DNA from: Tubulanus polymorphus
Taxonomy: Eukaryota; Animalia; Nemertea
NCBI RefSeq assembly: GCF_964204645.1
Contig: NC_134029.1
Span: 12,178,850 to 12,242,849, forward strand
DNA length: 64,000 nt
Direction: 5' to 3'
Part shown: in pieces, positions 1 to 64,000 of the stretch
Numbering within the stretch: position 1 is the first letter of the stretch
Layout of the letters: every line of letters begins with the position of its first letter
Made by a program: the position numbers and the translations under genes
Notes under the pieces: generated by a model
Told to the model about the DNA's origin: nothing
The model's input: only the letters and a program-made list of their open reading frames with translations
Databases searched by the model: none

Positions 1-902
1 GTTGGATCGAGCCACTCTTTTTACTGATCATTGACAAGCCAGGCTTCATTGAACTTACACCTGCCCATGACACTAACCCTAAACAAAAATAAAACTGACT
101 ATTCATCAGCAAATTCCATAAAAATGCTATTTCCAAATAGACTAATTGACAAAATTAAATAAGCAGGTAGGCCTAGCCTAAGTATACGCAATTTTTTCCG
201 CCAATCATTAAATGCTAAAACAGAAAGCTTCGCGTGAGCGAGGGATTTGCTTTAATCAGATATATAACAACGTTTATATATCAGCGCCAACTGCACTCAT
301 AGATTAGACACACACAATTTATTTTCTAAAAAGGCGGGAATCGCTCACATAGTAATGCCTGCTGTGTAACACGCGCCTGTGCGTCTAGTCTAGTAACACA
401 TTACTGCAGAGTTCAATCAGTGAAGTAAGTAGCGAGCCATGTGGTGGTTAAGCGCGTGATTGGCACACAGCCAAGATTGAAGAAATCCTGTATACCGGTA
501 GATGCCGCGCGCATGTGTGTTGTAGAACATAAAAAGATTTATGACCTTTACTGAATATGATTCAGGACGGGAAAACAGGGGACCTTTAAACATGCGCGAG
601 AAGTAATGCAACACACGCGTCAGCTCATGCGAGCACGTGACCTTAGTGACAGCAGGTTCGAATCCCACAAAAGGAAAATTCATCGCCCCCGACGCACATG
701 GCGACAACGATCGAGATAGACCAAAACAAACATACTGTTACCGCAAAGTCAGAATCCATCCATCCACAAAATGTCAAAAAATACAAACAAATACTGACTT
801 TTAGTTTATTTCATAAAAAAACAAGACAAATACTGGCTATGATTTTTTTTTCAAATATACAAATAAATACCGACTTGAAAGACCCGCTACGAACCCTGGA
901 AC

Positions 903-1290
903 AGGTCAGATGGCATGAAAATCGACTGTGGCTGACTAATTGGTGCGAGTAGATCAGGCGTTGATGTTTCAAACGGTGTAGCCAAAATGATTGTATCATC
1001 AGGGGTAGACAAATTATCCGAAGAAAAATGAAAAATTCACCTCGTTGATCGTCAGTTGATTTTGCTGTATTTTTTTCGCCTAAAAACACATCATTCAGTT
1101 CAAAATCTGTGTTCAGTAGAATTTCTTTCAATAAAACGAAAATTTATTTGACTAACTTTTATGTATTCAAGATTGAATTTGAAATGATCTTAAAACCAGA
1201 GAAAGCATTCTCAGAAATTCAGAAAATCCTAGAGTCATAATCAAATTCTGTGAAGTCAGTTAAGGTCTCGAATCAAGCCAAGGGCTCAGG
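903..1290 (+). repeat. Interspersed repeat, second copy at ~34835-35170
   Basis: aggtcagatggcatgaaaatcgactgtgg...tcaaattctgtgaagtcagttaaggtc...gggctcaggtg is shared between the two loci. Family unknown. Confidence 0.75.
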
Positions 1291-1505
1291 TGGCCTATAC
1301 GCTGGGCCGAAACGTCGCGTGGAAATTTGCATTTATTTATTTAGTGCACCTTCAGGACTCTCCATCCCTCCGTCCGTCCCTCCATCCCTCCCTCCTTCCC
1401 TATTTCCCTCCCCCTCCCCTATGTGGAATGTACATAATGAAAGAGTTTAGAGTTATCTCCATAATATCAACGTTATCTCCGATCTATTTTGTCTACTATT
1501 TACAG

Positions 1506-1670
1506 GGACATTTTTGTGGAATCTACATAACAGTGCATTCCGCTGTAATGAGAGGGGTGAAAATGTTCTAGATGGTGGAGCACACTTTTATGAAGTCTAC
1601 CTAACGAATGATGGCAAATACATGGCTGTTGGAGCCCTCGAACCAAAATTCTATAGGAATCTTTTGAAAG
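1506..1670 (+). CDS. AMACR: Alpha-methylacyl-CoA racemase (CaiB/BaiF family), penultimate coding exon
   Basis: Peptide [34 protein letters not shown] matches the AMACR motif (RGxNxLDGGAPFY...DG.FMAVGAIEPQFY). Acceptor tacag ends at 1505, donor GT at 1671. Upstream exons were not found in the window. Confidence 0.9.
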
Positions 1671-2226
1671 GTTGGATTACTTATTGGACACTATTTTAAT
1701 CTGAATTATCTGAAATCTAGTGGCACATTTGATAAGAACATATTAGGTGTCACTGAACTCAATTCAAAGGCTTTTGAGACTAATATAGATGAAATAATTC
1801 ATACAGTAAACGTGGGCTAACTTGGATTCAATTGCGAGACTCGCCTTTCTCGTAGTATTTCTCTAGGTCCCAATATAAAAAATCAGTAAAAGTGACCCAA
1901 CACAAGTCTTAGTTATGGATAACAAAATACGTTGAGAAGTCAGAAAGAGTTTTTCTTTTTCGTCCGAGTTAGTCATATTTAAGTTAGGTGAGGTTAACTG
2001 TATTTTCTGTTAAGTTGCAAGGGTGGAAGACTAATTTTCTTTGAATGAATGTGTTAGTTTACATATTTGTTTTAAAAGTTACTGTTTGTCAGTGCTGGAT
2101 CATTCATAAGGTACTCACACATATTCGACTGATTTTTGGATGCTCATGAATGACCCCTTTACTCTAATCGGTGAGCACCTTAGAATTGTGATAATTAATC
2201 GAATATACATAGTACTTATTTTCTAG

Positions 2227-2627
2227 GATTGGGGCTGTCAATTGAGGATCATCCACAAAGTTTGAATTGCCAAAAAAGCAAAGAGAAGTTTAAAGAGCTG
2301 TTTGTTAGCAAAAGCCAAGATGAATGGACAAAAATATTTGATGGGTTGGATGCTTGTGTTACTGCTGTAGTAGATTTAACTGATGCTCATGAGCATGTGC
2401 AAAGTAAAGCACGCTCATCATTTGTATTAGTAGATAACGGTAATATAGAACCCGGACCAGCTCCACGTCTTCAGCGAACTCCCGGTCTTGCCCAGTCGTC
2501 AACTCCAACTGTGGGCCAGCACACAAATGAGATTTTACAAAGATATGGTTTCACGAATGAGCAAGTGAAACAGTTCGAAGAGCATGGGGCAATTTTTCAA
2601 AATTATGATACCGAGTCAAAGTTATAG
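2227..2627 (+). CDS. AMACR: AMACR last coding exon, ending in peroxisomal targeting signal SKL
   Basis: Acceptor ttctag ends at 2226 and is phase-compatible (G|GA TTG GGG = GLGL). Peptide EWTKIFDGLDACVT...PGPAPRL...VGQHTNEIL..YGF, C-terminal -SKL, AATAAA at 2669-2674. Confidence 0.9.
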
Positions 2628-2854
2628 TGTTCAAAGATGGAAATCATGTAATGTTTTTATATAAGCTCAATAAAAGGTATATATTGTGATCAATGAGATC
2701 TAAAGAGAATAATTCATTTGTTGTTTAAAATTTGTAATGTAAGTTATATCCAATTGAATCACACCCACGTGGGTCATAACTCCCAACAGGCTTTTATAAC
2801 CTTCACCTTTCTGGCCGTAGACAAAAGCTAGTTAATTTGGAAAGTTTTGAAGAC

Positions 2855-3297
2855 GCTTCACAATCACAATCACAGCATCTATATCTCCCTCACAATCACA
2901 GCATCTATATCAACTTCACAATCACAGCATCTATATCACCCTCATAATCGCAACATCTATATCATCATCATCGCAGCATCTATATCACCCTTACAATCAC
3001 AGCATCTATATCAACCTCACAATCACAGCATCTATATCACCCTCACATTCACAGCATCTATATGACCCTCACAACCACAGCATCTAAATCACCCTCACAA
3101 TCACAGAATCAGTACCACCCTCACAATCGCAACATCAATATCATCCTCATCATCGCAGCATCTATATCTACCTCACAATCAGAGCATCTATATCACCCTC
3201 ACAATCACAGCATCTATATCAACCTCACAATCACAGCATCTATATCACCCCACAACCACAGCATCTATATCACCCTCATAATCACAGCATCTATATT
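2855..3297 (+). repeat. ~26-bp minisatellite (TCACAATCACAGCATCTATATCACCC)n
   Basis: Directly visible tandem units. Preceded (2761-2860) by a degenerate copy of the HINE-B head (gttttgaagacgcttca). Confidence 0.9.
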
Positions 3298-4521
3298 ATA
3301 CTCACAATATGGAGCTACAAGCCGATACGCGGCGCTGATTAGCAACTCAGTCTCACCGCAACGTGGCGCTGCAGTATTGCTTCGTTATTTTCAAGTTTTT
3401 TAACGGCCAACTTCCTTGAGGTTATCGTGAATAGATGCTGCTGTCGTGAGTCACAATGAATTCCAAACAAGATAAATGAAATGACGTTACCAGAATTGAA
3501 ATTGGAACTGAAAACGTTCGGGGCAAAGGTGTCTGGTAGAATAAGAGCTTTGTGAGAGGTGATTTTTATGTCCATTGAATTGAATTGTCTGTCTATTTTA
3601 TTGCATTTTACTCCCGGGTTCGGCACAGGCACAGAGAACGATTTTTAGGCCAGCCGTAGGCTATACAAATGGGGCGAATTTAAATGACGTGGTTTCCAGA
3701 GTAAAGGCTCTTTGACTGTGCAACTGAGCATGTATTCGTACAAATCATTCCTTAAAGCATTATCCATTCTCCAAACTCTACGTAGCTGAATTTTGAAAGA
3801 GGGCCTAGTTAAAATTTATATGAGCTTTTTCGCGAAAATCGGATTGCAAAAATATTGGTTTAGAAAAGCCAACCAGAAAGCAAAGACTCCTCTATGATTG
3901 GCTTAGCTGCAGAGATCAGCAGGTGTTCACGTGAACCCGCGGTATCGTCTACCGTTTTACTTCCGGGTTTGATTTTAAGATCTAAATTTGTATTTCAAGA
4001 TTGATTTCTGTGAAAGCTTTAGTTGATTTGGTTTTTCGGAGGAATATTTTTAATAGCACTACAGAAAATGTCATTGACAATTGTGCAAACTCCGGGAAAA
4101 AATAGCTTTTTCTAAAATTGGATAGGTGACCTTGATATGCTAATTTGCCATGTGCGAAGTGCAAATTCAATCAAATTTTATTCTGCATTAAAATATCAAA
4201 TCCAATTCAATTTTACTTTATTGAACAAATAAAAACATCAAATCCAATTCAATGTTGTATTTCCGTCGAGTACTGTACCCTTTCCTATGGTTTTCGCCAA
4301 TATTTTCTAAATTTGGATTGATCGCCAATGGTTTTTCTATACGACCCGGCCCTGCGGTATTGCATTTTAGCCACTGGCGAAATCCGCCATCTTTTTTCTT
4401 GTCATTCTTGTATATGAACGCGTTGGATTTTTTTCGCTATCCCTTGTTTCTTTTTTCCCGAAAAAATTAAACTAATTTAATTTAATTTAATTCATTATTG
4501 TGACCGATTAATTGAATAATT

Positions 4522-4782
4522 ATGCCGCCTCCTCCAAAAGGTCAGCATCGTGGCGGTGAGGGATGTGGACATTTATTCGGTGCCTGTGCGTCGTGCAGGC
4601 GTAAATCTGGCCAAATCTGTTCTAGGAATAATCCTTGCAAGATTTGCGAGGTTTGGTCCGAGGACCTTTGGATTCGGGCCGATAAGGCTCGGAAGCTGAG
4701 AGATCGTCGTCGAGTTAATAGTAGGGATTCGTCGGTTAGCACGGTCGGCTTCCCTACTCCGTTCACCGGGGAGGAACGCTAG
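4522..4782 (+). pseudogene. DIRS gag-like N-terminus with Cys cluster
   Basis: H..CASC...C....PC..C..W pattern just inside the left ITR, followed by Ser/Arg-rich low-complexity sequence. Confidence 0.6.
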
Positions 4783-5096
4783 TTCACCGGTACCGGTCTC
4801 CGGTCAATCACCGGTCGCTGGTCGTTCACCGTTTTAGACGGTTCGTCCGGTAGTCGAGATACCGGCACAAGCCGGCTGGCACCGGTTCGGGTACCGGTCC
4901 GGTCCAGACGTCACCCGGTTCTAAACCTCCGGTTTGTACATCGTCTGATTTTGACGTTTCGAATCATAGTCATCGTCGCTGCGGGGATCGCTCTCCCACT
5001 AGGTCCAGACGCCGTAAGCGCAAGGTCTCCTTCTCGCAGATCAAGGATTGATGCTCGGTTGGTCGTCAATGGCGAATTGAAGCTCTAAAACATCGA

Positions 5097-5500
5097 GTGG
5101 AACCGGGTCTTCCAGACAGGACGTTATATCCTGTACGGGCGTTGTGTTTCTATTTAGATCGCTCTGTTCCACGAAGGGTTTCGCGGGGGCGGTTATTTAT
5201 TCCGCTGTTGGATCACCTGAAGGGTGATATTTCTCGGGACACAGTGGCCCGATGGGTCTCATCACTGATCAAGGACATTTTATTGAAGGAGAATCTTTCC
5301 TCGGAGGGAGCTGTTTCTCATCAAGCGAGGTCTATGGCTACTTCCTGCGCAGCCTGTTCAGGTGCTCCGTTGGAAGAAGTCTGTCGGGCCGCCTTTTGGA
5401 ATTCTCCATCGACATTCACGTCATTTTATTTACGGGATGTTTCAGGCCAGTTAGGCTCATTAGCGTCACTCGGTCCTGTTGTTATGGCTCAAGGTGTCTG
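5097..5500 (+). pseudogene. DIRS tyrosine recombinase, C-terminal fragment
   Basis: PVRAL..YL, LFIP, ISRDTVARWV, HQAR (HxxR), AAFWNSPSTFTSFY (catalytic W/Y region) motifs. Confidence 0.85.
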
Positions 5501-5719
5501 TTCTTTCCGATCGGACTCTTTGAGCGTAGAATTTTTATGTTTGCCTTATCAGGATCACAAGGGGTGTATCCATGTACATTGTTTGAGCTCATATTCGCAA
5601 GTATTAATTTTGCAAAATTCGGGGGGGGGAGGCCTGAGCTGGACGGACTCACTGTGGCCAACCGGTCTTCCCTGTGCTACAGTGCTCCATTCCATGCTTA
5701 GGTAAGAGCTCTTTTTTCC

Positions 5720-6705
5720 GGCGCTATTGCACTTTCGTACCCCCCTCACAAAAATTTTTATATGTATATTTCTGTATATTATTTCTGTGTAATTTTTCTG
5801 TATATTATTAATCAGGGAGGTCTGTAGAGTCCATCCTCGCTTGCCAGGGGTCCAGTATCACTCCCGAACTCGCTTCCACCAGCCCCCTAGCCTCACTAAG
5901 CGTGATTTCATTACTGGCGCTGTTGCGCATGACGTCATATATCGATTTGCGAAATACTTCCTTGTTCGGTAAAACGTTCGCTGATTGGTCCATTTAACGG
6001 GAAAACAAACAGAAGTCTACTGTCGGTTTGTTACAAGCGCTGTGATTGGTACGACCGGATTCTGGTCGGCTAGTAACGACTCCAACGACTCGTGAGGTCA
6101 AGGGGTTCGGGGAACAGCTTTAGCGTAGTGGGTTCGAATCCCTTGACGGGTGAAGATGGTAGAGTCAAAATAATTACTTTTGACCAAAAAAAATTAATTT
6201 TTCCTAGCCAAAATTCTGATAATTTGGGGCCGATTTCCTCGATTCAAACCGACGGGTCGGCCATGTTTCCGCACTAATTACTACCTAAAACATCTGAATA
6301 AATCATCTCAATAAATTTAATTGAATTGACAAAATTTTGTTTTTGGGCATATAACTTTTCTTCATCAGAACATCTTTAGATCAATAGCTAAGTATGAAAA
6401 TAATGCAAACATACACGTCATTTTCAGAGATGGTTATGTTTGAAAACAGGGTTTTTGCAAAGTTTTAATGTCATGACATTTCAGTAGAGGGTTAGAAACT
6501 TTGATTGACATCCAATATTGCGTTGTTGACGTCGCGAATCGGCGATTTTACACGCGATTTAGGGCCCAAAATATCTTAATGTTAACCAAGTAAAAGTAAG
6601 TTTTTTGGGTCAAAAGTTACTGATTTTGAATCCCTAGACCTCCCTGATAAAAAATATGCTGAAACAAAAATTTTTGGGAGGGGGGTACGAAAGTGCAATA
6701 GCGCC
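5720..6705. mobile_element. Non-autonomous DNA transposon (MITE) inserted in DIRS; GG termini, 8-bp TSD (Merlin-like)
   Basis: TIR ggcgctattgcactttcgtacccccct at 5720 and its complement ending at 6705. TSD ttttttcc at 5712-5719 and 6706-6713. Confidence 0.85.
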
Positions 6706-7247
6706 TTTTTTCCCTCTTACCTAGCAAAAACCATAGGAAAGGGTACAGTACTCGACGGAAATATTACATTTTTTGGAACTAAAATTTGTATTTCCGAGTA
6801 GTACTTACCCTTTCCTATGGTGGGAATCACGCCCTCCTGCCCCGCATAGCTGCATTTTTGGGTCTGCTATGACGTAAAAAGATAGGGGATTTCGCCGGTG
6901 GCTAAATGCAATACCGCAGGGCCGGGTCGTATAGAAAAACCATTGGCGATCAATCCAAATTTAGAAAATATGGGCAAAAACCATAGAAAAGGGTAAATAC
7001 TACTCGGAAATACAAATTTTAGTTCCAAAAATTGTAATTTTATTGAGCAACTTTCAGAAAATTGAATTCTATTCCGCATTAGAATCAATAAGACCAAGGG
7101 AAATGATTTATCTGGGGTAATTGTTCCTGCCCGCTCCAGTCGCTGTCCATGCTACTTTTGTATTGTACGGTTGTATTGTGTAAATTATTAGGTATTGACT
7201 CTGAGCTGGGAGTGTATTTTGACAAATTCAACCCACAGAATGCTTCA

Positions 7248-8437
7248 TCATTTGCCATTTTTGAAAAGCTGACAGGCTGGACATAGTGCCCCTCGAGGCT
7301 CATGGACTTGAACACTAAACGACGGAACCGAACTATGATAAACCCGGCCCATCACACCACCCATCCCCTTAAATTGCTGAGGCCGCGCACCGACAATATA
7401 ATTTACCTCGGACACGCGCTCAATAACAGTATACGGCCCCTTCCACTTGTGGTGGAATTTTGACGCCTCCCCCTGTTCCAGGAAATGGCTTAGCAACCAG
7501 ACACGGTCACCCTCTTGGTAACCACCACGTTTGGCAAACTTGTTATATGCCAATTTCTGGCGCCTTTGAGCAGCCTGCAGACGGTCTCTCACATGGTGAT
7601 GGGCATACTCGAGGCGGTCAGTCAGGTCATGGCTGTACTTGGTTTTAAGTCCTGAAGGGTTCGGGTTCCCAACCACGAAGGTTAGATAAAATGGTGTTTC
7701 CTGGGTTGACGTCTGGATGCTGGAACGAAAAGCAATCAGGCATGCGGGCAAATGGTCATCCCAATTGGTCCCCTTATCATTAACGGCGACTGTCAGTGTT
7801 GACTTCAGTGTCTTGTTGAGGTTCTCAACCTGACCATTGCCCATCGGATGGTATGCTGTCGTTCGTGTCTTATCGATGCCTAATATGGTACACATCTGAG
7901 CAAATACCCTGGATTCAAAGTTGGAACCACGATCGGAATGAATGCTCTCTTCACCAGGATTCGGGAAACAACGTGCGCCTTCTCACTACGAATGGCCCAT
8001 GCTTCTGGCCATTTAGTAAATGCGTCCTGGGCGGCGAGGATGTAAACATTTCCATGGCGAGTACGGGGTAATGGGCCCACAATGTCGACATGAAGGCGCT
8101 GACCACGCGTCCCAATAGGAGTAGGGATAAGTGGGGCCTTTGGACGTTTCGGTGGGGATTTACATTCCTGGCAGATTGCGAACTCTTTAACAAAAGTTCT
8201 TACCCTTGCGGTCAACCCCGGGCACCAAAACCTTTGGCGGGCTTTGTGTTCTGTTTTTGCCCTTCCAAGGTGCTTTCCAGCAAACCCCTGATGCAATTCC
8301 TTAATTGCTTTTGGTGCAAGGCATACAGGCAGGATAGTGCGGTACTGCTGTTTCGTGGAGTCTGTGGGTGGCTTGAAGAGCAGAAGACTATCATGAAGTA
8401 CTAGCCTCTCAAACAGACCATAAAGACTCCGAGCCAA
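7248..8437 (-). pseudogene. Gypsy integrase (frameshifted)
   Basis: H..GKHLG...CQEC zinc motif, LHVDIVGP, DAFTKW, TTAYHPMGNGQVENLN, KWKGPY (GPY/F). Confidence 0.92.
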
Positions 8438-8587
8438 CTTCCCACACTGCTTGCTGCAGTTCTGCGACAGATGGTTTTGCCTTACTCGTCTCCAGCGTTA
8501 TTATTACAGAGTAAATATCAGGGTCGTTGCGCTGTGCCAATTTAATTTCGGCTCGGTGTAAGCAATCACGATCAACTTTGACATTTG

Positions 8588-9630
8588 CTACGAGTGGTGA
8601 CTTAGGGAGGCCTGTTGAATTTTAAATTTACTGCCCAACAGGTAGTGACGAAAGCGGTCTATCATGTCCACTAAAGCCAACATTTCTCTCCGTGTTGCGC
8701 AATAATTTTCTTCTCCGCACCTGAATGCACGGCCACCATACTCAATGATCCTCTCGCTCCCGTCTGGTTGGGCCTGAGACAATACCCCACCAATTGCCCA
8801 GTTACTAGCGTCGCAGTCCAGTATAAAAGTGCCACCTGAGACGGTGAAATCTGGGAATGCTAGAATCGGTGGATTGATAAGTCTGTCTTTCAAGGTCTGG
8901 AATGAGTCTTCCTGTTCTTTACGCCAAACGAACGGGTTATTCTTCCTTGTAAGGCGATGCAATGGTGCGGCTAGAGAGGAGAAGTCTGGGATATATTGAG
9001 AGTAGTATGTGACCAGTCCCATGAAGCTACGTAATTCCGCCACATTCTTTGGGACCGGCCAGTCTCTTACCACCTCACACTTTGAACTGTCTGCCTCGAT
9101 TCCAGCTGAACTTACAATCCTGACCAGGAACTTTATTTTCCGCCTCATAAGTTTGCATTTTCTTGGTTTCAGCTTCAAGTTGGCATTCCGTAGGTACGTG
9201 AAAACACCATCCAGCCTTCCCACATGAGTTTCCAGGTCTGAAGAGAACACGACAACATCGTCGAGGTAGATGAGGCACGTTTTCCACGCAACCTCATCGT
9301 GGACCATAGACATGAGTCGTGAGAATGCCGCTGGGGCATTAGTCACCCCAAACGGCATCACATTCCACTCGTACAAGTGCCTATCAGTGGTGAACGCCGT
9401 CTTTTGCTTGTGTTGTTCCTTGATTGGCACTTGCCAGTATGAGCTGGTCATGTCGAGGCTAGAAAACCAGACTGAACCAGCCAGGGCTTCGAGTGTACTA
9501 TCAATCGAGGGGTGGCTGTCATCCCGAGGGGTGGCTGTCCTTGACCGTGCACTCGTTCAACTTTCGGTAGTCGCAGCACAAACGAAGAGTGCCGTCGGCC
9601 TTCTTGGCTAGGAGAATTGGGCTTGCTCAT
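8588..9630 (-). pseudogene. Gypsy reverse transcriptase / RNase H
   Basis: YWQVP, KTAF, MPFGVTNAPAAF, YLDD, LDCDASNWAIGGVLSQ, NYCATRREMLA. Confidence 0.95.
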
Positions 9631-9947
9631 GCACTATGCGATTCCCGTATCAAGCCCCTATCAAGCAACTCTTTTGTGGTAGTATCTACAAAGTCCCGAC
9701 GTGCCGGTGGCATACGCCGCGGTTGTTGTTTAATTGGCTTCGCCTCACCAGTGTCAATCTCAAAGTCCATGATTTTGGTCTTACCGATATCAAAATGACA
9801 GCAACCAACTGTTCCTTTATTTTGGTCGGAATGTCCAGGTCTGGGACTCCTAGTTCCCCCAGGAGGTTCTGTAGATCAGAGTCATGTGGTGTCTTGTCGA
9901 ACTCTTGTACTACTTGCTGTTTGGTACCTTCGTTAAGAGACATTACT

Positions 9948-10620
9948 TCAAGCGATTGCAGAGGGCAAAAACACCCAACAGGTTGGCCGCTTTTTGTCTC
10001 TATAGGTGCAATCTGAGAAGTTTGCCAGTCTTACAGGTACCTTGTCGTCCTTTGGTACCACAAGTGACTTTCCCGTACAGAACTCAGTCCGTTTGCAACC
10101 CTCGATAATCCCCGGCATATAGTTTCCCATGGAGTTGCGTTTGATGTAACCTTCAACTACCACCTCTGAGCCAGCTGGAATATACTGGGTCCGGCTTACG
10201 TAGACCCTGCACGCCTTCGGCCGAGACTGTCCTTGCTGGAGCGGGACTTCCGTCGGTCCAATCTTGAGGAAACGGTTTTCAAAGTTGACCGCACACCCAT
10301 GTTTGTCGAGGAAATCACTACCCAACAGCAGGTCCTGGGAGAGGTCTTCCGCAATTATCATTGGGTGCTCGATCTTCATACCCCCAATTTCGAGCGCAAC
10401 GTTAGCAATACCCCTGAGAGACATCTCCTGTCCAGTTGCCGTCACGAGAGATCCAGTAACCGGGGACAGGTTACACCTGTACACCTTACACTTAGAGCTC
10501 TCCCATACTGAAGCCTTCAGCACGGTACACGCTGCTCCAGTGTTGATAAGAAGTACTACATGTATATTCTTCTCCCCATTCACCCGTCCACTACAGTAAA
10601 GCCCAGTATCGTGTAGTGTT
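9948..10620 (-). pseudogene. Gypsy aspartic protease region
   Basis: LLINTGAACTV (degenerate DTGA) and LLLGSDFL motifs. Confidence 0.8.
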
Positions 10621-10878
10621 AACTGGCCTATGTTCAGGCTATCTGTCGAAACCTTAGCCAACTCATTCGTAAGACAAGGACCATCTGCAGGTAAGTCATT
10701 AGAATGAGAGATATCGGCATTGAATGAGGCGCGCCTACTCATATCCTTAGTCAGTTCAGTATGGCGATAGTTCTCCATAAGTACCCCTGGTCGAAGATTC
10801 TTGTTCCGGGAAATGTCACGAGGGGGTGATAATTTCCCTGACTCGTTTACTGTCCGTCGTCCAGGGGGTATATATATA

Positions 10879-11874
10879 TTAGCTGTTTCGGGGCATTTCA
10901 ATGACGCCTTGGGATCCCTCTGCTTCCCTGGGGTCCAGTGGAGGCGTTTCCCTGAGGACAGTCCCGCGAGTAGTGCCCAGCCTGACCACACGCATGGCAA
11001 GATACCTGAGGACATCGGTTTGCCGGGTGCTGGACACCACGACAGCGCCAGCAAATGTGGGACCCCGGGGTCGTTGGGTGTCCTGGCCGTGGCCACTAGT
11101 CTCGAGACGTTCAATCCTCGTCGACATGTCCTTCATCATTTTGGACAGCTGTGTCTGGACATCCGGGGAATCGTGCTTAACTGAAGCGATACCCCGTGAC
11201 GACTTCGGTGGAGCCTCCGTCAGCTTCCTAGCTGTTTCCAGGGTCCTTGCCGTGCCCACTGCTGCAGCCAGGGTCGCAGGTGATGAGACGTACATCTGTT
11301 GTTTGGCTGCTGCACTCATGGAGTTGTTCCTTAGAAATTGGTCCTTAGCCAGCTCATCCTGCATCTCGAAGGAGACTTTCGGGTAAGCGTTTCGGGCTAA
11401 TTCTGCCAAAGCATCGGAAAAATGTTTGAAGGATTCGTCGCGGCGCTGTTCCCTCCCCTTAAATTGCATTTTGTAATCATCGGGCGTCTTTGTGCGTTCA
11501 AACCGATTTCTTAACTGGACACAGAATTCTGCATAGCTGATAGTCCCGGGGAGCCTGAGGTTAGAAACCGCTTGGTAGGCTTCATGGTCTAACCTCATCA
11601 ACAGGTGGGCTTTTCGGGCCTCGCCATCGGGCGAAACAGCGCTTATCCCAACCATGTCGGCGTATGCGTCAAATCGCTCTAACCACACCCGAAAATTATG
11701 ACCCATGGAGTAGGTTTTCGGTACAGGGATGTTTGTCCGGGGTGATGGGCTATCGCGCGATAAAGCCTTCTCCATGTATAGGACAAATTTTCTGACGAAA
11801 TCGCTTTGCAGGTCGTCATTCTCGATTTCATTGCCGGCTACAGGAGGGATGTTGGGGTCTGTAGGGGATGACAT
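10879..11874 (-). pseudogene. Gypsy gag
   Basis: WLERFDAYA, REQRRDESF..F...L.ELA..AYP, DQFL. A CCHC knuckle CHACGQAGHYSRDCP lies in a shifted frame near 10960-11000. Confidence 0.8.
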
Positions 11875-11966
11875 TCTTATCGGCTCAATTTAGGATAGGA
11901 ATTATGATAAAATTATGATATGAAATGGAGTAAGTCAAGCCTATGTCCCAAAAACACAAAAATATA

Positions 11967-12280
11967 AGTAATAGGGATAATGGGCTTTCATACCAAAGGT
12001 CGAAAGGTCGAGCTCATAAAAAAATGAAAAAATATGAAAATAATAACAATTTCTATTTGAATTAGGAGTGAAACTCATATAAAATGAAAAATAAATTCGA
12101 GTGTGCGAGAATTATTAGCTCGACCTTTCAACCTTTGATATGAAAGCCCATTATCCCTATTACTCTTAAAATAATCATATACATGAATAAAATATATATG
12201 AATAACATATAAATTGATAGATTATTCAACATAAAAGTGTTAGTAAAGTGTGAGCTCTTATAGAATAGATATATAGATAT
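11967..12280 (+). repeat. P1 left TIR containing a foldback (11967-12164)
   Basis: agtaatagggataatgggctttcataccaaaggtcg... is followed by its inverted copy ending ...ccctattact at 12164. The inner flank matches 27035-27125 in reverse. Confidence 0.85.
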
Positions 12281-12418
12281 ATAAACATATTTCAATATTT
12301 ATATTTGTATGAGTTAGATTTTTAAACATTAAAAGTGTTAGTAAAGTGTGATTGAAATAATTCATATTTAAATCATTGAACTTCTAAAGTCAATTTTAAA
12401 AAAAAATTTAGTATTAAA

Positions 12419-15400
12419 ATGGAAGCAAATAAGTACTACTGTTCAACGTGTAAAATCAATATAGATAAATCCCAAAAAGCAAGACACAAAAAAACTAAAT
12501 CACATTTAGAGAATAAATTGAAATTAGAATATGAAGATGATATATTAGAATCTAAATTAGATGAATTAAAGAATGAAAAAGAAATATATAAATGTGATAC
12601 ATGTAATCAATCATTCAGTGATAAAAGATATTATAATGAACATTTAAAATCTAAAAGTCATATCAGAAATATGAATAATGATATTTTAGGTGAAGATTAT
12701 TTTGATAATGATAAGAAACATAAGACAATTGAAAGAATAAGAAATAAATTAAACAATAAAAGACCGTACATGGAAGATGTAAGAAATTATATTAATTCAT
12801 TAGATAATAAAAAAGATATAGAAATAACCGAAGCATTTAAAAGTGATATTGGTCCAGCAGCTATTGAGTTTAAATTTCATAAAGGTAAAACGTTAGAAGA
12901 AAATAAAAAAACATTTAGAAAATATGAAAGATATAATAAAAACAATTACAGATGTTGAATATCCTAAAATTAGTATATCTTCTAAAGTAAAGTTTATAAA
13001 ATCTGAAGATTAGCCAATATATAATATAAATTCTCATTCACAACATATTATATCTAAACAACATATAGATGAAAAATTAGATAAATGTTATAATGAAGTA
13101 AAAACTAAAATAGAAGAGAAATATTTTGAAGGGTCTGGTTTAATATTTGATGAGATAATATTTATGACTTTACATGTTTATAACACAAAATATAATAAGT
13201 TAACTAAATCAAAACCAATTGATGAAAATAATGTATCATATTATAAAGAACCAGATATTGAAGCATCGAGTTATATAAAACTACCATTTAAAACTAATGC
13301 TGTAATAAATGTACAAAATTTTGATGATAAATGTTTTCTATGGACAATTATAAGTTGCTTACATCCAACAGAAGATATTACACATACTTATAGATTAACT
13401 CATTATAAACCATTTGAAAATAATTATAAGATATATAATTATCCTGTTAGAATTAAAAATATCCCAAAAATAGAAAGAGATAATAATTTAAGAATAAATG
13501 TATTTGATTTAATCAAATTGCCAAAAACAAAAGGTAACAATATAAAACATTATACACTAGAACCTTTATACCTATCAAAAGATTATGATTCAAATGATGT
13601 TATAGATATACTATATTATGAAAATCATTATATGTGGATCAGAAAATGATCACCATAAAATATATCTTTGTAGAAAATGTTTACATAGATTCAGTAATGA
13701 AAGTACATTATTAAATCATAAACAATTATGTGAAAATCATGATTATTGTAAATTAGTTTTACCAAATGGAAAAGATAAAATATTAGAATTCAAAAAATAT
13801 GATTACAAAAATAAAGTACCATTTGTAATATATGGAGATTTTGAATAATTAAATAAAGAATTAACTGATCAAGATAGAAAAGAAATATATTATAAAAGAA
13901 AGAAATTAAATTCTAATGAAAATGATTTTTCAGATGAACCACCAAAAACAAATACTATTAATAAGATTCATCAATCAGCTGCAGCTTTCGGGTTATATAT
14001 TAAATCTGATTATCCAGAACTAATTGAAAGTGAATATTATAATTACAGAAATGAAAATGTTATCAATCATTTTTGTGACTTATTAATTGAGTATGAAATA
14101 AGATTTAGTAAATTATTGAATACAAATATAGAAATTATAATGACAGAAGAAGATAAAGAAGCATTTGTGTTTGCAGATAAATGTTATTATTGTGAAAAGA
14201 TATTTAATTATAAAGATAAAAAAGTAAGAGGCCATGATAATTTGAATGAAGAAAATTAACTTTGTACCAGTTATATTTCATAATCTATCAGGATATGATG
14301 CACATTTATTTATCAAACAGCTATGCCATAAAATAGACGAAATCAATAATGAAATAGAAAGATTAAATTCAAATAGATCAAAAGATAAAATACCAACTTA
14401 TAAATTTAAAATGTTAGCTAGAACATCTGAGAATTATATATCATTCCAATTTGGGTGTTTAAGATTTATAGATTCATATAGATTTTTAAACAGTTCATTA
14501 GATAACTTATCTAAATCATTAGTTGATGATGAATTAAAAATATTAAAGCAACACTATCCAAATAATGATGATTTCCAATTAATGAGATATAAAGGAGCGA
14601 TTCCATATTCATTTTATAAATCACATTATGATTTTAACATAACTGAATTATTGAAAGAACAATTCTATGATGAATTAAAAAATGAATATGTTAAAGATGA
14701 AGTATATAATAGAACATTGAAAATTTGGAATCATTTCAAAATAGAAAATCATGGGCAATTAGTAGATTAATATTTAAAATCAGATGTATTATTATTATCG
14801 GATATATTTGAAAGGTTTAGAGATGTAAACCTAAAATATTTCAATATTGATCCTTGCCATTGTTATTCTAGTCCAGGTTTAACATGGGATTGTGGATTAA
14901 AATTTACAGATATAAAAATGGATTTGTTAACAAATATAGATCAATTATTATTATTTGAAAAATCTATGAGGAGGAGTTTGAGGTGTATTAGGGGATAGAT
15001 ATTTCAATGTAAATGATAACCCCGGATATAAGTTATTATATATAGATGCAAATAATTTGTATGGTTGGGCAATGATGGAATCACAACCTTATGGAGTATT
15101 TGAAATAAGTGAAGTTTTACAACATGAAAATAATGATTAATTTGATTGGAAGAAAAGAATTCTAGATATTGCAGATGATTCAGATACTGGTTACTTTTTT
15201 GTTGTAGATTTAGAATATCCTGAACATATTAAATTTAAATCTAGAAATCTAGCATACTGTCCCGAACATAAAACTGTAACGCATGAAGAACTATCAAATT
15301 ATCAAAAAAGAATTAAACCCGAAAATCATATTCATACAGAAAAGTTAATGGTAACTTAAGAAGATAAATATAATTATGTAGTACATTATAGAATGTTAAA

Positions 15401-16376
15401 GTTTTATTTGAATCAAGGAATGATCCTAAAAAAAGTACAAAGATATATTTCATTCAGTCAACCTTAGTGGTTAGAGAAATATATAGATTTTAACACCAAA
15501 CAGAGAACTGAAGCTAAAACTGATTTTGAGAAAGATTTTTTCAAGTTAATGAACAATGCATTCTATGGTAAGACTTGTGAAAATATTAGAAATAGAAATG
15601 ATATTCAGTTAGTTAGTAATGGTAAAAGAATTAGACATTTACAAACATATCCTAAATTTATAGGTAACAGTATATTTGATGAAAATTTAGCTGCAGTTAA
15701 GATGAGAAGAACTTCTATGAAATTTAATAAACCAATTTATGTTGGAGCATCAGTTTTAGAAATATCAAAGTTATTAATGTATGAATTCTATTATAATGTA
15801 TTACAACCTCATTTTGGAGAAAAACATATAGCAATCTTATATTTTGATACCGACAGTTACATATTAAAGATAAAAACTAATAACATAACAGATGATTTAA
15901 AAACATTAAAACATCATTTTGATTTCAGTAATTATCCTAAAAATCATGAATTGTTTAGCAATGATAATAAAAAGCGACCCGGTAAATTCAAAGATGAATT
16001 AGGTGGTGAAGAAATGATAGAGTTCATTGGTATTAGATCTAAAATGTATTCATATAAAACTAAAGAACATGAAGCTAAAAAGTTAAAAGGAATAACCAAA
16101 AGTGTAGTAGAAAAGAATATTCATTTCAAAGATTACATCAATTGTATATTCAAAGAAGTTAGAAAACAGAAGATGAGATGTTTAAGATCTGAAGATCACG
16201 GGATGTTTATTGAAGAGATAGAGAAGATAAGTCTAAACCCATTTGATGATAAAAGTTATATTTTAGATGATGGAATTCATACAGTTGCATATGGTTGCAA
16301 TTTAGATGAATACTTAAAATTTGAAAGAGAAGAAACAAAAGAGAACGAGATTATGAACAGGATTCTAACGTGTTAA
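12419..16376 (+). pseudogene. P1 protein-primed DNA polymerase B (intein-free), many stops and frameshifts
   Basis: DDKCFLW, VIYGDFE, FHNLSGYD, YIDANNLYG, KLMNNAFYGK, YFDTDS, PGKFKDE motifs. Confidence 0.95.
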
Positions 16377-16405
16377 TCAAATTTTGATAAAAATATGTTA
16401 TTAAA

Positions 16406-16759
16406 ATGGAGAGTAAACAAGCACACAGTGAGAACAACAAATTATTTCTAGATAGAATAAAAGATACTTCAAATGTCAAATCAGTAGATTATAAATTCAA
16501 GAAGTTAAAAGAATTAACAATCCATAAGAAATATCTAATTACAGATATTGTTAGAGTTACTAACAAATATGGAGATAAATTAGTTATATACTTAGAATAT
16601 GAAGGATTAAAAGGAAATACATATAAATTCAGAACATATTTACCGGATAGATTTCATAGATTATCAAGCGAAGATCTAGAAGAATTATGTTCAGGTGATT
16701 TCTATTTCGTATACAAAGGTAAGAATGAAAAAGGGCATCATGAAATAGATTTCGAATAA
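16406..16759 (+). CDS. P1 small protein, probable OB-fold ssDNA-binding; homolog of 62723-63049
   Basis: Shared motifs KYGDK/KYGEK, YLPDRF/FLPDKW, YKGKNEKGHH/YHGKNEDGHH. The fold assignment is inference. Confidence 0.55.
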   Translation: MESKQAHSENNKLFLDRIKDTSNVKSVDYKFKKLKELTIHKKYLITDIVRVTNKYGDKLVIYLEYEGLKGNTYKFRTYLPDRFHRLSSEDLEELCSGDFYFVYKGKNEKGHHEIDFE

Positions 16760-16773
16760 AATATGTAAAATGA

Positions 16774-17535
16774 ATGGTGGAATTAAAAGAATGCAGAATA
16801 TTTGTTGATTCAAGAAGACTTACAAATTACAAATCACATAATTTACTAGTACAATTAGATAGAGAATTTAAGAATTGTGTTGATTTAAAATTAGTAAATA
16901 TAAGTTTATGTAATTCTTTTTATAATATATCGAATAGAACTATTGAACATAGAGACTTTTTAATTTTTGATAAAGGTAAAAATGAATGGTCTTATATATA
17001 TTTAAAACCGGGGTCATATAATTTAGATACATTAGCACAAGAAATTAATAGAAAAGCCTGGCACAAATTAGGTAGTAATTCCGGGTTTAGTATTAGATTT
17101 TTAAAAAGTGATAGTTCTGATAGAATAAAGATAAGGTTGTCTAATAGTGAAAAACATAAATTTATGGTAAAAAAACCTATAGCTAAACAGTTAGGAATTC
17201 TTCCAGATAGATCTTTTAAAAATGTTTATGTTGTTACACCAAACTTAATACCTTACACACATTTTTATATTTTTCGCAATTTAATTGATCCTACAAAAAC
17301 ATTCGAAGCAACTAAAGATATAACTTGTAATTCTGGTTTATTAAACATTTTACCATTGAAGAATGTTAAAGAATTTGGAACGCAAATAAATAATAATTTA
17401 ACAGAATGTGATTTCAAACCATGCATTCCTCGTTTTAATAATTTTAGATTAGAAATTAGAAATCACAATGGATACTTAATTGATTTAAATAATTTCCCTG
17501 TAATTTATGAATTAGTTATAAGTTGTAAAGAGTAA
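16774..17535 (+). CDS. P1 putative minor capsid (penton) protein
   Basis: SFYNI, NLID and a C-terminal IRNHNGYLIDLNN.PV..EL pattern typical of Polinton single jelly-roll pentons. Confidence 0.7.
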   Translation: MVELKECRIFVDSRRLTNYKSHNLLVQLDREFKNCVDLKLVNISLCNSFYNISNRTIEHRDFLIFDKGKNEWSYIYLKPGSYNLDTLAQEINRKAWHKLGSNSGFSIRFLKSDSSDRIKIRLSNSEKHKFMVKKPIAKQLGILPDRSFKNVYVVTPNLIPYTHFYIFRNLIDPTKTFEATKDITCNSGLLNILPLKNVKEFGTQINNNLTECDFKPCIPRFNNFRLEIRNHNGYLIDLNNFPVIYELVISCKE

Positions 17536-17553
17536 TTTTTTTTCACTATATAA

Positions 17554-17891
17554 ATGAATATAACTGTTGGACCGAGTATATGTTTTGGATTTGATTTTAA
17601 ACATGGTAAAGAAATGAGAATTAAACTAAATGATGTAATTACTGATATAAAAAGTAAATCATTTAACAATGCATCGATGATTAATAAAGAAAATTATAAT
17701 ATAGAAAAAGTAATTGATTTAATTAAAACGCCTTTAGAATATTATGAATTAAATGAAGATGGAATTATTGATGATATTAAAAACATATAATCCAAAATAT
17801 ATGATAATCATAAAAGTAGTAATGAAATAAATGTTGAAATAATCATCACTGAGATAACTAAATATTTTGAGGATAGTAATTTTTTTGATAA
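17554..17891 (+). pseudogene. P1 homolog of 54093-54452, disrupted
   Basis: Identical N-terminus MNITVGPSICFGFDFK. Premature stop at 17788. Confidence 0.75.
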
Positions 17892-18060
17892 ATGAGTGAT
17901 AATAAGTGGATAATAACTGGATTATATAATGCAGCATTACTATCAGTTGGAACTGTTGGTTATTCAATGGTATTAAAAAAAGTATTTAAAATGGGAAGTG
18001 TTAATGTTGATAGATTTGATATAAATGATATCTTAAAATTAACATTAGCAGTTACTTTAT
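17892..18060 (+). pseudogene. P1 homolog of 54453-54674, truncated by LTR insertion
   Basis: Near-identical to the P3 protein up to LAVTLS, then foreign sequence. Confidence 0.8.
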
Positions 18061-18064
18061 CTTT

Positions 18065-19624
18065 TGTAGCGGAAAATCCCTTGCCGTAGTTATTTTTCGG
18101 GGTGTTTTCTTCTGCAAAGCTCCTCCGCCGCCCTGCGCGTGGTTGATTTTATAAATTATAGTTTTGTATTTCCGGTGTTGGAAATGGTCGGTCGGTTTTG
18201 GGCGGTAATTAGCGCAACTTTTCTTAATCTCCCCTTTTTGCAATTTTGTCCGATCATTTCCCACACCTTTAAATTATCGTATCGCTTTGAAATTTGTACA
18301 GAATGTATAAACCTTGGATCAAAATGGTTTCACGTATTTTTCTTATCGTTCCGTCCATTTATAACTTAATTATATTAGGTTTTATATAAAAATTACCTCC
18401 TCTCGCTCTAATGTCCGCCATTTTGTTGTAATGTGACGTCACGTTGCTCGCATTCCTGACGTCATTGTGGCACTCAGCCAATCAGCGCTGAGTGCAGCGT
18501 GACGTCACCTTGCACTTTTTTTGAATTGAGAAAGTGAGTTCGCTAAAATTATCTGAGGTACGTAGTTCAACCCGGCGCCGAGTCCTCTTGGCGTCAGGTA
18601 GGACCCTCGTTACGAAGTCTATTGCTTAATGATCTTGTGCTCTGGGTCAACTTGGCGACCTATATCACTTTGATTCCCTTTTGACTTTAATAGATCAACC
18701 TGGCGATCTATTAAATCTCGTTTTATATAGGTCAACGTGGCGACCTATATATAAATTCTGAGATGCCGTCAGTTCAACGTTATCGGGGTCAACTCGGCGA
18801 CCCGGTTCTGTCAATTCTTTTCTTGACACATGATCTTTGAGCTTAATTTATGTATATATCCGTAGACATAATAAGCTCGACCTTTTTAAATTCCGGGCAA
18901 ATGCAATAATTAGATTATTTATTAGATTGTTAAAAATAATGAATCAGAGCAAGTTTTCTACGTTGATTTTTAAAAGTTTATTCTGTTTAATTATAGAATA
19001 TAATATACATTTCATTTATATGAACGTACGAGTTAAATTTGGAAAATATTATTAATATATATTGAATTTTAAAACTCTTGTTTTCTCTGTCGCGAGTAGA
19101 GGAGGAGGCCTGTGTCCCTTTTATTCCCCTAATTTGTGTGTCACATGAGTCCATAGTTGGGGCAAGCCAAAGAGGCCGGTTGCGAGAGCTACGTGCTGGA
19201 GGCACTTGGAATGACACTTTACACCATAGGATACCAGAGGAGAAGTAGGCGCCGGTGCTCGGGTGACCGTGTGATCTCGCGTCTCGTCAAGGGCCCTGAC
19301 TTGACTGATCACACGGCGGACACTCGTCCTGACTGGTCTGGTGACCCATTCATCCAGCCATGGGGTTGTGGGGTACGATTCGCACTCACCTCTGACACTA
19401 TTTTAGCCCTCGTGGAACCCCTTTTTCCCTTGAGTCAGCCGCTATCCATTTATCAACCTTCGGAGGATGACTTTTCCCCTTTGCAGTCCTACTACCCGGG
19501 ATTGTTCGACGAAGGCGGACCCTTGTAGCCATGCCCATCCTTTATTCCGTAAACGCTACCCTGGCGCCACCTCTTCGTTGAGTCACCCACCTCTCCGAGG
19601 GAGGCTCCGGGCGTCGCGGCTACA
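18065..19624 (+). mobile_element. 5' LTR (~1.56 kb) of an LTR retrotransposon, body deleted
   Basis: TGTAGC...GCTACA terminal inverted hexamer, immediately followed by a PBS. Polinton sequence resumes at ~19731. Confidence 0.8.
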
Positions 19625-19628
19625 AAAT

Positions 19629-19646
19629 TGGTGGCAGCGGTGGGAT
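19629..19646 (+). promoter_or_regulatory. Primer binding site complementary to the tRNA-Leu 3' end
   Basis: TGGTGGCAGCGGTGGGAT, 4 nt after the LTR end; reverse complement of the eukaryotic tRNA-Leu 3' end ATCCCACCGCTGCCACCA. Confidence 0.85.
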
Positions 19647-19730
19647 CAGTGATACAACTGACGTGGTATCTATCCTTGAAGCTAGCTGATGACGAGTGAC
19701 GGATTGATAGGATCAACTATTCGGTGGCTG

Positions 19731-20184
19731 ATCTATTAAAGGTATATTAATATTTCTTACCATTGCAACATATTCTAATGGCACAATACAGGTCGACAAT
19801 TATTATAATCCTGAAATAACAAAAGTAGAAATAACTATCGAAGGAATAGCAAATAAAATATTTTGTCAAGGAATGAGAATGATAGATCAATGGCCAGAAA
19901 TTAGAAAACATTTTATGAATGAAAAAGTAAAACCATCTGAAAATTGTAATATTAATCAAATTGATTATTATACAGGTAATAAATATGCACTATGGTTAGA
20001 TTTTAGAACAACAGAGGATAATTCATTACATGGTTCTGGAAAAAAATTACAAAATACAAAAGATGGAATACAATTATTCATGACAAAGAATAAAGGAATC
20101 AAAAATTTCAAAATGCACATTTATATTATATCTGACGCGCAATTAAATATTCTAAATTCTCAATTAAATAGTGTTATGTATTAG
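19731..20184 (+). pseudogene. P1 major capsid protein, C-terminal fragment
   Basis: Nearly identical to P3 59174-59627 (KYALWLDFRTTEDN.LHGSG). Confidence 0.85.
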
Positions 20185-20216
20185 AATTTTAACTTTAATA
20201 AATATTTATTATATAA

Positions 20217-20987
20217 ATGGAAGGAGGTAAAGTATATAAACATATTCCATACATCGATACACATGAAAATAATGATGGCTTATATTATGTAATACCTTGT
20301 AATATAGCTTTGATATTTGATCCTATTTACAAAATATATAAAACTAAACTAATAGAAATCGATAATAATAAAAGTGGTGTTGTTGATAATTTAAGTAATG
20401 TAATTAATAATAATGTAATACCTTCTACATCTAATAATGTAATACCTTCTACATCTAATAATGAAATAATATTAAATTATGGTGAAAATAGAAATTATTG
20501 TGGATATTGTAATGGTGAATTTTCAAACGCTTCATCAAATTGGAATAAACATATGAATACAAAGACACATATGACTAATGTAATAGAACGTGTTGGTTTA
20601 AAAGAATTTATAGAACACCCATTTAAAATGTTGCAAAGTTTGTTTCAAATAAAAAAAGTAAATGGTAAAGATTTATATGAAGATTTATTATTAGCAACAC
20701 CTAATAAAGATTAATTAGATTTAACCGATGCTAATAAAATATTAGGATTAAACATTGTAAATGAAATATTAGGAGCAAACACTAAGAAAGAAGATAATGA
20801 AAATGTAGTTACAGATAAGCATATTGATATTAAAGTTTATGTGGACACACTTTTGGTGAAAGATAAAGAAGAAACTATTGATGATGCGGTAGAAAAGATG
20901 AATAAGTATAACAATAAAACAACTATTGATGATGATACGGTAGAGAGTTTGAATACATTGTTAGGGTCTGATAGTGAAAGTGATTAA
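20217..20987 (+). pseudogene. P1 accessory ORF with C2H2-like zinc finger; frame continues past the stop at 20712
   Basis: TATAAATG start; CGYC...WNKHMNTKTH motif; acidic C-terminal continuation. Confidence 0.55.
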
Positions 20988-21555
20988 GATATCAATTATA
21001 TTTAACTCAAATAATAATATTGGTTGAAAATTGTATAAAATAATAGTAAATAAAAAAGGGGGTTTTAAGTATTTAAGGTATTTAAGGGATCTAATACATA
21101 TCTAATACATATCTAATACATATCTAATATATATTATTTGAAAATACCTTAAATTATATTATTTTTTTTAAAATTTATATTGAAACCTCAGTAATAATAA
21201 ATAACCTTTATTATTTTCAAACTTATTCATATATTAGTCGAAAAAATAAAAATAAATTGGTTGAAAATTGTATAAATAATATTTATTTTAAAAAAGGGGG
21301 TTTTAAGTATTAAGGTACCTAAAAGGGTATCTAATACATAGGTAGGTATTAGGGTATATAATAGGGTATCTAATAGGGTATCTAATACATAGGTATATTT
21401 TAAACATATTTCAATATTTATATTTGTATGAGTTAGATTTTTAAACATTAAAAGTGTTAGTAAAGTGTGATTGAAATAATTCATATTTAAATCATTGAAT
21501 GACATATAAATGAATAACTTCTAAAATCAATTTAGTAAAAAAATTTGATATTAAA

Positions 21556-21940
21556 ATGGAATCAGAACAACCACAAACTATCAATATTACAAATAACACC
21601 AGCGTTATAAATATATACTACAAGAAGTGTAGTACAACAGAATTTAATAAGCGTAAGATTAGCAAAGATGGTTTTCAATATTGTTGTAAAACTTGTACTA
21701 AACTATATACCAAACAATACCGAGAAGATAATAGAGAAGCTTACAATGATTATATGACAGAATATATGAGAGAAAGATATCAAACAGATCTTGATTTTAG
21801 AATGAAACAATGTTTAAGGACTAGATTAACACAATTATTCAACAAAGAAACGCATTCAGAAACACTATCTTATTTATTGGGTTGTTCAGATGAATTTTTC
21901 ATATCATGGATAATATATCAATTCGATGATAAAATGAATA
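21556..21940 (+). pseudogene. P1 HNH-endonuclease-like ORF (NCLDV/phage type), truncated by HINE insertion
   Basis: CKTC...ERYQTDLDFRMKQCLRTRL...LLGCS.EFF..WI.YQFDDKMN, the region that precedes W.NYG..WHIDH in this family. The catalytic part is missing. Confidence 0.6.
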
Positions 21941-22190
21941 TAGCTGCAAAGCAGCGATAACGGGTTTTCTGCACAGTCTTAGAATCCTGTTCAACGGTGG
22001 ATTTCAACAAAGCATTTGATAAGGCTCAACATCGGCCATTACTAAAGAGGCTATTAGGAAACAGTATCAATGATAGGTCGCCCAAATGGCTCAGCAGTTA
22101 TCTCTGAACGGAAACTTGTAACCGAAATCAACGGAACGCCTCCTCTTGGAATGAGACGGTCTAACTAGTGGAGTCACGCAAGGCATTTTT
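21938..22190 (-). mobile_element. HINE-A (Helentron-type) 3' end carrying a LINE RT fragment
   Basis: tatagctgcaaagcagc hairpin plus gggttttct subterminal repeat. Same sequence at 29155 and, reversed, at 43390-43692. Confidence 0.65.
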
Positions 22191-22595
22191 TCTGACCAGG
22201 CATTTATTTTGGCATTCAAACATCATGATACTGTATTATCACCATCCTTAAAAATGGATCTGTCCTATTAAGAACTCATCTTAAGCACATGCTGAGCCGA
22301 TAGATTGATTGAATTCACAGATAAGAACGTATTATGATTTAGAATAGATTTAAGAAGTTAATGTTTTTATTGAAATATTTGAATAAATACATATATTGTA
22401 GTGTAGATTCAATCAATAAATTATGAATTGATTTGGTCTGGGTTTCCGGCTGATGTTGATTTTGGCTTTTATGGATTACAAATTCTATAGTGATAAACAA
22501 TTGATACCTGCAACATGTGTGTAAATCAAACCTATTCTTCAAGTTGCGTGTGTTTCCTAATATACGGGAGAGTCACTCTTGATCTGAGTTATTAG

Positions 22596-23015
22596 AACTA
22601 GGGGTCCAGGGACACGATGCCCACTTGGGAAGTGGTTCCAAATGCTCAACAATCTAACAATTCAGGTATCAAAGGTATAAAACATCCTTTTTCAAAGAAT
22701 ACCCATCACAAACTGCAATGAGAAATGGCAAACTCAGAATTCGGGCCAAAATTGACATTTTTGGACAAAATGTGTAAAAAGTGTTGATTTTGGCGAATAA
22801 CAATGGCTGCCAGTCGGCCATCTTGATTCTGACAGCCAGTTTTTGGGCTGAAGATGTGTCTAGGGTAGATACATGTGTAACCCAAATGTCAAGACATTAC
22901 ATTGAAGCGTCTTCAAAACTTCCTAAAATAACTGATTTCTGATGACGGATGGACGACGGAAGAAAAAAAGTGAACGCAATAGCCCGCTGGGACTAAAGTC
23001 CCAAGTGGGCTAAAA
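22596..23015 (-). mobile_element. HINE-B copy (internally deleted)
   Basis: Reverse complement of both ends of 41585-42983. Confidence 0.7.
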
Positions 23016-24051
23016 ATAATGTTCATTTAGTTATAGAAATTCATTGCCTTTTTGGAGTTTCTGTAATAATATTTGTTCTGCCCTAATTTTTATTACTGTA
23101 TGAACCAATGATATGCTTTGTAAATATGATGTAATAAAATAAATTTGAATTAAATTTGAACATGAGAATCAAGCATAACTTGTGTTTTTTCAACTTGTCT
23201 TACTTGTCTTTTGTTAACAGTTCCAGAGTTTCTATTACAATCAAATCCAAATTGGCTAAAAAGTACATAGGACTAAATGAAATGAACCATTAGTTACTGC
23301 AAACCTATTCCAGTGTTATGTCGATCGTGTTGAATCACATTCCTTGAGTTAAAAGAATCAGATCTTCTATGGTACAACATCGGTCGAAGAGAGATATCTT
23401 GGTGTTGACGGTCCTTGACCATCTAACTTCACATTGGAATCAGCATCATACCCATTTGAACTGCAAAATATTCATACAACATGAAAACGTACAGTACATG
23501 TATACAGTAATCAAACTTTCACCGATGTTGGATATTTGAATGAACATTAGGTTTATTTCAGTATTCTAAAGCAGGAAATAATAAGCCCAATCAATAGGCC
23601 CTATTCCCATTGGAACAATTGTATAATGCGTACAGCTGTACCGTACACTTATCAGTCAAGAATGGAGAAATCGGTATACCAAACCTACGAACAAAATGAA
23701 GGCCATTGAATCAAGAAAGTGAAGATAGATGGATGTGGAATCAGAAATTATGGATATTTCAACTCATGAGACTGTAGCAGTTTAGCCATACTGTATAGGC
23801 TTTCAATGCATTACGTTTGCCGGAATTTCAATTGTGTCATTCAGCTGTTGTTAATGTCACACACAGTGACAGATGTTGTATTGTACTTTATTGATTCCTG
23901 CATTCCACGCATACCTTACCGCTCCTCTCAGGAGCGGCTTGGAATGTGGAAATCGATAATGATTGTAGAATAAAATATATGTGTGTTTATGAAATAGTAT
24001 TTCCACCAGTCGTTTCTTTGAATTTATTTTCAGTTTTAGGATTTATTATCA

Positions 24052-24121
24052 AGAATCCGAAATGACTTATCTGGACAGTTATAATTACTGCTCCTAATAG
24101 ATAGACAATAGTAGTGAGATA
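24052..24121 (+). other. Conserved non-coding element of the Polintons (inverted copy at 62619-62684)
   Basis: agaatccgaaatgacttatctggaca...gctcct.atagatagacaa.agtagtgagata is present in both P1 and P3. Confidence 0.75.
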
Positions 24122-24364
24122 ATCTAAATCCTAATTTAAATAAAAAGTATTTAAAAAACAATAACTTCAACTAGCTAGTGAATGCTATTATATTTTTAAT
24201 ATTTTCTTTTCAAAAGATAATACTTTATATTTTGAATAGATTCAAATAGAAATTCTTTAAATTCAAATAGTTAGTATCAGTAGTCAATACTAGAATTCTT
24301 TAACTTTAACTATCTAGTATCAGAATACTTATAATATTTTTCTTATTAAATTTCTCTAATATAA

Positions 24365-24967
24365 ATGTCAAAGAAATCTAATAAGAATAGTATTGATATT
24401 GAAAAAACATTAGATGATTTGGGTATAAGTGATGATAAAGATACAGTTGTTTCTAATTCTATTCAAGTTAATAACAATATTGATTATGAATACTATTTAT
24501 ATTGTAAGCATCATCTTCAATTATTAATTGCTGGCGGGAAATCTAAGGATTTCTTAGGAAAAATTTTAACTTATCAAGAACTAGATGCTATGAAACCCGA
24601 TAAAGTAATAAAATATTTTAAGATTTATGAAGAAGCTAGATTAGCTAGAATAAATGATTCTATTTCAGATGGTATTGTCAAATGTTATTCTAAGTTATGT
24701 AACCAGTTAATACCAATTGATGATGAAAATAAATTATATAATGATTTGAAAAATGACTACTTAGTTATGACTGAATTACAAAAATGGGTTGGTTATGCTT
24801 CATTTCAATTAGGATCGGTTATGACATTAATTTCTACTGGCGTCATAACATTTTCGAATATCAAGCCTATGGAATATAAATCAGGTAAGAACGAAACAGA
24901 TGTACTACAACCAAACGTCGAAACAGAAAATGAATCAGAACAAAAATTTACTAAAATAAATGAGTGA
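24365..24967 (+). CDS. P1 conserved hypothetical protein; homolog of 61668-62258
   Basis: Shared IEKTLDDLGI, YEYYLYCKH, DLKNDYLVMTEL motifs. Confidence 0.75.
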   Translation: MSKKSNKNSIDIEKTLDDLGISDDKDTVVSNSIQVNNNIDYEYYLYCKHHLQLLIAGGKSKDFLGKILTYQELDAMKPDKVIKYFKIYEEARLARINDSISDGIVKCYSKLCNQLIPIDDENKLYNDLKNDYLVMTELQKWVGYASFQLGSVMTLISTGVITFSNIKPMEYKSGKNETDVLQPNVETENESEQKFTKINE

Positions 24968-25328
24968 TGGAGTTAAGAAAAAGGCTAGATCAGAGAAACA
25001 AATTAAATGGGCAAGAGAATTAGGTAAAAGATCTTCAGAATTAAAAAAAGCTAAGAAAAAGAAATTAACTGATATAAATGAATCACAGACTTTATCTGAT
25101 ATTGATTCAAATAATAATCCATCTGATTCTTCTAATGCTGGAAGTAATAATTACTTATATATTACAATTGGGTTAATCACAATTATTATATTATCCGGTG
25201 TAATATATTAATCAAAATTCAAATCTGATGATAAAGATGATTCCAATGATAATAAACCTATCATACCAGAAAATAAATCAAATCATAAAGTCATTGAAAC
25301 TAAATCTAAGTTATTATTAATGGATTAA
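24960..25328 (+). pseudogene. P1 basic/TM small protein; homolog of 62206-62559, stop at 25209
   Basis: R.EKQI.W.R.LG motif, TM segment. The frame continues to ...MD* as in the P3 homolog. Confidence 0.7.
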
Positions 25329-25334
25329 AATAAG

Positions 25335-26411
25335 ATGAAAAAAGAACAATATTTAAGAGATTTATATTATAACCCAGAAAGTGAAGTATCATATTCTAAC
25401 GTTTCAGAATTATGGAATAGAATTAAATCTGATAAGGAAAATGGTAATATAAAATATAGTGAATTAAAATCATGGTTACAAAATCAACCAACATATCAAA
25501 TTCACAAGAAAATGGATAAAACTTATCTAACAAGAAAAGTTATGGTTTCATATATTGATCAACAAATTGACATGAAGAACTTAGAGGAATACAACAAAGG
25601 ATATTTCTGGATATTGAATGTTATAGACATATTCAGTCGATACGCATGGAGTATACCAATCAAAAATAAAACTGGTATAGAAGTAACAAATGCTTTTAAA
25701 TCTATATTTAAAGAAGCTATTCCAGATAAGATACAATTTGATGAAGGTTAGGAATTTTATAACAAACATTTTAAAAAACTATTATCTGATAACGATGTAG
25801 ATTATTTTTCAACACATTCAGATAAAAAAGCATCTATTATAGAAAGATTTAATAAAACATTGAAAACTAGAATGTGAAAATATTTTACTGCTAATGAAAC
25901 ATATGAATATATCAATATATTAGATGATTTAGTGAAAGGTTATAATAATTCTAAACATAGTTCTATAAATATGAAACCTATACAAGCTAGAAAAGAAGAT
26001 AATTCGGAAATAGTTTGGAATAATTTATATGGAGCGTTTGTTACACATGATTTCGGTGAACCTAAATTTAAAATAGGACAACACGTAAGAATATCTAAAT
26101 ATAGAAAAACCTTTTATAAAGGTTATACCCCAAATTTTACTGAAGAAATATTCAAGATTAAAAAGATAATATTAACTAAACCATTTGTTTATAAACTAGA
26201 AGATCTAAAAGATGAAGAAATATTAGGTTATTTCTATAAACAAGAATTATCACTTGTACCAAATCCAGATGAAATAGAATACAAAATAGAAAAAGTATTG
26301 AAAACAAAAACTCTTAAAGGAAAAAAGTATTCTTTGGTGAAATATAAAGGATACGATGATAAATTTAATGAATGGATTTTATCTAGTAAAATTAAAAGAA
26401 TAAATGAATAA
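25335..26411 (+). pseudogene. P1 retroviral-like (rve) integrase with chromodomain
   Basis: IDIFSRY, IQFDEG*EF, IERFNKT, YKIEKVLK...LVKYKGY...NEWI. In-frame stops. Confidence 0.92.
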
Positions 26412-27034
26412 AGATTTATTTATATTTGAACCGCATAATATGTTAGTTACTGGAGTAACCAATTGTGGTAAAACACATTTCATATTATATTTGTTAGAAA
26501 CTATTTATAAGAATCATTTTGATAATATAATATTATTTTGAAACTATGAAAACTTTTGAAACTACTTATGAAATGAATAAAACATATAATAGAGATGTAG
26601 TTAAGATAAAAAAGTTTATTATATTAGATCCTAAAACAGTAAAAGAAAATTTAGATAATTGTATAAAAATAGCAATTGATACTTATAAAGGATCAAATAC
26701 ATTATTCATTGTAGATGATTGCGCAAATTTACATGATTCTAAAGTGAGAGAAAGTGAGTTATGTTATCTAGCTTTCTCTGGGAGACATTTTGGGATAACA
26801 ACATGGGTTTTAAATCAAAAATATAATTCAATTGTTGAAGACTTTAGGGAGGATATAAGATTTCTAGTTTTATTCTACAATAAAGATAGAAAATCTATGC
26901 AACAATCATTGGAAGAAAATCAAATTATACCTACTGAATTACATGATGAATATATGAATAAATCAAAGAATTATAAAGGTTCAAAATTATTACTGAGATT
27001 ACAATTTCCATATGAATATAAATTTATAAAATAA
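26404..27034 (+). pseudogene. P1 packaging ATPase (A32/FtsK-like), frameshifted
   Basis: Walker A GVTNCGKT, Walker B FIVDD, SGRH. Confidence 0.9.
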
Positions 27035-27529
27035 CTATTTGTATATCTATTCTATAAGAGCTTACACTTTTATTTTGAATAATCTGTCAATTTAAATGTT
27101 ATTCATTTATATGAATATTTTAAGAGTAATAGGGGTAATGGGCTTTCATATCAAAGGTTGAATGGTCGACTTCATTAAAAACATATATTAAAAGTAATTT
27201 AAAACTATAATATATTTTCATAACCGTGTGTATTTCAGTTGAATAATAGAATAATTATTATCATTTGAATATATTTGATTATATGAATTTGTGTATTGTA
27301 AATAAATCAATTGGTCGCGGAGCGGAGCGGTAGCGAAGTGGAGCGACCAATTGATTTATAATATAATATGCTTTTTAAATCATTGATATCTTAGAATAAA
27401 TATTTAGTTATAATATAAAATGCACACGGTTATGAAAATACATTATAGTTTTTAATTACTTTTAATGTTTTGTTTTTAATGAACTCGACCGTTCGACCTT
27501 TGGTATGAAAGCCCATTACCCCTATTATT
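27035..27529 (-). repeat. P1 right TIR containing a ~405-bp foldback (27125-27529)
   Basis: Arms are complementary over long stretches. Apex stem ataaatcaattggtcgc/gcgaccaattgatttat encloses a GGAGC-repeat loop. Confidence 0.85.
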
Positions 27530-27534
27530 GGCGT

Positions 27535-28254
27535 TAAAGTCTATCCCAGTGGTTATGATCGCGGCATTTTCACTCTCAAAGAGCCAGTATCAACAACAAT
27601 TTAATTGATACTGACAGCTGTAAGTGGTCAAACTCACCATGAGCATCCCTGACTCCCAGGACCCCAGCTGCTTGTTACTATAGTAACAGGCAAGAGTGAA
27701 TAAAGAGCAAAACTTTTCGAAGCTTACACTAAGAAAATGACGAAATTAGCAAGGAAAAATTAGTTTTGAAGTCTTGTTGCATTCAAGAGTGAATATTTTC
27801 CGAGGATACCAAAGTCAATGTTTACATTAGAAAGTGTCAGAACTAATTTTCAAGTTGAAACATTATATTTGGACGGTGTTTAAGCAAAATAGCAACACAG
27901 TACGTACGAATCATGAGATAATAATCAAATCCACAAAGAGTCATTTGTTAACATATTTGCGCATGTCTAGTTTTGTAAAGCGCACAAAATAAGAAATTAA
28001 TCCACGAAATTCCATGCTTAAATACATTTTAAGTAATTCTCTTTGAGAATATACAAGAAAAAACCAAATCTAGAGGAATAAAGAGAAGTGAATGACCAGG
28101 ATGGGAAAACTTTAGTATTATTCACTCTTGAATGTAGTAGTTGCCTGACCTCAGTTACTTGCAGGGTTGAGCACATAGAAACCACAGGGTTCCAGATCTA
28201 CGATGATATGAACTGTTTGATGCACCGCGATCATAACCACTGGGATAGAATTTA
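27535..28254. mobile_element. MITE with ~30-bp TIRs
   Basis: taaagtctatcccagtggttatgatcgcgg and ccgcgatcataaccactgggatagaattta. Internal inverted attcaagagtgaata/tattcactcttgaat. Confidence 0.75.
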
Positions 28255-30070
28255 GTAGGGAACTCACGTACGGTTAACCTGTGGAGATCACCATACAGTC
28301 ACGTACGAGTAACAACTACGTACTTACTGGTATTGGCTACTGTATAATAGGCCTATAGACAAATTAAATACCCGTACTGCGGTAGGCTTTCTTAGCTTAC
28401 ACACTTCACAACCGAACCAACTGACCAACCAGTATATTTATTCCCAGTACGCACCAACCGGCACAGGCCTAACTGTTTGTCAACTGTGTGTACCGTAGTA
28501 GGCTATCGATAATCACCTGATACTTTTCTGTCGTTTGTTTTCTCTCTCTCTGAGACGAACGTAATTCTAGTAGCCCTCCGCGACTCAACGACCTTGATTT
28601 AAACTTGATCAATTCAAAATCTGTTTATTGACGCTTTTGGTTACATGAACTGATCAGCAATATACTTAAATGAAATAACCGGAATAACAAGAAATCAAAA
28701 ATATTAAAGTGGTAACAAACAAATGCCCGTAAACCTGTCAGACACGCGAACGCCGGACTCGTAAACTCTTGGACTCGGACCCGCTGAGCAATAAATTTAT
28801 AAAATTGACTTTGAAATCGATTGTGGGGAAGAGAGGGAATAATTCGATAGCTCTACCTCATAAAGAAGAGAGAAATTTCGGAAAGAAAACACAACATGGC
28901 TACTAATTGAACAGGGCCAAATTTCCGATGTTTACGGCTCGACAGTGCCTTTATAACTCGGATTTATCAAAATTCCCATGCAGTATCTGGAGATTGAAGT
29001 GAGTTGAAGGATATCATACGGATTGTATCGACGACAGCGGTAAGGTAAGGAAGCCTTTACACTTTTAACAAAAACTATGTGGAAAAGGGGAAAAAAATAA
29101 TAATAATCACGCGAATAGGGTTTTCTGTGAAGCAACAGAAAACCCTAATAATAAATATAGCTGCAAAGCAGCGATAACGGGTTTTCTACACAGTCTTAGA
29201 ATCCTGTTCAACGGTGGATTTCGACAAAGCATTTGATAAGGCACAACATCAGCCATTACTAAACAGGCTATTAGGAAACAGTATCAATGACAGGTCGCCC
29301 AAATGGCTCAGCAGTTATCTCTGAAAGAAAACTTGTAGCCGAAATCAACGGAACGCCTCATTTTGGAACAAGTCAGTCTAACTAGTGGAGTCACGCAAGG
29401 TAGTATCCTAAGTCGTCTTCTGTTTAATGTCCTGACAAATGACATACACAGTAATCCAAAATATACCAGACCGAGTAAATTTCCAAAAAAACGAACTTAA
29501 CACGCTGTTCGACCAAAAAACTTAATGTTCCGACAAGAAAATCTTGTTCAAGTGAAAACAATTCAGTTTGATCGAACAATACGCTTTTTGTTTGAATCAA
29601 AACTTACTTCATTCTGACAAAAACATGTGATCGAATGAAAAGCTATGTTATTGTTGAAATGAAAAACATTTTGTCCCGTCAAAAATATTTGGTTGAGCGA
29701 AAACAATTTTTTCGAACGAATGTTTGAACGAAAACAATTCTGTTTGATTGAACGAAATACTTAATACTTTTGGTTCGGAGAAAAAACTTTTTACAATATG
29801 CTTGTTTGAATAAAAAACTTAATGTTCTAACAAGAAAATTTTGTTCAAATTAAAACGATTCTGTTCGATCGAATGATTGTTCGAACGAAAAACATTTCGT
29901 TTGGACAAAAAAAAGTTTGTACAACTTTGTTCTAACGATTTTTTCAAATTGGTTCAATCGAAAAGAATATTATTGGTTGGAACGAAATAAATTTTGTTCC
30001 GACGAAAGAATTTTCAAGCGAAAAAGGTCTTTTGAACGAAAAAAAAGATATTTCTTGGGCTCCGCTGTAA

Positions 30071-30407
30071 CTTATCGCTGGACGTAGGTCGGCCTTGTGA
30101 CGCGATGCGATCCTCGTGATGCATCGCAAGTTTCGGTGCAAGTCGGTTGCGATACGATTGTCAGCGACTGTGTGCGACTAGTTTCTGCCAGTCGCAAGAC
30201 CGCGTCGGTTGGTTGTGACAGTCGTGTCGCGTCGCAGAAAGTTGAATACGTGCGACTCCTTGTGACTGGCGTTGCTGAAAGTCGCAACCCGTCGCAAGGG
30301 AGCGTAGGTCGATGAGTCGTTGCGACACAATCGTCGCTGGCGGTCGCAGTGATTGGCGTCGCAGTGAGTCACAAGCCGTCGCAAGGCCGACCTACGTCCT
30401 GCTTAAG
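30071..30407. mobile_element. GC-rich MITE
   Basis: ggacgtaggtcggccttgtgacg and cgtcgcaaggccgacctacgtcc inverted termini. Confidence 0.75.
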
Positions 30408-30479
30408 TCATTAGGAATTAATGAAATACCAGTTTCATTTATGATGAAAAAACTCAAATGAAAAGTCTGGCTTATAAAG

Positions 30480-32841
30480 CGGTTCCTGAACTTCGCTGAA
30501 AAAGCTGAATCACTGAAACGCTGAAACGCAGAAATAAAAACGCTGAAATTTCAGGGAATTTCCGAAAAACGCCGAAATTTCAGGGAATTCCCGAAAAACG
30601 CTGAAATCGTGCTAGGTACCAACAATACACGTTTTGAAATATTTTCCGGGCCGGTGTCCGCTGCCGAGTCCTGAACCGTGTTTTAGTCTCTACCTTCGGT
30701 TACAGAGACACGCATGGACAGTATGTGTGGAGTATACTTCTAGAGGGCCACTTGTTGGACAAATTAATTCGCTTGAAATCCGGATTTTTAATGCATACAG
30801 GCAGCATAATGAGGAAAACCCATTCACAAACCGTGCAAGCCAACTTAAACACTATGCTCAATATTCCCTGCAAGACGCAAAATATCTTATTTGAACGTTC
30901 ATGTATAAAACATGGAGTAACTTTTCTTTTGTCAACACGTTGATGGGCGACGGACTATGTCACTATGGTATTCTCTGAAGGAGGTAAATTAAATTTGACA
31001 GCTAGTTATATAAATGATGCAGCTTTTGGACAAAAGGGATCTAACTAAATTTCTTTTTAATTCACTGTGGAATGGAATGGAATGGATTGACGCCAATGGC
31101 ATGCAGTAGGCCTCTACGTATGGGTCATACTGATTAGCGTCAACCAATTAATCTAAATCGGGCTAACCTTTCAACAACTATGAATAATTTATTTGCTGTG
31201 GCGTGATAATAATTAGTTTTTTTGAAGAAATGACATACCAACTGTTAGAAAAATGTACCGATTCTTATTTTTAGACTACTACTGAATCTATAAAAGGAGG
31301 AGTCATAGACAAAGTTGATTTGCTTAGCTGGTGACACTTCTTGTCAAGTACATCATCTCAAGTACTGGGTGTTTTGTAAGTTTAATTTCAGTATTTATTT
31401 ACTAAGTGCTGTTCTCTCAGACCTCAGTGCTTTCAAACTAGGCCCACCCCATAGGCTATATAGTCCAGGGTGTATTAGCCACTATTCTTTTATATCCGAC
31501 TAAAATGCACCTTTTTCTATTTTTAGATTCAGGCTTAGAATGTGCAAATTTTTTGAGATACTGAGAAATCAGATGGCACCAGTAAACTTCAACTGCGAAA
31601 TTTGCAGCAGGATAGCTGAACGACACAATTTTTAAAAATAAAATGGCTATTCGAATGCTATTTCAATAATAACTTGATTCAACCAGAGAGAAATAAGTCA
31701 ATTGCGGATGTACAGTACACCCACTTTTCTTCCCTGTTTCCTGGTACCAAATTTTTAGTCTTAAGCTAAGCGATATTCTAAGGTATACTAGTGGATTTCA
31801 TTAGAATATGAAGCAATGGAACCAGAATTCTAGCCAGAGTTAAGCGAACTATTGATTCTGATATAATGTAAGAACTGATTTCCTTTGTATACTCTTGCAG
31901 AATGTGTTATGTTTTATTTCAAGCTGTTAAATAATATAGTTAGACAAATGTCCAATTATTGGATCTTTCTTGTTGACTCGTTTAATTTTGTGAGTATAGA
32001 GTTCCAGTCAATCCACAATGTGCAGTGCCTAGCCTTCATCTACACTAAAGCCATGCCTGTGTATGGGAAAAAAATATCGTTCGACTCCTATAGGCCAGAC
32101 ACATCAAAGCATGCAATACATTGCAGATAGTAGTCTCCGGCAAGTCGAAAGAGAAAGTGAACCACCTACCCGGGAACGAAGACACTTAAAGATTCCTTCC
32201 TCCTTGTAGAAATTGTAGAAATATGGCACCCAATTGTAGCAATGCTAAGTACAGTATACTATGACGGTTGAACCTTTCTTAACAAATTTCAATGACACCG
32301 AAAATAGAATCAAAATAATCATTAGTTCCATGCTAGCACTTAATTTGGGTTATCAGGTTCAGCCTAACTGTACTTTCATTCAGCTACTTCTTGTATGAGA
32401 CTTGGCAATGATAAGTTGCAAGAAATCACCAAACATAAGAAAAAATATTGTGAATTAATATTACTGTGATTAAGAATTTATTCAAATGAAGTGATAACTT
32501 CATTGTTAGATCGAACCGGTATATGCACATAAAACTATGGCAAAAAACACATCTAACAATCCACGCAATCCGCAATCGATCAAGTCGATCATGACGACGA
32601 CCTTAAGGCATGTCTCTGTAACCGAAGGTAGAGCATAAAACACGGTTCAGGACTCGTCAGCGGACACCGGCCCGGAAAAAATTTCAAAACGTGTATTGTC
32701 GGTACCTAGCACGATTTCAGCGTTTTTCGGGAATTCCCTGAAATTTCGGCGTTTTTCGGAAATTCCCTGAAATTTCAGCGTTTTTATTTCAGCGTTTCAG
32801 CTTTTCAGTGTTTCAGCTTTTTCAGCGAAGTTCAGGAACCG
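30480..32841. mobile_element. Non-autonomous DNA element with ~205-bp TIRs
   Basis: cggttcctgaacttcgctgaaaaagctgaa...cctgaaccgtgtttt at 30480-30685 is mirrored at 32637-32841. TIRs carry internal gctgaaa repeats. No clear TSD. Confidence 0.85.
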
Positions 32842-33082
32842 ATAATAATCACGCGGATATCAATAGGGTTTTCTGTGAAATAACAGAAAACCCTAATAAT
32901 AAGAAACACGCGAATCTCAATAGGGTTTTCTGTGATGTAACAGAAAACCCTAATAATAATAATAATAATAAGAAACACGCGAATCTCAATAGGGTTTTCT
33001 GTGATGTAACAGAAAACCCTAATAAGAAGAAACACGCGAATCTCAATAGGGTTTTCTGTGAAATAACAGAAAACCCTAATAA

Positions 33083-33215
33083 ATGAGTGATGATATTAAG
33101 AAGAAGCCTAGATCTGAGAAACAAGTACAGTGGGCAAAAGAATGACGTAGAAGATCTGCAGAATTAAAAAGAGCTAAGAAAAAGAAATTAACTGATATAA
33201 ATGAATCACCTGATA
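33083..33215 (+). pseudogene. Polinton P2 fragment (5' part of the 24960-type ORF)
   Basis: atgagtgatgatattaagaagaagcctagatctgagaaacaa... is homologous to 24960-25085 and continues at 43692. Confidence 0.8.
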
Positions 33216-33590
33216 TTAATTAGGGTTTTCTGTTACATCACAGAAAACCCAATTGAGATTCGCGTGTTTCTTATTATTATTAGGGTTTTCTGACTTTCGT
33301 CGAAAACCCTTTTGTAATTCTGTTGATTGTTATTATTTTTATTTACATATTTTCCACTTTTTTTCGCACATAAAATTCACCTTCTATCAGATTCGACAAC
33401 TAACTGCTTCTAATTGAAATGTAGAATTTTGATAGTAATATAACACGCATTCGCTCCGCGTAGATTATACCTATGCACTCTCCGTCCTGTTTTAAACTTA
33501 AAATTACTTACTGAAAGATAACACCGGATGATAGTAGCAATCGCGACTCGCCCTGTCCGGTACTCCCACTAACGATTAAAGCAGCGTCCT

Positions 33591-33662
33591 GTCCTGTGGC
33601 ATGGTGGATAAGGTGTTTGACTCCCAACTGAGAGGTCGAGGGTTCGAATCCTAGTGAAACCA
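33591..33662 (+). pseudogene. tRNA-derived sequence (pseudo-tRNA or SINE head)
   Basis: A box tggcatggtgg, B box ggttcgaatcc, CCC at the anticodon position, but poor acceptor-stem pairing. Confidence 0.55.
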
Positions 33663-33977
33663 TGCATTATCACAATACAGCGCCGGCGCGCAACAATTGT
33701 TTTATTAATGAACATGGTGGATGGTTGAAATCATTTTCGGATTAAATTTATCGCGAGTTTTAGGACTTTAATGAATTTCACGAAACCATGATTTCTAAAA
33801 TGAGTCAATAGATTAATTCTATTCGTAAATCAATTTACGTTGGCTACATTTCCTGAAGATTTCGTGGTCAACTCAACGTGATATGGACAGAAATTGTAGG
33901 AATTTTCACACGGAATTTTACTTCCGCGTTCAGTTGACGACTCGTATCGATGACAACGACAGCGGAGTTTATGTATT

Positions 33978-34014
33978 CATAGAACTATAACGGATATTCC
34001 GTTATAGTTCTATG
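33978..34014. mobile_element. 37-bp perfect palindrome with 7-bp TSD (minimal MITE)
   Basis: catagaactataacgga-tat-tccgttatagttctatg flanked by atgtatt on both sides. Confidence 0.75.
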
Positions 34015-35633
34015 ATGTATTTTAAGGTGAGAGTCCGTAAACCAGGGAATGTATTAAATGATTTCTTTAATAATATGAGTATGGTAGCAAATGAGTAGGC
34101 CTACTCGGTGAAGCAATGATCATTGTTGGCCACACTTAATGCCTAGCTTTTTTGGGGGATGCGCCTAGAATAGATTTAGGCCCTAAATATAATGGGTAGA
34201 GCCATTCAGTGGAATGCCTTAATAGCAGCTAGTTATGGCCTGGTTTACACTGAATGTGCATGACAATTTATTTTGATTACTTTCTTTCCAGCTATTATTC
34301 GTGGAATGAACTGGGTACTACGGTCTTCAATTCCTTTGCGGATTCTTGCAGGAATATTAAACCACAGTGCGCAAATGTATGTTTCAAATTAGGCTTTTTC
34401 GACATTGACAGCCAAAGACGTAACTTAACACGCTAACTTAAGCGCAACTGTCTCAGATGCTGTAAGTACTTGACGTTTTGCGTAATTTTTTTTTTTGTAA
34501 TGCAGTATTTGGATTAGTAATCAGTCGTACTAACGTACATGCAGAATTGGATTCATTGTAATTATGGGATGATAATCCATGGGCGTCACGAGTCCTGCGA
34601 CATACCCTTGATATGAAGCTTTTTTAATGTTAATCATTGACTTGTTTTGGAGTAAACTGAATAGCCCTTAAAATACCAATGCCACGTGGCTGGTGTCTAT
34701 GCTCTACGAGACTGTAGTAATAGATTTTCACAACAAACTCATGATTTCAAATAGTCTCCTAAGATATCTATATATTATTTCGCTCCTTACCTAAGTAATT
34801 CTTACATTTGATTGCTCAATTACAGATGGAAAGAGGTCAGATGGCATGAAAATCGACTGTGGCCGACTAATTGGCACGAGTTACCAAAATGCTTCAATCA
34901 TCAGGGGTAGACAAATTAGCCGAAGATGAATGAAAACTTCACCTTGATGATCATCAGTTGACTTTGCTATAATTATTTGCCTGGATATATCCTTCATTTC
35001 AAAATCTGTCTTCAGTAGAATTTCTTTCAATAAAATATTTTGAAGATGAATTTGAATTGATCTTAAAACCAGAGAAAGCATTCAGAAATTTAGAAAATCC
35101 TTGACTCATAATCAAATTCTGTGAAGTCAGTTAAGGTCTTTTTGGTCGAATCAAGCCGAGGGCTCAGGTGACTAAAACTCAATTCCTCACTGTCTTATAA
35201 TGCCGAGTACGACGGAGTTTACACACTGAAACACGTTGGGCTGTGTAAGTGTAATTTGGATAAGTCCACAATATAATGACCGCCCTGCCCCGCTGCATCT
35301 GAGACGTCAACAAGTTAGACTGAATTGCTTCGATGACAAACTGACTCCTACGAAAGATAACCATCCAATTCAAATGTAAATTAAGAAAGAAAACAACAAA
35401 ACTAGTTGCGTTGATCAACAAAAATAAATCAATAGTTTATTACAATACTTCCATTTCAAAATAAGGATAGGAAAAAATTGAACAATAAGTGTGTTTGCCA
35501 TGCGTCTTTAAATATTTCCCAAGAATATGTCTTTGTCTGGCCACCACCTGCCTCGACGTCAGACTTTTTCGAGATTAACCATAGAAGCGATAACATTAAA
35601 AACCTCATTTTCTAATGAGTAACTACAGTTTAT

Positions 35634-35670
35634 TAACACGAATGTTTTCGGGATCATATCCCCTCATCAG
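35634..35670 (-). ncRNA. Hammerhead ribozyme core in the Penelope 3' terminal region
   Basis: Minus strand reads CUGAUGA-G-GGGAU(AUG)AUCCC-GAAA-ACA(UUCG)UGU-UA. Stem I pairing is not evident. Confidence 0.7.
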
Positions 35671-35786
35671 GTGAAATACAAGTGGATCAAATGATTAAAC
35701 TACAGGTTTATATACAACATAAGTTACAAAATTACAAGTGCTAAATTCTAAGCTAATTACAAACCAAGTATTTAATTACAAACTAA

Positions 35787-36868
35787 TTATTTGAATACAT
35801 TTAGGATAAAGGATGAGCCGTTTTGAAATAATTGTTGATTTAAAGAGGGTCGTTGCGCTTTAATAAACAGGGCCTCCCTAATTTTACAGTCGAGATCAGA
35901 TGAACCTTTGTCTAGAATTTTGAATTTGTTGTTACTGAATTCCTGATCACAAGTGTGACAAATTGCGAGATGTTGTCCAATCGCAGAAGTCTTTGATCTG
36001 TGTTCCTTAATCCTGATGGCCAAATGTCGTTTAGTTTTCCGAATATAGGAAGTGTTTATATCACATAAACAATTAAATTTATATATGACTTTAGCCTTCA
36101 GCGATTTAGGGGTAGCACATTTCAAAGAGAAAAAATTCTTAATTTTGGTCGTAGTGAATGCACATTTCAAGTTGATTTCAAAATTCCTTTTAAATAGATA
36201 TTTTAATTTTTGGGCAAATAGGATTGACGGGTTACCAATATACGGTAATGAAATGAATAGATCAATTCCATCTTCAACAGGTTTCGGTTGAGGTTCTGAG
36301 TTCTGTTTTGATTTCAAAAATCTATTAATACATTGATCGATGACATGAATAGGAAACGCATTAGATTTAAACAGATTTTTCAAGAAATGAAATGAATAGA
36401 TCAATTCCATCTTCAACAGGTTTCGGTTGAGGTTCTGAGTTCTGTTTTGATTTCAAAAATCTATTAATACATTGATCGATGACATGAATAGGAAACGCAT
36501 TAGATTTAAACAGATTTTTCAAGAAATTGATTTCTTCTGAAAAGATGGTCCAATCACTGCAAATATTGTAGGCACGAAAAAGCATGGTATTGATGAGTCC
36601 TATTTTCCATTTATACGGACACATGGCGTTGAAGTTCAAAAGTAGGCCTGTGTTGGAAGCTTTCCTGTACACTCGAGATATAAAGTCACTACCGGTTTCT
36701 AACGGAATTTGTATTTCGGTATCGAGAAAAGGTAATAGATTAGGACCTAGTTCAAAAGTGAATTTAAGGTTAGAATGGAGGCGATTCAATTCTTCAAAAA
36801 ATAGTTTATAACTGGATACACTTTTGAACTATGCCGAAAATATCTTCCACGTATCTCAGGTATAATGT
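35787..36868 (-). mobile_element. Penelope-like retroelement, 5'-truncated (RT C-terminus + GIY-YIG), with an internal ~139-bp duplication
   Basis: YLRYVEDIF, LKFTFE, LPFLD, VYRKASNT, LPYIG, VIYKFNC...YIRKTKRHL..RIKEH, REALFI...PSLN. Confidence 0.92.
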
Positions 36869-39800
36869 CGGTTTTATCGCCTGCGACAATTCATTATTTT
36901 TGTTTTATCGCCAGCGACAATTCATTATTTTGGTTTTGTCGCCCGCGAAAATCCTTCTTTTTAGTTTTGTCGCCCGCGACAATTCATTATTTTGGTTTTA
37001 TATTTTGTTTTTGTCGCCCGCGACAATTTTTTTTTGGTTTTGGCGCCCGCGACAATTTTTTTTTGGTTTTGTCGCCCGCGACAATTCAATATTTTGGTTT
37101 TATCGCCCGCGATAATTCATCATTTTGGTTTTGTCGCCCGCGATAATTCATTGTTTTGGTTTTATCGCCCGCGACAATTCATTATTACGGTTTTATCGCC
37201 CGCGACAATTCATTATTTTGGTTTTATATTTCGTTTTTGTCGCCCACGACAATTTTTTTTTGGTTTTGTCGCCCGCGACAATTTTTTTTTTGATGTGTCG
37301 TCCGCGACAATTCAATATTTTGGTTTTATCGCCCGCGACGATTCAATATCTTGTTTTTGTCGCCCGAGACAATTCATTATTTTGGTTTTATCGCCCGCGA
37401 CAATTCATTAGTTTGGTTTTATCGCCCTCGACAATTCAATATTTTGGTTTTGTCGCCCGCGACAATTCATTAGTTTGGTTTTGTCGCCCGCGACAATTCA
37501 ATATTTTGGTTTTGTCGCCCATGAAAATTCAATATTTTGGTTTTATCGCCCGCGACAATTCATTACTTTGGTTTTATCACCACCGACAATTCATTATTTT
37601 GGTTTTGTCGCCCGCGACAATTCATTATTTTGGTTTTATATTTTGTTTTTGTCGCCCGCGACAATTTTCTTTTTTGGTTTTATCGCCTGCGACAATTCAA
37701 TATTTTTGTTTTATCGCCCGCGATTATTCATTATTTTTGTTTTGTCGCCTGAGACAATTCATTATTTTGGTTTTATCGCCCGCGACAATTCATTATTACG
37801 GTTTTATCGCCCGCGACAATTCATTATTTTAGTTTTGTCGCTCGCGACAATTCACCATTTTGGTTTTGTCGCCAGCGACAATTCATTAATTTGGTTTTAT
37901 CGCCCGGGACAATTCAATATTTTGTTTTTATCGCCCGCGACAATTCATTATTTTGGTTTTGTCGCCCGAGACCATTCATTACTTTGGTTTTATCGCCCGC
38001 GTCAATTCATTATTTTGGTTTTGTCGCCCGCGACAATTCATTATTTTGATTTTGTCGCCCGCGACGATTCAATATCTTGTTTTTGTCGCCCGAGACAATT
38101 CATTATTTTGGTTTTATCGCCCGCGACAATTCATTAGTTTGGTTTTATCGCCCTCGACAATTCATTAGTTTGGTTTTGTCGCCCGCGACAATTCATTAGT
38201 TTGGTTTTATATTTTGTTTTTGTCGCCCGCGACAATTTTCTTTTTTGGTTTTATCGCCTGCGATTATTCATTATTTTTGTTTTGTCGCCTGAGACAATTC
38301 ATTATTTTGGTTTTATCGCCCGCGACAATTCATTATTACGGTTTTATCGCCCGCGACAATTCATTATTTTAGTTTCGTCGCTCGCGACAATTCACCATTT
38401 TGGTTTTGTCGCCAGCGACAATTCATTAATTTGGTTTTATCGCCCGGGACAATTCAATATTTTGTTTTTATCGCCCGCGACAATTCATTATTCTGGTTTT
38501 GTCGCCCGAGACCATTCATTACTTTGGTTTTATCGCCCGCGTCAATTCATTATTTTGGTTTTGTCGCCCGCGACAATTCAATATTTTGGTTTTGTCGCCC
38601 ATGAAAATTCAATATTTTGGTTTTATCGCCCGCGATAATTCATCAATTTGGTTTTGTCGCCCGCGACAATTCATTATTTTGATTTTGTCGCCCGCGACGA
38701 TTCAATATCTCGTTTTTGTCGCCCGAGACAATTCATTATTTTGGTTTTATCGCCCGCGACAATTCATTAGTTTGGTTTTATCGCCCTCGACAATTCATTA
38801 GTTTGGTTTTGTCGCCCGCGACAATTCATTAGTTTGGTTTTGTCGCCCGCGACAATTCAATATTTTGGTTTTGTTGCCCATGAAAATTCAATATTTTGGT
38901 TTTATCGCCACCGACAATTCATTATTTTGGTTTTGTCGCCCGCGACAATTCATTATTTTGGTTTTATATTTTGTTTTTGTCGCCCGCGACAATTTTCTTT
39001 TTTGGTTTTATCGCCTGCGACAATTCAATATTTTTGTTTTATCGCCTGCGATTATTCATTATTTTTGTTTTGTCGCCTGAGACAATTAATTATTTTGGTT
39101 TTATCGCCCGCGACAATTCATTATTACGGTTTTATCGCCCGCGACAATTCACCATTTTGGTTTTGTCGCCCGCGACAATTCACCTTTTTGGTTTTATCGG
39201 CCGCGACAATTCAATATTTTGGTTTTATCGCCCGCGACAATTCATTACTTTGGTTTTATCGCCACCGACAATTCATTATTTTGGTTTTGTCGCCCGCGAC
39301 AATTCATTACTTTGGTTTTATCGCCACCGACAATTCATTATTTTGGTTTTGTCGCCCGCGACAATTCATTATTTTGGTTTTATATTTTGTTTTTGTCGCC
39401 CGCGACAATTTTCTCTTTTGGTTTTATCGCCTGCGACAATTCAATATTTTTGTTTTATCGCCCGCGATTATTCATTATTTTTGTTTTGTCGCCTGAGACA
39501 ATTCATTATTTTGGTTTTATCGCCCGCGACAATTCATTATTACGGTTTTATCGCCCGCGACAATTCATTATTTTAGTTTTGTCGCTCGCGACAATTCACC
39601 ATTTTGGTTTTGTCGCCCGCGACAATTAACCATTTTGGTTTTGTCTCCCGCAACAAACATTATTTTGGTTGTGTCGCCCCGGCAATTCTTTTTTGGGTTT
39701 TGTCGCCCGCAACAATTCAATATTTTGGTTTAGTCGCCCGCGACAATTCAATATTTTGGTTTTGTCGCCCGCGATAATTCATTAATTTTGTTTTATCGCC

Positions 39801-41582
39801 CGCGACAATTCAATATTTTGGTTTTATCGCCCGCGACAATTCATTATTTTGGTTTTATCGCCCGAGACCATTCATTACTTTGGTTTTATCGCCCGCGTCA
39901 ATTCATTATTTTGGTTTTGTCGCCCGCGACAATTCATTATTTTGATTTTATCGCCCGCGACGATTCAATATCTTGTTTTTGTCGCCCGAGACAATTCATT
40001 ATTTTGGTTTTATCGCCCGCGACAATTCATTAGTTTGGTTTTATCGCCCTCGACAATTCAATATTTTGGTTTTGTCGCCCGCGACAATTCATTAGTTTGG
40101 TTTTGTCGCCCGCGACAATTCAATATTTTGGTTTTGTCGCCCATGAAAATTCAATATTTTGGTTTTATCGCCCGCGACAATTCATTACTTTGGTTTTATC
40201 GCCACCGACAATTCATTATTTTGGTTTTGTCGCCCGCAACAATTCATTATTTTGGTTTTATATTTTGTTTTTGTCGCCCGCGACAATTTTCTTTTTTGGT
40301 TTTATCGCCTGCGACAATTCAATATTTTTGTTTTATCGCCCGCAATTATTCATTATTTTTGTTTTGTCGCCTGAGACAATTCATTATTTTGGTTTTATCG
40401 CCCGCGACAATTCATTATTACGGTTTTATCGCCCGCGACAATTCATTATTTTAGTTTTGTCGCGAGCGACAATTCACCATTTTGGTTTTGTCGCCAGCGA
40501 CAATTCATTAATTTGGTTTTATCACCCGGGACAATTCAATATTTTGTTTTTATCGCCCGCGACAATTCATTATTTTGGTTTTGTCGCCCGAGACCATTCA
40601 TTACTTTGGTTTTATCGCCCGCGTCAATTCATTATTTTGGTTTTGTCGCCCGAGACAATTCATTATTTTGGTTTAATCGCCCGCGACAATTCAATATTTT
40701 GGTTTTATCGCCCGCGACAATTCATTATTTTGGTTTTATCGCCCGCGACAATTCAATATTTTGGTTTTATCGCCCGCGACAATTCATTATTTTGGTTTTA
40801 CATTTTGTTTTTATCGCCCGTGCCAATTTTTTTTTTGGTTTAGTCGCCCGCGACAATTCAATATTTTGGTTTTGTCGCCCGCGATAATTCATTAATTTTG
40901 TTTTATCGCCCGCGACAATTCAATATTTTGGTTTTATCGCCCGCGACAATTCATTATTTTGGTTTTATCGCCCGCGACAATTCATTATTTTGGTTTTGTT
41001 GCCCGAGACAATTCATTATTTTGGTTTAATCGCCCGCGACAATTCAATATTTTGGTTTTATCGCCCGCGATAATTCATTATTTTGGTTTTATCGCCCGCG
41101 ACAATTCATTATTTTGGTTTTATCGCCCGCGACAATTCAATATTTTGGTTTTATCGCCCGCGACAATTCATTATTTTGGTTTTATATTTTGTTTTTATCG
41201 CCCGTGCCAATTTTTTTTTGGTTTTGTCGCCCGCGACAATTCAATATTTTGGTTTTATCGCCCGCGACAATTCATTACTTTGGTTTTGTCCCCCGAGACC
41301 ATTCATTATTTTGGTTTTATCGCCCACGACAATTCATTATTTTGGTTTTGTCGCCCGCGACAATTCATTATTTTGATTTTGACGCCAGCAACGATTCAAT
41401 ATTTTGTTTTTGTCGCCCGAGACGATTCATTATTTTGGTTTTATTGCCCGCGACAATTTAATATTTTTGTTTTATCGCCCGCGAGAATTCATTAGTTTGG
41501 TTTTATCGTCCGCGACAATTCATTAGTTTGCTTTTGTCGCCCGCGACAATTCAATATTTTGGTTTTGTCGCCCGCGACAATT
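36868..41582 (+). repeat. 31-bp satellite (TTTGGTTTTRTCGCCCGCGACAATTCATTAT)n with higher-order block duplications; resumes at 42984-43305
   Basis: Roughly 150 visible units. Core TTGTCGC-CC-GCGACAA is palindromic. Variant units recur in the same order. Confidence 0.97.
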
Positions 41583-41584
41583 AT

Positions 41585-42983
41585 TTTTCAGTCCAATTGG
41601 GACTTTAGTCCCAGTGGGCTATTGCGTTCACTTTTCGTCCGTCCGTCCGTCCATAGACGGAATCCAGTTATTTTGGGAAGTTTTGAAGACGCTTCAAGGT
41701 AATGTCTTGATATTTGGTTTATACATGTATCTACCCTAGACACATCGTCAGCCCAAAAACTGGCCCTGTCAGATTCAAGATGGCTGACTGGCAGCCATTG
41801 TTGTTTGCCAAAATCAGCACTTTTTAAACATTTTCGAAGTTTTCGTGGGAAATTTTGAAGACGCTTTGATCAATTACCTTGATCTTTCGTTTGAATCTAC
41901 CAAAGGCCCATCAGCATAAGAAAATTGGGTCGATCTGACTCAAGATGGCCGTCCTATGACCTTTTTAGTGCCCAAAATGTCAATTTTGGCCAGAATTCTA
42001 GGTCCTGTAGCTTCCTACTGGTTTGCCATTTCTCATTGCAATTGCTGATGGGTATTCTTTAGAGAGGGATGTTTTATACCTGGGAAAGGTATTTTTGATC
42101 AGCCAATTATGTCGCAATTGGCGGCCATCTTAGTGTCATCAGTACTCATTCGTAGGTGGGAAAAAAGATACTTAAGCATATTGTGTTGCTATATTCAATT
42201 GGAAAGTTGTAGCCCATAACGTGTTCTATGATTTTGGTGAGTTTCAAGGTCATTGGTTTTTGTATGTGGCCATCAGGGGGCGTTGAATAATACAATAACT
42301 TAGTATTGCTATATTATATTTGTACCAAGGCATATTTTGTTACCATGATCAATCGCAAAGTTGTAGTTCATGACATCGTCTATGATTGTGGTGAGTTTTT
42401 AAGGACATTAGTTATTCCATATAGTCACCAGGGGGCGTTGAATAGTAGAAAAGCTTAGTTTTTCCTTATTAGATTGGTACCTAGGCATAGTTTGTTACCG
42501 TGATCCATTGCAAAGTTGTAGTTCATGACAACGTCTATGATTTTGGTGAGTTTTTAAGGACATTAGTTATTCCATATAGTCACCAGGGGGCGTTGAATAG
42601 TAGAATGGCTTAGTATTTATTTCCTTATTAGATTGGTACCTATTGGCATATTTTGTTACTATGATCAATTGCAAATTGTATTTCATGACATGTACTACTA
42701 TTGTGGTGAGTTTTAAGGTCATTTGGGTTTTGCATATGGTCACCAGGGGGCGTTGAATAGTAGAATAACTTAGTATTTCCATATTAAATTGGTAACGAGG
42801 CATATTTTGTTATCACAATCAATTACAAAATCATAGCTGCTCACATGTTCTATGATTGTGGTGGGTTTCAAGGTCATTGGTTTTTGTATATGGTCACTAG
42901 AGGGCGTTATGTATTGAAATTGTTAGATTGTTGAGCATTTTAAACCACTTCCCAAGTGAGCATGGTGTCCCTGGACCCCTAGT
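41585..42983 (+). mobile_element. HINE-B (DINE-1-like Helentron derivative) inserted in the satellite
   Basis: Head hairpin tgggactttagtccca, (GTCC)n microsatellite, internal ~157-bp tandem repeats, subterminal tcccaagtg, 3' hairpin ending CTAGT. Confidence 0.7.
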
Positions 42984-43691
42984 TTGGTTTTGTCGCCCGC
43001 GATTCATTATTTAACATTCATTAACAATTCATTATTTTGGTTTTGTCGCACGAAACAATTCAATATTTTGTTTTTGTCGTCCCCGACAATACATTATTTT
43101 GGTTTTATCGCCCGCGACAATTCAATATTTTGGTTTTAACGCCCGCGACAATTCATTATTGTGGTTTTATCGCCCGCGACAATTCATTATTTTGGTTTGA
43201 TCGCCCGCGGCAATTCATTATTTTTGTTTTGTCGCCCGTGACAATTCAATATTTTGGTTTTGTCACCCGCGACAATTCATAATTTTGGTTTTGTCGCCCG
43301 TGGTTTTGTCGAAACATTAAGTTTTTTGGTCGAACAGTGTGTTAAGGTCGTTTTGGAAATTTACTCGGTCTGGTATATTTTGGATTACTGTCTATGTCAT
43401 TTGTCAGTTGTCAGGACATTAAACAGAAGACGACTTAGGATACTACCTTGCGTGACTCCACTAGTTAGGCCGTCTCATTCCAAGATGAGGCGTTCCGTTG
43501 ACTTCGGTTACAAGTTTCCGTTCAGAGATAACTGCTGAGCCATTTGGGCGACCTATCATTGATACTGTTTCCTAATAGCCTGTTTAGTAGTGGCTGATGT
43601 TGAGCCTTATCAAATGCTTTGTTGAAATCCACCGTTGAACGGGATTCTAAGACTGTGCAGAAAACTCGTTATCGCTGCTTTGCAGCTATAT

Positions 43692-43820
43692 TTCAAATAA
43701 TAATTTATCTAATTTTTCTAATGCTGGAAGTAATATTAAATTATATATTTCAATTGGATTAGTAACAGTTATTATATTTTCTGGTGTAATATATAAATAT
43801 AAGTATAAATTCAAATCTAA
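43692..43820 (+). pseudogene. Polinton P2 fragment
   Basis: Homologous to 25105-25228 (tctaatgctggaagtaat...). Confidence 0.75.
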
Positions 43821-45172
43821 ATATAGCTGCAAGCAGCGATAACGGATTTCTGCCTTTCTGGAAAGAATGTCGTTCAGGGATGCGAGCAAAGATTTCACCC
43901 GAAATCAGTTCGTTACATTCCGTTTTTTTGAAAGAGTGCCACCTGGGGGTCAACTCACAACATGGATGTGTTGACCCTAATGTGCTACTTCGTGCATGTG
44001 CTACTACGCGCAAAGTACTAATGTGCCAGGTTTTGGGGGAAATAACATCGAGAAGAACGAAGCTACGGTGTTTTACCATTCCCTAGTGACAGTTTAAGCT
44101 CATATTCGGTTATTTTTAGTTCCGAAAAAAGTCGACTAGATAAGAAAACCGAATTTGGCCCAAAGCACAAATTTGGCCTATAGGGTAAACTATGCAGGAG
44201 GGAAGGCCTTATAGTGTTTCTTTTAGTAGAGGAGTGACAAGTCAGTCTGACAAGTCAAGCGATCAGATGGGGACTACAATTCACATATGAAATTGACGTC
44301 CAATAACCATTATAAAAACATAATCACGAACGGTACCATCACTCCCCATTACTGACTGTCACTGGTCTCTGGCTAGCAATCATTCTTTATCGGTGCAGTA
44401 GGTAGGTATTTTCAACTGACTTTGTTCTTCTATGACATTACCATCGCTGCTGCGTCACGATGTGATGTACATGTACAAGGGACCTCCAATTTGTAATGTA
44501 TGTGATGTATAAACTGACTTTAGACCGTTTAATATCGACGATAACAAGGTATCACCGACGCTGACATTTTCTGACGCTAACTATTATGACCCGCCTTTTG
44601 GACCGGACCAATTCAATTCAATTAAGAAAACGCGTACCGGTACAGTAAATAAATAAACCGCTGTTGATTTTTCGAAGTATTGATATCCACGAACAAAAGT
44701 ATACTATTATAGGTTGTTTAAAAGGAACTGCTTTTAATAAAAGTATGAATAAACTTACTTCACAAACAAGGAAGTACATTTTTAACTTGTGAATGGTCGA
44801 ACCCCAGTTATTCACAGTAACCTGTGATTTGGATATTCTCGGAGCCTTCCTTCTTCATCTATTTATGAAATGACGTCACAAACTTTCAGATTCGCGCCAG
44901 TATGCGCGCCATGATTGATGATTGCTATTTCCACCGATGTTACCAATTAAGTAACTTCAAGTTTAAAATAGGAAGCACAGTACATCCATAGAAACTACGC
45001 GCAGAAAGATACTGTTATATTATTATCAGAGTTTAACATTTCGTTTCAAAGTTGTTAGTAGTCAAATCTAATAGAAGATTTTTATGTGACGAAACTAAGT
45101 GGAAAATATGTTAAAATAATAATCAGCAGGAATCCAATAGGGTTTCTGCAGAGGCAGCAGAAACCCTGATAA
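43821..45172 (-). mobile_element. HINE related to family A, inserted in P2
   Basis: Tail tatagctgcaagcagcgataacgg at 43822; head agggtttctgc...gcagaaaccct at 45139-45167. Confidence 0.65.
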
Positions 45173-45267
45173 TAATGATGATAATGATACTGATGATAGT
45201 AGTGATGATAATAAACCTATTATATCAGAAACTAAAACTTAATAATTATTAATGGATTAAAATAAGA

Positions 45268-45812
45268 TGAAAAAAGAACAATATTTAAGAGATTTATATC
45301 ATAACCCAGAGAGTGAAGTATCATATTCTAGTGTTTCAGAATAATGGGATAAAATAAAATTTGATAATGAAAATATAAAATATAGTGAATTAAAATTATG
45401 GTTACAAAATCAACCAACATATCAAATTCGTAAGAAAATGGATACAAATTACTTAACAAGAAAAGTTATGGTTTCATATATTGATCAACAATGGCAAGCA
45501 GATTTAATTGACATGAAGAATCATTCAGAGGTTGTTTGGAACAATTTATATGGAGCGTGTGTTACTCATGATTTTGGAGAACCTAAATTTAAAATAGGAC
45601 AACACGTTAGAATATATAAATATCGAAAAAACATTTTATAAAGGTTATACTCCATATTTTACCGAAGAAATATTTAAGATTAAAAAGATAATATTAACTA
45701 AACCTTTTGCTTATAAATTAGAAGATTTAAAAGATGAAGAAATATAAGGTTATTTTTATAAACAAGAATTATCACTTGTACCAAATCCAGATGAAATAGA
45801 ATACAAAATAGA
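45268..45812 (+). pseudogene. P2 integrase remnant with catalytic core deleted; continues at 63803
   Basis: Matches 25335-25580, then jumps to ~26000-26290. Ends EIEYKIE; KVLKTK resumes at ~63803. Confidence 0.85.
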
Positions 45813-46853
45813 ATAAAAGACCAATGGTCTTGTAGCTCACCTGACCATTAACTAATAGACAGTTTAAAGACTTGTTATATCCCATTTCTAAAATGGATTA
45901 GACGCTGGTCTTATTGCAAGGGCTGGTGCCGTGGCAAGATGGGAAGTGGAAAATCGATATACACATTGCCTTTCAAACCTTCAAAGGAGCGATCAAAATC
46001 AAACGGCAACTCTTGTTTTAATAACCATATTTATTTTCAGATAATGATATCCATATCAAAAGATAGGATAGGCGCTAGGCCTAATCATATCAGAAGTTTT
46101 GTCTTTTATATATAGAATATTGTTTGAAACGTGTTTTTTGAAAAAATCTATAATTCCTGCTTCAATGAGTCGAGGTGGTGATTCATTCTTGGGGTACCGG
46201 TATCTGTAAAACAATGCGTAAGATCAATAGAAATAAAGTGAAAAATAAATTGCATTGAATTGAATTGCAATCACAGTGTAGTAGACAAGAGGATTGATAT
46301 CCTGTCCGTCGGTCCCGTACTAACATCTCGCTGTAGTAGACATTTTTGGGGCACTAAAGACCAATGACAATCATTATTCATAGAATATCTTACCTTCAAT
46401 GAGCAGAAATACCGTGTAAATACACGTGTGAATAAACCAGGAAATGCGGTAGTGCGCGGTGTCACTAGTGTACGGAGACGCATCGGGGTCATTCACAAAT
46501 ATAATCAAAGCAACCGAAACTTTGATCTGTTGAAACACAATGTCAACATTGCGACTAAAATATTATGAAATAAATTTAACCTTGATCTCGATTGATTCGA
46601 ATTTAAAACAAAAATCCACCATTCGGCGAATTCTGTCCACACTTGAATTTTAAAAATGTTCCTAATAGGCTACCATATATCTTGGATCTATCCAAGAAAC
46701 GATAGTTCATAGGTCGAGCCACGTTATTAGAGAGTTAGGCGAGAGTCAGACCCCTGCGTTTAGACCGGAGTAATTATAAAAGTGGGGTTTCAGATCAGAG
46801 TACGAGAGTACTAAACACCACTCATCACCACAAGTAATTTTTTTCCCTAATAA

Positions 46854-49800
46854 ATGGGAGAGAGTGAGTTCCAACTAGAAAACAATAATGTCAATAAAAA
46901 TCAATATTATTGTCAATATTGTAAAAAATACATCGATAAATCTAATAAAACTAAACATGAAAAATCTTCAAATCATATAAAAAATGTAATAGATTTTGAA
47001 ACTCCAGAAAATTCCAATGAAAGAAAAGAAAGATTAGAAAATATGAATGTGGATGAAATAAAATGAAATGAAGTTTGTAATGAATTTATAGTAAAAAGGA
47101 ATTATAATAGACATCTCGAATCACAAAAACATTATAAAAATTTGAGTAATAATGTTTTAGGATTAGAATATTTTGATAATAAACCTCAACAAGTAAAAGA
47201 ATCAACTTCAAAAACTAAATCCATTTCAAATAAACCTTACATGGAAAATGTTAGAAATTATATTGATTCACTAGAAATAAAAGATACAATTGAAATCTTA
47301 GAAACATTACATAGTAAAATTGGTCCTGCAGCTATTATATTTAGATTTTTTAAAGGTACAACAATAGAAGATTATAGTAAATTTAATGAAATAATAGAAA
47401 AAATAATAGATTTGATAACAGATGTTGAATATCCAAAAATTAGTATCTCTGGGAAAGTAAGTTTTATAAAGTCAGAAGAAAAAATGAATTACAATATTCA
47501 AACACTCTCTGAAGAAATAATTTCAAAAACACAAATAAAAGAGAAGTTAGAAAAAATATTAAATGAATTTAAACGTCATATTGAAGAAAGATATTTTGAG
47601 GGTTCTGGCTTAACATTGAACGAAATTATATATTTAGATTTAAATGTTTATAATACAAAAAGGAATAAAACATCAAAAAGTAATAAAATGTTTAAAAATG
47701 ATTCAAACTTTACAACAGAAAAGGATATTAAAGCATCATCTTATATTAAATTACCATTTACAACAAAAGCAGTAATAAATGTTCAAAATGAAGATAATAA
47801 ATGTTTTCTATGGTCAATTATTAGTTGCTTACATCCAACACAGGAAAATGTTTGTAGAATAACGAATTACCGGAAATATGAAACATTATATAAAATTGAT
47901 CAATATCCAGTAACTATAAAAATGATTCCTAAAATAGAAAAAGTTAATAATTTAAAAATAAATGTATTCGAATTAATGCAATTACCAAAGACAAAAGGTG
48001 AAAATATTAAAGATTATACATTGGAAGCTTTATATTTAACAGAATATTATGATGATGAAAATGCTATAGATTTGTTATATTACAAAAAAGATGAAAATGA
48101 ACATTATATGTGGTTAAAACAAATTGATTTATTCTTTAGAACAACAGAAAGTGATCATCATCGTAAAATTTATCTATGTAGAAAATGTTTATCTAAATTT
48201 ATGACTGAGAATACATTACTAAAACATAAAGAATTATGTGATAATAAAGATTTTTGTAAATTAATAATGCCAACAGAAAAAGATTATAAATTGAAATTTA
48301 CTAATCATAAATTTAAAAATATTGTTCCATTTGTAATTTATGGGGATTTTGAATCGTTGAGTAAAGAATTAACTGATCAAGATAGAAAAGAAATATATAA
48401 CAAAAAGCAATTATTAAAATCAATGGATAAAGGAAATGATTTAAATGAAGACATAATACAAGACCCACCAATTATAAATACAATTTAAAAAGTTCATCAA
48501 AGAGCTGCTGCTTATGGAATTTATATAAAATCAAATTATCCCGAATTATATGAAAGTCAATATATTTCTTTTAGAGGTGAAAATGTAGTTAATGATTTTT
48601 GTGATAAAATTATTGAATTAGAAAGTGATTTTGCAAAATTATTAAACAAAAATAAAAGAATAGTTATGACAAAAGAAGATGAAATTGATTTTAATTATGC
48701 AACTCATTGTTGTTATTGTGAAAAACGTTTTTATTCATTTGATAAAAGAGTTAGAGATCATGATCATTTAAATTCAAAATATCGTGGAGCTGCTCATGAA
48801 GATTGCAATTTACAAGCTAAAAAAGTAAATTTCGTACCAATATTATTTCATAATTTATCAGGATATGATACCCATCTATTTATAAAACAATTATCGGGAA
48901 AATTGGGCGCAATTAATCAAGAAATAGAAGAATATAATGCTATGAATGAAGCAAATGTAAGAAAATATGATTTTAAACTATTAGCTAAAACATCTGAAAA
49001 TTATATTTCATTTCAATTTGGTTGCATTAGATTTTTAGATTCTTATAGATTTCTAGCAAGTTCATTAGATAATTTATCAAAATCATTAGTTGATAATGAT
49101 TTTATTATAACTCGATATTATTATCCAAATGACCAAGATTTTAAATTATTGAGATATAAAGGCGCAATTCCTTATTCATTTTATAAAACACATGATGATT
49201 TTAATGTAACAGAATTATTAAAAGATCAATTTTATGATAAATTAAAAGAGGAGTATGTGAAAGATGAAGTGTTTAATAGAACATTAAATATTTGGGACCA
49301 TTTTAAGATGAAAAATCATGGTGAATTAGTTGATTTATATTTAAAATCAGATGTTATGATATTGGCTGACATATTTGAAAAGTTTAGAGAAGTTAATCTA
49401 AACCATTTTAATGTTGATCCTTGTTATTGCTACTCTAGTCCTGGTTTAACCTGGCAATGTGGTTTAAAATATACAAATGTAGAATTAGATTTATTAAAAG
49501 CACCAGATATGGTTTTATTATTTGAAAAATCAATTAGAGGTGGAATTAGTGGTGTTATGGGAGATAGGTATTTTAAAGCAAATGATGAATATAAATTATT
49601 ATATATTGACGCCAATAATTTATATGGTTGGGCAATGATGCAACCTCAACCATATAAAAATTTTATATTAACAGAAGTTGAAAATGATGATGAAACTGAT
49701 TGGGAAAGCGCAATTGCGAGTTTAAAAGATGAAGCACCAATTGGTTATTTCTTTGTAGTTGATTTAGAATATCCTGAAAATATAAAGTTTAAAACAAGAA

Positions 49801-51923
49801 ACTTACCTTATTGCCCAGAACATTTAACTGTAGATGATAGTTATTTAAGTGAATACCAGAAGAAAATAAAACCGAAAGATCATGTTTTTACAGAAAAATT
49901 AATACTTACTCAAAATAATAAATATAATTATATTGTTCATTATAGAATGTTAAAATTTTATCTAAAACAAGGAATGAAATTAAAGAAAGTACATAGATAT
50001 ATTGAATTTAATCAATCGAAGTGGTTAGAAAAATATATAGATTTCAATACTCAACAGAGAACAATATCAAAAAATGATTTTGAGAAGGATTTCTTCAAAT
50101 TAATGAACAATGCATTTTATGGTAAAACATGTGAAAACATAAAAGATAGAAACGACATTGAGTTAGTGAATAATTCTGAACGATTGAGACACCTACAATC
50201 AAGCCCCAGACATTTACAAAATAAAAGATTTGAAGATTATTTGACCGCGGTAAAATTAAAAAGAACATCATTAAAATTTAATAAACCCATTTTCATTGGT
50301 TCGACTGTTTTGGAAATTTCAAAGCTATTGATGTATAATTTTTATTACAATGTTTTACAACCATTGTTTGGGGAAAAACATATAGAAATTCTGTACTTCG
50401 ATTCTGTAACGGCCGACACCCCAATATTATTAAAATGTAATAATAAAATATTGGTAAGAAGAATTTCAGAAATAATTCCAAAACAAAATGAATGTTATAT
50501 TTCATATGGAGAAAAAGAATTAATACAAATAAATGGTTTAATGGATGTTTGGACAAGAAATGGATGGAAAAAATTAAATAATATTATTAGACATAAAACA
50601 AATAAGAAAATCTATAGAGTTAGAACTAAATTAGGATTTGTAGATGTTACAGAAGATCATAGTTTAATTAAACAAAATGGCGATGAAATAAAACCAACTG
50701 ATATAAAAATTGGAGATGAATTATTACATAAAAGATTTTACCCAAGAATGAATCATATGTCATTTGATGAAATAATTGATAATATTTATAATATAGAACC
50801 TGAAACATTGGAAGAAAAAGAATATTTTATCAAAGGATTTTTCATGGGTGATGGTTCAGCAGGTGTGTATAATTATGTTAGTGGAACTAAATATTGTTGG
50901 TATTTATGCAATCAAGACTTAAAATTATTAGAAAGAATAAAGAAATTCTGGGAAGAAGTTTATTCACATAAAACATTCAAAATCATAGATGTTATGAAAT
51001 CAACAGCAGTTTATAGAATACTTGTAAATAATCCTAAAGATTTTGCTATAAAATATAATGATGAATTCTATATTCATGCAATAGTTAAAAGTAATACTTC
51101 AACAAAAGAAAAGATAGTTCCAGATTATGTATTAAATGCAAAAAATAATTTAAGAAAATGGTTCTTCATTGGATTCTATGCTGCAGATGGTTCAAAAAGT
51201 TTCAAAAACCGCAAAACAATATCTTTAGCTCAAAAAGGAAAAGTTGCTATATCAGGATTGAATATATTATGCTGTTCATTAGGATTTAATATGAATATTG
51301 GATTGATTAAATCTAAACCAAATTGCTTTAATTTAAGCCATGTAGAAAATGAGTTAACAGAAGAAGTTAAAGATTTATTTGAAATATATAACCCAACTGA
51401 CTATGTTTATGATTTATCAACAGATGATGGAACATTCAATTCTGGGTTCCCATTAATCCAAAAAAATACCGACGCCTACATATTAAAGATAAAAACTGAT
51501 AACATAACAAAAGACTTAAAAACATTAAAACATCATTTCGACTTTAGTAATTACCCTAAAGATCATGAATTGTTTAGTAATGATAATAAAAAGATTCCTG
51601 GTAAGTTTAAAGATGAATTAGGAGGTGATGAAATGATTGAATTTGTTGGGATAAGAAGTAAAATGTATAGTTATAGAACAAAAGATCATGAAGCTAAAAA
51701 GTTAAAAGGAATAACAAAACATGTGGTTGATAAACATATAGAATTTCAAGATTATATAAAGTGTTTATATAAATCAATTGTAATGAAACACAAAATGAAT
51801 TGTTTAAGATCAGAAGATCATGAGATGTACATTAATGAAGTTGAAAAAACTAGTTTAAATCCATTTGATGATAAAAGGCATATTTTAGATGATGGTATAA
51901 AAACATTACCTTATGGTTATTAA
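46854..51923 (+). pseudogene. P3 protein-primed DNA polymerase B, one frame with two premature stops, intein-containing
   Basis: ORFs 46854, 47142 and 48666 are in the same frame, separated by TGA 47064 and TAA 48486. Contains Zn fingers, CFLWS..HY protease-like region, YGDFE exonuclease, RDHDH..YRGAAH..CN insert, DANNLYG, KLMNNAFYGK, YFD|TD. Confidence 0.95.
50403..51467 (+). mobile_element. Intein (355 aa) with LAGLIDADG homing endonuclease in pPolB motif C
   Basis: Starts SVTADTP, block B VTEDH, GFFMGDGS and GFYAADGS, block F YVYDLST, ends QKN|T. Absent from the P1 homolog (ILYFDTDSYIL). Confidence 0.95.
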
Positions 51924-53221
51924 AACATAAAATCAATATCATCAAACTCGAAATCATTATTAGCTTCTTCATTTTCATTTAATTGTTCAGGTTCTTCTTC
52001 CATTCCATTTTTCTCATTTAAATAAAGTTCTATCTTGTTCCACATTTCATCTCGCTCTCTTTGTTTCTTTTTGTTTGTTAATTCATCAAATGGAATTATA
52101 ATATCTAGGTTTAAATAATTTACAATCTTATTTAAAAAAAATTCATAATTTATTGAATCTGTTATTCTATTTTCTAAATGATACATTAATATTTGTTTAA
52201 ATATTTTTTTTATATTTTCCATATCTTCTTCTGTTAATTTAGGTTTTTCATAATAATCGTTAAATAATAAATATAAATACATTTTCTTTTGTTTTGTGTT
52301 AAATGTTGGTGGAATAATTGTTTTTATAATATCTTTTTTAGTTATTTCACCATTTTTATTTTCTATTATTTTCATTTTTTCAAGCCATTGCTTATATTCT
52401 GGTGTATGATCTTCTATAGAAAATATTTTAAAAATTTCATCAAGATAATTTAATTTTGGATCTATAAGAAAATTTCTAGTTTTTTCTTCATCCCATAAAT
52501 TCTTTTGCCATCCACAATCAACACAAAATAACACAGTACCTTCTTGTCTTAAGGTCGCATAACTACATTGTGGACATTTTTGTTTATTATTTATTGGTAA
52601 TAGATCTTCATTAAGCTCTTGGTATTTTCTTACGTTTTCTTTATGTTTTATTGTTCTATTATGTAGATTTGAATTACTTGTTGTAATAATCAATTTACAA
52701 TATTTACAATAATATGTTTTTCTTGTTAATTCATTATATTGTTTTTATAACTTTTCAACTGTTTCTTCATTATCTGGTAACGTTTTCTCATATTTTATTT
52801 TTTCTAATAAATTATTTTTTCTTTCATTGAATTCAGTTTCAAATTTATTAGAAATTTTATCTATATGTGCTTTACGAAATTGATGATTCTCCCAATCTTC
52901 TATATTGTCAGGGCTATATTTTACTTGACAAGGCTCACAGAAATTATTCTTTACATTATTCTTGTTATAAAATAAAAAAGGTTTTTTCCAAATAACTTCA
53001 GGTTCAACTTCAGCAGAATTACTATCAACATTAGCCGTTGCACCATTAATTCTACACTTCTCTGAATGTTTTTTAACATAATTTCTTGAGAATAATTGAT
53101 TACATTTTGGACAGTTTATTTTAGGGGGTTTATAATTTTCATCATGTTTTTTCATATGTCGAGCCTTATTACTTTTTCTTAGAAGTTCACCACAAATTTC
53201 ACATGCTATCTTCTCATCCAT
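51920..53221 (-). pseudogene. Multi-zinc-finger + VLTF3-like late transcription factor (one in-frame TAA at 52745)
   Basis: ORFs 52745-53221 and 51920-52693 are in frame. Contains CPQC...FCVDCG ribbon and PKL...IKKIF.QI...INYEFFLNKI...ERDEMWNKI C-terminal pattern. Confidence 0.6.
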
Positions 53222-53256
53222 TTATTAGGGAAAAAAATTACTTGTGGTGATGAGTG
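53219..53256 (-). promoter_or_regulatory. 36-bp leader motif CACTCATCACCACAAGTAATTT...ATAAATG (also at 46819, 63047-63084, 63334-63371)
   Basis: The same motif ends exactly at the ATG of four ORFs. Confidence 0.75.
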
Positions 53257-53278
53257 TAATTTTTTTATGTTATAAATA

Positions 53279-54076
53279 ATGGTAGAATTAAAAGAATACA
53301 GAATATTTGTTGATTCAAGAAGACTTACAAATTATAAATCTCATAATTTATTAGTTCAATTAGATAGAGAATTCAAGAATTGTGTAGATTTAAAATTAGT
53401 AAATATAAGTTTATGTAACTCATTTTATAATATATCAGATAAAACTGATGAACATAGAAGCCTTCTTATTTTTGATAAACTTGAAAAAAAATGGATTCAA
53501 CTTATGCTTACACCAGGATTATATAATTTAGAAACATTAGCGCAAGAAATTAATAGAAAAGCTCGGATTAGATTAGGTAATGGTAATTCCAAATTTAATA
53601 TTAAATTCATAAAAAGTGAGAGCTCTAATAAAATTAAAATAAAGCTTGATGATGAACTTATTAAACTTGATAAATCTGATCCATTGATGACAAGAAGACA
53701 TACTTACACGGTAAAAAAACCTATAGCTAAACTATTAGGAATTACTCCAAATCAATTTGGTGGAAACAAACACGGTAACTCAAATATAATACCTTTTACA
53801 CACTTTTATATTTATTGCAATTTAATCGATCCTACAAAAACATTCGAAGCAACTAAAGATACAACATGTAATTCTAGTATATTAAACATTTTACCATTGA
53901 AGAATGTTAAACAATTTGGAACGCAATTAAATTATAATTTAGCTGAATGTGATTTCAAACCTTGTATTCCTCAATTTAATAATTTTAAATTAGAAATAAG
54001 AAATCATAATGGATACTTAATTGATTTGAACAACTTTCCTGTAATTTATGAATTAGTTATAAGATGTAAAGAGTAA
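53279..54076 (+). CDS. P3 putative minor capsid (penton) protein
   Basis: Close homolog of 16774-17535 with a variable central region. Confidence 0.7.
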   Translation: MVELKEYRIFVDSRRLTNYKSHNLLVQLDREFKNCVDLKLVNISLCNSFYNISDKTDEHRSLLIFDKLEKKWIQLMLTPGLYNLETLAQEINRKARIRLGNGNSKFNIKFIKSESSNKIKIKLDDELIKLDKSDPLMTRRHTYTVKKPIAKLLGITPNQFGGNKHGNSNIIPFTHFYIYCNLIDPTKTFEATKDTTCNSSILNILPLKNVKQFGTQLNYNLAECDFKPCIPQFNNFKLEIRNHNGYLIDLNNFPVIYELVIRCKE

Positions 54077-54092
54077 TTTTTCACCTATATAA

Positions 54093-54452
54093 ATGAATAT
54101 AACTGTTGGACCGAGTATATGTTTTGGGTTTGATTTTAAACGTGAGAAAGAAATGAAATTTAACATTAATGATGTAATTACACATATAAAAAATATTGCA
54201 CTTTCTAATGAAACAACATTTGAGTATGAAACAACAATAGATAAAGAAACTTTAAATGTAGAAAAGATTACTAATTTAATTAGAGAATCTTTAAGATTTT
54301 ATGAATTAGATGAAGATTTTATCATCGATGATATCAAAAAAATAATAATTGAAATATATGATAATCATAAAAGTAGTAATGAAATAAATGTTGAATTAAT
54401 CATAAATAAGTTAACTAAATATTTTGAAGATAGTAATTTTTTTGATAAATAA
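54093..54452 (+). CDS. P3 hypothetical protein
   Basis: TATAAATG start; conserved with P1. Confidence 0.75.
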   Translation: MNITVGPSICFGFDFKREKEMKFNINDVITHIKNIALSNETTFEYETTIDKETLNVEKITNLIRESLRFYELDEDFIIDDIKKIIIEIYDNHKSSNEINVELIINKLTKYFEDSNFFDK

Positions 54453-54674
54453 ATGAGTGATAATAAGTGGATAATAACTGGATTATATAATGGCGCATTA
54501 CTATCAGTTGGAACTGTTGGTTATTCAATGGTATTAAAAAAAGTATTCAAAATGGGAAGTGTTAATGTTGATAGATTTGATATAAATGATATTTTGAAAT
54601 TAACGTTAGCAGTTACTTTATCTAATTTAACTATTGATTATTTAGAAAAACAAAAATATATTCCTCCCATATAA
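54453..54674 (+). CDS. P3 small hydrophobic protein
   Basis: TAAATG start; near-identical P1 homolog; two hydrophobic segments. Confidence 0.75.
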   Translation: MSDNKWIITGLYNGALLSVGTVGYSMVLKKVFKMGSVNVDRFDINDILKLTLAVTLSNLTIDYLEKQKYIPPI

Positions 54675-54698
54675 ATGCATAATTTTTTTGCTAAATAA

Positions 54699-55121
54699 AT
54701 GGCTTCTGCAATTATAACTATTATAGGATCGGCAATTGTTAACGCTTTAGCATTTACTGGTGGTGGTTATTTATTTAAACATATTGATAAAAATAGTTCA
54801 TTAGGAGAACAAAGAAGACATAACTTAGCGTTAGAGAAATACAATAAAGCTGCAGAAGAATATAGAGAAAAGAGACAAAACTATATGGATTACATCAATA
54901 AAGAATTATACGATCAGAAGATTTCACATAGAGATTTTCAATCAGTTGATGATGCAATGAGTTTATATAACGCAGTAACAAATAAAGAAAAATTACATCT
55001 ATACAAACCTAAATTATCAGATTATTATACCCCAAGTAAAGAACAACAGAAATATGAAATAATATGGATTTTAGGTGGAACTGTTATTGTTATATTTGTT
55101 GCTTATAAGTTTACTAATTAG
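54699..55121 (+). CDS. P3 putative membrane protein
   Basis: Hydrophobic N-terminus (GSAIVNALAFTGGGYLF), coiled middle, C-terminal TM; TAAATG start. Confidence 0.75.
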   Translation: MASAIITIIGSAIVNALAFTGGGYLFKHIDKNSSLGEQRRHNLALEKYNKAAEEYREKRQNYMDYINKELYDQKISHRDFQSVDDAMSLYNAVTNKEKLHLYKPKLSDYYTPSKEQQKYEIIWILGGTVIVIFVAYKFTN

Positions 55122-55140
55122 TAATTTTTTTTCTAAATAA

Positions 55141-55567
55141 ATGGAAGATAAAGTTGATAGTATTGATATTATTCCTCATGATATAAATAAAACTAAATTA
55201 AAAACATATTTAGAAAAACAAATATTAGAATTTGAAAGTGACTTAAAGATAAAAAAGAAAAAATATTTAAAAAGTAAAATTATATATTATTTGAGGTTCG
55301 GTTACAATTAGTTCTGTAATAACATTTCTAGCAATATTCAGCCCATTAACACCTTTAGCTATATCAATTGGTGTGTTAGGATTAAGTTCAAGTGTTTTAA
55401 CTGGTATAAGTTCAAAATTAAATATAAAAAGTAATAAAGAAAAAATCAAAGCTAATATAAAAGAAATTAATAAATTAAAGAACACACTAGATTATATAAT
55501 AAGTTTAAATGGTCATATAACAGTTGAAGAACAAGATAAATTATTAAAAGAATTAATAAATTATTAA
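55141..55567 (+). pseudogene. P3 two-TM protein, disrupted near 55290
   Basis: TAAATG start at 55141; a frameshift/stop precedes a hydrophobic hairpin and ORF 55373-55567. Confidence 0.6.
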
Positions 55568-55583
55568 TTTTTTAATTATATAA

Positions 55584-56912
55584 ATGGGGTTTCCAAAAGC
55601 TTTCCAATATAATAAATCAATTAAATATAATATTCCAGCAATAGATTTTAAGAAAAATATTACATATAAAAATATAGTTTTAAATTCATTAACTAATTTA
55701 GAAATTTATGTTAATGAATCACAGTTTTTTATTTCTAAAATGGAAAATATATTTAATACATATGAAGTTACTTTTACTCGAGATGAATATCATAAATATA
55801 AAGTAAAATCTAATATGAAGTATTGGCAGAACCAATTAAATTTTGCTGTTTATTGTGCAACAACAGGATGTGGAATAAGTTGGAATGATCATTTAAATAA
55901 CTTAGATAAAAATTTGAAGTATTCTGATTTAAAATTAATTCACACAATATTTAGATTTCACACATATTTTCAAATCAGAATAATATTAAATGCATTAGAA
56001 TGTCCTTTACCCGGGTCTAAATATTTTAAAGAATTGGATAATAATATTAATATATCCAAGTTTTATAAAATATGTAATGAATTTAATATAAATATTAATT
56101 CCGATTTCAGAGCGCATGGTAAATTGCAAGGTGTTGGTGAAGAGTTTGAAATAAAAAGAATTGATTATATGCATAGAATTTCAGCTTATCATAATTATAA
56201 AATTGAAAATAATAATGGTTGGGTTAATTTCATTTTAGAAAATGGTGAAGGTTTTACAAAATCAGGTATACAAAGAATAAATCAATCTATTAGAATTTAT
56301 TTGATATGTATTTTAGGCGCTCAAGTTGAAACAAGATCCCCAATAATTGGAAATGATAACACTTCATTCGATGCGCAGAAACAGTTTAAAGTTTTATTTG
56401 AAGATTCCATACATAATGATAAAAATAGATCGATTCCAGAAAACATTATAAGATATCAAAATTATTTAGATAAATCTCATGTAAGACTTAATTATTGTAT
56501 AGGCCCTAATCTATTAATTATTTCTAATGATTTAGTATTAAAGATGGGAAACATAATTGGTTATAATAATCTAATTAAAACTGCAACAATAAATAATTCA
56601 TTTGGATTGAATGATATAAATAAAAAGATTATTACTGCTCCAAAATTAATGGAAGGTGAAAAAAATAAAAAACACATTCAATCAACTGAAACTAAAACTA
56701 ATAATATTAAATTGGATAATGATTCCAAAATAAAAGATTACAATACATCAGAAAATATTAGAACTGATAATGGTGTCATATGGCACCCACACGGTGATAT
56801 TCAACATGATGTAATTAAACTAAATGATGATAATAAATTCCATGAAAATACTAAATTAGCTATAACTTGTATAGGAATTGTTATAGGAGGAATATTATAT
56901 TTTAAATTTTAA
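55584..56912 (+). CDS. P3 442-aa hypothetical protein with C-terminal TM
   Basis: Long intact ORF, TATAAATG start, WQNQLNFAVYCATTGCGIS motif. Confidence 0.8.
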   Translation: MGFPKAFQYNKSIKYNIPAIDFKKNITYKNIVLNSLTNLEIYVNESQFFISKMENIFNTYEVTFTRDEYHKYKVKSNMKYWQNQLNFAVYCATTGCGISWNDHLNNLDKNLKYSDLKLIHTIFRFHTYFQIRIILNALECPLPGSKYFKELDNNINISKFYKICNEFNININSDFRAHGKLQGVGEEFEIKRIDYMHRISAYHNYKIENNNGWVNFILENGEGFTKSGIQRINQSIRIYLICILGAQVETRSPIIGNDNTSFDAQKQFKVLFEDSIHNDKNRSIPENIIRYQNYLDKSHVRLNYCIGPNLLIISNDLVLKMGNIIGYNNLIKTATINNSFGLNDINKKIITAPKLMEGEKNKKHIQSTETKTNNIKLDNDSKIKDYNTSENIRTDNGVIWHPHGDIQHDVIKLNDDNKFHENTKLAITCIGIVIGGILYFKF

Positions 56913-56928
56913 TTTTTTTATTATATAA

Positions 56929-58361
56929 ATGGATGTAGAAGGTGGAGAAGATATTGGAATGGATCCTTTTGATGAACCTAACATAACTGATGAACAACCG
57001 CCTGATTTTGATGAAACAAGTTTTAATGATGGTAATGAACCAGAATATAACAATAATTTAAATATGCCTGATTATATTAAAAATGCTGAATCACAATTAA
57101 ATCCTGAAAATTTAGACCCAGATTTAGTAAAACAAGATTTAGATAATTTAAACAAAATACCTAAATTAGAAGATTTAATTGAAAAATCTAATTTTAACAT
57201 AAATGATGAAGACGTTGGACTTTTAGCAGATCAATTAAAATTTTTAGATAATGGTAAATGTTATTATCGTTTGAAAGGTGATTATTATATTGATATCACT
57301 TATAAAAATAATAAAAATAAAATATTATCAGAATCAACTTTAGAAAAATTAAAACCAGATAGAATTAAAATAATAAGTAATAGTAATGAAATAACTGATG
57401 TTACACAAAAAGAAATAGATGATAATATAGATGTATTTAAACAAAGAATTAATGAATTATTTGAAATAATCAAAAAGAAATCAGAAACAGAAACAACTTC
57501 TGAACAGAATATAACTTCCAAAAATAGTAAACATAGATCAAATAAAGTTCCAATTGAAAAACTTTTACCGAATGGATTACTTGATGCAACAGATCAAGAA
57601 TTAGAAGATTTAGATATATTTTCTGATAAAGCAATTAGAGAAATTATTAGTATAAGACTTGCATCTGATAAAATTGCACATAATAAAAGTATAAGAGATA
57701 AAAAAATTACGTATTTGGAAAAAGAATTAACTGATAAAAATAAAGAAATAGAACAATTAAAGTCTGATTTAGATCATCAAGTAATTGATGAAATAGAATA
57801 TAGGCAAAAGAATTACGTTTAGAAAAAGAAATTAGTAATTTAAAAGATAATTTAGAAGTACAGAAAGAAGAAATTAAATTATTATTAAAATCATATGATT
57901 ATAATATTAATAGATTAAAAGTTATTTTTAAAGATTTGTTGATTAAACCAAATTCTGAAATATCATTAAAAGACAGGATAAAGTTATTATTTAAATTAGA
58001 AGGAATAACAATTCTTTCAATTCTAACAGCTGTAACTATGTTATTTACAACAATTGGTTTAGCAATATCAAATGCTTTAAAATCTACTCCTACTCCAAAT
58101 AAACCAGATAAACCTCCAGGAAATAATTCTATACAAGATAAAATTAAAGATGGTTTAAAGAAATTAGCAAAATATTTATGGGAACTATCTAAAAAATCTG
58201 CTGCAGCATTACCAGGAATTATTGCATCAATTGTTGGTTTTATATTGAAATCTGCTGGAAACATTATTAACTTTGCTGCTGAACATATTATTTTATTTTT
58301 AATCACAGTTGTAAGTGCTATTATTTTTGGTTTAGTAAATATGATATCAAAAAATAAATAA
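56929..58361 (+). pseudogene. P3 acidic/coiled-coil protein with C-terminal amphipathic/TM helices, frameshift near 57815
   Basis: ORFs 56929-57822 and 57936-58361 are bridged by coding-like sequence. Confidence 0.65.
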
Positions 58362-58381
58362 TTAATTTTTTTGTTAAATAA

Positions 58382-59627
58382 ATGAGTGGGAGTTATATAA
58401 GTCCTTCTAAGATTTCTAGAATATCTAATGCTATTAAAGCAGAAAGATCACATCATATAATTACTCATAACCCTTCAAATATTAATCCCGATGAAACTTT
58501 ATGTTAGAATTCCGAGATTAACACAAAATACTTTTTATGTTCCAAATAGTATTTATTTATCAGCTGATATAAAAGTATCTGGTAATAATAATAATTATGT
58601 TGTTGATAATGTTGGAAGATATTTGATTAAAAAGTTAACAATAAAGATTGGACCAGAAACAGTTTTCTCATTAGATGATTATAATTTATTTATGCACTAT
58701 AAAGATTTATGGTTAACTAAAGAAAATAGAAATAATATGATATTTCAGGGTATTCAATCAGAAAACCAAAATAAATTAAGATCAGAAGCTAATAGCGCAA
58801 TATTAACAAATGATGTAGATAAATTGATAAAAAGTATATATGGAAGCAAATATAAAATTCCATTAGACTTTGAATTGATAAATAATAATGCACCTTTATA
58901 TAAATACGCAATTCAAGAAGATATTATATTTGAGATAACATTTGCTCCTGTAAATGAAATTGTATTATCTAGCGTTAATAAAGATATGAGTTATAAATTA
59001 TCGAATATATGTTTAGAATATGATACAGTAACTGATGAAAATATTGCTAGAACAATTCAAACTCAATACAATCAAGGATTTTCATTATTATATGATTATA
59101 TTGATAAATTTAAAACTGTAACTATTAATGCAAATGATGAAATAATAAATGAGAATATTAACTTTCCTAGAAGATCTATTAAAGGTATATTAATATTTTT
59201 TACTATTGGAACGTATACTAATGGTGCAATAAATGTTGATAATTATTATAATCCTGAAATAACAAAAGTAGAAATAACTATCGAAGGAATAGCAAATAAA
59301 ATATTTTGTCAAGGAATGAGAATGATAGATCAATGGCCAGAAATTAGAAAACATTTTATGAATGAAAAAGTAAAATCATCTGAAAATTGTAATATTAATC
59401 AAATTGATTATTATACCGGTAATAAATATGCATTATGGTTAGATTTTAGAACAACTGAAGATAACTTATTACATGGTTCTGGAAAAAAACTACAGAACAC
59501 TAAAGATGGAATACAATTATTCATGAAAAAGAATGAAGGAATCAAAAATTTTAAAATGCACATTTATATTATATCTGACGCGCAATTAAATATTGTAAAT
59601 TCACAATTAGATAGTATTCAATATTAG
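58382..59627 (+). pseudogene. P3 major capsid protein (double jelly-roll), frameshift near 58500
   Basis: TAAATG at 58382 gives ITHNPSNINPDETL, then YVRIPRL after a 2-nt slip. Motifs IPLDF, ICLEYD, RSIKGIL, ALWLDFRT. Confidence 0.8.
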
Positions 59628-59657
59628 AAATATAAAGTTAAAATTAAGGATATATAA

Positions 59658-60786
59658 ATGAGTGGTAAAAAAACTCCTAATACTAAAGAACAATATTTAA
59701 GAAATTTATATTACAACCCTGAGAGTTCGGTTGCTTATTCTTCTACTAAAAATATATGGTGTAAAGTAAAACAAGATAAATTAGATAAGATAATCCCACA
59801 AAATTTAGTTAAATATAAAGATATAAATGAATTTATGTTAGAACAACCAACATATACAACACATAAAAAAAATTGTTAGAAAATATAAAACTCGTAAAAC
59901 TATGGTAAGTTATGTAGATCAACAGTGGCAAGGAGATTTAATTGATATGAAAAATGTTAAGAAAGATAATGATGATTATTGGTGGTTATTGAATATAATT
60001 GATATTTTTAGTCGTTATGTATGGAGCTTCCCACTTTATAGAAAAGATGCTGTACAAACATCACATGTTTTAAGAAAATTTCTTTCAGGTGGTAAACTAA
60101 AACCAGAAAAAATTCAATTTGATGATGGAAAAGAATTTGATAATTCATTAGTTCATGGACTTTTAGATTTTCATAATATTAAATATTTTTCAACAAAATC
60201 GGATAAAAAAGCAGCAGTTGTTGAACGATTTAATAGAACATTAAGAACAAGAATGTGGAAATATTTTACAGCAAATAATACTTTTAAATGGATTGATGTT
60301 TTACCAAAATTGATAGAAGGATATAATAATTCTTATCATTCTTCTATTGGAATGAAACCTATTGATGCTAGAAAACCTGAAAATGCTGAAATTGTTTGGA
60401 ATAATTTATATGGAGCATTTCTTGTTGATGATTTTGGTGAACCTAAATTTAAAGTTGGTCAAAATGTTAGAATTTCTAAGTATAAAAAGATATTTGACAA
60501 AGGATACGATCGAAATTTTACTAGAGAAATATATAAAATAAAAAAGGTAATAACAACAAAACCATATGTCTATAAATTAGAAGATTTAGATGGTGAAGAA
60601 GTTGATGGATATTTTTATGAAGAAGAATTAAGTTTAACTACTGAAAATCTAGAACAAGAATATAAAATTGAAAAAGTACTAAAAACAAAAACTGTTAAAA
60701 GAAAAAAATATTCTTTAGTAAAATGGGTTGGATGGCCAGATAAATTCAATGAATGGATATTATCAAGTAAAATTAAAAATATATAA
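59658..60786 (+). pseudogene. P3 rve integrase + chromodomain, frameshift in A-run near 59870
   Basis: WQGDLIDM, IDIFSRY, FDDGKEF, VERFNRT (DDE intact), LVKWVGWPDKFNEWI. Confidence 0.93.
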
Positions 60787-61395
60787 ATGAATAAAGAATT
60801 ATTTATATTTGAGCCTCATAATATGTTAATTTCTGGTGTAACAAATTGTGGAAAAACTTATTTTATACTACATTTATTAGAAACTGTTTATGAAAACTAT
60901 TTTGATAATATAGTATTATTTTGTCCAACATATGAATTTAATCAAACTTATGATAAAAATATTACTAGGAATAATAAATTTATTATATTAGATCCTAAAA
61001 CAGTAAAAGAAAATTTAGATAATTGTATAAAAATAGCAATTGATATTTATAAAGGATCAAATACATTATTTATCATAGATGATTGTGCTAATCTACATGA
61101 TTCAAAAGTTAGAGAAAGTGAGTTATGTTATTTAGCTTTTTCTGGCAGACATTTTGGGATAACAACTTGGGTTTTAAATCAAAAATATAATTCAATTGTT
61201 AAAGACTTTAGAGAAAACATTAGATTTCTAGTTTTATTCTACAATAAAGATAGAAAATCGATGAAAAATGCACTTAAGGAAAATGATATTATTCCACATG
61301 ATTTACATAATGAATATATGGATAAGTTGAAAAATATTAAAAGATCAAAATTACTATTTAGATTACAACACCCATTTAAATATGAATTTATTTAA
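60787..61395 (+). CDS. P3 packaging ATPase (A32/FtsK-like)
   Basis: GVTNCGKT, FIIDD, SGRH, NQ motifs; intact ORF. Confidence 0.93.
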   Translation: MNKELFIFEPHNMLISGVTNCGKTYFILHLLETVYENYFDNIVLFCPTYEFNQTYDKNITRNNKFIILDPKTVKENLDNCIKIAIDIYKGSNTLFIIDDCANLHDSKVRESELCYLAFSGRHFGITTWVLNQKYNSIVKDFRENIRFLVLFYNKDRKSMKNALKENDIIPHDLHNEYMDKLKNIKRSKLLFRLQHPFKYEFI

Positions 61396-61399
61396 ATTC

Positions 61400-61650
61400 A
61401 ATTAGTTTGTTAATCTAGTTGAATTCTAGTTATTAGTAGTTGTAACAAAAATCAAATAGATTTAACAATATTTTAACTAGCTTGTTAATCTAGTTGAATT
61501 CTAGTTGAATTCTAGTTGTTAGTAGTTGAAACAAAAATCAACTAGAATGTAACTAGAAATAAACAAAAACAACAATATTTCAACTAGCTTGTTAATCTAG
61601 TTTAATTCTAGTTACATTCTAGTTGAATTCTAGTTGCAACAACACAACTA
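61400..61650. repeat. Intergenic array of CTAGTTGAATT-type repeats
   Basis: Multiple ctagttgaattctagtt and aactag units. Confidence 0.8.
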
Positions 61651-61667
61651 ATTTGTTTGTTATATAA

Positions 61668-62258
61668 ATGAGAGGTGAAAAGAAAATAAAATCTAAAAAT
61701 GGTGATGTTCAAATTGAAAAAACTTTAGATGATTTAGGAATAACAGAAACAAAATTAACTCCAGATGATGGTGCTTTAAATAATGTTACAACAAATAATA
61801 ATTATGAATATTATCTTTATTGTAAACATCAATTAGAAATATTAATAGCATCTGGAAAATGTAAAAATTTTATCGGTAAAAATTTAACTTATAATGAATT
61901 AGATACAATGAAATCAGATGAAATTATTAGATTATTTAAGATTTATGAATCCGCGAGAACAGCTAGAATTAATGACGCGATATCAGAAAATGTAGTAAAA
62001 GGTTATAGTAAATTATGTAATTATATACTACCAATTGAAGATGAAAATAGATTATATTCTGATTTAAAAAATGATTATTTAGTTATGACTGAATTAAATA
62101 AATGGATTGGATATTTATCATTTCAATTAGGTGGATTTATGACATTATTATCAACTGGAGTTATAACATTTTCAAATATTGAAAGTAAAAATATTTCTGT
62201 AATAAATGAGCGAGGTGAAAGAAGTGAAGAAAAAACCGAGAACTCAGAAACAAATTGA
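61668..62258 (+). CDS. P3 conserved hypothetical protein
   Basis: Homolog of 24365-24967; TATAAATG start. Confidence 0.8.
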   Translation: MRGEKKIKSKNGDVQIEKTLDDLGITETKLTPDDGALNNVTTNNNYEYYLYCKHQLEILIASGKCKNFIGKNLTYNELDTMKSDEIIRLFKIYESARTARINDAISENVVKGYSKLCNYILPIEDENRLYSDLKNDYLVMTELNKWIGYLSFQLGGFMTLLSTGVITFSNIESKNISVINERGERSEEKTENSETN

Positions 62259-62559
62259 ATGGTCTCGACAATTAGGAATTAAATCACAAGAATATAAAAA
62301 AGCTGTAAAAGAAAAAATAAGTAATAAAAATGTTAATAAAAATGGTGAAAATATTGTTATTTCTACTCCTTCTGATAGTAGAATATTTGATAAATATTTA
62401 TATTTTACAGTTGGATTTGTAATTGTATTCATTTTGATTGGGTGTAATTGGTATAAGAAATCAAATAAAATTCATGATATAAGTAATTCTGAAACAACTG
62501 CTATTAAAAATGAAAATACTTCTGAAATTCCAAAATTAACAATAAAAAAAATGGATTAA
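62206..62559 (+). CDS. P3 basic/TM small protein
   Basis: Homolog of 24960-25328; TAAATG start. Confidence 0.75.
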   Translation: MSEVKEVKKKPRTQKQIEWSRQLGIKSQEYKKAVKEKISNKNVNKNGENIVISTPSDSRIFDKYLYFTVGFVIVFILIGCNWYKKSNKIHDISNSETTAIKNENTSEIPKLTIKKMD

Positions 62560-62722
62560 TATTTTAGAAAAAAAGCAAAAAAAAATAATTTTTTTTAATT
62601 AATTGAATATTAATTGAATATCTCACTACTTTTGTCTATCTATGAGGAGCAATTAAATTGTCCAGATAAGTCATTTCGGATTCTAGATATTCATTATTTT
62701 TATTAATTTATTTTTTTAAAAT

Positions 62723-63049
62723 TTAATCAACAATTTCTAAATCATGATGGCCATCTTCATTTTTTCCATGATAGATTATTTTAAATCCTTCTAAATCTTT
62801 TAATTCCTCTGTACTCAATGAAACCCATTTATCAGGTAAAAATACTTTAAATTCTCGCGATGTACTAACATTACAGTAGCTTAAATTAGCTGATACTTTC
62901 TCTCCATATTTAGTTTTTATCTTTTCTAATTTCAATATTTTATGTTCAATTTCTTTTGTAACATCAACTAACTTTTTTATTTCAAATTGTTTTTTTGCTG
63001 GTTTTATTCTGTTATTTATTGTTGCTAAGAATGCTTTTCTATCTCCCAT
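62723..63049 (-). CDS. P3 small protein, probable OB-fold ssDNA-binding
   Basis: Homolog of 16406-16759; preceded by the 36-bp leader motif. Confidence 0.6.
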   Translation of the reverse strand: MGDRKAFLATINNRIKPAKKQFEIKKLVDVTKEIEHKILKLEKIKTKYGEKVSANLSYCNVSTSREFKVFLPDKWVSLSTEELKDLEGFKIIYHGKNEDGHHDLEIVD

Positions 63050-63132
63050 TTATAAGGAAAACAAATTACTTGTGGTGATGAGTGGGATTACTTCCCCTTG
63101 TATATAACAAACACGTTATTACGCAGCTGTTG

Positions 63133-63336
63133 TTACGCGCACTCACTGTTTATATGTGACACAATTTTACTACGTAATATTTCTAAAATTTCAATTATAT
63201 CTTTTATTTCTAGTGAATCAATATAATTTCTAACATTTTCCATGTAAGGTTTATCGATGTATTTTTTACAATATTGACAATAATATTGATTTTTATTGAC
63301 ATTATTGTTTTCTAGTTGGAACTCACTCTCTCCCAT
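63133..63336 (-). CDS. Mini-ORF in the right TIR: internally deleted copy of the pPolB N-terminus
   Basis: Joins sequence matching 46854-46940 to sequence matching 47235-47321. Expression unknown. Confidence 0.5.
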   Translation of the reverse strand: MGESEFQLENNNVNKNQYYCQYCKKYIDKPYMENVRNYIDSLEIKDIIEILEILRSKIVSHINSECA

Positions 63337-63802
63337 TTATTAGGGAAAAAAATTACTTGTGGTGATGAGTGGTGTTTAGTACTCTCGTACTCTGATCTGA
63401 AACCCCACTTTTATAATTACTGACCGGCCTGGAGGTAAATCTAGACGTTTTTCCAGCTAGAATTATGTGAAAATGTTTGAACAACACCCAAAACTTTATA
63501 CTACTAGCAGTCCGGGTCTATTTTGATTTCACAGAAACGCATGTATACAAAAAGAACGGCAATTTGCTTCGATTTTGGTATATTTTTGATTATTTCACAA
63601 AAATACGAGTTCAGAACTCTATGAAATTTTCAGATTGTAAAATAGATACTATATGACAACTCCGATAAAAAAATCAGATCTCAGGACCATCTAGATAAAA
63701 AGTGTGCCACCCGTTTTACTGAATTTTTTTGCGATAGGAAAATGCATTGGTAGGATGACGTCATCAGCTAGTGATAGCAAAAGCGAACCATAGGTTCGCT
63801 AA

Positions 63803-64000
63803 AAAGTATTGAAAACAAAACATTACGTGGTAAGAAATATTCTTTGGTTGAATATAAAGGGTATGATGATAAATTTAATGAACGGATTTTATCTAGTAAA
63901 ATTAAAAGAATAAATGAATAAAGATTTATTTATATTTGAACCACATAATAGGTTAGTTACTGGAGTAACAAATTGTGGTAAAACACATTTCATATTAGAT
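63803..64000 (+). pseudogene. P2 integrase chromodomain end and ATPase start (runs off the window)
   Basis: Homologous to 26292-26490; GVTNCGKT visible. Confidence 0.85.

Follow-up and report, generated by a model that had tools for sequence, protein, structure and literature searches.

A complete homing intein was confirmed at the pol-c site of the DNA polymerase of a Polinton integrated in the genome of Tubulanus polymorphus, a ribbon worm (Nemertea), within the stretch of 64,000 nucleotides analysed here (the window). The full-length LAGLIDADG intein, located in motif C of the protein-primed family-B polymerase (pPolB), is predicted to self-splice, likely homes into empty copies and is likely descended from a giant-virus intein, and this reading is held with good confidence. 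A wider proposal is evenly balanced, namely that animal genomes hold inteins in the form of a giant-virus-derived, self-splicing and still-homing Polinton-specific pol-c clade, which would spread through the multi-copy Polintons of marine-animal germlines and hop between distant protein-primed polymerase classes.

Motifs, predicted fold and borders of the intein

Translation of positions 50403..51467 (forward strand) gave 355 stop-free codons, in frame between YFD and TD of motif C. An uninterrupted insert of this length at this place had been proposed in the first-pass annotation, and it was borne out by both the translation and the empty alleles described below. The landmarks listed there were also all present: Ser1, T83-E-D-H86, the LAGLIDADG motifs GFFMGDGS (residues 145–152) and GFYAADGS (257–264), YVYDL (334–338) and the terminal K354-N355, followed by Thr+1. 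The N-terminal splicing region (50403..50666, forward strand) comprises Ser1 as block A and T83-E-D-H86 as block B (50649–50660), and its residues 2–88 match TIGR01445 above the cutoff. The first LAGLIDADG motif (50835..50858, forward strand), with acidic residue D150, terminates helix 136–150 of the structural model, and the second (51171..51194, forward strand), with D262, lies within helix 248–266. The C-terminal splicing region (51402..51470, forward strand) contains block F YVYDL with D337, a GFPL signature, K354-N355 and Thr+1 (51468–51470).

The canonical class-1 features are present, with Ser1 in block A, TxxH in block B, Asp in block F, a terminal Asn355 and Thr+1, and T83, D85, H86 and D337 are the same in all 39 aligned rows. 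The usual helper histidine is absent, since the penultimate residue is Lys354 and block F contains no His. Judged from the aligned relatives, the absence of the penultimate His is a family trait: a penultimate Lys is found in 50 of 87 RNA-primed PolB inteins and in 3 of 14 Polinton inteins, 10 of the 14 having His.

Motifs, profile matches, a PDB match and the predicted fold all identify the insert as a class-1 type intein with a LAGLIDADG homing-endonuclease domain. The profile search suggested in the first-pass annotation gave scores above the cutoff for TIGR01445 (intein_Nterm, 31.8 bits vs 24.5) and for Pfam LAGLIDADG_3 (PF14528, 31.3 vs 22.5 bits), while Pfam Intein_splicing matched with an E-value of 1e-6, yet below its cutoff (29 vs 35.8). 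The better of two PDB sequence matches was the intein PI-PkoII (E 6e-6). An AlphaFold model built on a 39-row alignment (pLDDT 88.8, pTM 0.90) has a two-repeat alpha/beta core between beta-rich ends. Its five top Foldseek matches were all homing-endonuclease inteins (TliVMA, PI-PkoII, PhoVMA, PI-PfuI and PI-SceI, E 2.5e-17 to 8e-13), followed by mini-inteins and I-DmoI. A Hint fold together with a two-helix LAGLIDADG endonuclease fold is therefore predicted for the insert. A Hedgehog/Hog Hint domain or a bacterial intein-like domain was ruled out by the LAGLIDADG domain and by the splitting of polymerase motif C.

The borders of the intein were set by the empty allele LYFD|TDSY (15848/15849) of another Polinton within the window, and they are supported by the contiguous motif found in 141 of the 150 pPolB representatives nearest to the extein. 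The remaining nine lack the motif, eight of them being shorter than 640 aa and ending in unrelated or truncated sequence. No intein HMM match was obtained among these 150 representatives, so the intein is rare among Polintons. The insertion position is that of the Mimivirus intein, YGD|TDS, according to the description in PMC549080, in agreement with the pol-c assignment of the first-pass annotation. GC content shows no contrast, with 25.2% in the intein and 25.5% and 25.2% in the exteins.

The first-pass annotation had also called for reads across the junctions. The 5′ junction is spanned by independent contigs (X1 record 4, X2 record 10 and X3 record 18) and the depth of raw reads is unbroken across the intein, while no piece spans the 3′ junction with 31 bases on either side among the contig pieces listed (the longest of more than 2,000). 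The intein end is seen joined to the C-extein in P0006, which is 75% identical, and in other homologues. An assembly artefact was ruled out by the 5′-junction contigs and the continuous read depth, and a frameshift was rejected as well.

The Polinton and its polymerase gene

The intein host is a protein-primed family-B DNA polymerase gene at 46854..51923 (forward strand; PF03175, E 6e-20). It lies in an element of 16,653 bp (46769..63421) bounded by terminal inverted repeats of 175 bp, of which the left one (46769..46943, forward strand) starts with AGT and is 99.4% complementary to the right one (63247..63421, reverse strand). The element is flanked by a perfectly matching 6-bp target-site duplication, GACCGG, at 46763..46768 and 63422..63427 (both forward strand). 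Further genes include a retroviral-type (rve) integrase with a chromodomain (59902..60786, forward strand; PF00665, E 3.5e-9, and PF00385, E 6e-5) and an A32-type packaging ATPase (60787..61395, forward strand; PF04665, E 5e-13). The pPolB, integrase, packaging ATPase, inverted repeats and 6-bp duplication identify the element as a Polinton, as had been stated in the first-pass annotation.

A VLTF3-like gene, of a type also found in giant viruses, is located at 51920..52375 (reverse strand; PF04947, E 2.6e-6, above cutoff). In the available part of PMC11131425, VLTF3 is described in coral polintoviruses and exchange with giant viruses is cited. A Pfam match at E 0.01 was obtained for 10 of the 17 proteins scanned. 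No match to a protease or a minor capsid protein was found among the 17, and a probable major capsid protein (58491..59627, forward strand) gave a weak match to Capsid_N (PF16903, E 0.008), below cutoff. The GC content of the element is low, 20–26% per kb.

The pPolB frame at 46854–51923 contains in-frame stops at 47064–47066 and 48486–48488, which were absent from the first-pass annotation. Both are upstream of the intein, so the window copy likely yields no precursor, and its polymerase is likely dead.

Copy number, distribution and probable homing

The second Polinton of the window is decayed and located at about 11969–27527. It carries the empty site ILYFD|TDSYI at 15834..15863 (forward strand), with the cut point at 15848/15849, and its pPolB DNA is 72% identical to the filled copy upstream of the site and 80% downstream. 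In addition, two of the read joints listed skip the intein (36 and 58 reads). Together with the empty site, these reads indicate that filled and empty alleles occur in one genome. In run X5, which bears the same species label and of which about 12% was read, single-copy DNA had a mean depth of 8.1 and the intein one of 209. The ratio of about 26 is rough because the two depths were taken at differing likeness limits (85 and 90). From this depth, by which the copies were counted, there are roughly 25 intein copies per genome. Seven of the 10 differences within the intein, seen among the 40 rows shown of 575, are synonymous vs 19% expected (P 6e-4), an excess that points to the intein being under purifying selection across its copies.

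Protein searches with the intein gave 45 matches close to it in length and 300 that were longer, of which 120 were listed. The nearest relatives are all protein-primed polymerases with an intein at the same site: P0096 (62% identical), P0097, P0098, P0099, P0100, P0104, P0105, P0065 and P0004. Some of them represent large clusters (136 members for P0097, 121 for P0100, 17 for P0065 and 55 for P0004), and the size of these clusters, with contigs of up to 1 Mb, suggests multi-copy elements of eukaryotic genomes. By sequence comparison, the Polinton inteins form one clade, cover at least eight pPolB lineages and are mutually 41–78% identical. In the JGI metagenome and IMG/VR scans, no Polinton-type carrier was found among the 69 of 117 loci with an extractable intein, where a few rows tagged as pPolB by the script have YGD sites and were counted as RNA-primed. 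The family also occurs in the Pol delta of the green alga Chloropicon primus (P0202), in a type II topoisomerase and in an ADP-ribosylglycohydrolase, which indicates that it moves between unlike genes.

In the extein tree (82 rows, with 9 filled polymerases and 73 of 82 empty candidates, these being the top 80 representatives plus 2 cluster-mates), eight of the nine filled polymerases fall in one clade (0.996), intermixed with 11 empty ones. One cluster with an empty site, P0259, consists of short contigs filed under Bartonella, which are likely carry-over from the host.

Filled and empty forms can also be compared within the P0097 cluster, where 6 of the 13 other members compared are filled and 4 are empty at the motif, the remaining 3 being truncated or without it. 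Between P0097, which is filled, and three full-length empty cluster-mates (97–98% identical), 8 of the 22–31 differences lie within 10 residues of the site (P <1e-8), vs none within that distance among the filled members. Conversion from a diverged donor could leave such a site-centred patch, in either direction, and so could escape of the empty site. A second pair, P0233 (filled) and P0236 (empty), is 99% identical and shows no conversion patch, with none of its 6 differences near the site. The intein of P0098 is 49% identical to that of the window, and its exteins are only 24–25% identical, so that by sequence it represents a different, distant polymerase class. P0098 carries a VSR-like motif, which we take to resemble the pPolB2 inserts of Jeong et al. 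Its intein groups with that of the window (97/89), and a tree holding it outside the other seven was not rejected (p-AU 0.057).

Splicing would begin with an N-O acyl shift at Ser1, aided by T83/H86 and D337, followed by transfer to Thr+1 and cyclisation of Asn355, by which YFD and TD would be rejoined, if the intein follows the class-1 chemistry described in the accessible text of PMC7765530. Since the insert splits a catalytic motif, the polymerase would work only once spliced, and the intein would be shielded from loss. The excised intein protein would then cleave empty sites elsewhere among the Polinton copies, and repair templated by a filled copy would transfer the intein together with some flanking bases.

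An unlikely alternative is that the intein is real and splices while its endonuclease no longer homes. In that case, it would have been gained once and inherited vertically with the Polintons, the empty sites having arisen by precise loss or by recombination between families. The intein and extein trees are indeed largely concordant among the window-type pPolBs, with similar identities in the two parts (62.6/60.2, 65.7/67.2 and 77.4/81.6), as would suit prolonged vertical inheritance and little homing; recombination with an empty donor could account for the patch in the P0097 cluster, and the test on P0098 was not significant. However, the patch centres on the insertion site, P0098 and the window copy share 49% identity in the intein and 24–25% in the exteins, both acidic LAGLIDADG residues are retained in the window copy and in the aligned Polinton rows, and no mini-intein was found among the 14 full-length Polinton inteins (333–355 aa).

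Origin of the intein

For phylogenetic analysis, 187 extracted inteins were reduced to 109 rows (320–450 aa, near-duplicates removed), from which sets of 54 and 38 were picked by hand. The Polinton inteins formed one clade in all three trees, with support of SH 1.0 (14 of 109 rows), UFBoot 100 (10 of 54 rows) and 100/100 (8 of 38 rows, LG+C20). After the Polinton rows, the nearest inteins are those of RNA-primed PolBs at YGD|TD, at 41–44% identity and below. With two phage PolB inteins as the outgroup, the Polinton clade nests in a clade of RNA-primed PolB inteins (starred; 96/87), and a position outside the RNA-primed PolB inteins was rejected (p-AU 0.009), with a root that is soft because the two-phage outgroup sits on a very long branch. 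The separate trees thus behaved as foreseen in the first-pass annotation, the intein nesting among RNA-primed PolB inteins and the extein grouping with pPolBs.

All 14 Polinton inteins have a C-terminal G[FYST][PA]L signature, as do 17 of 87 inteins from RNA-primed PolBs but none of the 8 remaining inteins. The set sharing it is likely the sister of the Polinton clade, as far as the sequences tell. Support for this grouping with the GFPL-type clade is uneven (87/92, 46 and 0.87 in the trees of 38, 54 and 109 rows, respectively). This set includes the giant-virus MAG loci L001, L002 and L009. The last one carries the signature, belongs to Imitervirales IM_01 according to the supplement of PMC8575486, and is the nearest named relative. 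Four of the six identifiers sought in that supplement were present, all Imitervirales, and two were not in the table. All 37 viral loci with related inteins come from IMG/VR contigs, often from giant-virus MAGs, and the window intein DNA is 72–77% identical to four giant-virus-type loci over 150–180 nt. Most of the RNA-primed PolB rows in the trees carry no taxon name. On this evidence, the donor was probably a giant virus.

A donor of another kind, whether a protist's own polymerase of the Pol delta type or another carrier, or a flow in the opposite direction, from Polintons to giant viruses, is improbable. Such a history would suit the presence of the same family in the Pol delta of Chloropicon primus and in non-polymerase proteins, as well as the weak support for the sister group and the root on a long branch. 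Against it, each of the three trees places P0202 well away from the Polinton clade, the viral loci point to giant viruses and to Imitervirales where they could be looked up, the outside position was rejected and the RNA-primed carriers are far more diverse. A prokaryotic or phage near donor was ruled out, the archaeal relatives (11 loci, E 9e-15 or weaker) and the phage relatives (2 of 50,697 phage records, 26–27%) all being distant.

For descent from a giant virus, we propose one old entry from the RNA-primed PolB of a Nucleocytoviricota virus that would have been co-resident with a Polinton-type element in some cell. After that, the intein would have descended with losses and regains, moving at least once more into a distant class of pPolB. 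The jump into Polintons could have occurred in a protist, long before the lineage reached the worm. The first-pass annotation had assumed a jump from a giant-virus PolB to the Polinton during co-infection, followed by carriage into the host germline. The nesting among RNA-primed PolB inteins is in favour of its direction, but a single recent jump into the window element does not hold, the window intein being a member of an old Polinton-specific clade that covers at least eight pPolB lineages, in which filled alleles coexist with empty ones. The empty Polinton site matches the giant-virus sites at 10–14 of 18 bp and the filled flanks of the window at 13 of 18 bp; direct homing across such sequence gaps is deemed implausible in the portion of PMC549080 available.

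Host genome

The last coding stretch of the gene for alpha-methylacyl-CoA racemase (AMACR) is located at 2229..2627 of the window (forward strand; PF02515). It is 99% identical over 132 aa to a Tubulanus polymorphus protein, the sole match at E 1e-20 among 144 candidates. By this sequence match, the contig belongs to the nuclear genome of the ribbon worm, and the animal-like genome recognised in the first-pass annotation can be named. An LTR retrotransposon lies near 7–12 kb of the window. That the element is instead a protist or viral contaminant misassembled into the contig is very improbable: none of the contigs listed spans the whole stretch, but the target duplication is perfect, the inverted repeats are 99% complementary, the AMACR stretch, the LTR retrotransposon and the second Polinton share the contig, and the intein is present in four runs from a single study and also in one run from a second study, there at about 26-fold the single-copy depth, all with the same species label.

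Comparison with known systems

The closest described counterpart is the pol-c (position III) intein of the Mimivirus PolB R322, which, from its description in PMC549080, occupies the same motif C (YGD|TDS there, YFD|TD here) and has 351 aa compared with 355 aa, both inteins having Ser1, a terminal Asn, Thr+1 and a LAGLIDADG domain. In the available text of that paper, another intein is noted in an insect iridovirus. The window intein is 41–44% identical to the pol-c inteins of giant-virus MAGs. Unlike the Nucleocytoviricota pol-c inteins, which are hosted by the RNA-primed polymerase of giant viruses, it resides in an animal genome, within the protein-primed polymerase of an integrating element of 16.6 kb, and the Polinton inteins stand apart as a clade with a long stem. 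The pol-c allele is thereby extended from RNA-primed to protein-primed polymerases, and it is a mark of genetic exchange between Polintons and giant viruses. The archaeal PI-PkoII (PDB 2cw7) resembles the window intein in sequence (E 6e-6) and in fold (E 5e-16), but it has 537 aa, an archaeal host and 14% identity in the structural alignment.

Nuclease domains have been seen before within animal Polinton polymerases. The source behind the idea that such inserts reflect intein invasions is presumably the study of Jeong et al. In PMC11161782 and its preprint PMC11071308, as far as their available text goes, nuclease inserts in pPolBs are proposed to stem from intein invasions, and Jeong et al. 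(10.1101/2023.08.22.554363) describe HNH and VSR nuclease inserts in the pPolB2 of animal Polintons, with 0 occurrences of "intein", "Hint" or "LAGLIDADG" in the main text. Those inserts are, by the accessible description, bare domains, whereas the window insert is a complete splicing domain that splits a catalytic motif, and it is likely the first concrete Hint-bearing case for the invasion proposed in PMC11161782.

Viral polymerase inteins in eukaryotic nuclear genomes are known from the algal and protist scaffolds of PMC10710043. The hosts named in the text available (Klebsormidium, Tetrabaena and a labyrinthulomycete) carry giant-virus-like genes, whereas the present host is an animal and the carrier a Polinton, with about 25 copies and empty alleles alongside. 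The Hint fold itself also occurs in animal genomes in Hedgehog/Hog domains, which differ in having neither a homing endonuclease nor the ligation of two exteins inside an enzyme (accessible parts of PMC5784728 and PMC7765530).

In the portions available, inteins are described as absent from metazoan genomes (PMC8529194), and their hosts are given as fungi, protists, plastids and large DNA viruses (PMC5784728). The word "intein" is absent from PMC8502044, PMC11131425 and 10.64898/2026.10.13.758929, and PMC12220804 mentions inteins in general terms only. Nowhere in the literature searched, which lay mostly outside subscription journals and outside Repbase notes, was a Hint-bearing intein described from a Polinton or from an animal genome. 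The Polinton-specific intein clade is therefore likely undescribed so far. The separate parts of the system are already known, and their combination in an animal Polinton is likely new: a complete intein is present in about 25 copies in animal nuclear DNA, though in a mobile element rather than in a host gene.

If the clade is still homing in animals, it would constitute a natural protein-splicing gene drive inside the animal nucleus and would record an exchange of DNA between Polintons and giant viruses in one cell, and motif C of the host Pol alpha, delta or zeta genes might be a further target of the nuclease. Since homing needs both an expressed protein and an empty target, the filled and empty pairs make homing and germline Polinton activity directly testable. 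In addition, new inteins and LAGLIDADG nucleases can be drawn from the Polinton intein family.

Relatives of the intein and its polymerase

Relatives of the window intein were found inside an ADP-ribosylglycohydrolase (P0129, site GGD|TD, where the bar marks the insertion point), a phage-like protein without a Pfam family (P0038, WMD|TD), type II topoisomerases (P0101, P0203 and P0204, DQD|TD or DAD|TD) and the Pol delta of Chloropicon (P0202). Judged from these sequences, D|TD in unrelated genes seems to be the target of the intein's family.

In P0098, a pPolB of a different class, a window-type intein and a VSR-like motif occur together, the latter taken by us to resemble known pPolB2 inserts. 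With the motif so recognised, P0098 is a single Polinton-type polymerase with two nuclease inserts. The P0259 cluster, with an empty site, consists of Polinton-type pPolB fragments on contigs of about 1 kb filed under Bartonella sp., and these are likely host DNA carried in bacterial assemblies.

Polintons and other repeats in the window

At its right end, the intein-bearing Polinton repeats the 5' region of the polymerase in inverted and shortened form, seen as a 93-bp inverted match (96%; 47230-47322 vs 63162-63254) inside both ends of the element, the second such match. A decayed Polinton of the same family lies at 11969-27527, broken up by other repeats, with pieces of pPolB, capsid-like, integrase and ATPase genes in blocks at 71-91% DNA identity; its intein site is empty. 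Shortly past the right target duplication, 63800-64000 resembles a Polinton integrase end and ATPase start, as at 26300-26550, and is possibly a third Polinton fragment.

Between both Polintons, T-rich tandem-like repeats span about 5 kb (37000-42000). A GIY-YIG-like C-terminal fragment at 35787-36624, which gave no match in the Pfam search, is presumably of the type typical of Penelope elements. A decayed Gypsy-like LTR retrotransposon (7248-11889) contains gag, RT, RNase H and integrase.

Follow-up and report, generated by a model that had tools for sequence, protein, structure and literature searches.

Genes and features of the Polinton locus

The window analyzed here, i.e., the whole 64,000-nt stretch of DNA to which all coordinates below refer, carries a 16,653-bp element (P2; 46769..63421) that is bounded by 175-bp terminal inverted repeats (TIRs; 46769-46943 and 63247-63421) and flanked by a 6-bp TSD (GACCGG). 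Its genes include a protein-primed PolB (pPolB; 46854..51923, plus strand; Pfam DNA_pol_B_2, E = 6e-20) with internal stops at 47064 and 48486 and a LAGLIDADG intein (50403-51467, plus strand), an RVE integrase with a chromodomain (59658..60786, plus strand; Pfam rve, E = 3.5e-9) that is present as two ORFs in this copy, and an A32-like packaging ATPase (60787..61395, plus strand; Pox_A32, E = 5e-13). The major capsid gene (58382..59627, plus strand) has a motif-bearing start at 58382 and a long ORF at 58491-59627 in a different frame; its Pfam match was weak (Capsid_N, E = 0.008, below the cut-off). By its TIRs, 6-bp TSD, pPolB, RVE integrase, A32 ATPase and weak capsid match P2 is a Polinton/Maverick, and with two internal stops in pPolB and split integrase and capsid genes this copy is decayed.

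Two smaller genes of P2 bear on the analyses below. A 265-aa gene (53279..54076, plus strand) showed no significant Pfam family match and is a putative minor capsid gene by its position only. A 108-aa gene (62723..63049, minus strand) encodes a protein for which the single-sequence model reached a pLDDT of 54, too low a quality for structure searches. Among 16 P2 proteins scanned, Pfam searches yielded no significant match for a minor capsid protein or a cysteine protease, and no members of the RNA polymerase, capping enzyme, VLTF1 or VLTF2 families. A second, decayed Polinton (P1; 11967..27527, plus strand, ends approximate), which is related to P2, is located in the same window and does not carry the VLTF3 gene described next.

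A single broken frame encodes zinc fingers fused to a VLTF3-like domain

The zinc-finger-VLTF3 fusion gene (51920..53221, minus strand) is convergent with pPolB and divergent from the 265-aa gene. The initial annotation had joined two ORFs in this region into one frame broken by a single TAA, and translation, stop counts and shuffles all bear this out. Read from 53221 to 51920, the region is one 433-codon frame in which the sole internal stop is TAA at codon 159 (52747-52745), and both ORFs (158 aa and 151 aa) fall in this frame. The other five frames contain 18 to 83 stops, and 10,000 shuffles contained a mean of 45 stops and a minimum of 24. Two separate genes, as an alternative arrangement, were rejected because the homologues are single ORFs.

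The several fingers, the cysteine ribbon followed by G and the two C-terminal motifs that had been read from the sequence at the outset were all located in the translated frame. Four Cys/His fingers (52643..53203; residues 7-26, 37-56, 95-119 and 172-193), the last of which is zf-U1-like (Pfam zf-U1, E = 1e-6), precede a C4 zinc ribbon (52514..52576; residues 216-236, then G) that aligns with the A2L/VLTF3 ribbon. The ribbon is followed by a VLTF3 helical domain (52007..52483), which is predicted to form a single cyclin fold and which contains both INYEFFLNKI (residues 357-366) and ERDEMWNKI (residues 389-397), and then by an acidic, low-confidence tail. One of the fingers is similar to the N-terminal finger of the P2 pPolB (tblastn, E = 0.005), and a PDB sequence search with the fusion protein gave matches at the zinc-finger level only, including matches to CTCF fingers (E = 0.001).

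The internal stop (52745..52747, minus strand) is not conserved; a check of other copies for a sense codon at this position had been suggested at the outset. Other copies were assessed at the level of reads. In run X6, which consists of raw genomic reads with the same species label (approx. 12% of the run was covered), 221 of 231 reads show a stop-codon position that departs from the window sequence. So do the X1-X3 contigs that span the codon, and the database homologues P0002, P0003 and P0007, which have the full architecture of the fusion, are each encoded by a single open frame. The stop therefore belongs to the P2 copy in the window, or to a small minority of copies, and most likely represents decay after insertion. 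Programmed readthrough as a family trait was rejected, as the stop is absent from most reads.

Read data also revealed that not all members of the family carry the fusion gene. Mean read depth was 245 over the fusion gene as compared to 619 where the shared neighbour begins (ratio of approx. 0.4), and 341 reads at 53278 and 180 reads at 51895 continue into P1-junction-like sequence. These junction reads indicate two multicopy subfamilies, one of which (P1-type) lacks the fusion gene in the slot beside pPolB. Consistent with the early remark that P1 lacks the gene at the equivalent position, DNA similarity between P1 and P2 stops at 51918 and returns at 53274, on either side of the fusion gene, and tblastn found no second copy of the gene in the 64,000-nt window. 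In P1, the slot between pPolB and the next shared gene is occupied by a different, 117-aa gene (16406-16759), which is a homologue of the 108-aa gene of P2 (31% identity, E = 3e-16). The VLTF3 fusion is thus an accessory Polinton gene, and the P1-type subfamily has another gene in its slot.

The C-terminal part is a divergent VLTF3 homologue

The VLTF3/TFIIB-like identity proposed in the initial annotation was upheld by reciprocal profiles, phmmer, Foldseek and ESM Atlas searches, while the direct Pfam test for Pox_VLTF3 (PF04947) was empty at E ≤ 1 for both the full frame and the domain. A phmmer search with the post-stop part against 1.84 billion representatives returned four matches. Two of these, P0002 and P0003 (41% and 31% identical to the fusion, respectively), have its whole architecture, with four fingers and the ribbon; P0004 matches at the C-terminus only, and P0005 (E = 2.6e-5 to the query) is a plain VLTF3 (Pfam, E = 1e-24) that is 63% identical to the VLTF-3 of the Amsacta entomopoxvirus. 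A first profile, which had three entomopoxvirus VLTF-3s among its 6 matches, contained P0005, itself a VLTF3, and the profile test was therefore repeated without this sequence. When the profile was built from the query and two Polinton-type domains, i.e., from no annotated VLTF3, all 6 of 6 annotated VLTF3s scored 25-49 bits. In the reciprocal direction, a profile of six VLTF3s only scored the query domain at 33.5 bits (best of 1000 shuffles, 10.6 bits), and a profile of entomopoxvirus sequences only scored it at 20.7 bits (best shuffle, 10.5 bits). The domain is 22-25% identical to VLTF3s and retains the C-terminal motifs as well as each of the four ribbon cysteines.

In the ESM Atlas, 27 of 30 matches carry Pox_VLTF3 (top score 0.96), at a recognition score (1921) that is below the level where a high score is strong evidence; the 442-aa ORF gave no usable match there. 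When the read-through frame was used as the query, a word-indexed protein search gave no match at E ≤ 0.001. An NCBIfam search gave nothing useful, and queries of viral_contigs (the VLTF3 domain, alignment A3, the ATPase, the MCP, pPolB and the upstream box) recovered no loci. Among the homologues found, the combination of fingers and VLTF3 is common to P0002, P0003, P0006 and P0007 only; a further, longer protein search returned P0003 alone, which is weak evidence of rarity. Overall, homology of the fusion domain to VLTF3 is very probable, and in sequence terms the domain appears as a divergent VLTF3-like homologue that is not a PF04947 member. The best matches suggest a poxvirus affinity, with entomopoxviral proteins as the nearest named relatives.

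Structure prediction, which had been put forward as a check of this identity, returned poxvirus VLTF3s as the best matches among viral models and cyclin-fold proteins among solved structures. The AlphaFold model (pLDDT 75) was folded with VLTF3 rows in its alignment. Among viral models, Foldseek placed poxvirus VLTF3s at ranks 1, 2 and 4 (E = 3e-6 to 9e-5; TM 0.58 for the best match, at E = 3e-6), and 4 of the 7 matches at E ≤ 0.001 were named VLTF3 or late factor; as VLTF3s were in the alignment, this agreement is partly borrowed. Against the PDB, Foldseek gave no match at E ≤ 0.001 and weak matches to TFIIB and Rap94 chains (E ≥ 0.03). In a VIA-align comparison with solved structures, the top 23 rows were all proteins with a cyclin fold, TFIIB and archaeal TFB among them, and their Z scores (4.0-5.1) lie in a range that is common for helical bundles. 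The helical domain comprises approx. 160 residues and aligns to one cyclin repeat, whereas TFIIB has two; the likeness to TFIIB is claimed for a possible mode of action only. The C-terminal part of the fusion is thus predicted to be a TFIIB-like ribbon followed by one cyclin fold.

Start sites of P2 genes resemble poxvirus late promoters

A 35-bp box (53222..53256, minus strand) lies directly before the VLTF3 gene and ends with a T-run and TAAATG. This box is identical to that of pPolB in the TIR (46819-46853) and shows 3 mismatches to that of the 108-aa gene; elsewhere in the window, it occurs in the other TIR only. TAAATG starts were found for 12 of 21 unselected P2 ORFs (≥70 aa) as compared to none of the 22 and 11 ORFs in the flanks (0/33). 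A recount that left out three ORFs that follow internal stops, along with two that are antisense, placed TAAATG at 12 of 16 P2 starts as compared to 9.1% of the plus-strand ATGs in the element (P = 4e-10). Three of the four other starts belong to split-gene fragments, and the fourth reads TAAATAATG.

Positioning of the T-run was scored for 14 TAAATG starts, two of which had been picked from a motif scan. A T-run at -16..-10 was present at 11 of these 14 starts as compared to 5 of 37 other TAAATG sites, and a T at the 10th base upstream of TAAAT was likewise present at 11 of 14 starts. The strict T-run/TAAATG pattern occurred 11 times in P2 and not at all elsewhere in the window (Markov null mean 0.04, maximum 1), the motif patterns having been written after the starts had been inspected. 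Stop-start packing was rejected as the source of TAAATG, as stop-start overlaps accounted for only 2 of the 14 starts.

The promoter comparison covered P2, the window flanks, P1, L001 and an entomopoxvirus control (L003). In L001, a homologue of the fusion gene is convergent with an open pPolB, as in P2, and both genes start with a T-run and TAAATG. P1 shows similar starts at several genes without having the VLTF3 gene, and the motif is therefore independent of a cis-encoded VLTF3. In published descriptions of vaccinia late promoters, TAAATG overlaps the start codon and is preceded, at a distance of ten bases, by a conserved T that has other Ts around it (PMC11980589), and a T-containing core lies 5-7 bp from TAAAT (PMC5294985). 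P2 start regions match this consensus at the level of sequence. In L003, TAAATG was present at 8 of 21 starts, and only 3 of these 8 had a T-rich block; the T-run of P2 thus appears to resemble vaccinia more than the entomopoxviruses, i.e., the closest candidate VLTF3 donor group. The T-run and TAAATG starts are a new observation, as no report of them in Polintons was found in the searchable literature, outside of which most subscription papers fall.

A helper polymerase steered by the fusion as the favored explanation

As VLTF3 cannot transcribe on its own, either a helper or the host must supply the polymerase. The initial idea of a late cascade under the element's own control is weak in this form, given that no polymerase, capping enzyme, VLTF1 or VLTF2 family was found among the 16 P2 proteins scanned and that P1-type elements are multicopy without the gene in this slot. 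The other initial idea, tapping of helper-virus machinery by the element, is indirectly supported by the start sites, which are pox-late-like; the helper itself is putative. We tentatively propose that the accessory fusion helps the polymerase of a co-infecting poxvirus-like helper to start at the pox-late-like promoters of P2. The ribbon would dock on the polymerase as the ribbon of TFIIB does, and the fingers would bind element DNA, with the 35-bp box as a candidate site, and so bias the polymerase toward Polinton promoters. The fusion would be made in the same wave as pPolB, and elements that lack the fusion gene would depend on sister copies or on the VLTF3 that the helper itself encodes. 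A poxvirus-type polymerase adds A leaders by slippage, which suits an initiator that overlaps the ATG. All steps past a homologue with intact motifs are our inference. Sharing of promoters between small viruses (virophages and PLVs) and their helpers is established (10.1101/2022.07.28.501842), and PLVs have been found in entomopoxvirus occlusion bodies (PMC11296320).

The main alternative, which we consider somewhat unlikely, is that the protein acts in the nucleus as a mimic of TFIIB. Its fingers would bind element DNA, and its ribbon and cyclin fold would bring host Pol II, together with TBP, to element promoters that are poor in TATA boxes, which would provide an expression switch that needs no helper. 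The TFIIB-like predicted fold with its weak Foldseek matches to TFIIB and Rap94, the resemblance of the C2H2/U1-type fingers to nuclear DNA- and RNA-binding proteins and the nuclear phase implied by the integrase are all consistent with this explanation. However, the fusion has a single predicted cyclin repeat, vaccinia A2 acts with the viral polymerase, and an initiator overlapping the ATG would leave next to no 5' UTR, a shortage for which poxviruses compensate by A leaders made through slippage. Vaccinia A2 is listed as a late factor in PMC11980589. Further points in favor of a Pol II mimic come from the literature: according to its title, one paper reports that TBP targets vaccinia intermediate and late promoters, and host tissue from ordinary coral samples contains transcripts of the core genes of coral polintoviruses (PMC11131425), which suggests that host Pol II may serve animal Polintons.

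It is improbable that the fusion is a decoy that competes with the VLTF3 of a helper poxvirus for polymerase and lowers late transcription of the helper, with no activation of the element. Such a role would fit the strong divergence of the domain from poxvirus VLTF3 (22-25% identity), the extra fingers and acidic tail, the presence of the gene in part of the family only, and early production, which is probable given the upstream box common to the fusion gene and pPolB; retention of the full set of ribbon cysteines and of the C-terminal motifs argues against it. Captured cargo without a role in element transcription, TAAATG being a strong translation context in AT-rich DNA, would account for P1-type copies thriving without the gene, for the rarity of the family (only P0002, P0003, P0006 and P0007 share the architecture) and, through local shuffling, for the finger resembling that of pPolB, but seems equally doubtful, as proteins with no more than 31-41% identity retain the five-motif architecture, the position beside pPolB is conserved, and translation context does not explain a T-run that is fixed at -16..-10 upstream of the ATG.

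Steering of a helper polymerase by the fusion is thus favored over a Pol II mimic, a decoy and inert cargo, with confidence that stays a little short of even. A broader version, which we regard as rather speculative, would make a canonical Polinton lineage with an integrase the integrated satellite of some poxvirus-like virus, with poxvirus-type promoters and a captured VLTF3 that its fingers made into a sequence-specific hijacking factor. If true, this would explain how such Polintons change from transposons into virions, and poxvirus relatives yet to be discovered would be expected in their hosts. As a side observation, promoter classes under such a satellite lifestyle would be late-type in P2 and, before P1 replication genes, an A-rich TAAAATG that is intermediate-promoter-like.

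The question addressed here is how Polintons express their capsid genes and whether a helper is needed. Direct observations of free particles produced by endogenous polintoviruses are lacking according to PMC11131425. With a defined pox-late-like consensus beside a poxvirus-type late factor, the expression question becomes testable.

Comparison with known systems

VLTF3 is considered a marker of the Nucleocytoviricota and was described as undetectable outside this phylum in PMC11253617; our data show that it occurs in Polintons in a form missed by Pfam. The surprise that the initial annotation attached to a VLTF3 in a Polinton was overstated, since VLTF3 had already been published for a polintovirus subgroup (in coral; PMC11131425, citing Krupovic & Koonin 2016). 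It has also been reported in Zephyr-group PLVs (10.64898/2026.06.19.733378) and MELD viruses (PMC8502044). Like P2, these three groups are described as small pPolB/capsid elements with a VLTF3 homologue as an accessory gene; unlike P2, their main-text descriptions include no finger fusion, poxvirus affinity or promoter consensus. VLTF3 in Polintons is thus already known, and the finger fusion and the pox-late-like promoter set appear to be the new part. No literature report of these two features was found in main texts (coral and adintovirus supplements could show the fusion), and neither feature is described in the accessible text of 10.1101/455816, 10.1101/2024.03.23.586382, PMC8715426, PMC12917281, PMC11161782, PMC3671162 or PMC5803895. 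Literature containing both "Polinton" and "TAAATG", as far as searchable, concerned virophages and aphid small RNAs.

Poxvirus VLTF3 (vaccinia A2, PF04947 and PF08792; nearest named relatives, the entomopoxvirus VLTF-3s P0010-P0012) has a C4 ribbon followed by a helical domain, as does the fusion, and the two are further linked by alignable C-terminal motifs and by reciprocal profile and structure matches. The fusion differs in its N-terminal extension of approx. 210 residues, which contains the four Cys/His fingers, and in its acidic tail; identity between the two is approx. 25%, which is below Pfam detection. P2 also differs from poxviruses, as neither an RNA polymerase nor an A1 or G8 partner was detected there. 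TFIIB, TFB and Brf share with the predicted fusion structure a zinc ribbon followed by a cyclin fold, whereas the fusion has one predicted cyclin repeat, added fingers and no sequence-level match to these factors.

Entomopoxvirus-associated PLVs (PMC11296320) are, like P2, Polinton-like and share poxvirus genes, and PLVs have been proposed to parasitise poxviruses; the terms "promoter" and "VLTF" are absent from the main text of that paper. As described there, these PLVs have no detected RVE integrase or have tyrosine recombinases instead, whereas P2 has the canonical pPolB and RVE integrase. In the pairs Mavirus/CroV, Sputnik/mimivirus and Gezel-14T/PgV, a small virus carries promoter motifs of a large virus (10.1101/2022.07.28.501842). 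The helpers in these pairs are mimivirus relatives in protists, with other motifs, whereas the motif of P2 is poxvirus-late-like and is accompanied by the element's own late-factor homologue.

P2 ends and inserted elements

The segment at window positions 63162-63254, directly inside the right TIR of the Polinton P2, is an inverted copy (96%) of positions 47230-47322, which suggests that the P2 TIRs were formerly longer. Integrase fragments of an element resembling P1, the related decayed Polinton of the window, are located on either side of P2 (45273-45816 and 63801-64000), so that the remnant of an older Polinton may have been the insertion site of P2. Two other stretches of the window, 36800-41500 and 2812-3302, are tandem arrays, with repeat units of 31 bp and 26 bp.

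A 355-aa intein with LAGLIDADG repeats (50403-51467, forward strand) interrupts the YxDTD motif of the P2 pPolB; it is absent from both pPolBs compared, i.e., those of P1 and of L001, a database locus with a VLTF3-type gene. Homing-endonuclease insertions in the pPolBs of Polintons have been described as likely intein invasions (PMC11161782). The P2 gene at 56929-57822 (forward strand) showed a weak Pfam match to DUF5679 (E = 0.24), a possible further poxvirus link; AMEV120/DUF5679 homologues are described as common in coral polintoviruses (PMC11131425).

Putative promoter motifs

The 57-bp divergent intergenic region beside the P2 VLTF3 gene (53222-53278) contains two T-run motifs (T-runs upstream of TAAATG, vaccinia late promoter-like) set back to back and flanking a core of higher GC content, which includes ACCACA, a candidate RUNX-like site. 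Three P1 genes share a start motif other than the T-run type, i.e., an A-rich block plus TATTAAAATG, at 12419 (pPolB), 16406 (117-aa gene) and 21556 (134-aa gene), all on the forward strand. A small gene conserved in both subfamilies (62723-63049, reverse strand, in P2; 16406-16759, forward strand, in P1) has retained the promoter class of pPolB in each despite its changed position; it gave no family match and possibly encodes a replication accessory protein. A similar A-rich block is also found at the VLTF3 gene of a second database locus, L002. The A-rich start motif of the P1 genes resembles the vaccinia intermediate promoter class described in PMC11980589.
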